From: an uncultured Acidobacteriota bacterium
GTDB lineage: Bacteria > Acidobacteriota > Vicinamibacteria > Vicinamibacterales > Fen-181
Direction of reading: 5' to 3'
NCBI GenBank assembly: GCA_963776495.1
Contig: CAVZMW010000003.1
Coordinates: 196,326-260,325 of the forward strand
Length of the DNA stretch: 64,000 bases
Under the pieces are notes generated by a model. The model was not told where the DNA came from, made no database searches, and saw only the letters and a list, made by a program, of their open reading frames with translations. The position numbers and the translations under genes were made by a program. Below, piece after piece: positions 1 to 64,000 of the stretch (positions are counted from its first letter, which is position 1; each line of letters starts with the position of its first letter).

Positions 1-503
1 TTCTGCACGGCGGCTCGGGCTTCGAGGCGATGCACGCCGACCTGGTCGAACAGGAAATCGAACATGAGCTTGGCGCTCGCGTCGAAGATCCCGGTCCCCC
101 AGAACTGGGACCCGAGCGCGGCTCCCCACTCAGCGGTCTCGAAGCGCGGATTGATCTGGCGAACCTGGAAGATCCCGATCGCGACGTCGTAGCCCTTCGG
201 CACGACGGCGAAGCAGATGTACCGGCCTTCCCGGCGCTCGGCCTGCGCCCACTCGATGAACCGCTCGAAGCCGGCGACGTCCGGCGGCGGGGTCGACATG
301 TAGCGACGCACTTCGGGCGTCGTCAGCATGGCGAACAGCGACGGCGCGTCGGAGCGGCGCACTTCGCGCAGTGTCACGACGCTGTCGGCGAGCTCGGGCA
401 CCTTCGCGGTCCAGTCCGTGTCTCCCTCCGGGCGGAAGGCGCCCGACGAGGGATGGACGATCTGCAACCCGGCCTCCAGCCTGAACGGTAGTTTCGCGCT
501 CAT
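1..503 (-). CDS. GNAT family N-acetyltransferase, RimJ/RimL-like (runs off the window start)
   Basis: Not in the ORF track. Manual translation from ATG 503: MSAKLPFRLE...VTLREVRRSDAPSLFAMLTTPEVRRYM...AEWGAALGSQFWGTGIF...LFDQVGVHRLEARAAVQ, typical of RimJ/RimL GNATs. ATGA overlap with the stop of the upstream protease (500-503). Confidence 0.88.
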   Translation of the reverse strand, partial: MSAKLPFRLEAGLQIVHPSSGAFRPEGDTDWTAKVPELADSVVTLREVRRSDAPSLFAMLTTPEVRRYMSTPPPDVAGFERFIEWAQAERREGRYICFAVVPKGYDVAIGIFQVRQINPRFETAEWGAALGSQFWGTGIFDASAKLMFDFLFDQVGVHRLEARAAVQ

Positions 504-2560
504 CGAATTGCACCCGAGGCAAGCATGTCGTTCACTCCCCACACGATGTTGTTCGACGAGACGCCCCACACGATGTTGGCGGCATCGAGATGTCCCCACA
601 CCGTATTCCCGGGGCCACCGGCCTGCCCCCACGCGACCTGGTCGGGCGACGTGAGGTCGGCGGCGCCGACGAGGTTCACGCCCCAGACGATGTTCACGCC
701 CCAGACAATGTTCACGCCCCAGACAATGTTGACGCCCCAGACGATGTTGTTGCCCCACACGATGTTCGAGCCCCAGACGATGTTCTCGGCCGAGGTGTCA
801 CCCGTGGGCACGCCCCACACGATGTTCTGGGCGTCCGTCCTGTCGACGCCCCACACGATGTTCTGGGCACTCGTCTTCTTGGTGCCCCACACGATGTTCT
901 GGGCGCTCGTCCTGTTGATGCCCCACACGATGTTCTGGGCGCTCGTCTTCTTGGTGCCCCACACGATGTTCTGACCCGAGGAGACGCCCCACACGATGTT
1001 GTTGCCCCAGCAGGGCGAATTGGTGAGCAGCACCGAGCCGGGCATCTGCCAGACGCCCCAGACGATGTTCTGTTCCCACAGCAGCGTCTCGTTGCCGATC
1101 GTCGTGCTCGGCACGGGCACCGGGGAGATCCACGGGCTGCCGTATGGCGTGTCGCTCTCGACCGCGTCGGCCAACTGGATGGCGCCGACCGCGTTCAGCC
1201 CGCCGCCGCCTTCGGTCAGCCGGTCGTATTCAGCGCCTTCGGCGTCGTGAACGGGGAACGCCGAGTACTGGAGGATGGCCTTGATCGTGTTGGCCGACAG
1301 CGCGCCATGGTGGCGGAAACCGTTCGTGCCGGCGGCCTCCATGGCGAGCGCCACCACGCCGGTGGTCACGGCGGTCGCCATGCTGGTGCCGGTCAGGCGC
1401 AGGTAGTGCCCGCCGAGGGATCCGGTCACCTGCAGAGTCGGGTAGCTGGTGTAGAGCGTGCTGCCCACGGCGCCGTTCGACACCAGGCGGTCGCCGGGGG
1501 CCACGATGTCCGGCTTGGCAAAGGCGTCGTACCAGCTCGGTCCGCGCGAACTGAACGGCGCCACCTCGTCGTCGGATCGCACCGACGTGCCCTGCGTGAG
1601 CAGCGCGCCGACCGTGATGGCGGAGGGCGCGTTGCCGGGAGAGGTGATGCCGGCGTAGCCGGGCTGGCCGGTCTCCGGGTTGATGCCGCAGTTGCCGGCG
1701 GCAGCGACGACCACCAGGCCGGCCTGCGTCGCCGCCTCGATGGCCTGGACGAGAGGATCCGACGAAGCGGGCTCGAAAATCGGGTGGCCGAGCGAGAGGT
1801 TGATGATGTCGACGTGCAGCCGCTGCCGGTTCGCGACGATGTACTCGATCGCGGTCACCACGTCGGATGTCCGCCCCTGCCCGTTGGCGTCGAGCACCTT
1901 GAAGATCGTCAGCCGCGCGTCCGGCGCGACGCCGGCGTACTGTCCGCCCGAAAGCGTTCCGTCCCCGGCGATGAGGCCGGCCACGTGCGTGCCGTGGCCG
2001 AAGTCGTCGTAGGGGGCGCCTCTCCGGATGGTCCCGCCGGTCAGGTCGTAGAAGGCCACGACGTTGCCCGCCAGGTCCCTGCTCGGCTGGACGCCGGAGT
2101 CGATGATCGCGATCCCCACGGACTTCCCGGTCGGCGAGCTGGCGTCGAGCCCCAGCGTCTCCCGCAGGAAGCCGGCGGCCGGACCCGGACGGTTCCACGA
2201 GACCCCGCCGGTCGGCGTCACGGTCGCGTCGGAGGAGATTGACAGGACGTCCGGGTTGGCGGCGAGGCCGGTCAGCGCCGTCGACGGCACGTCCAGCGCG
2301 AGGGCGCTAATCGAGGCGTGCTCTCCATGGATGCGATAGCCGCGGCCTTTGAGGCCGTCCATCACGGCGATGCGGGCGCCAGGCGCCGTGCGCACAATCA
2401 CGTGCTGCACGCCGCTTCCGGCGGCTTCCGCTGCCGCGAGAGCCCTGTCGAGTTTCTGGTTTCCGCTCTGCGCGGCAGCCGGGCCTGGAAGCCCCATAAG
2501 ACCAAATGCCACGAGTGCGGTGACGGCGGAGAGAGAGGAGAGGCGTTTCACGCCCGCCAT
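500..2560 (-). CDS. Secreted S8 (subtilisin-like) serine peptidase with C-terminal NIVWG repeat tail; start ATG 2560 or GTG 2551
   Basis: Catalytic motifs IIDSGV, HGTHVAG, AAGN, GTSMAT. Signal peptide MKRLSSLSAVTALVAFGLMGLPGPAAAQ, then a prodomain. The extra 85 N-terminal residues in the ORF track look non-coding. Confidence 0.93.
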   Translation of the reverse strand: MAGVKRLSSLSAVTALVAFGLMGLPGPAAAQSGNQKLDRALAAAEAAGSGVQHVIVRTAPGARIAVMDGLKGRGYRIHGEHASISALALDVPSTALTGLAANPDVLSISSDATVTPTGGVSWNRPGPAAGFLRETLGLDASSPTGKSVGIAIIDSGVQPSRDLAGNVVAFYDLTGGTIRRGAPYDDFGHGTHVAGLIAGDGTLSGGQYAGVAPDARLTIFKVLDANGQGRTSDVVTAIEYIVANRQRLHVDIINLSLGHPIFEPASSDPLVQAIEAATQAGLVVVAAAGNCGINPETGQPGYAGITSPGNAPSAITVGALLTQGTSVRSDDEVAPFSSRGPSWYDAFAKPDIVAPGDRLVSNGAVGSTLYTSYPTLQVTGSLGGHYLRLTGTSMATAVTTGVVALAMEAAGTNGFRHHGALSANTIKAILQYSAFPVHDAEGAEYDRLTEGGGGLNAVGAIQLADAVESDTPYGSPWISPVPVPSTTIGNETLLWEQNIVWGVWQMPGSVLLTNSPCWGNNIVWGVSSGQNIVWGTKKTSAQNIVWGINRTSAQNIVWGTKKTSAQNIVWGVDRTDAQNIVWGVPTGDTSAENIVWGSNIVWGNNIVWGVNIVWGVNIVWGVNIVWGVNLVGAADLTSPDQVAWGQAGGPGNTVWGHLDAANIVWGVSSNNIVWGVNDMLASGAIR
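536..1069 (-). repeat. Coding repeat: 15 NIVWG motifs plus NTVWG and QVAWG, in 12-aa (36 bp) and 6-aa (18 bp) periods
   Basis: Direct read of the protein tail; at DNA level, repeated ccccasacratgtt units on the + strand. Confidence 0.95.
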
Positions 2561-2563
2561 AAG

Positions 2564-2579
2564 AGCAATCCGCCGGCCA
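2564..2579 (-). promoter_or_regulatory. Putative sigma54 (-24/-12) promoter TGGCCGGCGGATTGCT
   Basis: Matches TGGC-N7-TTGCW with exact GG-N10-GC spacing. The predicted +1 near 2553 lies just before GTG 2551. An IHF-like site (2607-2619) and an inverted repeat (2627-2640) lie upstream. Confidence 0.5.
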
Positions 2580-2997
2580 GCCCGGCCAATTGCAGCAAAA
2601 GCCTTGTAAGTTGTTGAACATGATGGCGTTACAAATAACGTCCGGGCGCGGCCCCCCGCCGGTTCGGCTCGATCTTGTGCAGATACTGAACAACGCCCGG
2701 CGGGACCGGGTGGCCGATTCTTCAATTCGACCGTTTTCCCTGATGTTTTTGGCGTTTCGGCGATGTCATATTGCTGGACACGCGGGCGTCCGAACGGTGG
2801 CGCCCGTCGAAACACGCGCCTGAATCGTCAGATCTCTGGCGTTCGGCCGGGCGGGACCGGTACGCTGACGGCCGGGGTTGGCCCCGGTGCTGTTCTGAAT
2901 TGGAACAGACTCGGGAGTCCGGGGTGGGGAGGACAAAGGGGTGGCGCCGACCGACGGCGCAGCCCGGGGACGGCGGTGCCGTCCCCGGGTCGCCAGT

Positions 2998-4047
2998 TCA
3001 GATCGCCCAGCGCAAGAGGACGCCGCCCACGGTGAAGCCGGCTCCTACCGAGGCGAGCATGACGAGGTCGCCCTTCTTCAACCGGCCGTCCTGGACGCAC
3101 TCGTCGAGCGCGAGCGGGATGGTCGCCGCCGTAGTGTTCCCGTACTTCTCGAGATTGATGATGACCTTGGCCGGCTCGATCCCGAGCCGGTCGGCGGCCG
3201 CCGTGATGATCCGCCGGTTGGCCTGGTGCGACACGAACAGCGCGAGATCGCCGGCCGTCAGGCCGTTTCGCTGCAGGATCAGCCGGCTGACCTCCTCGGT
3301 CTTGCGCACCGCGAACTTGAAGACCGCCGAGCCGTCCTGCTTGACGTAGTGCAGGCGCTGGTCCACCGTCTCGCGGGTGGCGGGCCTGAGGCTGCCGCCG
3401 GCGGGCATGTTGAGCGACACGCCGCCGCTGCCGTCGATCTCGTGGGCGAAATCGAGGATCGCGAGGGAGGGGTCCCTCGCCGCGCTCACGACGACGGCGC
3501 CGGCGCCGTCGCCGAACAGCACGCAGGTGGCGCGGTCGGTGTAGTCGATGATGCTCGACATCACGTCGGCGCCGACGACGAGCGCGTGGTCGTGGCGGCC
3601 GGTCGACACGAGCTGGCTCGCGGTGGCCAGCGAGAAGTTGAAGCCGGAGCAGGCGCCGGCCAGGTCGAAGCCCCAGGCGTGGTGGGCGCCGATCTTGTTC
3701 TGGATGAGCGCGGCCGTGCTCGGGAAGAACATGTCCGGCGTCGTCGTCCCGACGATGATGAGGTCGATGTCGTCCGGCGTCAGGCCGGCCTGCGCGATGG
3801 CCTTGAGGGCCGCCTGGGTGCCGAGGTCCGAGGTGGCGACGCCGGGATCGACGACGTGGCGCGTGTGAATGCCCGTGCGCTGCAGGATCCACTCGCTGGT
3901 CGTGTCGACCATCTTCTCGAGGTCGGCGTTGGTCAGCAGGCGGGGCGGCACGTAGGTGGCCAAACTGGTAATCTCGGTGGGCCGCCCGCAGCCCAGTCCC
4001 GAGGGCCGATGGTCCGGAATGAGGGTCTGACCGTCGTCGCTCGCCAC
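2998..4047 (-). CDS. fabH: 3-oxoacyl-ACP synthase III
   Basis: GACSGF (Cys), SHQAN (His) and YGNT (Asn) triad motifs; AAGGAGG RBS before GTG 4047. Confidence 0.95.
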   Translation of the reverse strand: MASDDGQTLIPDHRPSGLGCGRPTEITSLATYVPPRLLTNADLEKMVDTTSEWILQRTGIHTRHVVDPGVATSDLGTQAALKAIAQAGLTPDDIDLIIVGTTTPDMFFPSTAALIQNKIGAHHAWGFDLAGACSGFNFSLATASQLVSTGRHDHALVVGADVMSSIIDYTDRATCVLFGDGAGAVVVSAARDPSLAILDFAHEIDGSGGVSLNMPAGGSLRPATRETVDQRLHYVKQDGSAVFKFAVRKTEEVSRLILQRNGLTAGDLALFVSHQANRRIITAAADRLGIEPAKVIINLEKYGNTTAATIPLALDECVQDGRLKKGDLVMLASVGAGFTVGGVLLRWAI

Positions 4048-4089
4048 TCGTCCTCCTTACGAAAAGGCTCAGGGCTCAAGGCTCGGGGC

Positions 4090-5109
4090 CTACAGCAGTC
4101 TCTGCTCTCTCTCCGGCGCGCGCAGGCCGAAGTAGTCGTACGCCCGCGCCGTCGCCACCCGGCCGCGCGGCGTGCGGTCGAGGAAGCCGATCTGGAGCAG
4201 GTACGGCTCGAAGATGTCCTCGATCGCGTCCTTTTCCTCCGAGATGGCGGCCGCGATCGTGCCGAGGCCCACCGGCCCGCCGCCGAACTTGTCGACGATC
4301 GTGCGCAGCAGCCGGCGGTCGATCTCGTCGAGCCCGTGCTCGTCCACCTCGAGCATCTTCAATCCCGCGATTGCGGCGTCGAGGGTGATCTCGCCGTCGC
4401 CGCGCACCTGCGCGTAGTCGCGCACGCGGCGCAGCAGCCGGTTGGCCACGCGCGGCGTGCCCCGGGACCGGCGCGCGATCTCGTCGGCGGCACGAGGCTC
4501 GATGCTGACGCCGAGCAGGCGGGCCGACCGCCGGACGATCTCCTGCAGGTCCACCTCGCCGTAGAAGTCGAGGCGGTGGACGATGCCGAAGCGGCTGCGC
4601 AGCGGCGAGGTCAGCAGCCCGGCGCGCGTCGTCGATCCGATCAGGGTGAACTTGGGGACCGGCACCTTGATCGACCGCGCGCTCGGCCCCTGCCCGATCA
4701 TGATGTCGAGCTGGTAGTCCTCCATCGCGGGATAGAGGATCTCCTCGATGGTCGGCGACATCCGGTGGATCTCGTCGATGAAGAGCACCTCGCGCTCCTT
4801 GAGGTTGCTCAGCATCGCGGCCAGGTCGCCCGGCTTCTCGAGCACCGGCCCGGAGGTGGACCGCACGGGCACGCCCAGCTCGTTGCCGATGACGTAGGCG
4901 AGCGTGGTCTTGCCGAGGCCTGGCGGGCCGTAGAGCAGCACGTGGTCGAGGGCGTCGCCCCGCTGCTTGGCGGCGGTGATCGACACGACGAGGTTCTCGC
5001 GGATCCGCTCCTGCCCGACGTACTCGTCGAGCGTGCGCGGCCTGAGGCCGGCCTCGAACTGCGTGTCGTCGTCCACGCGGGACGGCGTGATGATCCGGGA
5101 ATCGCTCAT
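4090..5109 (-). CDS. ruvB: Holliday junction branch migration DNA helicase RuvB
   Basis: [43 protein letters not shown] motifs. Confidence 0.98.
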
Positions 5110-5198
5110 TTCAGGCTGCCGGCTGCCGGCTGCCGGCTGATGGCCAGGCCGTCGGTCGTCGGCCGTCGGTCGTCAGCCCGCAGAACCACAGCGGGCCC

Positions 5199-5798
5199 TT
5201 ACCCCATTCGTCTCAGCGCGCTCCTCAGCAGCCGCTCGAAGGTCCGCTCGCCGGCTGCCCCGAGCGCGTCGTCGACGGCCTTCTCCGCAAGAGCGCGATG
5301 ATATCCCAGATTGAGCAGCGCCGAGAGCAGATCGGCGCGAAGCTCGGCCTCGCCAGACGCCGTCCCGACGGCCGCCGCCGCTTCCTCCGCCCACGGCTGT
5401 TTCAGGCGGTCCTTCAGCTCGAGACCGATCCGCTCGGCCGTCTTCCGGCCCACGCCGGGGATCTTGGTGAGGCGGGCGAGGTCGCCCGACTGCACGGCGC
5501 GGACGAGGTCGGCCGGGTCGATCCCGGACAGCACGGCCAGGGCGAGCTTGGGGCCGATGCCGCTGATCGCGATCAGGCGTTCGAACACCAGCTGCTCGAG
5601 CGCGGTCGCGAACCCGAACAGCACGATCGCGTCCTCGCGCACGTGCGTGTGGACGCGCAGCGCCACCTCGCCGCCCGGGTCCGGCAGGTGGTAGAAGGTG
5701 GACAGCGGGACGAGCACCTCGTAGCCCACGCCGCCGACGTCCACCACGAGGCGCGTGGCTTGCTTCTCGACGAGGCGGCCCGTCAGGCGTGCAATCAT
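5199..5798 (-). CDS. ruvA: Holliday junction branch migration protein RuvA
   Basis: MIARLTG start, VGGVGYEV, SGIGPKLA, PGVGRKTAERI. Confidence 0.97.
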   Translation of the reverse strand: MIARLTGRLVEKQATRLVVDVGGVGYEVLVPLSTFYHLPDPGGEVALRVHTHVREDAIVLFGFATALEQLVFERLIAISGIGPKLALAVLSGIDPADLVRAVQSGDLARLTKIPGVGRKTAERIGLELKDRLKQPWAEEAAAAVGTASGEAELRADLLSALLNLGYHRALAEKAVDDALGAAGERTFERLLRSALRRMG

Positions 5799-5886
5799 GT
5801 CGGTTCCGGCTGGCGGCTCGCGACTGGCGGCTGGCGGCCCCGTCGCGCACGACATCGCCGCAAGTCGCAAGCCGCGGGCCGCGAGT

Positions 5887-6429
5887 CTAATCCCGCTTCA
5901 CGTCCCGCCACGACCGCGGCTTCCCGCGCGCCTGGCGCAGCGCATCGGCGACGGCCGGCGGGCCCTGGCTGTGGACGTGGCAGATGGCCACGGCGAGCGC
6001 GTCGGCCGCATCGTGCGGCGTCGGCACCTCGGCCAGGCCCAGGATCATCCGCACCATCTCTCCGACCTGCTGCTTCTCGGCGCGGCCGTAGCCGACAACG
6101 GCCTGCTTGATCTCGGCCGGCGTGTACTCGGCGACGGCGTATCCACCCTCGACGGCCGCCAGCATGGCGACGCCGCGGGCGTGTCCCAGCTTGAGGGCGC
6201 TCCGGACGTTCGCCGCGTAGAAGACGTTCTCGATCGCGACCACCTCGGGCCGGTGTTCGGCCAGCAGGGCGGCCAGGCCCTGGTGGATCCGGAGCAGTTG
6301 TGCGGGAAACCCAAGGCGCGGCGATGTGACGATGGCGCCGCACGTCACGAGACGGTGGCGGCTGCCGTCGGTCTCCACGCACCCGTAGCCGGTGCGCTCG
6401 GAGCCGGGATCGATCCCGAACACCTTCAC
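5887..6429 (-). CDS. ruvC: Crossover junction endodeoxyribonuclease RuvC
   Basis: GIDPGS, AIENVF, YGRAEKQQV, DAADALA. Confidence 0.97.
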   Translation of the reverse strand: MKVFGIDPGSERTGYGCVETDGSRHRLVTCGAIVTSPRLGFPAQLLRIHQGLAALLAEHRPEVVAIENVFYAANVRSALKLGHARGVAMLAAVEGGYAVAEYTPAEIKQAVVGYGRAEKQQVGEMVRMILGLAEVPTPHDAADALAVAICHVHSQGPPAVADALRQARGKPRSWRDVKRD

Positions 6430-7175
6430 GAGAGCGAAGCCTCGATCTCCTTCTCGTCGATGTCCACGTTCGACCAGACGTGCTGGATGTCCTCGTGGTC
6501 CTCGAGCATATCGAGCAGCCTGAGCATCGACTGGGCTTCCTTGCCGGTCAGCGTCACGAATTCGGCCGGCACCATCGCAACCGCCGCGCTCAGAGGCTCG
6601 ACCTCGAGCTTCGTCACCGCTTCGCGCACCGCGTCGTACGCGGCCGGCGCCGTCAGGACTTCCCAGCTGTCGCCGTCGTCCACCATGTCGTCGGCGCCCG
6701 CCTCGAGCACCGCCGCCATCAGGACGTCCTCGGCCACCCTGGTCTTCTCGATGATGATCTGGCCCTTCTTGCTGAACTTGCGGAGGGCGGTGTTGCGGTC
6801 GGCCATCTTGCCGTTGTACTTGTCCAGCAGGTGGCGGAGCTCGCCGACGGTGCGGTTCTTGTTGTCGGTCAGGCCCTCGAGGATGATCGCCGTCCCGCCG
6901 GGGCCGTAGGCCTCGTAGACGACCTCTTCGTAGTTGACGCCGGGTTCCTCGCCGGTGCCGCGCCGGATGGCGCGCTTGATGTTCTCCGCCGGCATGTTGG
7001 CGGCCTTCGCCTCGGCGATGATCGTGCGCAGCCGGGGGTTGGAGTCGGCATCGCCGCCGCCGGCCCGCGCCGCGACGGAAATCTCCTTGATAATCCGCGT
7101 GAAGACGCGCCCGCGCTTGGCATCAGCGGCGCCCTTCTTGTGCTTGATCGTATGCCACTTTGAATGGCCGGACAT
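6426..7175 (-). CDS. yebC: YebC/PmpR family protein
   Basis: MSGHSKWHTIKHKK, YEAYGPGG; usual position upstream of ruvC. Confidence 0.97.
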   Translation of the reverse strand: MSGHSKWHTIKHKKGAADAKRGRVFTRIIKEISVAARAGGGDADSNPRLRTIIAEAKAANMPAENIKRAIRRGTGEEPGVNYEEVVYEAYGPGGTAIILEGLTDNKNRTVGELRHLLDKYNGKMADRNTALRKFSKKGQIIIEKTRVAEDVLMAAVLEAGADDMVDDGDSWEVLTAPAAYDAVREAVTKLEVEPLSAAVAMVPAEFVTLTGKEAQSMLRLLDMLEDHEDIQHVWSNVDIDEKEIEASLS

Positions 7176-7356
7176 GCTGGAACTCCAGTGAAATCAACAG
7201 GAAAATGGAGGGCGAATTGTACCACACCCTCGGCCGCCGACGGTAGCGGGGGCTGCAGGCTGCAGGCTGCAGGCTACAGGCACAGCCGGATCACGCGTGA
7301 CACGGCCCGAAGCCAGAAGCCCGAGGCCTGAAGCCCGAAGCCCGACCTCGGCCGGG

Positions 7357-9804
7357 CTATTTGTTCCACGAAATCTCGAGCGTGCCCCTGAGCTGGCGTC
7401 CCGGAGAGTCGTAGACCTGGCCGAAATCGAGCCGCTGCACGTCGCGCTGCACGGCGCGCCCGTTGGCCCGCCCGGCCAGGTTGAACACCTTCAGACCAAT
7501 GCGGGCCGGCAGCCCGAACGGGAGCTGCACGGCCTTCTCCACCGCGACGTCGAGCGAGACGAAGGTCGGGAACCGCGCGTCGTGGCGCACGCCGACCACG
7601 TCCCAGTTCTCGTCGATGCGCGTGTAGGGGAAGCCGGACCGGATCTCGAGGAACGGCGACGCGGTGATCTGCCAGGGCAGCGAGATGACGCCCCAGGCGA
7701 GGAACCGGTGCGGGACGTCGGCCGCGAGCGGCCCGATGGCGGCCGGCAGCACCTGCGCCGGGGAGCGGTTGCCCGCCACGGTGTTCAGGTCGTTGAGATC
7801 TCCTTCGGTCCGGGACCGGACGTAGGACAGGTAGAACTGCCGCTCGCCGTGGGCCGAGCGGTAGCCGGTCGTCACCTCGAGGCTCCGGGCGCTCGACTCG
7901 CCGTCGCCGGCCAGTCTCAGGTCGCCCGTCGTCGCGTCAACGGCCACGGGGTCGATCGTCCACTCGTGCCGTCCGAGGCGCTGCTGCAGGGCGGCCCTGA
8001 CCATCCAGCCCCCCCTGAGCGTCTGGTCGAGCTGCAGGTCCCACGTGGTGGCCCGCGGGATCGCCAGCGGACCCGCCAGCCGGTTGGTGAACAGCCTCGA
8101 CGAGACGATCGCCAGCCCCGACGGGTCGTAGAGCGTTTCGAGCCGCGCCTGGCGCTGGGTGAAGACGAGCGGGGAGAGCAGCGGCTTGTCGGCCAGCACG
8201 CCGATCCCGGCGGTCAGCTTGGTCGAATTGGGCCGGAGGTCGTAGCTGGCGACGGCCCGCGGCCAGAGCGCCTGACCGCTGGCGGACGTCGTCGCGTCCC
8301 ACCGGGCGCCGAGGCTCACCTTGAACCTGGCGCTTACCGTCCATTCGTCCTGCACGAAGGCCTGCCGCTCGGTCAGCGAGGCGGCCAGAATGCCCGGCCC
8401 GCTGAACTCGTAGCGGCGGGCCAGCGTCCCGTCGCTTCTCAGGTACTCGACCGGCCGGTTCGTCTCGAACGCGGACCCGGTGACATACGCCACCGCGAAC
8501 CCGGCCGTGACCAGGTGTTCACCGTGCCACTTGATGGCCCCTCTCGACCACACGGTGCCGGCCTCGTAGCGTTCGGACTGCTGGTGGCGAGTCCTGAAGT
8601 AGCTCCCGTAGATGCGTTCGTGGGCGACCTCGTAGGGCAGGAGCCCGTCGCTCGTCAGGTCCAATGTCAGGAACCGCGCGTGGAAGTGCGACTCCAGCGT
8701 GGAGTTGGCCCCGAGCGCGACGCGATCGACGAGGGCGAAGCTGACGCCGGTGGTGCCGAGGTCGGGCACCGTGTCGGCGGGCTCGAAGGCCCCGAGCCCG
8801 TAGTGACGGCTCCAGTCGGGCGAGCCGAGCAGCCGCAGGGTGAGGTGGTGCGACCCGTGCGGCTTGATGTCGAGCCGGGTGAACGAGGACCAGCCGTGCC
8901 GGCTGCTGTCCTGCGGCCCGACGATGGTGTTGGTCTGGAACCGCTCGTAGCGGTACTCCACCGACTGCGCCAGCCAGACGCGGCCCCGCACGATCGGTCC
9001 GCTCACCCCGAAGGTCGGCTGCCACGCCTCGACGCCGAAGGTGCCCGCGCCCGAGAGCCTGGGGCGCGGGAAGAGGCCGAGAACGCTGAACGAGTAGCTG
9101 TCGACCGCCGCCCGCGTGTTGACCAGCGTCACGCCGCCGCTCGCCGGCCCCGCGTCGGCGGGGGGCAGCGGCGAGTACACCTGGACGTTGTCGATGGCCG
9201 TGATCGGCAGCGAGAGCCTCGGCTCCCCCGAGAACGGATCGGTCTCGCGCATCTGGTCGAGCAGCACCGTGCCCTGCCACGACCTCGCCCCCGAGACGCT
9301 GATGAGGCCGTCCGGCCCTCGCACGGCCCCGGGCAGCAGCGGCAGGGCCGAGTCGTAACGCAGCCCCGACACGGGCGCCATCTTGATGATCTCGCGGTCC
9401 ACCGTGGCCGGCGCCGTCGGCTCCGTCGTGGTGAACACGCGCGGGGCCTGGGCAACCACCTGCGTCTGCTCGGTGAACCCGCCGAGATTCAGCACCAGGT
9501 CGATCGTGAGCGGTTCGGGACCGACGGTGAGGTTCGGACGGACGGCGGACTCGAAGCCCGACAAGTCGGCCTCCAGCGTGTAGCGCCCGTAGGGCACGTC
9601 GAAGGCGAACCGGCCGACCTCGTCGGTGTGCACCACGAGCGGCGGCTGCGCCTCGTGCGTCAGGGCCACGGTCACGCCGGGCAGCGGCAGGCCGGACGTG
9701 TCCGACACCTTGCCCTCGATGTGGCCGCGGCGCGGCGCCTGCGCGGTCGCCGTGACCTGTGGGCCGAGCAGCAGAACGGCAACGACGAACGCCGCGCGTC
9801 TCAT
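7357..9804 (-). CDS. TonB-dependent-receptor-like outer membrane protein with N-terminal carboxypeptidase-regulatory-like domain
   Basis: Signal peptide, IEGKVSDTSGLPLPGVTV...GRFAF domain, plug-like region, alternating beta-strand pattern, ends EISWNK. Confidence 0.8.
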   Translation of the reverse strand: MRRAAFVVAVLLLGPQVTATAQAPRRGHIEGKVSDTSGLPLPGVTVALTHEAQPPLVVHTDEVGRFAFDVPYGRYTLEADLSGFESAVRPNLTVGPEPLTIDLVLNLGGFTEQTQVVAQAPRVFTTTEPTAPATVDREIIKMAPVSGLRYDSALPLLPGAVRGPDGLISVSGARSWQGTVLLDQMRETDPFSGEPRLSLPITAIDNVQVYSPLPPADAGPASGGVTLVNTRAAVDSYSFSVLGLFPRPRLSGAGTFGVEAWQPTFGVSGPIVRGRVWLAQSVEYRYERFQTNTIVGPQDSSRHGWSSFTRLDIKPHGSHHLTLRLLGSPDWSRHYGLGAFEPADTVPDLGTTGVSFALVDRVALGANSTLESHFHARFLTLDLTSDGLLPYEVAHERIYGSYFRTRHQQSERYEAGTVWSRGAIKWHGEHLVTAGFAVAYVTGSAFETNRPVEYLRSDGTLARRYEFSGPGILAASLTERQAFVQDEWTVSARFKVSLGARWDATTSASGQALWPRAVASYDLRPNSTKLTAGIGVLADKPLLSPLVFTQRQARLETLYDPSGLAIVSSRLFTNRLAGPLAIPRATTWDLQLDQTLRGGWMVRAALQQRLGRHEWTIDPVAVDATTGDLRLAGDGESSARSLEVTTGYRSAHGERQFYLSYVRSRTEGDLNDLNTVAGNRSPAQVLPAAIGPLAADVPHRFLAWGVISLPWQITASPFLEIRSGFPYTRIDENWDVVGVRHDARFPTFVSLDVAVEKAVQLPFGLPARIGLKVFNLAGRANGRAVQRDVQRLDFGQVYDSPGRQLRGTLEISWNK

Positions 9805-9857
9805 GCCGGGGGTCTCCTCGGGAACCTGGCGGAGAGGTGATTATAGGCGCAGTGGCG

Positions 9858-10631
9858 TCATCTGCGCCTCGCCAGCAGCAGCCAGACCTCCGCCCGCAGG
9901 TCCCACGCGCGCCCGCGGTAGTCGCCGAGCACGGCCGTCACGCGGAACCCGGCCTTCTCGACCCGCGCCGCAACCTCGGGCAGAGGCAGCGTCCGGAAGG
10001 TCAGGGAGAACCGGTGCCGCCGGGTTCGCCCGCGCTCGGTCTCGACGTACTCCTGGTCGAAGATCGTCAGCCGTCGGCGGCGGTCCTGCCGCACCGATTC
10101 CACGAGCGTGACGCGGCCGCCCGATTGCCCGAGCTTCCCGCGGAGCCTCGTGCGGCCGCGGTATTCGTCCCACGCCGGCAGGTCGGGCACCAGGTCGATG
10201 CCCAGCGTGGCGCCCCGCTTCAGCACGCGGGCCGCCTCGGCGAGCGTCGTGGCGAGGTCCCGCTCCTTCGTCAGCGACTGGAGGATGCCGTAGGGCGCCA
10301 TCACGGCCGAGAACGACCGGTCGGGGAACGGCAGCTGGCGGATGTCGGCGCGCACCATCTCCGGGCGCTTGGCCCGCGGCAGCCGCCGGGCCCGCTCCCT
10401 CGCGTAGGCCAGCATCGGCTCCGACCGGTCGATGCCGACGACCCGGACGCCGGTGCGCGCGACCGGGATGAGGATCCGGCCGGTCCCGCAGCCCAGCTCG
10501 AGCACCGGGCCGCCTTCCCGCCGGGCGAAGTCCTGCCAGAACCGCACGTCCTTCCGCCCCATGGTCCGCGCGTTCTCCCAGTCGTAGAACCGCGCGTACT
10601 CGTCCCAGCCCTTCCAGCCCTCGGTAGCCAT
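9858..10631 (-). CDS. Class I SAM-dependent methyltransferase
   Basis: VLELGCGTG motif I, GIDRSEPML, ADIRQLPF. Confidence 0.92.
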   Translation of the reverse strand: MATEGWKGWDEYARFYDWENARTMGRKDVRFWQDFARREGGPVLELGCGTGRILIPVARTGVRVVGIDRSEPMLAYARERARRLPRAKRPEMVRADIRQLPFPDRSFSAVMAPYGILQSLTKERDLATTLAEAARVLKRGATLGIDLVPDLPAWDEYRGRTRLRGKLGQSGGRVTLVESVRQDRRRRLTIFDQEYVETERGRTRRHRFSLTFRTLPLPEVAARVEKAGFRVTAVLGDYRGRAWDLRAEVWLLLARRR

Positions 10632-10653
10632 CGGCGAATGATACTATCTGCTC
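10632..10653. promoter_or_regulatory. Overlapping back-to-back -10 boxes for two leaderless divergent genes
   Basis: + strand TACTAT (10642-10647) is 6 nt before ATG 10654; - strand TATCAT (10643-10638) is 6 nt before ATG 10631; no RBS on either side. Confidence 0.65.
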
Positions 10654-11850
10654 ATGTTTTCGGCCTCGCACGATCCGCTCGCGGCCTGGCGCGACGAATT
10701 CCCGATCCTCCACCGCACGGTCTACATGATCAGCAACTCGCTCGGCGCGATGCCGCGCGACGCCGCCCGCTCGCTGGCCGAGTACGCCGACACGTGGGCG
10801 ACCCGGGGCGTGCGGGCGTGGGAGGAGCGCTGGTGGGAGATGGCGCTCGAGGTCGGCAGCGCCGTCGCCGCCATCGTCGGGGCCCCCGCGGGGTCGGTGT
10901 GCATGCACGACAACGTGACGTCGGCGCAGATGGCCGTGCTCTCGTGCCTGAAGCCCGAGGGGCGGCGTCGCACGATCGTCTGCACGGCGGCCGACTTCCC
11001 GTCGGTGATCCACCTCTACCGCGCCCAGGTCCCGCTCGGGTTCGACCTGCGCGTGGTGCCGGCGGGGCCGGACCTGAACGTGGACGAGCAGCGCCTGGTG
11101 GAGGCCATCGACGAGACGACGCTCCTGGTCGCCTTCTCGCACGTGCTCTTCCGGACCTCGTTCATCGTCGATCCGCGGCCGGTGGTGGAGCGCGCGCGCC
11201 AAGTCGGAGCGCTGACGCTGCTCGACGTCTACCAGTCGGCGGGGATCGTCCCGCTGGACCTGACCGGGCTCGGCGTCGACTTCGCGGCCGGCGGCTGTCT
11301 GAAGTGGCTGTGCGGCGGGCCGGGCAACGCGTTCCTCTACGCGCGCCCCGACCTGCTCCGGACGCTCCACCCGCGCTTCACCGGCTGGCTGGCGCTCACC
11401 CGCCCCTTTGCCTTCGACATCGACGAGGGCGAGCTGCGCGAGGACGCGTGTCGCCTGATGAACGGCACGCCGCCCATCCCGGCTTACTACGCCGCGCTGC
11501 CGGGTCTCCGGATCGTCGGCCGGGTTGGCGTGGACCGGATCCGCGAGCAGTCGAAGCGGCTGACGGCGCGCCTGCTCGAGCTGGTGGATCGGCGGGGGTG
11601 GCCGACGCCCACCTCGCGCGACCCGGAGCGGGTGGCGGGCACCGTCGCCATCGACGTCCCCGACGCGCTGCCGGCCTCGCGCGCGCTCAAGGCACGCGAC
11701 GTCCTCATCGACTACCGGCCGAAGGTCGGCATCCGGGTCTCGCCGCATTTCTACAACACGTTCGAGGAGATCGAACGCCTGGTCGACACTCTCGAACACG
11801 TGCTCGCGGAGCGAGCGTTCGGCGAGGCGCCGCCCACGAGGGTCACCTAG
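10654..11850 (+). CDS. kynU: Kynureninase-like class V PLP enzyme
   Basis: YMISNSLG, WATRGVRAW, LLDVYQS, GGCLKWLCGGPG (PLP lysine). Confidence 0.75.
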   Translation: MFSASHDPLAAWRDEFPILHRTVYMISNSLGAMPRDAARSLAEYADTWATRGVRAWEERWWEMALEVGSAVAAIVGAPAGSVCMHDNVTSAQMAVLSCLKPEGRRRTIVCTAADFPSVIHLYRAQVPLGFDLRVVPAGPDLNVDEQRLVEAIDETTLLVAFSHVLFRTSFIVDPRPVVERARQVGALTLLDVYQSAGIVPLDLTGLGVDFAAGGCLKWLCGGPGNAFLYARPDLLRTLHPRFTGWLALTRPFAFDIDEGELREDACRLMNGTPPIPAYYAALPGLRIVGRVGVDRIREQSKRLTARLLELVDRRGWPTPTSRDPERVAGTVAIDVPDALPASRALKARDVLIDYRPKVGIRVSPHFYNTFEEIERLVDTLEHVLAERAFGEAPPTRVT

Positions 11851-11869
11851 CCCCCGCCAGGAGTCCGTC

Positions 11870-13113
11870 ATGAGCACCTTGTGGAATCATCGATACGCCC
11901 AGCGCACGCAGCGGATGACGAGCTCGATCATCCGCGAGCTGCTCAAGTTCACGGCGCAGCCCGACATCATCTCGTTCGCGGGCGGCCTGCCGGGCCCCGA
12001 CCTGTTCCCGGTCGAGGAGGTGAAGGAGGCCGCCGAGGCGGTGCTCGAGACCAAGGGGCGGATCGCCCTGCAGTACAGCACGACGGAGGGCTACCCGCCG
12101 CTGCGCGAGATGATCGTCCGCCACATGGCGCGCTACGGGATCGTGGTGGACATCGACAACGTCCTCATCACCAGCGGCTCCCAGCAGGCGCTCGATCTCA
12201 TCGGGAAGATCCTGATCAACCCGGGCGACAAGCTGCTGATGGAGAACCCGACCTACCTCGGCGCGCTCCAGGCGTTCACGATGTACGGCGCGGAGTTCGC
12301 CACCGTCCCGGCCGACGACGACGGGATGGTGACCAGCCAGCTGGAGGACGCGCTGCGGGCAGGGCCGAAGTTCATCTACGCGCTGCCCAACTTCCAGAAT
12401 CCGACCGGCGTGACCATGCCGCTCCAGCGGCGGCAGGAGCTGATCCGCATCTCGGACCACTACGGCATCCCGATCATCGAGGACGACCCGTACGGGCAGC
12501 TGCGCTACGAGGGCGATCACATCAAGCCGCTCGTCGTCCTCGACGCGGAGTGCCTCGAGTGCGAGCACAACGGGAAGTACACGGGCAACGTGATCTACCT
12601 GAGCACGTTCAGCAAGACGCTGGCGCCCGGCCTGCGCATGGCGTGGATCGCGGCGCCCAAGGACGTCATCAACAAGTTCGTCCAGGCCAAGCAGGGGACC
12701 GACCTGCAGTGCAGCACGTTCGACCAGATGGTGGCGTACGAGGTGGGGCGCGGCGGGTTCATCGACCGGCACGTCCACCGGATCCGCGAGGTCTACGGCC
12801 ATCGCCGGAACGTGATGCTGGCCGCGCTCGAGAAGGCGTTCCCCGACCCGTCGGTGGGCGTGCGATGGACGAGGCCGCAGGGCGGGCTGTTCCTGTGGGC
12901 GACCGTGCCGGAGTGGATGGACACGGCCGACCTGCTGAAGGACGCCGTGAAGGAGAAGGTGGCCTTCGTGCCCGGGGCGCCGTTCTTCCCGGGCGGCGGC
13001 GGCCACAACACCATGCGGCTCAACTTCAGCAACGCGCGCGACGAGCAAATCGAGGAGGGGATCGCGCGCCTCGGGCGGGCCATCATGAAGCGCGTCGACG
13101 CGCGCAAGGTATA

Positions 13114-13114
<1 letters not shown>
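11870..13114 (+). CDS. PLP-dependent class I aminotransferase (2-aminoadipate/kynurenine aminotransferase-like)
   Basis: ISFAGGLP, GSQQALDL, PNFQNPTG, IIEDDPY, STFSKTLAPGLR. Confidence 0.92.
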
Positions 13115-14208
<1,094 letters not shown>

Positions 14209-14211
14209 GGG

Positions 14212-14280
14212 GCAAGGCTCAGGTCTCAAGGCTCAGGGCTCAGGGCTCAGGGCTCAGGGCTCAGGGCTCAGGGCTCAGGG
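14212..14280 (+). repeat. Heptamer tandem repeat (GGCTCAG)n, about 9-10 units
   Basis: Direct read of the DUF362 to AI-2E spacer. Confidence 0.95.
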
Positions 14281-14288
14281 AGACGATC

Positions 14289-15374
14289 ATGACGCAGCCT
14301 CCATCGGCCTTCTACCCGCGCGTCTTCGCGACGGTCACCGCCGCGGTGCTCGGCCTGGCGGTGTTCTGGATCCTGCGGCCGTTCGCCGGCGCCTTGCTGT
14401 GGGCGGCGCTGCTCGCCTTCCTCCTCTTCCCGCTGAACCTGCGGCTTCGCAAGAGGCTTCGCGGCAGGACGAGCGTCGCCGCGCTGCTGCTGACCTTCGC
14501 GGTCGTGCTGATGGTCGTCGTGCCGACGCTCTTGCTCGGCGTGACGTTCGCCACGCAGGCGGCGGCGCTGGCCGGGCACCTGCAGGCCGCCGCGGCCCAG
14601 CACCAGATCCAGAGCGCGGGCGACCTGACGGGACTCCTCGACAGCATTGCGCGGCGGATCGGCGGCTGGCTGCCGGTCCCGGTGGACCAGATTCGCGACT
14701 CGCTGCTCACCGCGGGGGAACAGTTCGCCCGGTCGGCGGTTTCGCTGGGCGGGTCGCTGTTCGCCTCGCTCTTCGGCCTCGTCATGTCCATCGTCATCGC
14801 GCTGTTCGTCCTGTTCTTCTTCCTGCGGGACGGCGAGCTGATGGTGACGCGGGCGATGGTGCTCGTGCCGCTCGACGACCGGCGCAAGTCGCATCTGCTG
14901 CTCCACCTGTCGGAGGTGACGCGCGCCGTGGTCCTCGGGACCATGGTCACGGCGCTCGTCCAGGGCGCGCTGGCCGGCATCGGCTTCGCGCTGGCCGGGG
15001 TGCCGTGGTCGATCGTGTTCGGCGTGCTGACGGTCGGCGCGGCGGTGGTGCCGGTGGTCGGCACGGCCCTGGTCTGGGTGCCCGTCGCCGCCTGGCTGGG
15101 CTTGTCCGGTCACCCGGGGACGGCGCTGTTCGTCCTGATCTGGGGAGCCGCGGTGGTGTCGTCGGCCGACCACGTGGTCCGGCCGCTGTTCATCTCGAGC
15201 CGGGCGAAGATTTCCACGCTGCCGGTGTTCATCGGCCTGCTCGGCGGAATCGCCGCGTTCGGCATGGTCGGGATCTTCCTGGGCCCCGTGGTCATCGCGC
15301 TCGTCCTCGCCCTGCTGGAGTTCGCCGAAGAGGCGCGGACGGAGGCTGCCGCACCGATCTCAACCAATGGCTGA
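14289..15374 (+). CDS. AI-2E (PerM/YdiK-like) family transporter
   Basis: Multiple TM segments; FFFLRDG, GTALVWVP, DHVVRP, GIFLGPV. Confidence 0.92.
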   Translation: MTQPPSAFYPRVFATVTAAVLGLAVFWILRPFAGALLWAALLAFLLFPLNLRLRKRLRGRTSVAALLLTFAVVLMVVVPTLLLGVTFATQAAALAGHLQAAAAQHQIQSAGDLTGLLDSIARRIGGWLPVPVDQIRDSLLTAGEQFARSAVSLGGSLFASLFGLVMSIVIALFVLFFFLRDGELMVTRAMVLVPLDDRRKSHLLLHLSEVTRAVVLGTMVTALVQGALAGIGFALAGVPWSIVFGVLTVGAAVVPVVGTALVWVPVAAWLGLSGHPGTALFVLIWGAAVVSSADHVVRPLFISSRAKISTLPVFIGLLGGIAAFGMVGIFLGPVVIALVLALLEFAEEARTEAAAPISTNG

Positions 15375-15496
15375 CGGCTGATGGCTGACGGCTGACGGCC
15401 CTGATCCGCTGCCGGCTGAACCGCGTCCCGTCTTCCCACCGTGATCCGCTGCCCGCTGGACCCTGACCCGTGAACCCTGAACCCACGTTACTGCCC

Positions 15497-16579
15497 ATGT
15501 CCTTCCTCTCGTCCCTGCCCGGTTCCGTGATCCTTGGCCCCATGGCGAAGGGCTGCAATCTCCCTTACCGCCGGCTGGCGGTCGAGCTTGGCGCGCGCGT
15601 GACCTGCAGCGAGATGGCGCTGGCGCGGCGGCTCAAGCAGAACCGGCGTCCCGAGTACGCCCTGATCCGCCGGGCGCCCGAGGAGACCTGCTTCGGCGTG
15701 CAGCTGGCCGGCAACAAGCCGGAGGAGATGGCGTGGGCCGCGGCGCTGGTCGAAGAGCGCGGCGCGAGTTTCGTGGACGTGAACCTCGGCTGCCCGATCG
15801 ACTACTTCACCAGCAAGGGACTGGGCGCCGCCTTGGCCCGCCAGCCGAAGCGCGTGGCGAAGATCGTCGAGGCGATGCGCCTGGCGGTGAAGGCGATCCC
15901 GGTGACCGTCAAGTTCAGGCTCGGCTGGAAGGACGACCAGCGGAACTACCTCGAGATCGCGCGGGCGGCGGTGGACGGCGGCGCCGGCGCCCTCTTCGTC
16001 CACGGCCGGACGCGCGACGCGCGCTACCGCTTCGCCGCCGACTGGGACGCGATCGGCGAGGTGGCGCGCGCGGTGGCCGTGCCCGTCGTCGGCAACGGCG
16101 ACCTGCTGTTCCCGCACGAGATGGAGGCGGCGCGGGCACGGTCGGGATGCGCGGCCGTGATGGTGTCGCGCGGCGCGCTCATCAAGCCGTGGATCTTCGG
16201 CGAGGCGGCCTCGGGCTACCGCGACATCGCGGCCGAGGAGCGGCTGGCCGTCTACCGGCGATACGTGGCCCTCGCGCTCGAGCACTGGGGGGACCACGAG
16301 CGCGCCCGCGCGCAGGTGGCGGAGTTCACGCGCTGGCACTTCGGGTTCTGGTGCCGCTACGCGCCGCGCCGGCCGGACGGCAGCTGGCCGGGCATGCAGG
16401 AGCGCGAGGACACGAGCTTCGCGCGGACGCCGCTCGAGCAGCTGCTGGCGCGCCAGGACGCGACGGCGCACGCCTGGATCACCGAGCGCCTGCTGGCGGG
16501 CGAAGAGGTGGACCCCGCAGCTGCGCCCGCGCCCTCAGAAGCGGACGAGCAGGGCGCCGATTTCGAAGTGTCAGGGTAG
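15497..16579 (+). CDS. tRNA-dihydrouridine synthase family protein
   Basis: LGPMA, VQLAG, DVNLGCP, TVKFRLG, VHGRT, VVGNGDL. Confidence 0.92.
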   Translation: MSFLSSLPGSVILGPMAKGCNLPYRRLAVELGARVTCSEMALARRLKQNRRPEYALIRRAPEETCFGVQLAGNKPEEMAWAAALVEERGASFVDVNLGCPIDYFTSKGLGAALARQPKRVAKIVEAMRLAVKAIPVTVKFRLGWKDDQRNYLEIARAAVDGGAGALFVHGRTRDARYRFAADWDAIGEVARAVAVPVVGNGDLLFPHEMEAARARSGCAAVMVSRGALIKPWIFGEAASGYRDIAAEERLAVYRRYVALALEHWGDHERARAQVAEFTRWHFGFWCRYAPRRPDGSWPGMQEREDTSFARTPLEQLLARQDATAHAWITERLLAGEEVDPAAAPAPSEADEQGADFEVSG

Positions 16580-16846
16580 CCCTGCCCTGAGCGAGGGCGC
16601 GGAGCGCCAGAGTCGAAGGGCAGGGCCGGCGCGCCGGCCGTTCACTGCCTCGGCGCGGCCACGGCTTCTCCGGGTTCGGCGGTGTCGGTCTTCGCGACTC
16701 GGGACCGGCTGGAGTCGAGGCCTCACTCACGTTTCCGTTAACGGGATCGAGCAGTCCCCGAGCCGGTCGGTCTTCTGGAACGCCCGGTCACACGAACGGC
16801 TTGCGGACGGGGAGGCGGCGGGTCCAACTCCTGCCATCATCGGACC

Positions 16847-17065
16847 GTGGATGAGAAGGTCGTCGGACGCCGGCGGACGGACGGAAACGACCCGGCTGCC
16901 CTCCAGCGCACGCGCGCTGCGGTGCGACGAACGGGGGCACTCGTGCCACGGGGCGTGTACCGGTTCCGGACCTTTGAGGAGGCCGACACGTGGATGACCC
17001 GCATGATCGCGCGTACTCACGTGAGCCGCAACTCGACGACCTCGCCCGACTCGGCCGCGCGCTGA
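16847..17065 (+). CDS. Small hypothetical protein, partner of the downstream nucleotidyltransferase
   Basis: 72 aa with PRGVYRFRTFEEADTW; overlaps the NTase start, as in the 56634/56773 pair. Confidence 0.6.
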   Translation: MDEKVVGRRRTDGNDPAALQRTRAAVRRTGALVPRGVYRFRTFEEADTWMTRMIARTHVSRNSTTSPDSAAR

Positions 17066-17288
17066 ACGCCCACCAGGTCCGCTACGTATCGGGGTCGGCC
17101 TGATGGCCGCCGCCTGCGGCGTGGACTACGCGGAGGCGAGCCGTGACGCGGTGCCGATGGTCTTCGGCGGCGTGGAGATGCCCGTGGCGAGTCCACCGAC
17201 GCTGATGCGGACGAAGAACACCGTCCGGCCCTCGGACGCCGCCGACCGCGGGTTTCTCCAGGCGCTGATCGACGAGTCCTCGCGCTGA
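16990..17288 (+). pseudogene. Internally deleted nucleotidyltransferase
   Basis: N-terminus MDDPHDRAYSREPQLDDLARLGRALNAHQVRYV from GTG 16990 is joined out of frame to the C-terminal segment LMAAACGVDY...LMRTKNTVRPSDAADRGFL; the GG..DxD catalytic core is absent. Confidence 0.65.
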
Positions 17289-17405
17289 GGGCCGCCACGA
17301 GCGACGTCGAGGGGCAGGCGCGCCAGCCGCCGCGCCACTCTGACAAGGCCTGCATTAGCTCGCCGCACCCAAGCAACACCAGCGTTCACTGTCCCCAACG
17401 CGACC

Positions 17406-17525
17406 CGTCCCCCGCCACAGCTCAGAACGCCGGGCTGGAACGGCCTCAACACGGTTCGTCACAATCCGGCGTGGGCTCTCGATCGGAAACGATGCCTGGC
17501 GCGTCGTCCGCAGCCAGTCCCTCGC
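17406..17525. repeat. 120-bp dispersed repeat, copy 1 (copy 2 at 42954-43073)
   Basis: Ungapped hand alignment gives about 104/120 identities. Confidence 0.9.
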
Positions 17526-17782
17526 TGACCGGCTGGCCCAGGTCAAGCGGATCCAGCCGCCCCCCGCATGGAGTTCCTCGTGGGTGCGCAGTTGCCTCGG
17601 CGGGTGGCGTCCGGCTGACGGTACACCGCGATCGGAGGCAGAAACGACGAACATCCTGCGGGACGATCGTCAGAGGAGGCGGTAGATTCTGCGCGGGCCG
17701 TTCAGGGTGAGATGTTGTCTGGGCGCGAATCGTTGGATGCCCGAATGGAATGCCCGTTGCAGTAGCCAAGGTCGGAACGGAC

Positions 17783-18004
17783 ATGAAGAGAACAGCACCC
17801 ACACCGAGCACGCGCGGGAGGGCGAAGCGAGCGACAGGTTGCCCTGAGTTCGACGACGAGAAGCTCACCCCCAGCGAGCAGAACGCCCTCGACCACGACC
17901 TTCGCATCCTGGCGTCGTGGGGCATTCTCGGCTCTCAGCCGGCGAGACCAATCAGGGCTCGGTCGGTTCGCGCAGGCTCCGCTCGGCGGAAGTCCCGCCG
18001 GTGA
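17783..18004 (+). CDS. Small hypothetical protein, possibly antitoxin-like
   Basis: DDEKLTPSEQNALDHDLRILASWG loosely resembles DEALTPAERRAVAIGRRELASG of the 25203 ORF. Confidence 0.3.
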   Translation: MKRTAPTPSTRGRAKRATGCPEFDDEKLTPSEQNALDHDLRILASWGILGSQPARPIRARSVRAGSARRKSRR

Positions 18005-18243
18005 GCCGTCCGCCGCAGTCGGCGAATTCAGCCATTGGCCGGCGCACCGACAAAGCGGACCGTACGTGAGGCACGACCGCATCTCCGCCCCCCGCCTTGG
18101 GTCCGTTGCCAGTCATCAGTCGATCGCGCGGGACAGACTGACCACTGGCCACTATCGAGATGTGTTACCGTTAGCGCCCGGCCGAGGCTGACCGATGCGA
18201 GCGCAGCCGGCCGACATCTCAAAAAGGGGCATCGATACCGGGT

Positions 18244-18851
18244 GTCGTCTCGTCGAGGATTGCCGCAGTCTCACTTTGCGTATGGGCCGTGGCTGCCATC
18301 GCTGGCGCCCAGCAAGGGCCTCCCCCGGTCCCGTCAAGTGTGAGCGGCTTCGTCTTCGCTCCCGAGGTCAGGATCACGAGCGTCGATGGATCGCTCGGAG
18401 AGCTGGCGGGCTGGCACGGCGGCTGGCTGCGGCCGGACGGCGTCTTCCTGGGTGCTGGTGCCTACGCGCTCGTTGGGGCGGCGGCCGCGCGGTCATGTCT
18501 TACGGTGGGTTCGCGGCCGGTTTCGCGGCTCCGGTCAATGACCGGACGCGAATAGGCGTGCGGGGGCTCGTCGGAATCGGCCATGCGACCCTCTGGGTTC
18601 CCCCTCCTCCTTCTTCTGACGGGGATGCTTGCCTGACGAACCCGTTCCTGTGCGACTCCATAATCATCGCTGTCGCGGTAAACCCGTACTTCCTCGTGTT
18701 CGAGCCGCAGGTCACGGCCGAATCGCGTGTCGGCCGCCGTGTGTCGGTTGAAGTCGCGGTTGGTTACCGCGTGGCTGGAAGCGCGAGCGGTTACGAGAGC
18801 CGCCTGAGGGGAGCCTCCGGCAGCGCGGGCGTCAGGCTCGGACCCTTCTGA
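18244..18851 (+). pseudogene. Frameshifted outer-membrane beta-barrel-like protein
   Basis: Signal-like VVSSRIAAVSLCVWAVAAIAGAQQ and beta-strand N-half in the 18289 frame continue as SYGGFAAG...EPQV...VGYR...GSAGVRLGPF in the 18195 frame; one extra G in the G4 run at 18475-18478 restores the frame. Start uncertain. Confidence 0.6.
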
Positions 18852-19154
18852 GACTCGGAGACAGTGGGCGGCATTGGCGGCTCATACCGCATCGCCACTG
18901 CCCCCGAGCCGAACTCCAGCCGGCTCACGAGCTTCAAGTCGATACGCTTCGACCCGGTTCAGGGTGCTCGACACGACCCAAGAGTACGACCGATGGGGCC
19001 GCCTGGCAATCGTCGCCACGGCGGTCTCCCTCCCGTCTGGCAGCCGCGGCGATCTGGCGTCAGCACAGGCGCCAGGCCTGCGGAGATTCCAGCGCGTTCT
19101 CGCGCGTTCCGACCGGCACGTCGCGTGCATTGACGACGATGTACGATGCGAACC

Positions 19155-19721
19155 GTGGCACGGGTCCCGCCGTTCGATCGCCCGGCGACCTACGAGGATT
19201 TCGTCAAGCTCCCCGACAACCTGGTGGCCGAGATCGTGGGCGGGGAGTTGCACGCGTCGCCTCGCCCGGCGCCGCGCCACTCAGTCGCCGAGACGATCCT
19301 CGGTACCTTGATAGCCGGGCCGTTTCATCTCGGTCGCGGGGGCCCCGGCGGATGGTGGGACCTCCAGGAACCCGAACTGCACCTCGCGGCCGACGTCGTC
19401 GTGCCCGACTTCGCCGGCTGGAGGCGGGTCCGCATGCCCGCACCGCCAGAAACGGCTTACATCGACCTGGCGCCCGACTGGGTGTGCGAGATCCTCTCTC
19501 CCTCGACGGCCTCGCTCGACCGAACGCGGAAGCTCGCCATCTACGCGCGCGAGCGAGTCGGTCACGCCTGGCTGGTGGACCCGTTGGCCCGAACGCTCGA
19601 GGTCCTGCGACTCGAGGCCGACCATTGGGCGATCGTGTCCTCGCACGAGGGACGGGAGTCGGTCCGCGCGGAGCCGTTCGCGGCGGTCGAGCTGGGGCTA
19701 TCCGATCTGTGGGTCGATTAA
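19155..19721 (+). CDS. Uma2 family PD-(D/E)XK endonuclease, copy 1 (alt. ATG 19146)
   Basis: ATYEDF, AEIVGGEL, VVPDFAGW, PDWVCEILSPST, WLVDP; TACGAT box 7 nt before GTG. Confidence 0.92.
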   Translation: MARVPPFDRPATYEDFVKLPDNLVAEIVGGELHASPRPAPRHSVAETILGTLIAGPFHLGRGGPGGWWDLQEPELHLAADVVVPDFAGWRRVRMPAPPETAYIDLAPDWVCEILSPSTASLDRTRKLAIYARERVGHAWLVDPLARTLEVLRLEADHWAIVSSHEGRESVRAEPFAAVELGLSDLWVD

Positions 19722-19730
19722 CGACTGGCC

Positions 19731-19857
19731 CCCGATTCCTCAACCCGTTCACCGATTGATCCGCCCGTCTACCGATTGATCCGCCCGTCTACCGATTGAT
19801 CCGCCCGTCTACCGATTGATCCGCCCGTCTACCGATTGATCCGCCCGTCTACCGATT
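19731..19857 (+). repeat. 20-bp tandem satellite, 5 perfect copies of ACCGATTGATCCGCCCGTCT (19751-19850) plus degenerate ends
   Basis: Direct read; no unique spacers. Confidence 0.97.
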
Positions 19858-19875
19858 TCCGAATTCTCACTCCCC

Positions 19876-19917
19876 TTGACAATCGACAGGAGAACGTCTA
19901 GTCTCTTGTCGATTGTC
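19876..19917 (+). promoter_or_regulatory. sigma70 promoter TTGACA-N17-TAGTCT overlapped by a 16-bp-arm inverted repeat (putative PadR operator)
   Basis: -35 at 19876-19881, -10 at 19899-19904; arms GACAATCGACAGGAGA (19878-19893) and TCTCTTGTCGATTGTC (19902-19917) match 15/16. Confidence 0.75.
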
Positions 19918-19929
19918 TGGAGGTAAGCG

Positions 19930-20259
19930 ATGACGGCCGAGAAACGGGAGCTCCTGCAGGGGACGCTCGACCTGCTGGTGCTGAAGACCCTCGCCCTCGA
20001 GCCGATGCACGGCTGGGGCATCTCGCAGCGGATCCAGCAAATCTCGAAGGACGTGCTGTCGGTCACGCAGGGGTCTCTCTACCCCGCCCTCCACCGCCTG
20101 GAGGTGCAGCGGCTCATCGCGTCCGAGATGGGAACCTCCGAGAACAACCGCAAGGCGCGCTTCTACCGGTTGACGGCCGCGGGCCGAAAGCGCCTCGCGG
20201 CCGAGACGGAAAGCTGGGAGCGCCTGTCGCTCGCGGTGGCTCGGATCCTGGAGGCCTAG
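19930..20259 (+). CDS. PadR family regulator, acidobacterial type
   Basis: [41 protein letters not shown]. Confidence 0.95.
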
Positions 20260-20314
20260 GTTCCCGGCGCCGTTCGCGGTCGGGCGCGGTCCCGTTCGTT
20301 GGTCCGAGGTGGCG

Positions 20315-22927
20315 ATGCTGCTCGAACTGCTGGCTCGCATCACGGCACGATTTCAGCGGCGCGACGTCGAACGTGAGGTCGACGCCGAGCTCGCCTTTCA
20401 CCTGGAGATGCAGACCGAGGCGAACCGCGCGCGCGGGATGACGCCCGGCGACGCGCGCCGGGCGGCCCTTCAGTCTCTCGGCGGAGCCGACCAGGTCAAG
20501 GAGGCCGTACGCGACTCACGCGGCACCTGGATCGACTCCGTCTGGCAGGACGTTCGGTACGGCGTCCGTGTTCTTCGCAGCTCGCCCGCATACGCGCTCG
20601 GGGTCATCGTCACGCTCGGCCTCGGCATCGGCGCCACGACGGCCGTGTTCTCGGTCGCCGACGCCGCCGCGCTTCGCCCGCTTCCCTACTCGCGGCCCGA
20701 TCGCCTCTTCGGCATCCACAGCCGATCGACATCCAACGGCCAGGTCTCGATGGGTGTCAGCATCCGCGACTTCCTCGTGTGGCGCGATCACCAGAAGGAC
20801 TTCGGACGAGTCTCGCTGGTCGGCGGCGGGACCTACAACCTCGTCGAAGGCGAGCCCGAGCAACTCAGAGGCTGTGAAGTCACCGGCGACATCTTCGAGA
20901 CACTGGGCGCGAAGCCGCTGCTGGGCCGCGTGTTCGGCCGCGAGCACGAGGTCAGGGGCAACCACTTCGTCGCGGTCATCGGCTACGGGTTCTGGCAGCG
21001 GCGGTTCGGCGGCGACCCGCACATCGTCGGACGGCGGCTGCGCCTCGACGGAGGAGTGTACGAGGTCCTGGGCGTCATGCCGGCCGGATTCACGTTCCCG
21101 CCGAGCGTCCGTCCGTACGATTTGTGGACGCCCTTCTCGTTCGACGCGTCGGCCAGGGAAGACGTGTCACCAGGTCGTAGCGCCGTGCTTCGCTTGAAGG
21201 ACGGCGTGTCCCCGGCACAGGCCGACGCCAGGCTGCAGTCGCTTTCCGGCGGCCTGAAGCAGATCCCGGGCTTTGGCTGGCGGCCCTTTCTGCTGCCGCT
21301 GGACGAGATCGAGGTCGGAGACAGCAAGCGCTGGATGGCGATGCTCCTGGGCGCGGCAGCGTTCGTGCTGCTCATCGCGTGCGCGAACGTGGCCCACCTG
21401 ACGCTGTCCCGCACCTCCGGCCGTGCTCGTGAGCTCGCCGTGCGGCGGGCGCTCGGAGGCGGGCGCCTTCGCCTCGTCCGCCAACTGGCGACCGAGAGTC
21501 TTCTCTTGTCGTCGGTGGCGACCGGGGTCGGCGTCCTGGTGGCGTGGACGGGCGTGCGGATTTTGAGCGCGTCCGCTCCGCGCAGCCTCGCTCGCCTGGC
21601 GGACATTGCCGTCAACGGGCGCGTGCTGGCGTTTGCCGTCGCGGCAGGTCTCGTGACGGGGCTCCTTTCCGCGGTGCTTCCAGCGGTGCGCGGCGCCCGG
21701 GCCGACGTCGTGGGTGGACTCAAGGACGGCGGCCCGCTGGCCACCGGTGGACGCGTCGGGCGCCGCTTCCGGGAGGCGCTGGCCTTCAGCGAGGTGGCCC
21801 TGTCGTTCGTGCTGCTGGCCGGGGCCGCGCTCTTCATCGCGAGCTTCATCCGGCTGATGAGCGTCGAACCTGGTTTCGACGTGCGCAACCTCGTCGTGCT
21901 CGAGGTCGACGTCCCGAAAGACGTGACCGCCGGGGGGCGCAGCCTCGCCGATCTGGAAACGCTGCTCGACCGGGTGCGCCGGACGCGCGGCGTCACGGGT
22001 GCCGGCGTGATCGCGAGCGGCTGGATGTTCGGCGGCGGTCAAATGACCTATCCCGCGCACGAGCCCGGTTCGCCGCGTCCACAGGGCGAAACCGGGTCCA
22101 GCGACCTCACGTGGGTGACTCCAGGCTTCTTCCGTGTCCTGGGTGTTCCACTGGTTCGCGGCCGCGACCTGGACGACCACGATACGATGAGCGCGCCGCC
22201 GGTGATCCTCGTGAACCAGACCGCGGCCCGTCGTCACTGGGGCGGCCTGAATCCGCTGGGCCGACAGCTCGTGGTTCAAGATCGAACCTACGAGGTGGTG
22301 GGCGTCGTCGGCGACATCGCGCAGGTCGGCACCGACGCCGGACCACGCCCGGTGCTCTACATTCCGCTGGCGCAGATGAAGCGCCGGGCGTACGGCTCGT
22401 TCGTCGCGCGTCTCGACGGTCCGGTCAGTGACACGATGGCCGGCATGAGGCGCGCGGTCCACTCCGTCTGGCCGCAGCAGCCGATCTCGAGGGTCGCCAC
22501 GCTCGAAGATGGCATCTGGCGCAGCACGACCACTCGACGCTTCAACACGATCCTGATGGCCGTCTTCGGGATCCTGGCGGTCGTCATCGCCGTCTCGGGG
22601 TTGAACAGCGTCATGACCTGCTCGGTGGGCGAGCGACGTCGCGAGATGGCGATCCGTCTCGCCCTCGGCGCGCGGCGGGACCAGGTGATCAGGACTGTGC
22701 TCGGCCGAAGCGCGCTGATCACGCTGCTCGGCGTCGGGGCGGGCGGCGGAGCGGCGTGGGCGCTCGGCCGCTACGTGGAGAGCTACCTCTTCGAGATTCG
22801 GCCGCACGACCCGCGCGTCCTGGCCGCCGCGGCCCTGCTTCTTGCGCTGCTGGCGATCCTGGCGTGCTGGCCGCCGGCCCGGCGGGCGTCGAACACCGAT
22901 CCGGTGGCGGCGCTCAAGACCGAGTAA
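20315..22927 (+). CDS. ADOP-type duplicated ABC permease (MacB-PCD/FtsX x2) with N-terminal prefix domain
   Basis: EVDAELAFHLEMQ, QDVRYGVRVL, LLIACANVA, RELAVRRALG, RREMAIRLALGA; no ATPase gene adjacent. Confidence 0.92.
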   Translation: MLLELLARITARFQRRDVEREVDAELAFHLEMQTEANRARGMTPGDARRAALQSLGGADQVKEAVRDSRGTWIDSVWQDVRYGVRVLRSSPAYALGVIVTLGLGIGATTAVFSVADAAALRPLPYSRPDRLFGIHSRSTSNGQVSMGVSIRDFLVWRDHQKDFGRVSLVGGGTYNLVEGEPEQLRGCEVTGDIFETLGAKPLLGRVFGREHEVRGNHFVAVIGYGFWQRRFGGDPHIVGRRLRLDGGVYEVLGVMPAGFTFPPSVRPYDLWTPFSFDASAREDVSPGRSAVLRLKDGVSPAQADARLQSLSGGLKQIPGFGWRPFLLPLDEIEVGDSKRWMAMLLGAAAFVLLIACANVAHLTLSRTSGRARELAVRRALGGGRLRLVRQLATESLLLSSVATGVGVLVAWTGVRILSASAPRSLARLADIAVNGRVLAFAVAAGLVTGLLSAVLPAVRGARADVVGGLKDGGPLATGGRVGRRFREALAFSEVALSFVLLAGAALFIASFIRLMSVEPGFDVRNLVVLEVDVPKDVTAGGRSLADLETLLDRVRRTRGVTGAGVIASGWMFGGGQMTYPAHEPGSPRPQGETGSSDLTWVTPGFFRVLGVPLVRGRDLDDHDTMSAPPVILVNQTAARRHWGGLNPLGRQLVVQDRTYEVVGVVGDIAQVGTDAGPRPVLYIPLAQMKRRAYGSFVARLDGPVSDTMAGMRRAVHSVWPQQPISRVATLEDGIWRSTTTRRFNTILMAVFGILAVVIAVSGLNSVMTCSVGERRREMAIRLALGARRDQVIRTVLGRSALITLLGVGAGGGAAWALGRYVESYLFEIRPHDPRVLAAAALLLALLAILACWPPARRASNTDPVAALKTE

Positions 22928-23056
22928 CCGGAGGAGGGCCCGTCCTCCGTTTCCTCGACCCGGCCACCGACTTCGCAGTGCGAGCGTCGACCGGCTGGGC
23001 GGCCCCGATGCAAACGCGTCGCCAGGGCCGGGCGCTTCGCTCGCGAGCCGCTCCGT

Positions 23057-23098
23057 CCCTCGACCTTGCTCGGGAAGCCCTGAGCGCCAGTCGAAGGG
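23057..23098. repeat. REP-like palindromic element; relatives at 16584-16620 and 43093-43133
   Basis: The reverse complement CCCTTCGACTGGCGCTCAGGGCTTCCCGAGCAAGGTCGAGGG aligns with CCCTTCGACTCGCTCAGGGCCGCCCCGAGTCATGCCGAGGG at 43093. Confidence 0.65.
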
Positions 23099-23420
23099 CG
23101 CAGGCCGGGAAAGCCTCCTCGCGGTGCCTCGGTTTCCGGATCTCTCCGTCCGGCTGGCGCTATCCGCGCTCGATCGACCGCACGCGCTTCGCCGGGGAAA
23201 CGCGAGGCACGCGCTCGCCGGCCTCCGCTCGCCAAAGATCTGGCGAGCTACGGCCAGGCCGCGCCGAAGCTGCGCATCACACGATCCTGCGCAGCGGAGG
23301 CGGGTCGCTTTCCGTGTCGTGGCTGGACGGCCTGCTCCGAAGGCTCGCTCGCGACGCATCCCGTCCCTGTCGCCGCCACCTCCATCGTGGCCTCGTGTTC
23401 AGCCGACCACTGTTCCCGTC

Positions 23421-23800
23421 CTCCGATTCCTCTCGCCGTCCTCCGATTGATCTGTCCGTCTTCCGATTGATCTGTCCGTCTTCCGATTGATCTGCCCGTC
23501 TTCCGATTGAAATGCCCGTCTTCCGATTGATCTGCCCGTCTTCCGATTGATCTGCCCGTCTTCCGATTGATCTGTCCGTCCTCCGATTGATCCGCCCGTC
23601 CTCCGATTGATCCGCCCGTCCTCCGATTGATCCGCCCGTCCTCCGATTGATCCGCCCGTCCTCCGATTGATCCGCCCGTCCCCCGATTGATCCGCCCGTC
23701 CTCCGATTGATCCGCCCGTCCTCCGATTGATCCGCCCGTCCTCCGATTGATCCGCCCGTCCCCCGATTGATCCGCCCGTCCCCCAATTGTCGGTTCCGTC
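23421..23800 (+). repeat. 20-bp tandem satellite, 17 copies (23441-23780) of YYCCGATTGATCYGYCCGTC plus degenerate ends
   Basis: Direct read; same core unit and orientation as the array at 19751. Confidence 0.97.
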
Positions 23801-23806
23801 CCCCGG

Positions 23807-24937
23807 TCAGAGCCAGCGTCGCTTCCAAAACCACGCGACCATCCCCAGCGCCGTGACGACGCAGATCCCCCAGAAGACGGGGTAGCCCCACACCCATCCG
23901 ATCTCGGGGAAGTACTTGAAGTTCATGCCGTAGACGCCCGCGAGGAAGGTCAACGGGATGAAGATGGTGCCGATGATGGTCAGCACCTTCATGACCTCGT
24001 TGAGCCGCTGGCTCATCGCGCTCATGTAGGTCTCGGTGAGGCCCGTCGCCATTTCGCGGTAGGTCTCGACGATGTCGATGATCTGCACCGTGTGGTCGTA
24101 CACGTCGCGCATGTAGGTGCGGGTCGCGTCGCTCATGCACGCGTGCGGCTCGCGCTGCAGGGCGCTGATCACCTCCCGCATCGGCCACACCGCCCGGCGC
24201 AGCAGCAGGAGTTCGCGCTTGAGCGTGTGGATGTCCTGGATGGCGGCCGGCGTCGGCCGCTGCAGCACCTCGACCTCGGCGTCCTCCAGACGGTCGCCGT
24301 AGAGCTCGAGGATCGGGAAGCAGTGGTCCACGATCGCGTCGAGCAGGGAGTGGACCAGGAAGCTGGCGTCGTTGGCCCGGAGCCGCGACCCCGGCGTCCT
24401 GGCGCGCTGGCGGATCCCGTCCCAGACGTCGCCGCGGCTCTCCTGGAAGGTGAGCACGGTGCGGCGCCCGAGGAAGATGCTGATCTGCTCGCTGCGCAGG
24501 TGGCCGTCGGCGAGTTCGAGCATGCGCGCGATGATGAACAGCCGCGCCTGGAGCTCGCCGTCGTCCTCGTACGGCTCGACCTTCGGCCGATGGGTGACGT
24601 GGAGGAGGTCCTCGATGGCCAGGGGGTGCAGGTGGTACTTCTCGGCCAGCCTGCCGATGGCTTGCGGGTCGCTGAGACCGTCCACGTTGATCCAGCGCAC
24701 CGTGGCCCACTCGGGACGATGACCGGCGAGGAACGCGTCGAGATCCGTCACCTCCAGCACCTGGGACTGATGGGGCCCGTAGTCGATGCAGGTGATCGAG
24801 ACCGGCTCCTGCGTGCCCGGCATGCGCGCGAGCTCCGACAATTCGATCCCGGCGACGGCTCCGGGCTTCGACCGCTTGCGCAGCCGCGGCACGCCGAAAT
24901 GCGGCCGCGTCGGTTTCGGGTTTGCCCTCGTGGTCAT
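23807..24937 (-). CDS. corA: Magnesium/cobalt transporter CorA
   Basis: WINVDGL, HPLAIED, EQISIFLG, DVYDH, GVYGMNF signature. Confidence 0.96.
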   Translation of the reverse strand: MTTRANPKPTRPHFGVPRLRKRSKPGAVAGIELSELARMPGTQEPVSITCIDYGPHQSQVLEVTDLDAFLAGHRPEWATVRWINVDGLSDPQAIGRLAEKYHLHPLAIEDLLHVTHRPKVEPYEDDGELQARLFIIARMLELADGHLRSEQISIFLGRRTVLTFQESRGDVWDGIRQRARTPGSRLRANDASFLVHSLLDAIVDHCFPILELYGDRLEDAEVEVLQRPTPAAIQDIHTLKRELLLLRRAVWPMREVISALQREPHACMSDATRTYMRDVYDHTVQIIDIVETYREMATGLTETYMSAMSQRLNEVMKVLTIIGTIFIPLTFLAGVYGMNFKYFPEIGWVWGYPVFWGICVVTALGMVAWFWKRRWL

Positions 24938-25202
24938 CGCGTTCGCGCCTCCGCCGCGCTGGAACGCCGGTAGTATACCCTCCGGCCTCCAGTGATCGGC
25001 ACCGCCGACCGGCCCGCCGGTTCGCGACCCGCGGCGCAACCTCGCCATCCAGATGCCCGAAGTGCGTCGCAAGTGCCGCCGCCAGGCACCCAGCTCCCGT
25101 AGCCGTGTCTGCCGCGCGCCCTGACTGGTCCGGTGAGTTCTTTCGACATTCCCCGCTTCCCCGCCTGGAACGGCACGTACATCGACGATGCTAGAATGCG
25201 TT

Positions 25203-25436
25203 ATGCCTCGAACACGAACCGCTCAGGCGCCAGACACGACCAGAGTCAAGCGCGGTGCGGGTCGCCGGCCGCCCGCGGACGAGGCCCTCACTCCAGCCGA
25301 GCGGCGCGCCGTCGCCATCGGCCGTCGCGAGCTGGCCTCCGGCGACTTCGTGACGGTGGAGCGGCTGTGCCGTGAATTGGAAGGTCCGCCTCGCCCGGAG
25401 CGCGGCGCGCGCCGTTCACGGAGCGCCTCCCGCTGA
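25203..25436 (+). CDS. Putative antitoxin of a type II TA pair
   Basis: Small ORF overlapping the RelE-like gene; extended -10 TG-C-TAGAAT 5 nt before the ATG. Confidence 0.6.
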   Translation: MPRTRTAQAPDTTRVKRGAGRRPPADEALTPAERRAVAIGRRELASGDFVTVERLCRELEGPPRPERGARRSRSASR

Positions 25437-25629
25437 CAGGATGCGTCTGCTCACAGCCCTGCTGGGCATGGAACAGGACCCGTTCTCCGGAGCCATACGC
25501 CAACTCCACGGCCAGCCCTACCCATGGCGCCGACGTGTTGGCGCCTGGCGGATTCTGTTCTCTGTTGACCGCGCTGCCCGAGTAGTCAGCGTCGCCGCCA
25601 TCGTCCGCCGGACCACCACCACTTATTGA
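25372..25629 (+). CDS. RelE/ParE family toxin
   Basis: 85 aa; WKVRLARSA...WRRRVGAWRILFSVD...VVSVAAIVRR, a typical RelE/ParE pattern. Confidence 0.85.
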   Translation: MNWKVRLARSAARAVHGAPPADRMRLLTALLGMEQDPFSGAIRQLHGQPYPWRRRVGAWRILFSVDRAARVVSVAAIVRRTTTTY

Positions 25630-25767
25630 GCCGCCTCTCGGAGCCTCGCCGCACGATTTGGCTGTGGTCGAGCTTACGAGCTACGATGGCGCGCGCGGGT
25701 AGTCGGTCGGCCTGTTTTCCGCACGGCGCGCACCTCGGGACGTGGCGACGCCGGCGCGGGAGGTTCC

Positions 25768-27865
25768 ATGAGCATCATCCTTCATCGAGGTCCGGTCCTG
25801 GCGGCGCTGGTCGCCGCGGTCATCGGCACCGGGGCGGCCATCGAGGCCCGGAAGCCGGCCCCGCCGGCGGCTGCGCCGGTTCCGCCGCTCGCGGCCGCCT
25901 ATCGTTCTCCGCAGGAGGTCAACGCGGCGCTTCTCGCCATCAACAAGGCCAACCCCGCGCAGACGGCGCTGCACCGGATCGCCACGAGCCCCGGCGGCGT
26001 CGAACTGATGGTGCTCGAGATCGGCCCCGAGGCGGGCAAGACCGCCCGCCGAGTGCCCGCCGTCTTCGTGGTGGCCAACCTCGAGGGGGTGCTGCCTCTC
26101 TCCACAGAGGGGGCGCTCGCGCTCGCCGACCGCTTGATCTCCAGCCCCGCCGCGGCGAAGAACCTCACGTGGTTCATCCTGCCGAACGGCAACCCCGACG
26201 CCGCCTCCCGGTACTTCCGGAAGCCGCTCGTCGCCGACGAGCGGAACGGGAGCAAGTGGAACGACGACATGGACGACCAGACCGACGAGGACGGGCCGGA
26301 CGACCTCGACGGCAACGGTCTCATCACCGAGATGCGGGTGAAGGATCCCGCCGGCGAGTGGATCCCGGTGGAGGGCGAGCCGCGCCTCATGCGCAAGGCC
26401 GATCCCGCGAAGGGCGAAAAGGGCCTCTACAAGCTCTACTCCGAGGGGATCGACAACGACGGTGACGGCGAGTACAACGAGGACCCGCCCGGCGGCACCA
26501 ACATCAGCATCACGTTCCCGCACCTCTTTCATCCCTGGACCTCCACCGGCGGCCGGTGGCCGGGCAGCGAGCCCGAGACGTTCGGGATCATGAAATTCGC
26601 GATGGACCACCCCGAGATCGCGATGACCTTCGCGTTCGGGTCCACGAACATGTGTCTGCAGCCGCCGGCCGGCGGGCGCCAGGGCAGCTTCGACGCCACC
26701 GCCATCAAGATCCCCGAGCGCATCGCGCCGCGCCTGGGCGCCGACCCGAACCGCACGTACTCCATGAAGGAGATCGTCGAGATGGTCCGGCCGCTCGCGC
26801 CGCCGGGATTCGAGATCACCGAGGGGGTCATCGCGTCGTTCCTCGGCCTCGGCGCGGTGGTGAACCCGCTCGACGACGACCTCAAGTTCTACAAGGAGCT
26901 GTCGGACCAGTACAAGGAGTTCCTCAAGACGGCCAAGCTGGACGCGAAGCGGCTCGATCCGGCGCAGCCGAAGGACGGATCGTTCGAGCTGTGGTCTGTA
27001 CTACCAGCTCGGCGTACCCGTGTTCTCGATGGATCTCTGGACGCTGCCCGACGTGAAAGCCGACGACAAGGAGAAGTCTGGCATCACGTTGGAGTCGCTC
27101 GAGGCGATGGCGCCCGACGCGTTCGTGGCGCTCGGCGAGCCGAAGATCGCGGCGTTCCTGAAGGAGATCGGCGCGCCCGACTCGATCAAGCCCGCGATGC
27201 TCGTCGAGGGCGTCAAGTCCGGCAAGATGACGCCGAAGCAGATGGCGGGGATGCTCAAGCAGATGCCGAAGCCGAAGGACTCGTCGGGCGCGGACCCGAA
27301 GCAGAAGGCGCTGCTGGCCTTCAGCGACAAAGATCTGCAGGGCAAGGGCTACGTGAACTGGGCCCCGTTCAAGCATCCCCAGCTCGGAGACGTCGAGATC
27401 GGCGGGATGGTGCCGTTCGCCGACACGACGCCGCCCGCCTCGATGGTCAAGCCCCTGCTCGACGGCCAGCTGCCGTGGGTGCTGAAGCTGGCCGAGAAGC
27501 TGCCGCGCCTCAAGATCCTGAAGAGCGAGGCGCAGGCGAAGGGCGCCGGCGTCTACGCGCTCACGTTGTGGGTCGAGAACGCCGGCTACCTGCCGTTCCC
27601 GACCGCCATGGGCCGGAAGAACCTGCACGTGCCGCCGGCCATCGTGCTGCTCGGCGGAAAGGGCGGCGCGAAGGACGTCACCTTCCTCTCAGGCCGCACC
27701 CGCACGACCATCGACGCGATTGACGGCGGCCGGAGCGCGAAGCTCGAGTGGCTCGTGCAGGTCGCGCCGACGAAGACCGGGATCGACGTCGCGGTCGAGT
27801 CGGCCAACGCGGGGGGTGACACCGGGCGGATCAACCTGGGCGGCGGGCAAGGAGGTGCGAAATGA
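25768..27865 (+). pseudogene. M14-fold metallocarboxypeptidase homologue, single frameshift near 26995-26998, zinc ligands degenerate
   Basis: ORFs 25768 and 27020 join as FELWS/YYQLGVPVFSMDLW if one base is removed (about 698 aa); co-linear with the downstream paralogue. May be a sequencing error rather than a true pseudogene. Confidence 0.75.
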
Positions 27866-29703
27866 GCGCGCGTCACGGGATCGGCACACTCACGCTGGCG
27901 GCGCTCGTCGCCGCCTCCTCGCTGCTCCTCGAGGCCTCGCCGCAGCGGGCCAGGCCCGTCGCGAAGCCCGCAAACGATCCGCAGGCCGCGGCACCGGCGA
28001 CCCAGTCGCAGCCCATCACCGTCCCCCTCAGGTTCGACCGCTACTACACCTACGAGCAGGTCGGCGAGGCGCTGCGGGCGCTGCACGCCGCCTACCCGCA
28101 GTTGACGACGCTCGACGTCGTCGGGAAGAGCGAGGAGGGGCGCGACATCTGGGCGATGACGGTGAACAACCCGAAGACCGGCGCCGCGCTCGACAAGCCG
28201 GGCGTCTACGCCGACGGCAACATCCACGGCAACGAGATCCAGGCGAGCGAGGTCTGCCTGGCGCTGCTCAACCGGCTGCTGACCGGCTACGGGCAGAACG
28301 AGGAGATCACGAGGCTGGTGGACCGCAACGCCTACTACGTGATCCCGACGGTCAACGTCGACGGCCGCTACCACTTCTTCCACGACCCGAACGATCCCAA
28401 CTCGAGCCGGAGCATCCGGATCCCGAAAGACGACGACCGCGACGGGCTGGTTGACGAGGACCCGCCCGACGATCTCGACGGGGACGGCAACATCTGCATG
28501 ATGCGGAAGAAGGACCCGTTCGGCCAATACAAGACCGACCCCGAGGATCCGCGGCTGATGGTGCGCGTCAAGCCGGGCGAGAAGGGCGAGTGGACGATCC
28601 TCGGCGAGGAAGGGATCGACAACGACGGCGACGGGAAGCTGAACGAGGACGGCGAGGGCTACGTGGACGGGAACCGGAACTGGGGCATCGACTGGGCGCC
28701 GCCCTACGTGCAGTCCGGGTCGGGCGACTACCCGTTCGAGGCGGCGGGCATGCGCGCCATCGCGAAGTTCCTCATGGATCGCCCGAACATCATCGTCGTC
28801 TTCGCCTTCCACAACAACGGCGGGATGTACCTCCGCGGACCGAGCACGAAGGCCGAGGAGCCGATGAATCCGTCCGACGTCGGCGTCTACGATCTGCTCG
28901 GCAAGAACTTCGAGAAGATCGTGCCCGGGTACCGCTACCTGGTGTCGTGGAAGGACCTCTACCCGACCTACGGGGACTTCACCGACTTCACCGACAACAT
29001 GATCGGGTCCTACAGCTTCACCGGCGAGCTGTTCGTCACCGAGTCGGAAACCTATCGGCCGCCGCCCAAGCCGGGTGCCACCGTGGCGCCGGCCGCGGAC
29101 ATCATGGACATGATGGACGCTGTCAACGACCAGGAGCGGGAGCGCCTGAAATTCAACGACAACGTGGCGCAGGGCGACCTCTACAAGCCGTGGAAGCCAT
29201 TCAAGCATCCGCAGTTCGGCGACATCGAGATCGGCGGCTGGGTGAAGATGAGCTCGCGGCTGCCGCACCCGTTCATGCTGAACGACCTGGTGCATCGCAA
29301 CGCGTCGGCCGTCCTGTTCGCGGCCGCCCAGACGCCGGTCATCTCGCTCGACGTGCTGACGCCGGTGAAGGCCGGCGCGGACCTCTACAAGGTTCGCGTC
29401 CGGGTGATCAACGGGGGCTCGATCCCCTCGCTGAGTTACAACGCGGTGCAGCGCAAGCTCCACCCGCAGGACATGCTGAAGGTGTCGGGCCCGGCGGTGA
29501 AGGTGGTGGCCGGCGGACGCGTCTCCGGCGTGCCGATCGAAACCGCCGCCTACAAGGCAAGACGCCCGGAGCTGCAGTTCCTCCAGGTGCCCGGCGACGG
29601 CAAGCTCGAATTCGAGTTCCTGGTGTCCGGCAAGGGCGAGCTGACCATCGCCTACCAGTCGCTCAAGGCGGGGAAGACCGCCAGGACGGTAGTCCTGCAG
29701 TAG
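27862..29703 (+). CDS. Secreted M14 family zinc carboxypeptidase with DxDxDG Ca-binding loops
   Basis: GNIHGNE (HxxE), NVDGR, FAFHNNGG, GELF; ATGA overlap with the upstream gene. Confidence 0.92.
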   Translation: MSARHGIGTLTLAALVAASSLLLEASPQRARPVAKPANDPQAAAPATQSQPITVPLRFDRYYTYEQVGEALRALHAAYPQLTTLDVVGKSEEGRDIWAMTVNNPKTGAALDKPGVYADGNIHGNEIQASEVCLALLNRLLTGYGQNEEITRLVDRNAYYVIPTVNVDGRYHFFHDPNDPNSSRSIRIPKDDDRDGLVDEDPPDDLDGDGNICMMRKKDPFGQYKTDPEDPRLMVRVKPGEKGEWTILGEEGIDNDGDGKLNEDGEGYVDGNRNWGIDWAPPYVQSGSGDYPFEAAGMRAIAKFLMDRPNIIVVFAFHNNGGMYLRGPSTKAEEPMNPSDVGVYDLLGKNFEKIVPGYRYLVSWKDLYPTYGDFTDFTDNMIGSYSFTGELFVTESETYRPPPKPGATVAPAADIMDMMDAVNDQERERLKFNDNVAQGDLYKPWKPFKHPQFGDIEIGGWVKMSSRLPHPFMLNDLVHRNASAVLFAAAQTPVISLDVLTPVKAGADLYKVRVRVINGGSIPSLSYNAVQRKLHPQDMLKVSGPAVKVVAGGRVSGVPIETAAYKARRPELQFLQVPGDGKLEFEFLVSGKGELTIAYQSLKAGKTARTVVLQ

Positions 29704-29715
29704 CGGGCGGGCGCT

Positions 29716-31206
29716 TCACTTTCCGGCCGGCGCCAGTCGCTTCAACCCGTCGCGAACGGCGGATTCGAGCGTGAACCCGTACGAGCCCGAGAAGCCGACG
29801 ATGCGCTCGCGGACGATCCCCTCGCCGTCGAGCACCAGGGTCGTGGGAATGGGCCGCACGCCAAACAGCCTGGCGATCCGCCCGCTGCCGTCCAGCGAGT
29901 GGTGCCACGTCATCTTCTCGTCGGCGATCGCGGCGCGCCAGGCGGCGGCGTCGGTGTCGATGCTGACGCTCAGCAGGACCACCGGCTGCGCCGCGTACTT
30001 CTTCTGGATACCCCGCAGAAACGCGACTGTCGAGCGGCACGGGCCGCACCAGCTGGCCCAGAAGTCGATCACGACGACGTTCCCGCGCAGGCTCTCGAGG
30101 TCGAAGTGCAGCCCCTCGCGTGTCACGAGGCTGAAGTCGGGCGCGAAGTTCTCGCGCGCCCGGCGCGGGTTGGCGATCATCCGCTCCGCGTCCTTCGCGG
30201 CGGCGCCCTCCGGCGCGGCGGCGAGGTACCCGCGCAGTTGTTCGATGCCCGCGGCGGCGTCGCCCGCCTTGAGCAGTACCATCCCGAGGTTGTAGCGGGC
30301 CATCTGGAAGCCGGGGTCGAGTTCGAGCGTCGCGCCGAATTCTCGCGCCGCCGCTTTCAGGTCGTCCGCGCCGGGCGGCTGCTTCTCGCTGGCCCGCGAG
30401 AAGAGCGCAACCCCCTTGGTGTTGTGCGCGACCGCCTTCTCGCCGGCGGACGCCGCGCACTCGATGGTCTTGTCGCACGCCTCGAGCACGCTCTTGTAGG
30501 CGTTCAGGCCATCGTAGGCCTGCGCGAGCCCGAGGTAGCCGCGAGCGGTCGGGTTTTCCTTGCCGAGCGCCTTCTTGAAGACCTTGACGGCGTCGTCGTA
30601 CTGCCGCATGCGGAGCAGGGCGAAGGCTTCTTCCATCGCGGGGCTCAACGGTGCGGCCGACGCCGACTCGGGGCCGGCCTCCCCTCCACCCGAGGGCGGC
30701 GCGGCGGACGGCAGGGCTCCCGCGGCGGACACGACGGTGAAGTCGAACACCTTCGTGGCGCGGTCGCCCGTCAGCCGGTTCACGGCTTCCACGCGGAGCG
30801 TGCACACCCCAGGCGAAGTCCGCGCGGGCAAGGTGAACGTCCGCCAGACCCCCCAGTTGGTCGATTGCGTCGGCTCGTTGAACTCGGCCGTCTGGTCGTA
30901 GAGGCTGCGGCCCTCGGCGGTGGCGACCTGGAGGTGGAACATGAGGTCCACCCGCCCCTGGCGCGGCGTGCCATACGTCTCGACGTAGAGCCAGACACGG
31001 TCACCGGCCAGGAACTGCGTCTTGACGACGAAGGTGCCCCAGCCGCGCACCTCGGAGGCCGTCGTCACCCTCCCGAAGCGGACCGTGCCCGTGGACGGAG
31101 GGCCGGAATCTCTCTGCTGCCCGTCCGCCTCGATGACGTCTCCGGCGGGCCAGAGCACTGCGAGCGTCAAGACCGCCAGCGCAGCCAGCCATCGCGCTCG
31201 TCCCAT
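29716..31206 (-). CDS. Exported protein with TPR repeats and a C-terminal TlpA-like thioredoxin domain
   Basis: Signal peptide, TPR-like helices (ARYNLGMVLLKAG), APDFSL...VVVIDFWASWCGPC...IPTTLVLDGEG. Confidence 0.88.
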   Translation of the reverse strand: MGRARWLAALAVLTLAVLWPAGDVIEADGQQRDSGPPSTGTVRFGRVTTASEVRGWGTFVVKTQFLAGDRVWLYVETYGTPRQGRVDLMFHLQVATAEGRSLYDQTAEFNEPTQSTNWGVWRTFTLPARTSPGVCTLRVEAVNRLTGDRATKVFDFTVVSAAGALPSAAPPSGGGEAGPESASAAPLSPAMEEAFALLRMRQYDDAVKVFKKALGKENPTARGYLGLAQAYDGLNAYKSVLEACDKTIECAASAGEKAVAHNTKGVALFSRASEKQPPGADDLKAAAREFGATLELDPGFQMARYNLGMVLLKAGDAAAGIEQLRGYLAAAPEGAAAKDAERMIANPRRARENFAPDFSLVTREGLHFDLESLRGNVVVIDFWASWCGPCRSTVAFLRGIQKKYAAQPVVLLSVSIDTDAAAWRAAIADEKMTWHHSLDGSGRIARLFGVRPIPTTLVLDGEGIVRERIVGFSGSYGFTLESAVRDGLKRLAPAGK

Positions 31207-31335
31207 TTGCAGCCTCCTCGGATCGATCCCGCGAGTTCCGGACCGCACGGGGAGAGTCTAACCCCATGCGCGCCCAGGGCGATCTGACGAATCGTCATGA
31301 AGGCGTTACGCCGGCCGGGCTCCAGCCCAGCCAAG

Positions 31336-31378
31336 GCCGTCGGGTTCTATAATGGACGTCGTTCCGCGCAGGTCCACT
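31336..31378 (+). promoter_or_regulatory. Conserved promoter/leader block with TATAAT (31348-31353); second copy at 35145-35187
   Basis: 22/23 identical core GCCGYCGGGTTCTATAATGGACG, about 36/43 overall. Confidence 0.7.
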
Positions 31379-31396
31379 CAAACCGGAGGCGAACCC

Positions 31397-31612
31397 ATGA
31401 TCTACATCTTCGGCAAGGACACCTGACCGTACACCCTGGCCGCCCGTGAGGAGTACGGCAGGCGGCGCGTGGAGTTCGAGTACCTCAACGTCAAGAAGGA
31501 CCGGGCGGCGTTGGAGCGCATGCTCGCCTTGACCGACGGACGCCGCGACGTGCCCGTGATCGTCGACGGCGCCAAGGTCACGATCGGATTCGGGGGCTCT
31601 TGAGGGGTCTGA
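31397..31612 (+). CDS. Glutaredoxin-like selenoprotein with two in-frame UGA codons (Uxx-star type), 71 aa
   Basis: Not in the ORF track. GGAGG RBS; MIYIFGKDT-U-PYTLAAREEY...RRDVPVIVDGAKVTIGFGGS-U-GV-stop. UGA codons at 31424 (CPYx active-site position) and 31601; hairpins follow both (31427-31458, 31606-31640). Confidence 0.88.
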
Positions 31613-31701
31613 CCGGGCTGCCGGGCGCAGCCCGCAGACCGCTGGGCGCGGCGCGTGACGCCTCGCTCGCATCCGGCTCGGCACTCGAGGGCGGCGGCAC
31701 C

Positions 31702-34389
<2,688 letters not shown>

Positions 34390-34397
34390 GGGGGCGA

Positions 34398-34413
34398 ACG
34401 CATTATAATGCGT
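34398..34413. promoter_or_regulatory. Perfect 16-bp palindrome ACGCATTATAATGCGT giving TATAAT on both strands
   Basis: Lies between the divergent kinase and peroxiredoxin genes. Confidence 0.65.
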
Positions 34414-34468
34414 CCCTCATCTCCACATCCGAATCTCGTCTCAAGGTCCCAGGAACTTGAGGAGCGGC

Positions 34469-35041
34469 ATGTTGTACCTCTTGCTGACGGCAGCCATTCT
34501 CGCCGGCACGCCGGCGGGCGTCCCCATCCCGGCGGCCGCGGGGCCGGCCGGGCCAGTCTCGCTCGAGCCGGGCGACCCGGCGCCCCCATTCACGCTCAAG
34601 GGCTCGGACGGGCGGACGTACCGGCTCCAGGACTTCCGCGGCAAGCGGGCGGTTGTCCTCGCGTGGTTCGCCAAGGCGTCTTCAGCTGGTTGAACGGCAG
34701 AATGCCAGTCGCTCCGTGTGAGCGGCGACTCGATTCGAGCATTCGACGTCGTGCACTTCGCGGCGAGCACCGACAAGCCGGAGGACCTCACGGCGTTCGC
34801 CCAGAAGATCGGCGCAGACTACCCACTGCTCGGCGACCCGACCAAGGAGGTCGCGAAGGCGTACGGAGTCGTCCAGGACGGCCAGGCGTACGCCGTCCGG
34901 TGGACCTTCTACATCGGGATCGACGGGAAGATCCTCTACGTCGACAAGGCCGTCAGTGCCGCCAACGCCGGCAGGGACATCGCCCAACGACTCGGGGAGT
35001 TGGGCGTCGCACGAAGGGCCGCACCCAGAGTGTCGAAGTAG
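34469..35041 (+). CDS. Selenocysteine-containing AhpC/TSA (BCP/PrxQ-like) peroxiredoxin
   Basis: ORFs 34457-34693 and 34718-35041 are one frame separated by TGA 34691-34693 at the peroxidatic position (FAKASSAG-U-TAEC); hairpin at 34707-34730; GAGGAG RBS before ATG 34469. Confidence 0.88.
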
Positions 35042-35232
35042 CCCACCGCCGCACGTCGGACCGCGCGCCCACTTGTCCGCCACTCCCCTGTTCGGACACC
35101 ACCTTGATGTCGCCGGCCTCCATCTGCGCCCTGGCACGCTCGACGCCGCCGGGTTCTATAATGGACGCGGCTCCCCGCAGTTCCGCTTGAGTGTGATTGG
35201 GAAGCTGTCATGAGAACATCCAGCGTCGTCCC

Positions 35233-35907
35233 ATGATCGAACTGACCGGCGTCAGCAAGCAGTTCGACGGGAAGCGGCGGGTCACCGCGCTCTCGGCGGT
35301 CGACCTCGCGGTCGGCCGGGGCGAGCTGGTGTCGATCGTCGGGCCGTCGGGGTCCGGGAAGTCGACGCTCCTCAACCTGATCGGCGGCCTGGATCGACCG
35401 ACGACCGGCGAGATCCGTATCGACGGCCAGCGGCTCGGCGGCCTGTCGGACGACCAGCTGACGCTCATCCGCCGCGACAAGCTCGGGTTCATCTTCCAGT
35501 TCTTCAACCTGCTCCCGTCGCTCACGTGCCTGGAGAATGTCGCGCTGCCGCTCCATCTTCGGGGATGGCCCCGGCGAAAGGCGGTGGCGCGGGCGCGTGA
35601 ACTGCTGGAGTTGGTCCAACTGGCGCCGCGCCTCGAGCACACCCCCGACGAACTCTCCGGAGGCGAGCGCCAGCGAACGGCCATCGCCAGGGCGCTCGCG
35701 GTCTACCCGCCGATCCTGCTGGCCGACGAACCGACCGGCAACCTCGATACCGGCACCGGCGCCGAGATCCTCGACCTCATCCGGGATCTCCACGGGCGCC
35801 TCGGCGCCACGGTCCTCATCGTGACGCACGACCTCGCCGTGGCCCGCAGCTGCCCGCGCACGCTCACCATCCGCGACGGCCGGGTGGTCGGGGACGAACG
35901 CCGATGA
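35233..35907 (+). CDS. ABC transporter ATP-binding protein (LolD/MacB-like)
   Basis: GPSGSGKS, LSGGERQR, LLADEPTGNLD. Confidence 0.95.
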   Translation: MIELTGVSKQFDGKRRVTALSAVDLAVGRGELVSIVGPSGSGKSTLLNLIGGLDRPTTGEIRIDGQRLGGLSDDQLTLIRRDKLGFIFQFFNLLPSLTCLENVALPLHLRGWPRRKAVARARELLELVQLAPRLEHTPDELSGGERQRTAIARALAVYPPILLADEPTGNLDTGTGAEILDLIRDLHGRLGATVLIVTHDLAVARSCPRTLTIRDGRVVGDERR

Positions 35908-38456
35908 TCCTGCTCAGGCTGATCAGCTGGCCGTACACCCGCAAGCACATCCTCCGGACCCTCCTGACCACGGCGGGCATCGTCCTCGGCGTCGGCGTGT
36001 TCGTCGGGATGCACACCGCGAACCAGTCGGTCCTCTACGCGCTCCACGAGACGGTGGACCGGATCGCCGGCACGACCCAGTTGCAGGTCACGGCGGGCGA
36101 GAGCGGGTTCGACGAGGGCGTGCTCGAGCGGGTGCAGGACGTGCCTGAGGTCCGGGTCGCGGTCCCGGTCATCGAGGCCGTCGTGGACACCGAGCTGCCG
36201 GGCCAGGGCAGCGTGATGATCCTGGCCGTGGACATGACGGGCGACGGATCCTTGCGCGACTACGCGCTCGAGAGCGGCGACGAGCCGATCGTGGACGACC
36301 CGCTGGTCTTCCTGGCGCAGCCCGATTCGCTGATCGTGACGCGGGAGTTCGCCCTGCAGAACCACCTGCAGACGGGCAGCGTCGTCCCGATGCGGACGAT
36401 GGAGGGGCCGAAGCGGTTCGTCGTCCGCGGGATCATGAAGTCGAGCGGCCTGGCGAAGGCCTTCGGCGGCAATCTCGCGATCATGGACGTCTACGCCGCC
36501 CAGAAGGTGTTCGGGCGGGGACGCAAGTTCGACCGGATCGACCTGGCGGTCCGCGAGGGCTACTCGATCGAGCAGTGCCGCGCCGCGCTCGAGAAGACGC
36601 TGGGGCCCGGCTTCGAGGTCGAGACGCCGGCCAGCCGCGGTCAGCAGTTCGACTCGGTGCTCCGCGTCTACTCGGTGACGGTGAACATCACGAGCCTGTT
36701 CGCGCTCTTCATCGGGATGTTCATCATCTACAACTCGTTTGCGATCGCGGTGACGCAGCGCCGGGCGGAGATCGGAATCCTCAGGGCGCTGGGCGCGACG
36801 CGCCGGCAGATCCGCGGGTTGTTCCTGGCCGAGAGCGCCGTCGCGGGCCTGGTCGGCTCGACGCTCGGCCTCGGGTTCGGCTACCTGCTGGCGAGGGGGA
36901 CGGCCGGCTACGTCGGGCAGATGCTCCAGGGGATTTCGGGTGTCGCGCAACGGGTCGAGGAGGTCGCCACCGACCCCAGGCTGATGGGGCTCGCCGTCGT
37001 GATGGGCGTCGTGACCAGCATGGTGGCGGCGTTCGTCCCGGCACGAAACGCGGCGCGCGTCGATCCGGTGCAGGCGCTGCAGAAGGGGCGCTACCAGGTG
37101 CTGTCGGCCGGCGAGAACCGCGCGCGCCTCGTGGTGGCCCTCGCGTTCGCGGCGGTCTCGGCCGGATGCCTGGTGGCCGGCACCGGCGATCTCGCCTTCT
37201 ACGCCGGCTTCGTCCTCGCCATGGCCGCCGCGCTGCTCCTGACGCCGGCGCTGGCGCTGTGGCTCACGCGCGGCCTCCGGCCGCTGCTCGGCTGGCTGTG
37301 GCCGGTCGAGGGCGCGCTGGCGGCCGACAGTCTGATCCAGGCGCCCCGGCGGACGTCGGCCACGGTGTCGGCGCTGATGCTCTCGCTGAGCATGACGATC
37401 GGCCTCGGCGGAATCTCGAAGGCCAGCTACGAGTCGATCACCGACTGGATGGGCACGGCCCTCAACCCGGACCTGTTCGTCACCGCGTCGCCCACGCTGA
37501 CCAGCCGCAGCTTCCTGTTCCCCGCCGCCCTCGGGCCGACGATCGAGCAGGTAGACGGCGTGGAGCAGGTGCAGAGCGTCCGCACGCCGCGCATCCGGTT
37601 CCGCGGCACGCCGGTGCTGCTCATCGCGGTCGAGATCCAGAAGTGGGCGGCCCGCGCCGGCCGGAGGCCCATGGAGGGCCGGCCCGACGAGGCGTACCGG
37701 CTGGCCGCCGAGGGCCGGGGGACGATCCTGTCGCAGAACCTGGCGTCGATGAAGGGCCTCCACGTCGGCGATGCCATCGACATCCCTACCCCGACCGGCC
37801 CGCTCCGTCTCCCCGTCGTCGGGATCATCGAGGACTGGTCCGACCAGCAGGGCTCGATCTTCCTCGACCGCAGCGTCTACCGGAAGTGGTGGAACGACGA
37901 CCGCGTCAACACCTTCCGCGTCTACCTGCGCAAGGGCGCGTCGCTCGCCGGCGTCCGCCAGACGATCCTCACGCGGCTGTCGGCCAACCGCCGACTGTTC
38001 GTGCTCACCAACGAGGAGGTCCGGAGCTACATCACCGGCCTGACCGACCAGTGGCTCGCCCTCTCGTACTCGCAGATCGCGGTGGCGGTGCTCGTGGCCG
38101 TGCTGGGCATCATGAACACGCTGACCGTCTCGATCATGGACCGCCGCCGGGAGCTGGGCGTGCTCCAGGCGGTCGGCGCGCGGCGGCGGCAGATCCGCTA
38201 CACGATCTGGATGGAGGCCTTGAGCATCGGCTTCGTCGGCCTCGTGCTCGGCCTCGGTCTCGGCGCCATCAACCTGCATTACGTGCTGGACATGACGCAC
38301 CGCGACATCAGCGGCATGCTGATGCCCTACCGCTTCCCGACCGGGATCGCGCTGATGCTCGTCCCCGTCATCTTCTGCGCGGCGCTGGTGGCCGCGCTGT
38401 GGCCGGCCGAGTCGGCCGTGCGCGGCTCGCTCGTCCAGGCGCTGGAGTACGAATGA
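35904..38456 (+). CDS. FtsX-like duplicated ABC permease
   Basis: QRRAEIGILRALGA and RRRELGVLQAVGA; ATGA overlap with the ATPase gene. Confidence 0.92.
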   Translation: MILLRLISWPYTRKHILRTLLTTAGIVLGVGVFVGMHTANQSVLYALHETVDRIAGTTQLQVTAGESGFDEGVLERVQDVPEVRVAVPVIEAVVDTELPGQGSVMILAVDMTGDGSLRDYALESGDEPIVDDPLVFLAQPDSLIVTREFALQNHLQTGSVVPMRTMEGPKRFVVRGIMKSSGLAKAFGGNLAIMDVYAAQKVFGRGRKFDRIDLAVREGYSIEQCRAALEKTLGPGFEVETPASRGQQFDSVLRVYSVTVNITSLFALFIGMFIIYNSFAIAVTQRRAEIGILRALGATRRQIRGLFLAESAVAGLVGSTLGLGFGYLLARGTAGYVGQMLQGISGVAQRVEEVATDPRLMGLAVVMGVVTSMVAAFVPARNAARVDPVQALQKGRYQVLSAGENRARLVVALAFAAVSAGCLVAGTGDLAFYAGFVLAMAAALLLTPALALWLTRGLRPLLGWLWPVEGALAADSLIQAPRRTSATVSALMLSLSMTIGLGGISKASYESITDWMGTALNPDLFVTASPTLTSRSFLFPAALGPTIEQVDGVEQVQSVRTPRIRFRGTPVLLIAVEIQKWAARAGRRPMEGRPDEAYRLAAEGRGTILSQNLASMKGLHVGDAIDIPTPTGPLRLPVVGIIEDWSDQQGSIFLDRSVYRKWWNDDRVNTFRVYLRKGASLAGVRQTILTRLSANRRLFVLTNEEVRSYITGLTDQWLALSYSQIAVAVLVAVLGIMNTLTVSIMDRRRELGVLQAVGARRRQIRYTIWMEALSIGFVGLVLGLGLGAINLHYVLDMTHRDISGMLMPYRFPTGIALMLVPVIFCAALVAALWPAESAVRGSLVQALEYE

Positions 38457-38530
38457 GGGGCCAGGATTCTTGCCGGCTTCCGGCTCTCGGCTCTCGACTT
38501 TCGGCCGAGTCGCGCCTGACAGGGCGGCTG

Positions 38531-39295
38531 ATGTTCCTGCTGGTGCCGCTTGCGGCGGCGCTGATCGCCCTCGCGCCGGCCCCGTCGTTCGGGCAGGAGG
38601 CCCGGCGGATCATGGAGGAGGCGCAGAAGCGCACCCGCGCCTCATCCGAGCACTACGAGGGGACGCTGCAGGTGTTCGACGCGAAGGGGAAGATCAGCGA
38701 CAAGCGGTGGACGTTCGACCGCCTGGGCTCCCACGGGTCGAGCCGGTCGGTCCTCCGGTTCACCGCGCCGCCCGAGGTCAAGGGCGTCGCGCTGCTGGTC
38801 GTGAACCACCCGGAGCGGGCGTCGGACCAGTGGATGTGGACGCCGGCCATCGGGCGAGACCGGCGCGTGGCGCTCCAGGATCGGTCGCAGCGGTTCTTCG
38901 GCACCGACTTCAGCTTCGAGGACCTGGAGGAGCGCGACGTCGATCAGTACGACTACTCGATGGACGGCGAGGACACGCTTGGCGGGGCCGCCTGCTGGCG
39001 GATCGTCGCGAAGCCGCGCTCGACCAAGGTGTCGCAGTACACCCAGTCGCGCGTGTGGGTGCGAAAGGACAACTACGCCTACCAGCAGGTCGAGAGCTAC
39101 ATCAAGTCCCAGGTCGTCCGGATCCTGAAGTACAGCGACATCCAGAACGTGCAGGGGATCTGGTCCGGCCGAACGCTCGAGATGACCGACCTTCGCCGGA
39201 AGAGCCGGACGGTGCTGAAGCTCGACGCGCTGAAGTACAACGTGCCGATGAAGGAAGAGGACTTTACCTTGCAGGGGCTCCGCCGAGACCAATGA
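38531..39295 (+). CDS. LolA-like outer membrane lipoprotein-sorting family protein
   Basis: Signal peptide; LRFTAPPEVKGVALL, DQWMWTPA, FFGTDFSFEDL. Confidence 0.85.
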   Translation: MFLLVPLAAALIALAPAPSFGQEARRIMEEAQKRTRASSEHYEGTLQVFDAKGKISDKRWTFDRLGSHGSSRSVLRFTAPPEVKGVALLVVNHPERASDQWMWTPAIGRDRRVALQDRSQRFFGTDFSFEDLEERDVDQYDYSMDGEDTLGGAACWRIVAKPRSTKVSQYTQSRVWVRKDNYAYQQVESYIKSQVVRILKYSDIQNVQGIWSGRTLEMTDLRRKSRTVLKLDALKYNVPMKEEDFTLQGLRRDQ

Positions 39296-40572
39296 GGGCG
39301 CCGAGGGCCGTGCCAGCGTGGGTCCTGGTGATGATGGCGGCGGCGCTGTCTTCCTCCGCCCAGCAGACCAGCCAGCGAGGCTTCCTCGAAGCGACGGGTC
39401 TCGTCTATCCCCTCGAGTCGCGCTCCGGCGACGGGCGGTGGGTTGGCGAAGTCCTGTTCCGACAGGAGGCGTCGTGGCGGCCGGCGCAGTGGCTGTCGCT
39501 CGCCGGGACGTTCGACGCGCGGGCGGCCACCACCGACTGGGTGGAAAAGAGCTGGTCGATCGACTGGAGCGACCGCGGGCTGAAGCGGCCCGCACTCGCC
39601 GTCAGGAGGCTGAGCGTCGCGGCCCACCGGGGCGGCCTCACCTTCGAAGCCGGCAAGCAGTTCGTGCGGTGGGGCAAGGCGGATGTGCTCAATCCCACCG
39701 ATCGCTTCGCGCCGCGCGACCTGCTCGAGGTCGTCGACAACGACGTCCTCGCGGTCACGGCCGCGCGGCTCACCTACGAACGCGGCGCCGACACCCTCGA
39801 CCTGGTCGTCTCCCCTCGCCTGACGCCGAGCCGCCTTCCGCTGGCCGGGGATCGCTGGTTCCCGTCGGTCGCCGCGGTGGCGCCACCCGGAAGCCTGCCG
39901 CCCGGCGCCTCCGGCTGGCCGGTCGTCGTCGTGGGGTCGGAGTTCCCGACGAGGCCCCAGGCCGGCATCCGCTGGAACCATGTCGGATCGGGATTCGAGT
40001 ATTCGCTCTCCGCCTACGACGGGTTCAACAACCTCCCGAACAGCCAGGTGAGCGTGAACCCGGTCGCGCTCCGGTTCGAGGTGACTCGCACCTACCCGAC
40101 GATGCGGATGGTCGGCGGCGACATGGCCTGGCCTCTCCGCTGGTTCACCCTGAAAGGCGAGGCCGGCTACTTCTGGACGACGAACCCGGCGACCGACGAC
40201 TACGGGATCTACGTCGTCCAGCTCGAGCGGCAGGTCGCGGAGTGGACGATCGTCGGCGGCTACGCGGGCGAGTTCGTGACCGTGACGCGGTCGGCGCTGC
40301 CGGCGCAGTTCACGGCCTTCGACCGCGGACTCGCGAAGACGTTCCTGGGACGCGCATCGTACACGATCGACGTGAACCGGAGCCTCGCCTTCGAGGGCGC
40401 CGTCCGCCAGAACGGCCGGGGCTTCTACGTCAAGGCCGAGTGCTCGCAGGCCTTCGGCCAGCACTGGCGCGCGAGCGTCAGGGCCGACGTGATCGGCGGT
40501 GCGCTCGACGACTTCCTGGGGCAGTACCGCCGAAACTCCTCGGCCCGCCTCGTTCTCCGTTACAGCTACTGA
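39292..40572 (+). CDS. Putative outer-membrane beta-barrel protein (DUF1302-like position)
   Basis: Signal peptide; GKQFVRWGKADVLNPTD; ends LRYSY; ATGA overlap. Confidence 0.75.
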   Translation: MRAPRAVPAWVLVMMAAALSSSAQQTSQRGFLEATGLVYPLESRSGDGRWVGEVLFRQEASWRPAQWLSLAGTFDARAATTDWVEKSWSIDWSDRGLKRPALAVRRLSVAAHRGGLTFEAGKQFVRWGKADVLNPTDRFAPRDLLEVVDNDVLAVTAARLTYERGADTLDLVVSPRLTPSRLPLAGDRWFPSVAAVAPPGSLPPGASGWPVVVVGSEFPTRPQAGIRWNHVGSGFEYSLSAYDGFNNLPNSQVSVNPVALRFEVTRTYPTMRMVGGDMAWPLRWFTLKGEAGYFWTTNPATDDYGIYVVQLERQVAEWTIVGGYAGEFVTVTRSALPAQFTAFDRGLAKTFLGRASYTIDVNRSLAFEGAVRQNGRGFYVKAECSQAFGQHWRASVRADVIGGALDDFLGQYRRNSSARLVLRYSY

Positions 40573-40574
40573 AC

Positions 40575-40709
40575 GCCGGGGCTGAAGCCCCGGCCTACGT
40601 GTTGGTCACCGACGGCCGACGACCGACGGCTGACGGCGGCGCCCCGCGAGGTGGCTCAAGGCTCAGGGCGCCGGCGTTCTCACCGGTAGGGCAAGGCTTC
40701 AGCCTTGCC
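40575..40709. repeat. Inverted pair of GTAG-type REP-like hairpins (40575-40598 minus, 40686-40709 plus)
   Basis: GTAGGCCGGGGCTTCAGCCCCGGC and GTAGGGCAAGGCTTCAGCCTTGCC: GTAG foot, 8-bp stem, TTCA loop. Confidence 0.75.
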
Positions 40710-40740
40710 GAGCGGCTCGCCGCCACAGCCTTGGCCAAGA

Positions 40741-40920
40741 ATGCCCGATCTCCACCGCTGCTGGAGCAAGGACGCCGACTGCAGGGCCGCCTGCGACGCC
40801 CTCGGCGAAGAGTTCGACCTCGCTCGTGCGCTGATCGAGGCCCGGAGTGGGGCGGAGCTGTCGCAGTCGCAGCTGGCCAGGAGGATGAAGACGTCGCAGT
40901 CCAATATCGCACGCGCGTCG
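40741..40920 (+). pseudogene. Truncated paralogue of the downstream XRE antitoxin
   Basis: DLHRCWSKDADCRAACDALGEEFDLARALIEARSGAELSQSQLARRMKTSQSNIAR aligns with the 41450 protein, then diverges. Confidence 0.8.
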
Positions 40921-41126
40921 ATCCCTGGGCCCTACGCCTCGAGCCGGCCCGGCGAGCGACCGTCCTTGAATTGAGCGGGCCTGGGAAAGTGGTGAGCCGC
41001 CTCTTCACGGGTTGGAACCAGTTGAACGGGTGGTTGCGGCAGGTCGAGGCGCTGCGACGAGCGGCGTGAACCAGGGACCGGCCGTGTCCTGTCGATGCCG
41101 ATACCATATCTGGTATTATGGTCACG

Positions 41127-41453
41127 ATGCCGTGGAGCGTCGAGACTCTGAACGAGACGGTCGATGCCGAGCTGGCAGAGCTGCCGCCGGACGTGCGGGC
41201 GCGACTCGTGCGGATCGCCGAACTGATCGCATCCGTCGGCTTGCCGAACGTCAAGGAGCCGCACGTTCGCCACATCCGAGGTCCGTTGTGGGAAATTCGG
41301 CTCAAGGGGAAGGCCGGCGTTGCTCGCGCTCTCTACGTGACCGCGAGAGTGCAGCGGGTCGTCATCCTGCGGGCTTTCGTCAAGAAGACCGAGAAGACGC
41401 CCGCGGGCGAGATCGACGTGGCCTTGGAGAGGGCCAAGGAACTGAAGCCATGA
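41127..41453 (+). CDS. RelE/HigB-like (Gp49-like) toxin
   Basis: PHVRHIRGPLWEIRLKG...RALYVT...VILRAFVKKTEKTP; TATTAT 7 nt before the ATG; inverted repeat ATACCA-TATC-TGGTAT at 41101-41116. Confidence 0.88.
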   Translation: MPWSVETLNETVDAELAELPPDVRARLVRIAELIASVGLPNVKEPHVRHIRGPLWEIRLKGKAGVARALYVTARVQRVVILRAFVKKTEKTPAGEIDVALERAKELKP

Positions 41454-41737
41454 CGAAGATCAGCGAACTCCATCGTCGCTGGAGCAACACCGCCGAGTAC
41501 AAGCATGCCTACGACGCACTCGAAGAGGAGTTCGACCTCGCGCGAACACTGATCGAGGCGCGGACGGGAGCCGGCCTGTCGCAGGCGCAGTTGGCGCGCC
41601 GTATGAAGACGTCGCAGTCCTACATCGCTCGCCTCGAGGGTGGGAAGGTGCGTCCGTCGACCAGCGCTCTCGAGCGATTCGCCCAGGCTACCCGGACCCG
41701 CCTGCGGATCGTCTTCGAGCCGAACGCGGCGGGCTGA
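41450..41737 (+). CDS. XRE/HigA-like HTH antitoxin
   Basis: GLSQAQLARRMKTSQSYIARLEGGKVRPS; ATGA overlap with the toxin. Confidence 0.9.
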   Translation: MTKISELHRRWSNTAEYKHAYDALEEEFDLARTLIEARTGAGLSQAQLARRMKTSQSYIARLEGGKVRPSTSALERFAQATRTRLRIVFEPNAAG

Positions 41738-42237
41738 GTGAGCGTCAACGACCGAGAGGCCGTACAAACGGCGAGGGCCCCCTGGTCATCCCAGTCCACC
41801 CTCATCCGTTGAGGGGCGCAACGGACGCTGTTGCCCCGACCTCAGGTCAGCCAACGCGTCTTCCACCGTCAGTCTCCGGCGGTCGAGGAGCGCCAGGCTG
41901 TGCTGTGAGCCAAGGGGGGCACGAGAGGGGGAACACCGGCTGAAGCGCAGTGTCCCCCCTCCGGTCAGCCGGTCCGATTGCAGCGGCGGTCTCCGCACGC
42001 ACAACGCCGACGCCCGTGCGGCCGGCTGCTTGTCGAGACAATCGGCAACATCAGCGGCTTCCGACTGCCTGTGGGTGCAGGGCAGTGAACATAACCGCCC
42101 GTTCTCAAACGTCGGCTACTGGGATTCGGGGCCGCGCCAGCCGCCGCGCCTTCCCGGCGGCACCGGCGCGGCCGCGGCCCGCGTGGCCAGCTTTGGTCGC
42201 CACTCCGGTTGCGCAGTCCCTACGAGGTCCTCGGGAA

Positions 42238-42837
42238 TCAGGGATTAATGAGGCACTGAGAGTCGGGCCGCGTCTTTGTAGCGAGCACCTTCCCCGAATC
42301 ACTCTCCACGCTTACCGCAAAGCAGAATGACCGCGTGGACGTGGGGACTCTGTCGAAGGACGTGCCTCCGACTGCGAGCACGAGTTCACTGCCTTTCCAA
42401 GACACGAATCTGGGAAGGTAGAATTCGATCTTCCTTCCATCGCCTGGTTGTCTCCCCAGGACTGATCGTATCGTTCTATCCGTATCCCCTTCCGTTCTCT
42501 TTCCCTCACGGGAGTACAGACACACCTCATACTGGTCGGCGGTCGCTTCATCGATAACCAGAATCCGATGGCTGTCGCCGCTCCACAGCGCCTGCGCTGC
42601 TCTCGTCAAGGTAAAGAGGTCCCACTGCCTTCCGTCAGAGAGCCTGCGAACGACCACAGGTGAGTGATTCTCTTCGTCGGTGAGGATCGGATGAACCTCA
42701 ATTTGGAACCGTCCGTCAGGGGATTTCACCGTCGCGCCCTCGCTCCAATGAAGGAACACCGGGCGATCCAGCGGTTGGGCCGCTAGCGCGATAACACCTG
42801 TAATGACAACGACAAGTGGTCGTCTCGTGTTCTTCAT
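42238..42837 (-). CDS. Hypothetical exported protein, visibly lower GC
   Basis: 199-aa ORF with N-terminal hydrophobic segment; more AT-rich than its surroundings. Confidence 0.6.
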   Translation of the reverse strand: MKNTRRPLVVVITGVIALAAQPLDRPVFLHWSEGATVKSPDGRFQIEVHPILTDEENHSPVVVRRLSDGRQWDLFTLTRAAQALWSGDSHRILVIDEATADQYEVCLYSREGKRTEGDTDRTIRSVLGRQPGDGRKIEFYLPRFVSWKGSELVLAVGGTSFDRVPTSTRSFCFAVSVESDSGKVLATKTRPDSQCLINP

Positions 42838-42953
42838 TTCACCACCGCTATCCAGCAGGGCAACCCGCGCCTGAGGCGGCCGGAAAGCTAATCACTACTG
42901 GCATGTTCTGTATCCCGGAAGGAACGCAAGCGTCAACTGCCGCCGAGCCCACG

Positions 42954-43073
42954 CGTCCCCCGACACGGCGCAGACGGCCGGGCCGGAACGTCCTCAACAC
43001 GGTTCGTCGTCACCCGGCGTGGGCTCTCGATCGCAGACGATGCCTGGCCCGTCGTCCGGGGCCAGTCCCTCGC
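42954..43073. repeat. 120-bp dispersed repeat, copy 2
   Basis: About 87% identical to 17406-17525 by hand alignment. Confidence 0.9.
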
Positions 43074-43177
43074 CATCGACCGCGATGAGCGGCCCTTCGA
43101 CTCGCTCAGGGCCGCCCCGAGTCATGCCGAGGGGCGGCCGCAATCGGTAGCGGCCCAGGCGCTCGAGACGGTGACGG

Positions 43178-43347
43178 TGGTCCGCCAGCCAGCCACAGCG
43201 CAGGTACGCGCGGAACCTCCCCCTCCACGAACCGTGGCAGCCCCTGCCACCACGCAGTCCCGCCGACTGCAGGCGGAACGTCTCGAGGTCGTCGCGCACC
43301 ACCCGGTACAGCGCACTCTGACCGGGACGGCGAGACCGGTACGAATC
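43178..43347 (-). mobile_element. Degenerate IS91-family-like transposase N-terminal (zinc-binding domain) remnant
   Basis: Frameshifted peptide YRSRRPGQSALYRVVRDDLETF / GLPRFVEGE / FRAYLRCGWLA resembles the recalled IS91-like N-terminal pattern YxRRRPExxxLYxVV...LPxFVxxEFxxYLxCG. Confidence 0.65.
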
Positions 43348-43546
43348 CGAATCGCGGCCCCTCGTCTTCTTGGAGATCCGGACCCGTTGTCAACCAGGCA
43401 GTCGTGGCCACCGCGCTCCCCCTCCCGACTGGCAGGCACGGCGATCTGGCGTCAGCACTGCCGCCCGGCCTGCGGAGATTCCGGCGAGTTCAGGCGCGTT
43501 CCGGCCGGCACGCGGCGTGCACGGACGACGATGTACAATGCGAGCC

Positions 43547-44113
43547 GTGGCACGGGTCCCGCCGTTCGATCGACCGGCGACCTATGACGATCTCGTCAAG
43601 CTCCCCGACAACCTGGTAGCCGAGATCGTGGACGGGGAACTGCACGCCTCCCCGCGGCCGGCGCCCCGCCATGCGGTGGCCGAGACGGCTGTCGGCATGC
43701 TGCTCGGCAATCCGTTCCATTTCGGTCGCGGCGGTCCTGGCGGCTGGTGGATTCTCGCAGAACCGGAGCTTCATCTCGGGTCCGACGTCCTCGTTCCCGA
43801 CTACGCGGGCTGGCGCCGAACTCGCATGCCCTCGATTCCAGATAAGGCCTACTTCGAGCTGGCGCCCGACTGGCTATGCGAGGTCATCTCGCCCTCGACG
43901 GCCTCGCTCGATCGCACGCGGAAGCTCGCCGCGTACGCGCGAGCGGGGGTGCCTCACGTCTGGCTGGTCGATCCGCTGGCGCGGACGCTCGAAGTGCTCC
44001 GCCTCGAAGCGGGCCGCTGGACCATCGTGGCCTCGCACGCGGGAAACGAGACGGTCCGCGCCGAGCCGTTCGGCGAGGTCGAGCTGGCGCTCGCGGATCT
44101 CTGGGTGGACTGA
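43547..44113 (+). CDS. Uma2 family endonuclease, copy 2 (alt. ATG 43538)
   Basis: Close paralogue of 19155-19721; TACAAT 7 nt before GTG. Confidence 0.92.
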   Translation: MARVPPFDRPATYDDLVKLPDNLVAEIVDGELHASPRPAPRHAVAETAVGMLLGNPFHFGRGGPGGWWILAEPELHLGSDVLVPDYAGWRRTRMPSIPDKAYFELAPDWLCEVISPSTASLDRTRKLAAYARAGVPHVWLVDPLARTLEVLRLEAGRWTIVASHAGNETVRAEPFGEVELALADLWVD

Positions 44114-44261
44114 CAGGCCCATGGCCCGAGGCTCAGGGCTCATGCCCGGAGGCTCAAGGCTCAGGGCCAGCCCGCTGTAGGCCGCGGTACGAGGATCCAA
44201 TCAGATAGCGCAGGGCTTCGGCCTGCACGGGGCGCGCCGAGAGAAGTCCGGGCCTGGGAGG

Positions 44262-44290
44262 TTGCATTTTAGAAGTGTCACTTCTATTAT
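44262..44290 (+). promoter_or_regulatory. sigma70 promoter TTGCAT-N17-TATTAT with palindrome TAGAAGTG-T-CACTTCTA (44270-44286)
   Basis: -10 is 6 nt before ATG 44297 (leaderless); the operator-like palindrome lies in the spacer. Confidence 0.7.
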
Positions 44291-44296
44291 GCACAG

Positions 44297-45478
44297 ATGG
44301 TCACCCGCCGGTTCGCCGCGTCGCTCCACCGCCTGCTGCGCCGGTTCCCGGTCGTCACCGTACTCGGCCCGCGCCAGTCGGGGAAAACCACCTTCGTCCG
44401 CGCGGCGCTGCCCGGCTGGACCTATCTCGATCTCGAGCGCCCGTCCGACCTGGTGCCCCTTCAGTCCGACCCCGAGGCGAGGCTCGACCAGATCGGCGAC
44501 CGCGTCCTGCTCGACGAAGCGCAGCAGGCTCCCGAGGTGTTTCCGATTCTCCGCGGCATCATCGACCGCCAGCGCGGCCGGACCGGCCGGTTCGTCCTGC
44601 TCGGGTCCGCGTCGCCATCGCTCGTCCGGGGGATCTCCGAGTCGCTCGCGGGACGCACGGCGTTCCTCGACCTGCCACCCTTTCGCTGGGACGAAGTGAG
44701 GGGGCGGCCCGCCACCGGCGGCCTGTCGAGCCTCTGGCTGCGGGGCGGGTTTCCGCGCACCTTCCTCGCGGCCGACGCAACGGCCCGGAGGGAATGGTTC
44801 GACGCCTACTCCCGCGCCTTCATCGAGCGCGACTTGCCGGCCCTCGGGATCGACGTTTCGGCCGCGCAGATGCGTCGGCTGATGGCCATGCTCGCGCACG
44901 CCAACGGCGGCCTGTGGAACGCGTCGCAGCTCGCCGCCTCGCTAGGCGTCAGCTATCACACCGTCAACCGATACGTGGACATCCTCGAGCAGACCTTCCT
45001 CGTGCGCAAGCTCTCTCCGTATTTCCGGAACCTGGGGAAGCGCCTCGTGCGCAGCCCAAAGGTGTACTTCCGCGACACGGGGCTGCTGCACTTCTTCGCG
45101 GGCGTGAAAACAGAGGCTGACCTCGACGTGCACCCGGGCCGTGGCGCCAGCTGGGAGGCCTTCGTCATCGACCAGGCCATCTCGGCCTTTCGGCGGATCG
45201 ATCCCGCCGCCGAGCCGTGGTTCTGGCGCACCGCGCGAGGTGTCGAGGTCGATCTGCTGGTCGAGACGGGGGGCCGGTTGATCCCGTTCGAGATCAAGTT
45301 GCACAGCGCGCCGCGCGCCGACGCCGCGGCGGGGCTCCGGGCCTGCATGGCCGACCTCGGGATCGACCGCGGCTATGTGGTGTATCCGGGTCGCGACCGG
45401 TACTCAATGGGCGGCGGGGTCAGCGTCCTCCCGGCCGAGCAACTGCTGGCAGATCCTTCGAAGGTCTCGAAGCTCTGA
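44297..45478 (+). CDS. AAA_14 ATPase with DUF4143-like C-terminal domain
   Basis: GPRQSGKT, LLDEAQ, LLGSAS, KRLVRSPKVYFRDTGL, EVDLL...EIK. Confidence 0.9.
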   Translation: MVTRRFAASLHRLLRRFPVVTVLGPRQSGKTTFVRAALPGWTYLDLERPSDLVPLQSDPEARLDQIGDRVLLDEAQQAPEVFPILRGIIDRQRGRTGRFVLLGSASPSLVRGISESLAGRTAFLDLPPFRWDEVRGRPATGGLSSLWLRGGFPRTFLAADATARREWFDAYSRAFIERDLPALGIDVSAAQMRRLMAMLAHANGGLWNASQLAASLGVSYHTVNRYVDILEQTFLVRKLSPYFRNLGKRLVRSPKVYFRDTGLLHFFAGVKTEADLDVHPGRGASWEAFVIDQAISAFRRIDPAAEPWFWRTARGVEVDLLVETGGRLIPFEIKLHSAPRADAAAGLRACMADLGIDRGYVVYPGRDRYSMGGGVSVLPAEQLLADPSKVSKL

Positions 45479-45649
45479 CGTCGCTCCCACGACCTGGACT
45501 GCGGCCTCAGTCACCGGCCTTGCTGGCGCCGCAACCGGCTGCCGCGGAGTCGCTCCCGCGCCACGCGTCGCCGACCTTCGCCCCGCAGGTCCGTCTTAAT
45601 GCCCCAGGACTGTCGTGCAGGGCGTAGAATCCCACGCAAGGAGCGTCCC

Positions 45650-48190
45650 GTGACCCGGCCACTTGTCATCGAGCGTCACGTGGCCGACCTTCGGTGGGCC
45701 GTCAGGTCCCTGCGCCGCGCGCCCGCCTCGTCAGCCGTCGCGGTCCTCTCGCTGGCGCTCGGCATCGGCGCCAACACCGCCATCTTCTCGATGATCAACA
45801 CGCTGCTCCTGCGGACGCTCCCCGTCCCGTCGCCGCAGGAACTGCGGTTCGTGATGCAGCGTCCCGGCGACCGGCTCTCGTGGAACTACCCCGACTACCT
45901 GGCCTTCCGGGACGGCACCGCCGTTCCCCTGGCCGCCGCCTCGGGCGTGCAGCCGATCGGCGTGCAGGCATCGGAGAGCGCCACGGAGGTCGCCGAACTG
46001 GCGCCGAACCAGTTCGTCTCGGGCAACTACTTCGCCGTCATGGGGGTCACGCCGGAAGTTGGCCGGCTCTTTGGTGCCGCCGACGACCGCCAACTGGGGG
46101 CCGCACCCTACGCGGTCGTCGGGTACGACTACTGGCGCGCGCGCTTCGCGGGCGATCCGCGGGTCGTGGGCCGGACGATCCGCGTCAACGGCTATCCGCT
46201 CACGATCGTCGGCGTGGTCCGGCGCGGGTTCCGGGGAACCGACCCCACGAGATCGCCCGCCCTCTACGTGCCGATCGCGATGCACTCCGAGGTGAACCGC
46301 GTCCCGGCCGGAGTCTGGAACACGCGCCACTACTGGTGGATCCGCACCATCGGACGCGTGCCGGCCGGTGCGAACATCCCGTCGCTCGAGACGCGCCTCA
46401 CCAACATCGCCCGCGCGCAGGACGAGGCCGAGCGGCGCCAGGACCCGCGAACGGGCGCGCGCGGCAAGGCGGTGACCGTCGCGCTGATGCCGGGCGCGAG
46501 CGGTTACACCTATTCGCGCGGCATCCTCGAGAAGCCGCTGCTGGTCCTGATGGCCATGGTGGGGCTGGTGCTCCTCATCGCGTGCGCCAACGTCGCCAAC
46601 GTCCTGCTGGCGCGCGGGGCCGGGCGGGGGCGGGAGCTGGCGATTCGCATGGCGATGGGCGCCGGGCGCGGCCGGATCGCGTCGCAGCTCCTGACCGAAA
46701 GCCTGGTGATGTCGCTGGCCGGAGGCGTGGGCGGGATCCTGCTGGCCTGGTTCGGCGGCGGCGCCCTGCTCGCCCGGTTCGTTCCGCAGGCGGGATCGAC
46801 CCCGGTTGAGATCGACCTGGCTCCCGACCTGGCCGTGCTGGCCTTCACCACCGCGGTCGCCGTGGGGACCGGCATACTCGCGGGGCTCGCCCCGGCCTTC
46901 CAGGCATCCCGGTTCGTGCTCGTTCCGGCGCTGAAGACCGACACGGCCGGCGCGTCACGCGCGCTCGGGCGGCGGCTGCTGGTCGTCGGTCAGGTCGCGT
47001 TGTCGCTGCTGCTCGTCATCGGCGCGGCGCTCTTCGCGCGCAGTCTCGCGAATCTCGAGAGCCTCGACCCCGGCTTCGAGCGCGATCGCCTGGTCATCGC
47101 GTCCGCCAATCCGGAGAGTCTCGGCTACAAGGGGCAGCGGCTGCGCGACTTCTTCGAGCGGCTGCGCCAAGGTGTCGAACGTGTACCCGGGGTCAGGTCC
47201 GCCAGCCTCGCGGTCATCTCGCCCCTCGATGGCACGCGATGGAACGGTGACTTCGCAGTCGAAGGTGATAAGTCGCAGCAGGCCGACGAGCGGGTGGTCG
47301 ATTTCAACTCGGTGGGCCCACGCTTCTTCGAGACCATGGGCATCCCGGTGGTGGTCGGACGCGAGTTCCTGCCCGAGGACAGCCCGGCCGTCGTCCCCGA
47401 TCCGCGCGAACGCCCCTCGCGCGAACCCGTGCCCGAACTGCCGGGCCCGCGGCGCGCGATCGTCAACGAGAGCTTCGCCCGGAAATACCTCCCTGGCGGG
47501 AGTCCACTCGGCCGCCGCGTCTCGATGACCGAGACGTTCGACGCGGCCCGCGCCTACGAGGTCGTTGGTGTCGTCCGGGACGTGAGGTACTTCGGACTCA
47601 GAGAGAACCCCGAACCCATGGTCTACGTCCCGGTCTGGCGTGGCCTGACGTCGTCGCTGACGCTGGCCATACGGACGCGCGGGAGGGTCGCCGGCCTCGG
47701 CCAGTCGATTCGTTCGGTCCTGGCCGGCATCGACGTCGCCGTTCCGCTGCGGGACCTCGAGACGGGCGAAGAGCAGATCGACAGCGACATCGTCCAGGAC
47801 AGGCTCGTGGCCACGCTCGCCACCCTGTTCGGCGGACTGGCGCTCCTGCTCGCGGCCATCGGCCTCTACGGCGTGCTCGCGTACCTTGCCGCCCGCCGCA
47901 CCCGCGAAATCGGGATTCGCCTGGCGCTCGGCGCCGGCCGGTCGAGCGTTTTGTGGCTCGTGACGCGGGATGCGGTCGCGATGGTGGGAGTCGGGGCGGT
48001 GGTCGGCCTCGGGGCGGCCGTGGGCGCCGCGCGGCTCGTGGGGAGCCTGCTGTTCGGCCTCGACGCGCACGATCCGATGACGGCGGCCGTCGCGACGCTC
48101 GTGCTGCTGGCGGCCGCCGCGCTCGCCGTGCTCGTGCCCGCGCGCCGCGCGATGGCGATCGAACCCAGCCAGGCCCTGCGGGACGAGTGA
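45650..48190 (+). CDS. ADOP-type duplicated ABC permease, no adjacent PadR
   Basis: AAGGAG RBS before GTG 45650; SLALGIGANTAIFS, LLIACANVAN, RTREIGIRLALGA. Confidence 0.92.
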   Translation: MTRPLVIERHVADLRWAVRSLRRAPASSAVAVLSLALGIGANTAIFSMINTLLLRTLPVPSPQELRFVMQRPGDRLSWNYPDYLAFRDGTAVPLAAASGVQPIGVQASESATEVAELAPNQFVSGNYFAVMGVTPEVGRLFGAADDRQLGAAPYAVVGYDYWRARFAGDPRVVGRTIRVNGYPLTIVGVVRRGFRGTDPTRSPALYVPIAMHSEVNRVPAGVWNTRHYWWIRTIGRVPAGANIPSLETRLTNIARAQDEAERRQDPRTGARGKAVTVALMPGASGYTYSRGILEKPLLVLMAMVGLVLLIACANVANVLLARGAGRGRELAIRMAMGAGRGRIASQLLTESLVMSLAGGVGGILLAWFGGGALLARFVPQAGSTPVEIDLAPDLAVLAFTTAVAVGTGILAGLAPAFQASRFVLVPALKTDTAGASRALGRRLLVVGQVALSLLLVIGAALFARSLANLESLDPGFERDRLVIASANPESLGYKGQRLRDFFERLRQGVERVPGVRSASLAVISPLDGTRWNGDFAVEGDKSQQADERVVDFNSVGPRFFETMGIPVVVGREFLPEDSPAVVPDPRERPSREPVPELPGPRRAIVNESFARKYLPGGSPLGRRVSMTETFDAARAYEVVGVVRDVRYFGLRENPEPMVYVPVWRGLTSSLTLAIRTRGRVAGLGQSIRSVLAGIDVAVPLRDLETGEEQIDSDIVQDRLVATLATLFGGLALLLAAIGLYGVLAYLAARRTREIGIRLALGAGRSSVLWLVTRDAVAMVGVGAVVGLGAAVGAARLVGSLLFGLDAHDPMTAAVATLVLLAAAALAVLVPARRAMAIEPSQALRDE

Positions 48191-48206
48191 GGGACGACGC
48201 GCGGGG

Positions 48207-48725
48207 TCACTCTTTCTTCGGCAGGCGCGGCACGACGAACTCGTCCATCAAGCGGAGGAGCTTTTCGCGGTTCGTCGCGCGGTAGACGGCGTAGTCCTGC
48301 GCGATGCCGGCGTCGGGCCGGAACAGCAGGATGTAGGCTTCAAGCAGGCCCGCGTCCCGGATCCGGATCAGCCCGGCGAGTTCCGGGTCCATGTCCTTCT
48401 CGCCGCCGCCCTGCTTGTCGTCGCGCTCGCGCGCCACCACGTCGGCCACGGTCCCGAGCGCCTCGGCCTCTTCCTTCAAGGTGTGGCGATAGGCCGCCTC
48501 GTTCGGGAACTGCTGCTTGAACTTCTCCCGCTGCCACTGGAGGCGCACGCCTGCGTAGAGCAGCGAGGCTGCCGCGGCGCCGCCCTTCTTGCCAAGAGCA
48601 TCGGGAGTGATGGTGATCGCCGCCTTGCGGTCGGCGTCACCGGGGGCGGGCGGTTGCGCCGAAACGGAGGCCGCTACGACGACCGCGAAGAAGAGGCCGA
48701 GAAGGGCGGGAGGGAGTCGTCGCAT
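48207..48725 (-). CDS. Hypothetical exported protein
   Basis: Signal peptide MRRLPPALLGLFFAVVVAASVSA; GC3-rich codon usage. Confidence 0.7.
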   Translation of the reverse strand: MRRLPPALLGLFFAVVVAASVSAQPPAPGDADRKAAITITPDALGKKGGAAAASLLYAGVRLQWQREKFKQQFPNEAAYRHTLKEEAEALGTVADVVARERDDKQGGGEKDMDPELAGLIRIRDAGLLEAYILLFRPDAGIAQDYAVYRATNREKLLRLMDEFVVPRLPKKE

Positions 48726-48769
48726 GCGGATACCCTCGCAGCAATGGACGCCGAACGGCCGGCCGGAGT

Positions 48770-48899
48770 TCCAGGCGGGCCGCCGGCCGGGGTCATCATG
48801 CTTCGATTGCCGACGCCGCAGTCCGCGCCACCTTGGTCGGTCCGCGCGGAGCCGTTCGACGAGGTCGAACGGGAACTCTCGGACCTCTGGGTGGACTGA
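48770..48899 (+). pseudogene. Uma2 remnant: upstream-like sequence joined to the last ~20 codons
   Basis: SVRAEPFDEVERELSDLWVD-stop matches the C-termini of both intact copies. Confidence 0.7.
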
Positions 48900-48927
48900 C
48901 GGGGCCATGCGCCCCACCCCGATGCCG

Positions 48928-49170
48928 TCAGGGCCGGAAGATCGCCAGCGCGCGCCTGATGACTTCCGCCAGGAAGAGGCCGGCGACACCGGCGACCATG
49001 GCCGACTCGACGAGGCGCGAACGAAACGGCGCCGCCGGTCCGGGGGCCGGCCGTTCGAGCGCCTGGTGACACCGCTCGCGGATCCGGTCCGCGCGCCCGC
49101 GGTTCACGTCGAGCGCCCGAAGCCGGTTCAGCTCCAGCATGGGTCGATCCTCCCCCGCCCGCTCCATCAC
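48928..49170 (-). CDS. Small single-TM protein, putative anti-sigma factor
   Basis: GTGA overlap with the ECF sigma stop; C-terminal hydrophobic helix. Confidence 0.6.
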   Translation of the reverse strand: MMERAGEDRPMLELNRLRALDVNRGRADRIRERCHQALERPAPGPAAPFRSRLVESAMVAGVAGLFLAEVIRRALAIFRP

Positions 49171-49754
49171 GGCGTGCCTCCCTTGTCGTCACGCGCGTCG
49201 TCGAGGTCCGACATGCCGATCATCTCCGACAGGAGCGCCCTGCCCCGCGCGAGCCGCTGGCGCATCGCCTCGGGCGCGATGCCGCACACGCCGGCCGCCT
49301 CGGTCGGCGTCAGCCCTTCGAGCCCGACGAGCACCAGCGCCTCGCGGGTGTGGGCCGGCAGCGCGGCAAGCGCCCGCTCGACCCGCCGCTCCAACTCGCC
49401 GGCGGCCGCCTCCTCGAACGGCGACGGCAGCTCCCGGGCCGCCGGCCAGAAATTGGGCAGGGCCGCGTCGAATTTCTCCTCCACCATGCGGGACCGGCAG
49501 TGGCTCCAGAACAAGTTGCGCGCGACGGTGAACAGCCAGGGCGCGAGCCGGGTGTCGGGGCGCAGCTCCGGGGCGCTCGCGACGACGCGCAGCCAGGTTT
49601 CCTCGAGCAGGTCCTCGGCCACGTCGCGGCGACGACAGGACCTGAGGAGAAAGCTGAACAGCCTGGCCCGGTACGCCTCGTACACCGCGTCGAACGAGGC
49701 GCCGCTGCGTCGCCGAAGCCCGTCAACGAGGGCGAGCTCGGTGTCCCGGTCCAT
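49167..49754 (-). CDS. ECF RNA polymerase sigma factor
   Basis: AEDLLEETW, PWLFTVARN, region 4 HTH (GLTPTEAAGVCG...RQRLARGR). Confidence 0.93.
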   Translation of the reverse strand: MDRDTELALVDGLRRRSGASFDAVYEAYRARLFSFLLRSCRRRDVAEDLLEETWLRVVASAPELRPDTRLAPWLFTVARNLFWSHCRSRMVEEKFDAALPNFWPAARELPSPFEEAAAGELERRVERALAALPAHTREALVLVGLEGLTPTEAAGVCGIAPEAMRQRLARGRALLSEMIGMSDLDDARDDKGGTP

Positions 49755-49763
49755 GTCCGTAAG

Positions 49764-49818
49764 AACGCGCCGCGGCGGCGAGCGTGACGGATGTCACGCT
49801 GCCCGCCTACCGCCCGTT
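49764..49818. promoter_or_regulatory. Back-to-back ECF-type promoters GTCAC-N16/17-CGTT
   Basis: Minus: GTCAC 49788-49784, CGTT 49767-49764. Plus: GTCAC 49793-49797, CGTT 49815-49818. Confidence 0.6.
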
Positions 49819-49853
49819 GTACTCAGTAGACACCGGGCGAACGGAGGTGGAGC

Positions 49854-50186
49854 ATGGTTGGCATCTACTTGATGGGATTCGTCATCCTGGTGAGCGGCGT
49901 CGGCGTGCTCGGGACGGCCATCGCGTACGCGTACCGCCCCACCGAGCGGACGTTGATGCTGCTGCGGCCGCTGACGCTGGCCGCGATCTTCGCGTCGATC
50001 TGCAGTTTCTCGGGCGGCCTGGTGGCGGTCCTCAGGGGTGCCGGAGCCACTCCCGCATGGAACGCGCACAACGTGGGGCTCGCGCTGATGGGGCTTTCCG
50101 AGTGCGTCGTCCCGATCTTCGTCGCCTTCGGGTTCCTCGCGGTGGCCTGGCTGCTCGTGACCCTCGGCCTGCGCCGCCAGGTCTGA
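49854..50186 (+). CDS. Small 3-TM membrane protein
   Basis: GGAGG RBS; three hydrophobic segments. Confidence 0.65.
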   Translation: MVGIYLMGFVILVSGVGVLGTAIAYAYRPTERTLMLLRPLTLAAIFASICSFSGGLVAVLRGAGATPAWNAHNVGLALMGLSECVVPIFVAFGFLAVAWLLVTLGLRRQV

Positions 50187-50191
50187 ACCGC

Positions 50192-50734
50192 CTACTTCTT
50201 GCCGGCGCCGGCGACCGACACGAGGCTGTTCGCCGACACGCCGTAGTGCACGAACAGCTCGACCCACTCGAGGTCGGTCCTCGCCTTCAGCGTCGAGAGC
50301 AGGCTCATCAGCTCGGACGGCGTGCGGGCCACCACCTCGTACACGTTCGGCTCGACGATCTTCCTGAGGCCGGGGCACGTCGCCGGCCCCATGTCGGCAG
50401 GGAGCGCGTCGCCCCTGGGCTGGAACGTGATCTCACCGGTGACGAACCCCTGCGCCCCGATCGTGTGGTTGTAGACGACGCCGAGCGAGCGCGGTCCGAG
50501 CACGGCGGCGACGTCGGCGGAAGCCAGCCGCTGGATCACGCTCCTCCCGTTCGGCGCCAGCTCGGGTGAGGCGCGAACGGTCGGGAAGATCTCGAGTGCC
50601 TGTCCGCGGTCTTCCACCACCATCGTCGGATCGACGACCGGCTGGCTCGCCCTCGGGGCGACGGGCAACTGCGCCCGTGCCGGGCCGGCGCCGCACGCGA
50701 GCGTCAACGCGAGGACGAATGCGAAGCGTCTCAT
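50192..50734 (-). CDS. Exported hypothetical protein, candidate external chaperone of the upstream protease
   Basis: Signal peptide; RBS in the 24-bp gap after the protease stop. Confidence 0.7.
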   Translation of the reverse strand: MRRFAFVLALTLACGAGPARAQLPVAPRASQPVVDPTMVVEDRGQALEIFPTVRASPELAPNGRSVIQRLASADVAAVLGPRSLGVVYNHTIGAQGFVTGEITFQPRGDALPADMGPATCPGLRKIVEPNVYEVVARTPSELMSLLSTLKARTDLEWVELFVHYGVSANSLVSVAGAGKK

Positions 50735-50758
50735 CGGCCCTTCCCTCCTGCCCGGCCT

Positions 50759-52828
50759 CTACCGGCCGCTGAAGCCAATCACCTGCGGCTGCGTCGTCGA
50801 GAGGACGGTCGGCCCGGAACAGAAGTTGAAATACGTGACCGTCCAGGTGCCGTTGAGCGGTTCACCGTAGAAGGCGTTGGACAGGATCCGGAATCCGATC
50901 GCCGACGTCTGCAGGAACCCGTTGCCCGCGTGCAGCACGATCGACCTGGTGCCGGACGGCGACACGACCTCGATCTGGTTGCACTGGATCGCCTGGGTCT
51001 GGCCGATGTTCGGGAAGAGGACCACGTGCTCGACGGTGGTGAACGGCTCCGACACGTTCGCGAGCATCGAGAGCCCGGCCGATGACAGGGCCGGCACGGT
51101 CATTCCCTGGACCGAGGGCCAGTAGTAGTTGCTCGACTCCCGGATCGCCGGCAGCGTCGCCGTGTAGGTCTTCGCCATCGCGACCGCGGCCGCCGCGTCG
51201 ACGGCGCCGAACCCGTACCAGTTCGAGAACCAGAAGCCGGCCGCGTTCTTCACCCATCCCTGGTCGAGGGTGATCGTCTTCCCGGGCAGGATGGCGCCCG
51301 TCGAGACGGGCCCGCGGCTGGCGTCGACCTTCCGGGCGGTCTTCGCGAGGATGTACTTGACGTCGCGCCACCCGAGATTCGGGTTCGCCTCCAGCATGAG
51401 CGCGATGGTGCCGCTCGTGCTCGGCGCCGCGGAGCTGGTGCCGTTCATGACCGCCGTGTACTGGCAGTTGGCGGCGAGCGGGTTGAGGCCGCGGTTGTCG
51501 AGCGCGTTGCGCGGCTGCGGGTAGTTGGTGTTGGCGCAGCCGCCCCGGTTCGTCGTGACGATCGCCGGCTTGAAGACGTTCGGGTTGGTGCTCGAGACGA
51601 AGCCGGAATCGAACCCGTATTCGCCCCCCGGCGCCGACACCCACAGCGCCGACCCGGCCGACGAGTAGCTCGCCTTGACCCCGTCGGCATTGATCGCGCC
51701 GACGATCACCGGCGTGTAGCCGCCCAGCCGCGTGTCGTACATGGGATCGCCGCAGCTGACGCCGTACGTGTTCGCGAGCGTGCAGGCGCCCGTGCCCGGG
51801 AGGCTCTCCCAGTCCAGGTAGTCGTTGCCGGCGGCGTTCACCAGCACCGCCCCGAGTCCGCCGCGCAGCGTCTGCAGGTTGGCCTGGACCGCGGTCAGCG
51901 AACTGTCCTGCGGCGGCAGGACGGGCGCGGCGTTCGTGATGTCGAAGCTCGCGTTGAAGATCGCGTTGTCGGCGGACGCGGTCATGCCCCCCATCGCCAT
52001 CGCGTAGTTGGCGACGGTGAAGTTGTCGGCCAGCAGGTTGTACCCGCGCAACCGCGCGTTGTAGGCGATGCCGCGCCCTCCCTTGCCGTTGAAGGCCACC
52101 GCGGCGACGATCCCGGCGACCGCCGTACCGTGGTCGAACCCGATGTCGCTCGTGGCGCGCGTCGGGTCGCTCGTGCCGGTCGTGAAGTTGTAGGAGTGCG
52201 CGAGGTCGACGTTCGCCGCGAGATCTTCGTGCGCCGCCTCGAGGCCGCTGTCCACCACGGCCACTTTCACGCCCTGGCCCGAGTACCCCGCCGCCCACGC
52301 GCCGGCCACGTTCAAGTCGTTCCCGGCCACCGGCAGCGTGGAGGAGAAGGCCGACCTGCCCGCGTTCTGGAGATGCCACTGGTAGCCGACCAGCGGGTCG
52401 CCCTGCAGCCGCACCGTCACCAGTTCGCTGGCGGACGATCCGCCGTTCGACACGTTGACCGAAAACGAATCGGTGGTCGGGGTGACCAGCCCCGCGACCG
52501 AGTAGGTGAACACGCCGGTCGAGGCGTTGAGCGTCACGGTGCCGACCGTCGGCGCGCCCGCGACCGCGTACGTCAGCGTCCGCCCCTGGGGGTCGGACGC
52601 CGACACGGTGCCGGACACGCTGGACGTGGAGATCCCGATGAGGTTCAGGGTGACCGAGATCGGCTGGACGATGGGCGGGCTGGTGCCGGCCGAGCCGGAG
52701 CCGCCACCGCACGCCGCGAGCGCCAGCGACACGGCTGCACACGCGGTCAGGGCGGCAAGACGGCGCCTCCCGAAACGCAGCCGACCGCCGTCATGTTGTC
52801 TTGGGGGGAAATCCGCCGCCAACCTCAT
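50759..52828 (-). CDS. Kexin-like S8 serine protease (Aeromonas ASP-like), lipoprotein with Ig/cadherin-like and P-like domains; start uncertain
   Basis: Lipobox LAAC; YQWHLQN, VVDSGL, HGTAVAG, AAGND, MNGTSSAAP, YGFGAVDA. Confidence 0.9.
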   Translation of the reverse strand: MRLAADFPPRQHDGGRLRFGRRRLAALTACAAVSLALAACGGGSGSAGTSPPIVQPISVTLNLIGISTSSVSGTVSASDPQGRTLTYAVAGAPTVGTVTLNASTGVFTYSVAGLVTPTTDSFSVNVSNGGSSASELVTVRLQGDPLVGYQWHLQNAGRSAFSSTLPVAGNDLNVAGAWAAGYSGQGVKVAVVDSGLEAAHEDLAANVDLAHSYNFTTGTSDPTRATSDIGFDHGTAVAGIVAAVAFNGKGGRGIAYNARLRGYNLLADNFTVANYAMAMGGMTASADNAIFNASFDITNAAPVLPPQDSSLTAVQANLQTLRGGLGAVLVNAAGNDYLDWESLPGTGACTLANTYGVSCGDPMYDTRLGGYTPVIVGAINADGVKASYSSAGSALWVSAPGGEYGFDSGFVSSTNPNVFKPAIVTTNRGGCANTNYPQPRNALDNRGLNPLAANCQYTAVMNGTSSAAPSTSGTIALMLEANPNLGWRDVKYILAKTARKVDASRGPVSTGAILPGKTITLDQGWVKNAAGFWFSNWYGFGAVDAAAAVAMAKTYTATLPAIRESSNYYWPSVQGMTVPALSSAGLSMLANVSEPFTTVEHVVLFPNIGQTQAIQCNQIEVVSPSGTRSIVLHAGNGFLQTSAIGFRILSNAFYGEPLNGTWTVTYFNFCSGPTVLSTTQPQVIGFSGR

Positions 52829-53073
52829 CGCCGGGCCTCCGTCGGCCGAACACAGAACGCGACCCGGCTCCGAGGATGGCCACGGGGAAGCCCCTCTCCC
52901 GGACGGCACCGCCGCTGGTCGCCCAGAGGCTTGCTGGATCTGGTATCGGACGGCGACGCATCAATCGATAGTCGTGGGCGCGCTGAGGCGTGCGCGCGCC
53001 CGGCCCGCTCAGCCGTTCAAGAAGTCCGCGAACCCGCCCGCGGAAGCGGTTGTCGAGTACGGCGATGAACCCC

Positions 53074-53101
53074 TTGACGATATAGCGTACCGTGCTATAG
53101 T
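53074..53101 (+). promoter_or_regulatory. sigma70 promoter TTGACG-N16-TATAGT with inverted repeat TATAGC-N7-GCTATA (53081-53099)
   Basis: Directly upstream of the second padR. Confidence 0.65.
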
Positions 53102-53128
53102 GCGGGGCGATCGTTCCGAAGGTGTTCA

Positions 53129-53494
53129 ATGCCTCATGAAGACGTCGCGACCTTCCTCCCGCTCTCCCCTGCGGTCTTTCACGTCATGGTGTCGCTGGCC
53201 GACGGCTCTCGTCATGGCTACGCCATTATCAAGGACGTCGCCGAACGGACCGGCGGGGCCGAGCGCCTGGGCGCCGGCACGCTCTACGCCATCATCAAGC
53301 GCCTGCTCGCTGACGACCTCATCACGGAAATACCCTCGACTGAGCACGACGAGTGCGGGGACCAGCGTCGCCGGTACTACAGGCTTACTTCGCTCGGCCG
53401 CAGAGTGGCGACCGCCGAAGCGAAACGGCTGGAACGCGCGGTCGCATCAGCGCGCTCGTCCCGCTTGCTCCCAACGCCGAACCCAGCTCACTGA
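53129..53494 (+). CDS. PadR family regulator
   Basis: HGYAIIKDV, GTLYAIIKRL, RRYYRLTSLGR. Confidence 0.93.
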   Translation: MPHEDVATFLPLSPAVFHVMVSLADGSRHGYAIIKDVAERTGGAERLGAGTLYAIIKRLLADDLITEIPSTEHDECGDQRRRYYRLTSLGRRVATAEAKRLERAVASARSSRLLPTPNPAH

Positions 53495-53503
53495 GGGACC
53501 ATC

Positions 53504-56257
53504 ATGCCTGCCGCAGAACGGCGCGGGCCGTCCGGTGTACGGCGCTTCTATCGCGCGCTCTTGCGCCTGCTTCCGTTCGAGTTCCGGGCGGAGTTCGGGC
53601 AAGACATGGAGCAGGCGTTCTCGGACGAACAGGAAGACGTCCTGACGCGTCGGAAGCGCACGCAGGTTCTCGGCTTCTGGCTCCGCACGCTCGTCGATTT
53701 CGCCCGCACGGCGCCTCGTGAACAGTGGGACATCCTGCGTCAGGACCTGCGAGCTGGCGCGAGACTGCTCGCCCGCAGCCCCGGCTTTGCGATAACCGCC
53801 ATCCTGACGCTGGCCCTCGGCATCGGTGGCAGCACGAGCATCTTCTCGGTTGTCTATGCCGTTGTGCTGCGTCCGCTCGCCTTCCCGCAATCCGAGCGCG
53901 TGGTCGATGTGGGATGGGGAAGCGCGGAACAGGCGGGTGGCGCACCCGCGGTCCTCCGTCCGGTATCGCTCTCCGCTCTTCAGGCCTTGCGGGAGAGATG
54001 CAAGTCGTTCGACGTGATCGCCGCGACGCAGCACGACTCTCTCTCGTCGGATCGAGGCGCGCTGTACGTGCGATTGCCCGACTCCGAGCTGAGTGGTGTC
54101 GGACCGGGTTTCGTCCCGCCGATGATGGCCTCCGCCTCGTTCTTCAAGCTGCTTGGCGTCTCGGCCGTGCTCGGCCGCCTGCCCGACGAACGCGACGAAC
54201 AGCCCGGAGCCACTCCGGTCGCGGTCCTCAGCTACAGCACCTGGACGTCCGTATACGGCCGGGACGCGAAGGTGATTGGCCGGACGCTCGTCCGGCATCT
54301 CGCCCACGATCGTCGGAAGTCGGTGACGATCGTGGGTGTGCTCGCAGCAGGCGCCTTGAAGGGCCTGGGGTGGGATGGACCCGAAGTGTCCGCGGTGGCC
54401 TCGCTCGACGCCGACACGATGCGCGACGGGACCGGACGCGACATTTCCTCGTTGTACGTCTACGCCCGGCTTGCGCCGGGCGTCTCTGTCGGCGCAGCCC
54501 GCGCGGAACTCGCCACGCTCACGCCGCGCCTCGCGCCTTCGCCGCCGAAGACGGCCGCGAACATCACGGCATCGCTGCGCGCCAATCTGCTTCGCGACGA
54601 ACGCGTCGGCCGGGTCCGGGCGCCATTGGTCTTGTTTCTCTGGGCGGTCCTGGGGCTGCTGCTCGTGGCCTGCGTGAACGTCAGCAGCCTGGTGCTCGCG
54701 CGCACGATCTCCCGGCGCCACGAGTTCGCGGCCCGCTTTGCTCTCGGCGCACGGCCGTTTCGCGTGGCCCGCCAACTGCTCACCGAGAGCGCGATTCTCT
54801 CGGCGTCCGGCGGCATCACGGGACTTGCGCTGGCGTGGGCCGGCTGGCGGGCGTTCATGGCCATCAGCCCGTCGATGCCGCGGTTGAACGACTCGGGAAT
54901 TGGGATGCCCGCCCTGCTGTTCGCACTGGCAGCGGTCCTCCTGGCCACGTGCGTGTCCGCGCTGGTGCCCGCATGGCTGTCGTCGCGGCGAGCCGTCGCG
55001 GACGGACTGCGGCGCGCCGGCGGCGCGCATGCAGCCGCAACCGGGTTCTCCAGGCCGCTCGCCCTGCTGGCAGCAGCCGAAGTCGCAACCGTGCTGGTGC
55101 TGCTTGCGGGAACCGGACTTCTCGTCAACAGCTTCGCCCGTCTCGTCGCATCCGATCTGGGATTTGACGCCCGGTCGATCGTGATGGTCACAATCACACA
55201 TAACCTGCCAGACGAAGGAACATCGCGACAGGCGCCCGGTGGCAACGAGCAGCACACGGTGGCGGTGCTGTCCGCGCGCCAGCGCAAGGCCGCTGCCATC
55301 GGCGACGAGATCACGCAGCGAATTGCGGCAATCCCTGGTGTCGCGGCGGTCGCCCTCACGGGCGACGATCCGTTCGGACTGCCGTGCCGCTACTCCGACG
55401 CCCGGATTGAAGACGCCGACCCACCCGTCGATGCGGACCGGCGAGTCGCCAGTCCAGCCGCCCTCGATGCCCTTGGCCTGCGCGTGATCAGCGGTCGCTG
55501 GTTCGGCCGTGACGATCGCGAGGGCATGCCGCTGGTAGCTGTCGTCAACGAGACGATGGCCAAGAGGCTCTGGAACGCGCGCAGTGCAGTCGGAGGGCGG
55601 TTCCTCGAGGGTCGCCTGACCAGGCGGGTCGTCGGCGTTGTCGGCGACGTTCATAACTTCGGTGCGCGCCGACACGCCGCGCCCGCGTTCTACATCCCGA
55701 CGTCGCAGGCATATCCGGATCCGGTGATGCTGGTCGTGCGCAAGCGGCCCGGCGCAATCGGAGTGGGCAACCTCGTGGCCGCGGAACTCGCGAAGATCGG
55801 AAACCGAATCGAGGCAGGAGCTCCGCGTCAGCTCGAGAACATCTGGTGGAGGCAGCTTTCAGACGCCAGGTTCCTCGCGCTGGTCGTTTCCGTGTTCAGC
55901 CTGATCGCACTGGCCATCGCAGTGGTCGGCGTGCACGGGGTGCTGCGCTTCTCCGTGGCCCAACGAACGCGCGAGATGGGAATTCGCAAGGCGCTTGGCG
56001 CCACCGACGCCGACCTCGTGACGCTCGTCATCGGTCAGGCGCTCCGGTTCACCCTGCCGGCCTGTCTGGTCGGGCTTGTGGCCGCCTGGGCGGCGGGGCC
56101 CGCCATTCGCTCGCTGCTATTCGGTGTCACCCCGACCGATCCGCTGACGATGGTGATCGCCGTCGTGCTTCTCGTCGCGGCTGTCGTCGTTGCGGCTTAT
56201 TTTCCCGCGCGGCGCGCGAGCGCCGTCGATCCGTCGCTGTCGCTCAAGTGCGAATAG
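53504..56257 (+). CDS. ADOP-type duplicated ABC permease
   Basis: FYRALLRLLPFEFRAEFG prefix, QDLRAGARLL, LLVACVNV, RTREMGIRKALGA. Confidence 0.9.
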   Translation: MPAAERRGPSGVRRFYRALLRLLPFEFRAEFGQDMEQAFSDEQEDVLTRRKRTQVLGFWLRTLVDFARTAPREQWDILRQDLRAGARLLARSPGFAITAILTLALGIGGSTSIFSVVYAVVLRPLAFPQSERVVDVGWGSAEQAGGAPAVLRPVSLSALQALRERCKSFDVIAATQHDSLSSDRGALYVRLPDSELSGVGPGFVPPMMASASFFKLLGVSAVLGRLPDERDEQPGATPVAVLSYSTWTSVYGRDAKVIGRTLVRHLAHDRRKSVTIVGVLAAGALKGLGWDGPEVSAVASLDADTMRDGTGRDISSLYVYARLAPGVSVGAARAELATLTPRLAPSPPKTAANITASLRANLLRDERVGRVRAPLVLFLWAVLGLLLVACVNVSSLVLARTISRRHEFAARFALGARPFRVARQLLTESAILSASGGITGLALAWAGWRAFMAISPSMPRLNDSGIGMPALLFALAAVLLATCVSALVPAWLSSRRAVADGLRRAGGAHAAATGFSRPLALLAAAEVATVLVLLAGTGLLVNSFARLVASDLGFDARSIVMVTITHNLPDEGTSRQAPGGNEQHTVAVLSARQRKAAAIGDEITQRIAAIPGVAAVALTGDDPFGLPCRYSDARIEDADPPVDADRRVASPAALDALGLRVISGRWFGRDDREGMPLVAVVNETMAKRLWNARSAVGGRFLEGRLTRRVVGVVGDVHNFGARRHAAPAFYIPTSQAYPDPVMLVVRKRPGAIGVGNLVAAELAKIGNRIEAGAPRQLENIWWRQLSDARFLALVVSVFSLIALAIAVVGVHGVLRFSVAQRTREMGIRKALGATDADLVTLVIGQALRFTLPACLVGLVAAWAAGPAIRSLLFGVTPTDPLTMVIAVVLLVAAVVVAAYFPARRASAVDPSLSLKCE

Positions 56258-56344
56258 CGTGCGGCCGACGGCGCTGCCACTTTCGATCGCGTACTTCCCC
56301 GCCTCGGTGGCGCGCACGAAGCTCGCCACGTCGTCGTGACTCTG

Positions 56345-56447
56345 CGACGACGTACAAGGCGTGCCGTGGCACGGGTTCCGTCGTTCGATCGCCGGGTGAT
56401 CGTCTCCTCGCACGAAGGACAGGAGACCGTCCGGGCCGTGCCGTTCG
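56345..56447 (+). pseudogene. Uma2 remnant with in-frame core deletion
   Basis: VARVPSFDR is fused directly to VIVSSHEGQETVRAVPF; the -10 has decayed to TACAAG. Confidence 0.75.
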
Positions 56448-56633
56448 TGACTCCGGCAGGGCGACCCGTTAGGGTCGCCGGTGGCTCCGCGGCCGAGAGA
56501 GAACAGGTTCGAGTCCGCTGTCCGCAAGGCGCGCGACTCTTCTTCGAGAGGGAATCTGTTCACCTGGCCGGGTCGACGCGGTCAAACAGGGCGAACCGGA
56601 TCGCGGCGCTGGTCGGCGGCGTATACTGGCGGC

Positions 56634-56831
56634 ATGGAATTCCGACTCCAGCGGGTCCTGCGGGTGACCAGCGCCGCAGCGCACGCGGCCGGAACCGAGG
56701 GCCGGGACTACTGGCGTTCGAGGCCTGTCGAGGAACGCCTGGCCGCTGTAGAGTTCCTGCGGAGACAGCACGATGGAGCTCGCGCGAGACTTCGACGAGT
56801 TCTTCGGCTCGTTGATCGCCCACAGCGTTGA
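56634..56831 (+). CDS. Small hypothetical protein, partner of the nucleotidyltransferase
   Basis: TATACT 6 nt before ATG 56634; DYWRSRPVEERLAAVEFLRRQ; overlaps the NTase by 59 nt. Confidence 0.7.
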   Translation: MEFRLQRVLRVTSAAAHAAGTEGRDYWRSRPVEERLAAVEFLRRQHDGARARLRRVLRLVDRPQR

Positions 56832-57219
56832 CTTCCTGGTCATCGGCGCATACGCCCTGGCCTACCACGGTGCGCCCCGCTTCACGGGCGACATCGACGT
56901 CTTCGTCCGCCCGAGCAAGGACAACGCGTCACACCTCCTCGAAGCCTTGGCCACATTCGGTTTTCCGACCGGGGACCTTCGGCCGGAGGATCTGACCAAT
57001 CCGGACCGCATCCTGCAGATGGGAGTCGAACCGGTCCAGATCCACGTGATGAATGCGATCAGCGGTGTGTCATGGGATGAGGCGTGGGCTGGCCGGCAGA
57101 CCGGGCGGTGCGGCTCCCACGACCTGCCGTTCATCGGACGACGCGAGTTCGTCAAGAACAAGCGCGCGTCCGGCCGGCTGAAGGACCTCGCCGACATCGA
57201 AGCACTCGACGATCAGTGA
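56773..57219 (+). CDS. Minimal Pol-beta-fold nucleotidyltransferase family protein
   Basis: LVIGAYAL...RFTGDIDVFV, KRASGRLKDLADIEAL. Confidence 0.88.
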   Translation: MELARDFDEFFGSLIAHSVDFLVIGAYALAYHGAPRFTGDIDVFVRPSKDNASHLLEALATFGFPTGDLRPEDLTNPDRILQMGVEPVQIHVMNAISGVSWDEAWAGRQTGRCGSHDLPFIGRREFVKNKRASGRLKDLADIEALDDQ

Positions 57220-57286
57220 ACCTCCAGTTCTCACACGCCGGCGACCGGCGTAAGGCGCAGGGCGTAAGGCGCGGGCCCTCCGCCCC

Positions 57287-60200
57287 CTACTCGCTCACCA
57301 CGGTCGGCTGCGCCTGGGGAACCGTCCGACCGCGCGACGCCAGCCACGTCTGCAGCTGCGCCATGTAGGTGAAGAAGACAGGCGTGAGATAGAGCGTCAC
57401 GATCTGCGAGAACATCAACCCGCCGACGACGACCAGGCCGAGCGGGCGCCTGGCGTCTCCACCCGCCCCGAATCCCACCGCGATCGGCACCGCGCCCAGG
57501 GCCGCGGCCATCGTGGTCATCATGATCGGGCGGAACCGGATCAGGCACCCCGAGTAGATCGCCTCCTCGGGCGATTGCCCTTCCCGCTCGGCTTCCAGCG
57601 CGAAGTCGATCTGCATGATGGCGTTCTTCTCCACGATGCCGATCAGCATGATCATGCCGACAAACGCGTAGATGTTCAGATCCATGCGGAACAGGATCAG
57701 GGTGAGGAGGGCGCCGAAGGCGGCCGACGGCAGGCCCGAGAGAATCGTCAGCGGGTGGATGTAGCTCTCGTACAGGATGCCGAGCACGATGTAGACGACG
57801 AGCACGGCGATGATCAGCAGGACGGCGAGGTTCGAGAGCGCGCCCTGGAACGCGGCCGCCGCGCCCTGGAACTGACCCGTCACGCCGTCGGGCACGGTGT
57901 CTTTCGTCACCTGCGCCACCCGGCTCAGCGCGTCGCCGAGCGAGGCGCCCCGCGCCAGCCCGAACGACACCGTGACGGCCGGCAACTGGCCGTAGTGGTT
58001 CACGGTTTGCGGGCCGACCTGCTGCGTCAGCTTCGCCAGCGTGTCGAGCGGCACCACCGGGCTGTTCGCCCCGCTGCCCTTGAAGTAGAGCATCGAGAGG
58101 GCGCTCGGGTCCTGCTGGAACTCCGGGGCGAGCTCGAGCAGGACCTTGTACTCGTTGACCGACCCGTAGATGGTCGAGACCCACCGCGGCCCGTACGCGT
58201 CGTAGAACGCGCTCTCGATCTGGTTCGCGGTCACGCCGAGCGCCGCGGCCTTGTCGCGGTCGATCTCGACGCCGACCTGCGGGCTGGTGATCTGCAGGTC
58301 GCTCGTCACGTCCTGAAGGCCGGGGAGCGCCGCCAGCGCCGACTGCAGCTTGCGGGCGGCCGCGTACAGCGCCGGCTTGTCCGGCGACTGCATCGAGAAC
58401 TGGTACAGGCTCTTGCTGACCTGGGCGCCGATGCGGACGGTCGGGGGATTCTGCATGAAGACGCGCATGCCGGGGATCTTCTCGACCTGCGGCCGCAGCT
58501 CTTCCATGACCTCGTCCACCGAGAGGCTCCGCGCGTCCCGCGGCTTGAGCGTGACCACGATCTGCCCCAGGTTCGGTCCGCCCAGGGTCATCGAGGCGCT
58601 GCCGCCGATGGTCGACACCAGCCCCTCGACGTTGGGGTCGCGCCTGATGACGTTGGCCACCTCGTCCTGGTACTCGACCAGCTTGCCGTAGGCGGTGCCC
58701 TGCGCGGCCTCGGTGACGACGGCGATCTGGGAGGCGTCCTGGTCCGGGATGAAGCCCTTGGGCACGACGAGGAAGAGGACGCCGGTCGTGAGGAGCATCA
58801 CGACGAAGGTGACCATCGTCGCCGCGCGGTGCCGCATGACGACCCGCAGCGATCGGCCGTAGGCATCGCGCCACGCGGTGAAGGCGCGCTCGGTGACCTC
58901 GTAGAACCCCGAGCGGCCGCCGCCCTGGCGGCGCGGGCGCGGCTTCCTCAGGAAGCGGCTGCAGAGCATCGGCGTCAGGGTCACCGACACCACGCCCGAG
59001 ATGAGAATCGCGACGCAGATGGTGACCGAGAACTCGCGGAACAGCCGGCCGAGCACGCCGCCCATGAAGAGCACGGGAATGAACACGGCCGCCAGCGACA
59101 GCGTCATCGACACGATCGTGAAGCCGATCTCGCGGGAGCCGACAAACGCCGCCTCGAGCGGCTCCTGGCCCATCTCGACGTGCCGGAAGATGTTCTCGAG
59201 CATCACGATCGCGTCGTCCACGACGAAGCCGACCGAGAGGATGAGCGCCATCATCGACAGGTTGTCGAGGCTGTAGTTCAGGAAGTACATCGCCGAAAAC
59301 GTGCCGATGATCGAGAACGGCAGCGCGAGGCTCGGGATCGCCGTCGCCCAGGCGTTGCGCAGGAACACGAAGATCACCAGGATCACGAGCCCCAGCGTCA
59401 GCCCCATCGTGAACTGCACGTCGTGGAACGACTCGCGGATCGAGTTGGCGCGGTCGTACAGCGTGTCCATGTGCACGCTGGCGGGCAGCTCGGCGCGCAG
59501 CCTCGGCAGCAGCGCCTTCACGGCATCGGAGACCGCGATCGTGTTGGTCCCCGGCTGGCGCTGGATGCCGAGCGTGATGGCGCTCTGCCGGCCGTCGGCG
59601 GTGTAGTACCACGACCCCGTGCGCTGATCCTCGACCCCGTCCACGATGGCGCCGAGCTGCTCGAGCCGCACGGGCGAACCGTTCCGGTACGAGATGATCT
59701 GGTTCCGGAACTCGTCGGCGTTCATCAGCTGTCCGCTCGCCTGCAGGGTGAACACCTGGTGCGGGCCGATGATCGAGCCGGTCGGCACGTTGACGTTCCA
59801 GTTCCGGAGCGCCGCCTCGACCTCGTTGATGCCGATCTGGCGGGCGGCGAGCGCGTGCGGATCGATCTGCGCGTGCATCGCGTACTTCTGGCCGCCCAGC
59901 ACCTGCACCTGCGCGACGCCGGAGACCTGCGAGATCCGCTGCGCGATCCGCGTCTCGGCGTATTCGTCGAGCGTCCACGGCGGCAGCGTCGTCGAGGTGA
60001 CGACCAGGTACAGGATCGGCTGGTCGGCCGGGTTGACCTTGGTGAAGACCGGCGGCGTCGGCATGCCCTGCGGCAGCATGCGCGAGGCCTGCGTGATGGC
60101 GCCCTGCACGTCCACCGCGGCGCCGTCCAGGCTGCGGTCCAGCGCGAACTCGAGCGTGATCTGCGTCGAGCCGAGCGAGTTCACCGAGGTCATCTGCTCG

Positions 60201-60430
60201 AGGCCGGAGATCGTCGAGAACTGGTTCTCGAGCGGCGTCGCCACCGACGCGCCCATCGTCTCCGGGTTGGCGCCGGGCAGCTGCGCCGTGACGAGCAGCG
60301 TCGGGAAGTCCACGTTCGGCAGGTCGCTGACCGGCAGCCCCCGATACGCCACCATGCCGAACAGGGTGATCGCGGCCATGAGCAGGCTGGTCGCAATCGG
60401 CCGCTTGATGAAGCCTTCAGAGATGTTCAC
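57287..60430 (-). CDS. RND efflux permease (MdtB/MdtC-like), second subunit
   Basis: FIKRPIAT, VVDDAIVMLENI, GIVEKNAI, RFRPIMMTT. Confidence 0.95.
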   Translation of the reverse strand: MNISEGFIKRPIATSLLMAAITLFGMVAYRGLPVSDLPNVDFPTLLVTAQLPGANPETMGASVATPLENQFSTISGLEQMTSVNSLGSTQITLEFALDRSLDGAAVDVQGAITQASRMLPQGMPTPPVFTKVNPADQPILYLVVTSTTLPPWTLDEYAETRIAQRISQVSGVAQVQVLGGQKYAMHAQIDPHALAARQIGINEVEAALRNWNVNVPTGSIIGPHQVFTLQASGQLMNADEFRNQIISYRNGSPVRLEQLGAIVDGVEDQRTGSWYYTADGRQSAITLGIQRQPGTNTIAVSDAVKALLPRLRAELPASVHMDTLYDRANSIRESFHDVQFTMGLTLGLVILVIFVFLRNAWATAIPSLALPFSIIGTFSAMYFLNYSLDNLSMMALILSVGFVVDDAIVMLENIFRHVEMGQEPLEAAFVGSREIGFTIVSMTLSLAAVFIPVLFMGGVLGRLFREFSVTICVAILISGVVSVTLTPMLCSRFLRKPRPRRQGGGRSGFYEVTERAFTAWRDAYGRSLRVVMRHRAATMVTFVVMLLTTGVLFLVVPKGFIPDQDASQIAVVTEAAQGTAYGKLVEYQDEVANVIRRDPNVEGLVSTIGGSASMTLGGPNLGQIVVTLKPRDARSLSVDEVMEELRPQVEKIPGMRVFMQNPPTVRIGAQVSKSLYQFSMQSPDKPALYAAARKLQSALAALPGLQDVTSDLQITSPQVGVEIDRDKAAALGVTANQIESAFYDAYGPRWVSTIYGSVNEYKVLLELAPEFQQDPSALSMLYFKGSGANSPVVPLDTLAKLTQQVGPQTVNHYGQLPAVTVSFGLARGASLGDALSRVAQVTKDTVPDGVTGQFQGAAAAFQGALSNLAVLLIIAVLVVYIVLGILYESYIHPLTILSGLPSAAFGALLTLILFRMDLNIYAFVGMIMLIGIVEKNAIMQIDFALEAEREGQSPEEAIYSGCLIRFRPIMMTTMAAALGAVPIAVGFGAGGDARRPLGLVVVGGLMFSQIVTLYLTPVFFTYMAQLQTWLASRGRTVPQAQPTVVSE

Positions 60431-60438
60431 GGGGCCCC

Positions 60439-63400
60439 TTACTCAGTCGTCCCGGCGGCTCCGGCCGCCTGGATTCTGCTCGTTTTGACCCACGTCGCCA
60501 TGTAGGTGTAGACGACCGGCGTGAGATAGAGCGTGATGATCTGCGAGACGATCAGGCCGCCGACCACGGCGATGCCCAGCGGCCGCCGCGCCTCGCCGCC
60601 GGCGCCGAACCCCAGCGCGATCGGCAGCGCCCCGAGCAGCGTGGCCATGGTCGTCATCATGATCGGACGGAACCGGACGATGCAGCCCTGGTAGATCGCG
60701 TCAATGGGGGCGAGGTCCTGCTGGCGCTCGGCGTCGAGCGCGAAGTCGATCTGCATGATCGCGTTCTTCATGACCAGGCCGATGAGCAGGATCAGGCCCA
60801 CGTAGGAGTAGATGTTCAGCTCGTTGCCGGTCACCCACAGCGTCAGGAGGCCGCCAAGGGCCGCCGAGGGGAGGCCGGAGAGAATCGTGATCGGGTGGAT
60901 GTAGCTCTCGTAGAGCATCCCGAGGACGATGTAGACGACGCCGATGGCGATGAAGAACAGGACGTTGAGGTTGGCCAGCGACGCCTGGAACACCTTCGCC
61001 GACCCCTGGAAGTTGGTCGTCACCGTGGCCGGCAGGACCTGGCGCGAGACCCGGTTGATCTGATCGATCGCCGAGCCCAGCGAGACGCCCGGCTTGAGCG
61101 CGAACGAGATGCTCACGGCCGGCAGCTGCCCGTAGTGGTTGACGCTCTGCGGCCCGACGTCCTCCTTGATGTCCATCACCTCTTCGAGCGGGACCAGCGC
61201 GCCCTGCGGCGTCCTGAAGGAGATCTTCTTCAGCGACTCGGGCCGCTCCTGGTATTTCGGATCCAGCTCCAGCAGCACGCGGTACTGGGTCCGGTCGCCG
61301 TAGATCGTGCCCGCCAGCTGCTGGCCGAACCCGTTGGAGAGCGTCTGCGTGATCTGCGTCGCGTTCAGGCCGACGGCGGCCGCCTTGTCGCGGTTGATGG
61401 TCATGTTGACGCGCGGACTCTTGATCTCCATGTTGTCCGACACGTCCTGGATCGCGGGCAGGTCGGCCATGGCCGCTTCGAGCCGCGGCGTCCAGTAGAA
61501 GAGCTGCTCGTAGTCGAGGCTCTGGACCGTGACGTTGTAGCTGCTGTTGCCCCGGAAGCCGCCGATCTGGAGCGACGCCGGCACGCTGACGAAGGCGCGG
61601 AATCCCGGGAAGCGCCCGAGCGGTCCCCGGAGCTGCTGCGCGATCTGCTGCGCCGTCAGCTTCCGCGTGGCGCGGGGGCTCAGCTGGATGGTGAACCCGC
61701 CGCCGTAACCGCCGCCGCTCACGTTGGCCATCTGCGCGACGACATACGGGTTCGCCCGGATGATGTCGGCGATCCGCTGGACGTATCCGACCTGCTCGTA
61801 GAACGAGGTCCCCTGTGCCGACTGGAGGTTGACGCTCAGCGTGTCGTTGTCGGTGTCGGGGATGAATCCCTTCGGCACCAGTCCGAACACTTCCACGGTG
61901 GCGACGAGCACGGCCGCGAACGCGGCGAGCACCGCGAGGCGGTGCCGCAGGATGACCCTCAGGCTCCGCCCGTACGCCGACCGCAGCCGGTCGAACCCGC
62001 GGTCCATCAACGCCGCGAACCCGCGCTTGACCAGGACCACGCGCAGGAAGCGGCTGCAGAGCATCGGCGTGAGCGTGATCGAGACGACGCCCGAGATGAG
62101 CACCGTGCTCGTGATGGTGACCGCGAACTCGCGGAACAGCCGGCCGAGGATGCCCCCCATGAAGAGGAGCGGGATGAACACCGCCGACAGCGAGGCGGTC
62201 ATCGTCACGATCGTGAAGGCGATCTCCTTGGAGCCCGCGAGCGCAGCTGCCAGCGGCGACTCGCCGGCCTCCATGTGACGCACGGCGTTCTCGAGCATCA
62301 CGATCGCGTCGTCCACGACGAACCCGACAGAGAGGATGACCGCCATCATCGACAGGTTGTCGAGGCTGTAGTGCAGCATCTGCATCACGGCGAAGCTGCC
62401 CAGGATCGAGAACGGGAGCGCCAGCGCCGGGATGAGCGTCGCCGAGGTGTTGTGCAGGAAGAGATAGATGACGCCGACCACCAGGATGAGCGTGACGAAC
62501 AGCGTCATCCGGATGTCGGCGAACGCCGCGCGGATGTTCACCGAGCGATCCTGGCGGATCACGATGTGCACCGACGGCGGCAACTGGGCCTGGAGGCCTG
62601 GCAGCACGGCGCGGACGGCGTCGGCGACCTCGATGACGTTCGTGCCTGGCTGTTTCAGGACGTCGAGGGTGATGGACCGCTGGTAGGCGTTCTTCGTGAT
62701 GTACCACGCCCGCTGCGTGACGACCTGGACGCTGTCGATGACGTTGGCCACCTGGTTGAGCCGCACGGCCCGCCCGTCGCGGTAGGCGACGACAATCTGC
62801 GCGAATTCCGCGGCGTCGTTGAGCTGCCCTTTGGCCGCGATGGTATAGGTGGACAGCGGACCGAACAGCTGCCCGGTGGGCTGCGTGACGTTCCAGTTCC
62901 CGAGCGCCGTGCTGACTTCGTTGAGCCCGAGCCTCTGCGCCTGCAGCCGGTCGGGATCGACCTGGACGCGCACGGCGTACTTGGCGGCGCCTTGCACGTT
63001 GACCTGGGCGACGCCGCTCACCGTGGAGATGCGCGGGGCGAGAATGTCCTCCGCGTACTCGTCGACCTGCGTCATGTCGAGGGTGTCGGACGTCAGGTTG
63101 ATCGAGAGGATCGGCTGGTCGGCCGGATTCTGCTTGCGGAACGAGGGCGGGGCCGTCAGGGTGGCCGGCAGCAGCGGCATCGCGGCCGAGATGGCGGTCT
63201 GCACGTCGGTGATCGCGCTGTCGATGTTGCGGTTCAGGTCGAACGTCAGCGTGACCGAGCTGCTGCCGGTGCCGCTGCGCGAGGTCATCTCGTCGACGCC
63301 CGCGATCGTCGTGAACTGTCGTTCGAGCGGGCTGGCGACCGACGCCGCCATGGTGGCCGGATCGCCGCCGGGCAGGCTGGCGTTCACGCTGATCGTGGGA

Positions 63401-63525
63401 TACTCCACCGTCGGCAGGTCGCTGATCGGCAGCCCGAGGTACGCCACCACCCCGAACAAGGCGATCGCCGCCATCAGCAGACTGGTGGCAATCGGGCGCC
63501 TGATGAACGTTTCGGAGATGTTCAC
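60439..63525 (-). CDS. RND efflux permease (MdtB/MdtC-like), first subunit
   Basis: FIRRPIAT, VVDDAIVMLEN, GLVMKNAI, RFRPIMMTT. Confidence 0.95.
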   Translation of the reverse strand: MNISETFIRRPIATSLLMAAIALFGVVAYLGLPISDLPTVEYPTISVNASLPGGDPATMAASVASPLERQFTTIAGVDEMTSRSGTGSSSVTLTFDLNRNIDSAITDVQTAISAAMPLLPATLTAPPSFRKQNPADQPILSINLTSDTLDMTQVDEYAEDILAPRISTVSGVAQVNVQGAAKYAVRVQVDPDRLQAQRLGLNEVSTALGNWNVTQPTGQLFGPLSTYTIAAKGQLNDAAEFAQIVVAYRDGRAVRLNQVANVIDSVQVVTQRAWYITKNAYQRSITLDVLKQPGTNVIEVADAVRAVLPGLQAQLPPSVHIVIRQDRSVNIRAAFADIRMTLFVTLILVVGVIYLFLHNTSATLIPALALPFSILGSFAVMQMLHYSLDNLSMMAVILSVGFVVDDAIVMLENAVRHMEAGESPLAAALAGSKEIAFTIVTMTASLSAVFIPLLFMGGILGRLFREFAVTITSTVLISGVVSITLTPMLCSRFLRVVLVKRGFAALMDRGFDRLRSAYGRSLRVILRHRLAVLAAFAAVLVATVEVFGLVPKGFIPDTDNDTLSVNLQSAQGTSFYEQVGYVQRIADIIRANPYVVAQMANVSGGGYGGGFTIQLSPRATRKLTAQQIAQQLRGPLGRFPGFRAFVSVPASLQIGGFRGNSSYNVTVQSLDYEQLFYWTPRLEAAMADLPAIQDVSDNMEIKSPRVNMTINRDKAAAVGLNATQITQTLSNGFGQQLAGTIYGDRTQYRVLLELDPKYQERPESLKKISFRTPQGALVPLEEVMDIKEDVGPQSVNHYGQLPAVSISFALKPGVSLGSAIDQINRVSRQVLPATVTTNFQGSAKVFQASLANLNVLFFIAIGVVYIVLGMLYESYIHPITILSGLPSAALGGLLTLWVTGNELNIYSYVGLILLIGLVMKNAIMQIDFALDAERQQDLAPIDAIYQGCIVRFRPIMMTTMATLLGALPIALGFGAGGEARRPLGIAVVGGLIVSQIITLYLTPVVYTYMATWVKTSRIQAAGAAGTTE

Positions 63526-63531
63526 GGCGAC

Positions 63532-64000
63532 CTACTGCCCGCCCTGCCTGCCCTGTCCGCCCTGGCCGCTCCGCCCGTTGCCGGTCTGGCCCTGACCGCC
63601 ACCCTGGCCGCGCCCCCCCCGGCCGCGGCCGCCTCGACCTCCGGCGCCGCCGGTGGCCCGGCCGGCGCTGTCGGTGGCCTGGATGCGCGTCCCTTGCTCC
63701 AGGCGCAGCTGCCCCTCCGTGACGATCCGCTCGCCGGGGGTGAGCCCCTTGCCGATCACGACGGTTTCGCCGATCCGTTGGGCGACGGTGACGGGACGCA
63801 TGTCCACGGTGGAGTCCTGCTTCACGACGAAGACGAACTGACCGTCCTGGCCGGTCTGAACGGCCTGGCTCGGAACGACCGTCGCGTTGGCCAGCGTGGT
63901 CAGTCGCAGGGTGACGCGGGTGAACTGCCCGGGCCACAACCGGAGATCGGTGTTCGGGAACGTCGCCTTGAGCTTGATCGTGTCGGAGGCCTGATCGACC
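63532..64000 (-). CDS. RND periplasmic adaptor (MdtA-like), C-terminal part
   Basis: LWPGQF, VPSQAVQTG, GLTPGERIVTEGQ; Gly/Arg/Gln-rich tail; runs off the window end. Confidence 0.92.
   Translation of the reverse strand, partial: VDQASDTIKLKATFPNTDLRLWPGQFTRVTLRLTTLANATVVPSQAVQTGQDGQFVFVVKQDSTVDMRPVTVAQRIGETVVIGKGLTPGERIVTEGQLRLEQGTRIQATDSAGRATGGAGGRGGRGRGGRGQGGGQGQTGNGRSGQGGQGRQGGQ

Follow-up and report, generated by a model that had tools for sequence, protein, structure and literature searches.

The locus described here very probably carries a real gene of the expressed type, encoding a thioredoxin-fold protein of 71 residues that belongs to UXX-star selenoprotein family 1, with selenocysteine (Sec) predicted from sequence comparison at residues 10 and 69 (Table 1). 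It lies within a 64,000-nucleotide stretch of DNA that was analyzed as a whole and is referred to below as the window, where the mechanical ORF list holds only fragments at this position (e.g. 31469-31603, 44 aa), so that the gene stays hidden, as the initial annotation had pointed out when it proposed a 71-aa glutaredoxin-like gene with two Sec codons. Translation of positions 31397-31642 on the plus strand reads MIYIFGKDT, a stop, PYTLAAREEYGRRRVEFEYLNVKKDRAALERMLALTDGRRDVPVIVDGAKVTIGFGGS, a second stop, GV and a third stop, which places the in-frame TGA triplets at codon 10 (U-P-Y-T), at codon 69 (GGS-U-G-V-stop) and at the end of the gene, in full agreement with that proposal. The GC content at codon positions 1, 2 and 3 is 0.61, 0.44 and 0.92 over the whole CDS, with both internal TGAs spanned, a distribution that resembles that of real genes in this DNA (69% GC in the window) and is not seen in the antisense overlapping ORFs. 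The TATAAT box at 31348 has no -35 box to match, the promoter scan was empty, and we treat it as a lead only. The upstream neighbor in the window encodes a TlpA-like thioredoxin-fold protein (29716-31248), and genes for an ABC ATPase and a MacB/FtsX-type permease are found 3.6 kb downstream.

Table 1. Features of the UXX-star locus and of the second selenoprotein gene, in window coordinates
Feature	Position	Strand	Description
TATAAT, possible -10 box	31348..31353	+	43 nt 5' of ATG; by reading the sequence
GGAGG, Shine-Dalgarno-like	31385..31389	+	7 nt 5' of ATG; by reading the sequence
Predicted UXX-star family 1 selenoprotein CDS	31397..31612	+	ATG, 71 codons, TGA; MIYIFGKDTUPYT...GFGGSUGV
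Predicted Sec codon 1, UGA, residue 10	31424..31426	+	first position of the U/C-P-Y-T active-site motif
Hairpin 1 of the initial annotation	31427..31458	+	CCGUAC...GUACGG, inner CCU/AGG; real here, not conserved
Candidate SECIS 1, conserved	31439..31466	+	GCCGCC-CGUG-(AGGAG)-UACG-gca-GGCGGC; loop starts 22 nt after UGA
Predicted Sec codon 2, UGA, residue 69	31601..31603	+	three codons before the end
Putative SECIS 2	31606..31640	+	upper stem-loop CGGGCUGC-(CGGGC)-GCAGCCCG at 31614-31634; lower stem GGUCUG/CAGACC; almost wholly 3' of the stop
True stop UGA	31610..31612	+	its U and G paired in the SECIS 2 lower stem; family profile ends there
Putative second selenoprotein gene, AhpC/TSA peroxiredoxin-like	34469-35041	+	TGA at 34691-93 in ...SSAG-U-TAEC...

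With Sec written as Cys, the protein scores 114.2 bits against NCBIfam NF041114 ("UXX-star selenoprotein family 1"; cut-off 72), its residues 2-71 aligning end to end on profile positions 1-70 of 70, and still reaches 100.6 bits when both Sec residues are given as X. Together with the 96.6 bits obtained for the umbrella model NF041212 (cut-off 66), these matches uphold the Uxx-star layout of a glutaredoxin-like selenoprotein that had been proposed for the locus. The Pfam Glutaredoxin domain is the sole general domain to pass its cut-off (36.4 vs 22.9), and the classical models stay far below theirs (Grx3 TIGR02181, 34.5 vs 90; NrdH TIGR02194, 22.5 vs 85.75). The protein falls outside the classical dithiol glutaredoxins and NrdH-redoxins by its motif, UPYT instead of CxxC, and by a chain that ends four residues past GG, and within UXX-star family 1 by its HMM score, its U/C-x-x-T motif and the position of Sec three residues from the C-terminus. 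The homologues obtained by protein search number 303, and NCBI names several of them 'UXX-star (seleno)protein family 1 [Vicinamibacterales]'. As listed in PMC13188914, the family also goes by the alias 'Distant Grx-like protein 1', credited to Zhang & Gladyshev 2008, and the sister UXX-star families are credited there to Haft & Tolstoy 2025 (mSystems). Because curated, published and NCBI-named entries exist, both the family and its presence in Vicinamibacterales are already known, and the locus is an ordinary member of it.

The two Sec codons among relatives and probable Sec decoding in the host

We compared 21 related loci, mostly from Acidobacteriota/Vicinamibacterales, which together with the window give 22 sequences. 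A first set comprises 13 loci from species-representative genomes, 54-85% identical and derived from Acidobacteriota/Vicinamibacterales MAGs and one Latescibacteria MAG, and a second set comprises the DNA of eight loci chosen from the best 120 database proteins. Site 1 is TGA in 14 of the 22 sequences and a Cys codon (TGT/TGC) in eight (13/21 and 8/21 when the window is left out), and site 2 is TGA in 21 and TGT in one, the locus L038 (20/21 and 1/21 on the same basis). Within the 13-locus set, TGA occupies site 1 in 12 cases, with TGT in the remaining one (L006), and site 2 in all 13; within the eight-locus set, seven are of the Cys type at site 1, all of them with TGA-x-Val-stop, and L038 combines TGA at site 1 with TGT at site 2. 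Aligning homologues for Cys/Sec interchange, a check proposed with the initial annotation, thus returns Cys or TGA at both positions. The C-terminal Sec is almost fixed in this comparison, while members of a single bacterial order switch between Sec and Cys at the N-terminal site.

The codons that follow site 2 read x-Val-stop in 22/22 sequences, the first of them mostly Gly and the second drawn from all four synonymous Val codons (GTC 13, GTG 6, GTT 2, GTA 1), a pattern of translated codons which argues that the second UGA is read through. The terminal stop itself varies among the same 22 family members (TGA 11, TAG 8, TAA 3). TGA is also the commonest ordinary stop in the window, where it ends 14 of 30 genes, indicating that the genetic code is standard. 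Among the best 120 of the 303 database homologues, 118 carry CPYT and 117 end in ...GG[T/S], and the latter have therefore been cut at the C-terminal TGA by gene callers. Two database proteins depart from this picture, namely P0039, encoded at L038, which starts past site 1 and ends ...GGSCGV, and P0001, which one pipeline translated with W at both sites.

The window contains a further TGA-interrupted gene of the AhpC/TSA type, across whose TGA the PF00578 model aligns over positions 1-123 of 124 (96.8 bits); at this position, 16 close homologues likewise carry TGA and two carry Cys, and a GUCGCUC-CGUGU-GAGCGGC hairpin lies 3' of it. The gene is located 3 kb from the UXX-star gene and is split by standard gene callers; one MAG (CAWAMP01) carries both. 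Read as a second selenoprotein gene, it would provide good, indirect support for Sec decoding in the host, and Sec-using Acidobacteriota are on record (PMC12013277). Two scans of the window for more TGA-interrupted genes returned antisense shadows and ordinary gene ends only. Within the 64 kb window and about 450 kb of related loci, selA, selB, selD and tRNA-Sec were not found: ARAGORN, run on the window and on 34 loci, detected no tRNA-Sec, and tblastn with approximate E. coli SelD, SelB and SelA queries, which is a weak test, gave no matches in the window and related-locus DNA.

Fold and proposed chemistry

The fold was modeled with AlphaFold for P0002, a homologue that is 78% identical to the window protein and ends one residue past GG. 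The model (pLDDT 90.8) features a beta-alpha-beta-alpha-beta-beta arrangement, with no C-terminal helix after strand 4. Among solved structures, those of Clostridium Grx1 and NrdH-redoxins come closest to the model in fold (7c12, 1h75, 4fiw; TM 0.8-0.85), and at the sequence level no solved structure shows more than weak similarity (26 bits). At the active site, Thr stands in place of the resolving Cys of CxxC. With this Cys replaced and the C-terminal helix missing, the resolving selenol would be supplied by the flexible GGSUGV tail, in a role which, by analogy with the Gly-Cys-Sec-Gly tail of thioredoxin reductase, is the most likely one for it. The tail would form a diselenide with residue 10 in the window protein and a selenenylsulfide in Cys-type relatives. 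Whether the Sec-type members indeed close an intramolecular U10-U69 diselenide is more doubtful, and we advance only tentatively the idea that this soil lineage of Acidobacteriota has a natural diselenide oxidoreductase as small as 71 residues.

The same gene, recoded in the same way, could alternatively use its two selenols as a ligand pair for a metal or metalloid (e.g. Hg, As, Cu) and not as a redox couple. Metal or unknown-substrate binding is relayed for UXX-star families by a 2026 review (PMC13188914), and genes for an ABC ATPase and a MacB/FtsX-type permease, the same pair as that downstream in the window, follow the family gene in L004, L005, L008, L011 and L035, with the permease gene only in L036. 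This neighborhood does not discriminate between the redox and metal ideas; no metal-resistance gene is a consistent neighbor, and synteny is otherwise variable. The fold and the position of the motif are instead typical of thiol-disulfide oxidoreductases, and the neighbors in the window are themselves redox proteins, TlpA-like upstream and a Prx-like selenoprotein downstream (Table 1). We consider metal binding unlikely, and redox chemistry involving the C-terminal tail is retained in what follows.

Hairpins behind the two UGA codons

Published criteria for bacterial SECIS elements comprise a loop of 3-9 nt with G among its first two positions, an upper stem of 4-16 bp, a distance of 16-37 nt from UGA to loop and an energy of at most -7.5 kcal/mol (PMC13188914). 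The initial annotation had placed a SECIS-like hairpin behind each Sec codon, an assignment that stands for the second site, where equivalents recur at 20/21 UGA sites, and has to be amended for the first, where the conserved candidate is not the CCGTAC/GTACGG stem named there but the overlapping hairpin at 31439-31466. In the latter, 82% of pair cells are paired, as compared to 22-48% in slid controls, and L007 contributes one compensatory pair (GCUGCC/GGCAGC). The hairpin is predicted at -14.4 kcal/mol, with an AGGAG apical loop on a 4-bp upper and a 6-bp lower stem, and its loop, stem, spacing (22 nt) and energy all lie within the published ranges, although 23-29% of random positions also satisfy relaxed criteria. 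The control by shuffling does not reach significance (88/500) because the columns are near-invariant and encode AARE(E/D)Y..RR, and the location of the hairpin inside coding sequence confounds its support for the same reason. The strongest indication comes from the Arg codon in its upper stem, which is CGT in 14/14 Sec-type and only 2/8 Cys-type genes (Fisher P 4e-4, phylogeny ignored), a codon that is rare in window genes, where it makes up 5.6% of Arg codons. Overall, comparison among relatives gives moderate support to the 31439-31466 hairpin as the SECIS of the first UGA, weaker than the support obtained for the second site.

The stem named by the initial annotation, which is mutually exclusive with this candidate, does exist in the window, where CCGTAC (31427-32) and GTACGG (31453-58) belong to a 9-nt inverted repeat with 89% complementarity, and energy minimization of the 47-nt stretch yields this fold. 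The hairpin can form in the window, L001 and L009, and its conservation extends to these two relatives only: in the 14-sequence alignment 52% of pair cells are paired, with no compensatory change and with pairs 13-44 and 18-39 broken in 11-12 of 14. In addition, shuffled versions of the stretch fold just as well (z +0.97), and the inner loop begins too close to the UGA for the published spacing (under 16 nt; PMC13188914), whereas the alternative is both better paired and associated with the Sec-specific rare CGT codon. We find it improbable that CCGUAC/GUACGG is the SECIS of the first UGA, and favor the hairpin at 31439-31466 in this role.

The hairpin behind the second UGA is supported more firmly. 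As DNA it reads CGGGCTGC-CGGGC-GCAGCCCG (31614-34), flanked by an outer GGTCTG (31606-11) and CAGACC (31635-40), and this outer stem does bury the true stop as had been proposed, pairing the U and G of the terminal UGA. The entire stretch is predicted at -30 kcal/mol (z -2.1, with 6/200 shuffles as good), and the upper hairpin, an 8-bp stem capped by the CGGGC loop, at -15.4 kcal/mol, with the loop 18 nt after the UGA. A MAFFT alignment of the site-2 region left the hairpins out of register, and we used the hairpin geometry of each sequence in place of column counts. By this measure the published SECIS criteria are satisfied at 20/21 second-site UGAs, as compared to 1-6% of random positions of the same DNA, and L013 fails narrowly at -7.2 kcal/mol. 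The equivalents feature uninterrupted stems of at least 10 different sequences (CGGGCUGC, GCUGCC, CGCGCCC, UCUGCC, GACUGC, CGACCGC, GCGCUC, CCGGCG, GAGCCGC, UGGCCGGCA and others), topped by the loops CGGGC, GGG, CGUGU, GGUC and CGUGC, while the distance from UGA to G-rich loop is fixed at 16-21 nt. Each of these hairpins ranks among the top 1-12% within its own locus (Fisher-combined P 1e-7, relatedness ignored), and since the element is 3' of the stop codon, its conservation does not stem from coding constraint. Together, the comparative data strongly support a positionally conserved hairpin that fits the bacterial SECIS model.

Rfam returned no match over the whole window at the gathering threshold, and none on 31350-31700 at E<=10. 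The one relative with Cys at site 2, L038, retains the downstream hairpin, and the hairpin could therefore have another or an additional role; its retention could reflect either a recent Sec-to-Cys change or such a second role.

The second UGA could also be read as a plain stop, in which case the protein would have 68 residues and end ...GFGGS, and the hairpin, located at 31606-31640 between two convergent genes, would be a terminator or an mRNA-stabilizing stem facing the opposing kinase gene. Gene callers end 117 of the best 120 homologues at precisely this site, and the hairpin of L038 would then need no Sec codon. However, a plain stop sits poorly with x-Val-stop and four synonymous Val codons in 22/22 sequences, with the Cys that P0039/L038 carries exactly at site 2 ahead of G-V-stop, and with a curated family profile that runs through the residues past it. 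A terminator is likewise at odds with the stem, behind which there is no U-tract, with the terminator scan of the window, which was empty, and with the fixed 16-21 nt that separate the UGA from the G-rich loop. Termination at site 2 is highly improbable in our assessment, and we proceed with Sec insertion at the second UGA. The sequence could also be that of a glutaredoxin gene in decay, broken by two nonsense mutations, or be read with a code that assigns TGA to Trp or Gly, as P0001 with its W at both sites and the Sec machinery not seen in the window might suggest. Both readings are effectively refuted and deserve next to no credence given an intact coding signal, TGA as the stop of 14/30 ordinary window genes, and two positions that are TGA, never TAA or TAG, and alternate only with Cys across relatives 54-85% identical from many MAGs.

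In E. coli, a SECIS needs a fixed short distance from its UGA, with about 11 nt from UGA to upper stem in fdhF; this distance was reportedly the subject of Heider et al. 1992 ("coding from a distance") and of later minimal-SECIS studies. Here, the SECIS 2 upper stem starts 10 nt after UGA-69 and 1 nt after the terminal UGA. In the mechanism we propose, the complex of SelB, GTP and Sec-tRNA(Sec) would be tethered by SECIS 1 (31439-31466, within the CDS) while UGA-10 is in the A site, and by SECIS 2 (31614-31634, past the stop) while UGA-69 is in the A site. Three codons further on, the ribosome would already have unwound the hairpin, so that SelB would be left without a binding site and RF2 would terminate at the last UGA. 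The initial annotation had left open how recoding at one UGA and termination at the next come about beside the same hairpin; the question is not really open, as the position relative to the SECIS decides, and E. coli offers a precedent in rat TrxR1 constructs where Sec-Gly-stop followed by a 17-nt SECIS behind the stop is efficiently decoded (PMC3834832). Read-through of the terminal UGA would add 303 codons, and yet UGA is not avoided as terminal stop, ending 11/22 family members as compared to 14/30 window genes. Such tolerance of a terminal UGA 9 nt downstream suggests that SelB/SECIS in these bacteria discriminates tightly between the two codons according to their position.

Significance and comparison with known systems

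The locus adds one more instance to a curated family and calls for an annotation fix, standard gene callers having missed the gene or shortened it to 44-68 residues, as they have most of the approximately 300 database homologues. Beyond this, the sequence comparison contributes three small points, namely a C-terminal Sec that is near-fixed as opposed to an N-terminal one that toggles, an untranslated putative SECIS, and a terminal UGA that is not avoided. The SECIS for the C-terminal Sec would be a natural untranslated element, and the locus a compact natural model both for 3'-untranslated bacterial SECIS elements and for the putative diselenide or selenenylsulfide chemistry. If the proposed recoding is true, it would also offer a natural test-bed for the SelB spacing rule, in which an untranslated SECIS serves one UGA with a terminating UGA 9 nt later.

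The window protein shares with UXX-star family 1 the full-length profile match, the UxxT motif, the two Sec residues, the Sec three residues from the C-terminus and the bacterial order, and differs from it in nothing of substance; in the window copy, site 1 is Sec, not Cys, and the terminal stop happens to be UGA. Like Clostridium oremlandii Grx1, the clostridial selenoprotein glutaredoxin, and like NrdH-redoxins, the window protein has its active site where helix 1 begins and a VPV motif with a cis-Pro, whereas those proteins carry UxxC or CxxC motifs and a C-terminal helix and resemble the window protein in sequence at 26 bits only. Mammalian thioredoxin reductase (Gly-Cys-Sec-Gly-stop) is similar to the window protein in having Sec on a flexible tail, no more than three residues from the C-terminus, and the constructs made of it for E. 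coli are similar to the locus in having a SECIS behind the stop that is decoded by bacterial machinery (PMC3834832). However, the reductase is a large flavoenzyme with a natural eukaryotic 3'-UTR SECIS, and its bacterial SECIS was engineered; the window locus has such an arrangement naturally, in a protein of 71 residues whose N-terminal active site holds the partner residue. Finally, SECIS 2 is reminiscent of the E. coli fdhF SECIS in its GC-rich upper stem, which is short and carries a small loop with G, some 10-11 nt past the UGA, and in a lower stem that takes in codons beside the UGA, and the GGUC loop of L007 and L008 can be set against ggttgcaggtctgcacc (PMC3834832). Unlike the fdhF element, SECIS 2 is untranslated, and it has no Rfam or other sequence-level match.

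A second selenoprotein gene

Besides the UXX-star gene, which encodes a 71-residue glutaredoxin-like selenoprotein, the window holds a second un-called selenoprotein gene, of which the ORF list (a mechanical ORF track) covers just the C-terminal 107 residues. Profile comparison yielded a PF00578 match of 96.8 bits spanning the in-frame TGA, and the predicted product is a secreted-looking AhpC/TSA peroxiredoxin, PrxQ/Bcp-like, whose predicted Sec occupies the peroxidatic Cys position (…SSAG-U-TAEC…). Among close homologues this position is TGA in 16 and Cys in 2, and a hairpin with the loop CGUGU starts 14 nt 3' of the UGA. A perfect TATAAT is common to the upstream regions of both selenoprotein genes, with no recognisable -35 box accompanying it at either one.

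Positions of the features discussed (window coordinates except for L038)
Feature	Position	Strand	Remark
Large ORF	500-2815	-	
tRNA-Ser(UGA) call	11630-11721	-	ARAGORN; 92 nt
Paired similar gene, copy 1	19146-19721	+	
Small gene	19930-20259		precedes large paralogue 1
Large paralogue 1	20309-22927	+	
TATAAT	31348-31353		43 nt 5' of UXX-star gene ATG
Kinase-TolB-propeller gene	31702-34389	-	
TATAAT	about 34403-34410		about 60 nt 5' of Prx-like gene ATG
Prx-like selenoprotein gene	34469-35041	+	in-frame TGA at 34691-34693
ABC ATPase + MacB/FtsX permease pair	35197-38456		
Paired similar gene, copy 2	about 43535-44113	+	
Large paralogue 2	45599-48190	+	
Large paralogue 3	53504-56257	+	
L038 UXX-star family 1 gene	about 780-995		contig JAXAXH0105103334.1

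Gene order and Sec/Cys arrangement in relatives

At the related loci L004, L005, L008, L011 and L035, genes for an ABC ATPase and a MacB/FtsX-type permease come within about 100 nt 3' of the UXX-star gene. The same pair is present in the window, where a Ser/Thr kinase-TolB-propeller gene and the Prx-like selenoprotein gene separate it from the UXX-star gene; set against these loci, the gene order of window 31702-35907 makes the two intervening genes look like an insertion. At a further related locus, L038, site 1 (codon 10 of the window gene) is TGA and site 2 (codon 69) is Cys (TGT), the sole reverse arrangement seen among the family members. Despite Cys at site 2, L038 keeps a strong hairpin (ACGCUGCCC-GGG-GGGCAGCGU) 3' of the stop.

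Other features of the window

The tRNA-Ser(UGA) call, probably a false positive, is antisense to a kynureninase-like gene (10654-11850) and falls within that gene's 3' part. Rfam found no tRNA at the gathering threshold in the whole window. The large ORF looks like a subtilisin-type protease, the C-terminal third of its product consisting of many short NIVWG(x) repeats. The paired genes are closely similar copies, which we take to resemble Uma2-family endonucleases; the N-termini of their products read MR(T/A)VARVPPFDRPATY(E/D)D... and the C-termini ...LSDLWVD / ...LADLWVD, and coding signal is weak in the adjoining stretches (16.6-19.1 kb and 40.5-43.3 kb). The small gene presumably resembles a PadR-type regulator, and the three large paralogues, of roughly 870-920 residues, presumably resemble duplicated permeases of the FtsX type, specifically the acidobacterial 'ADOP' kind.
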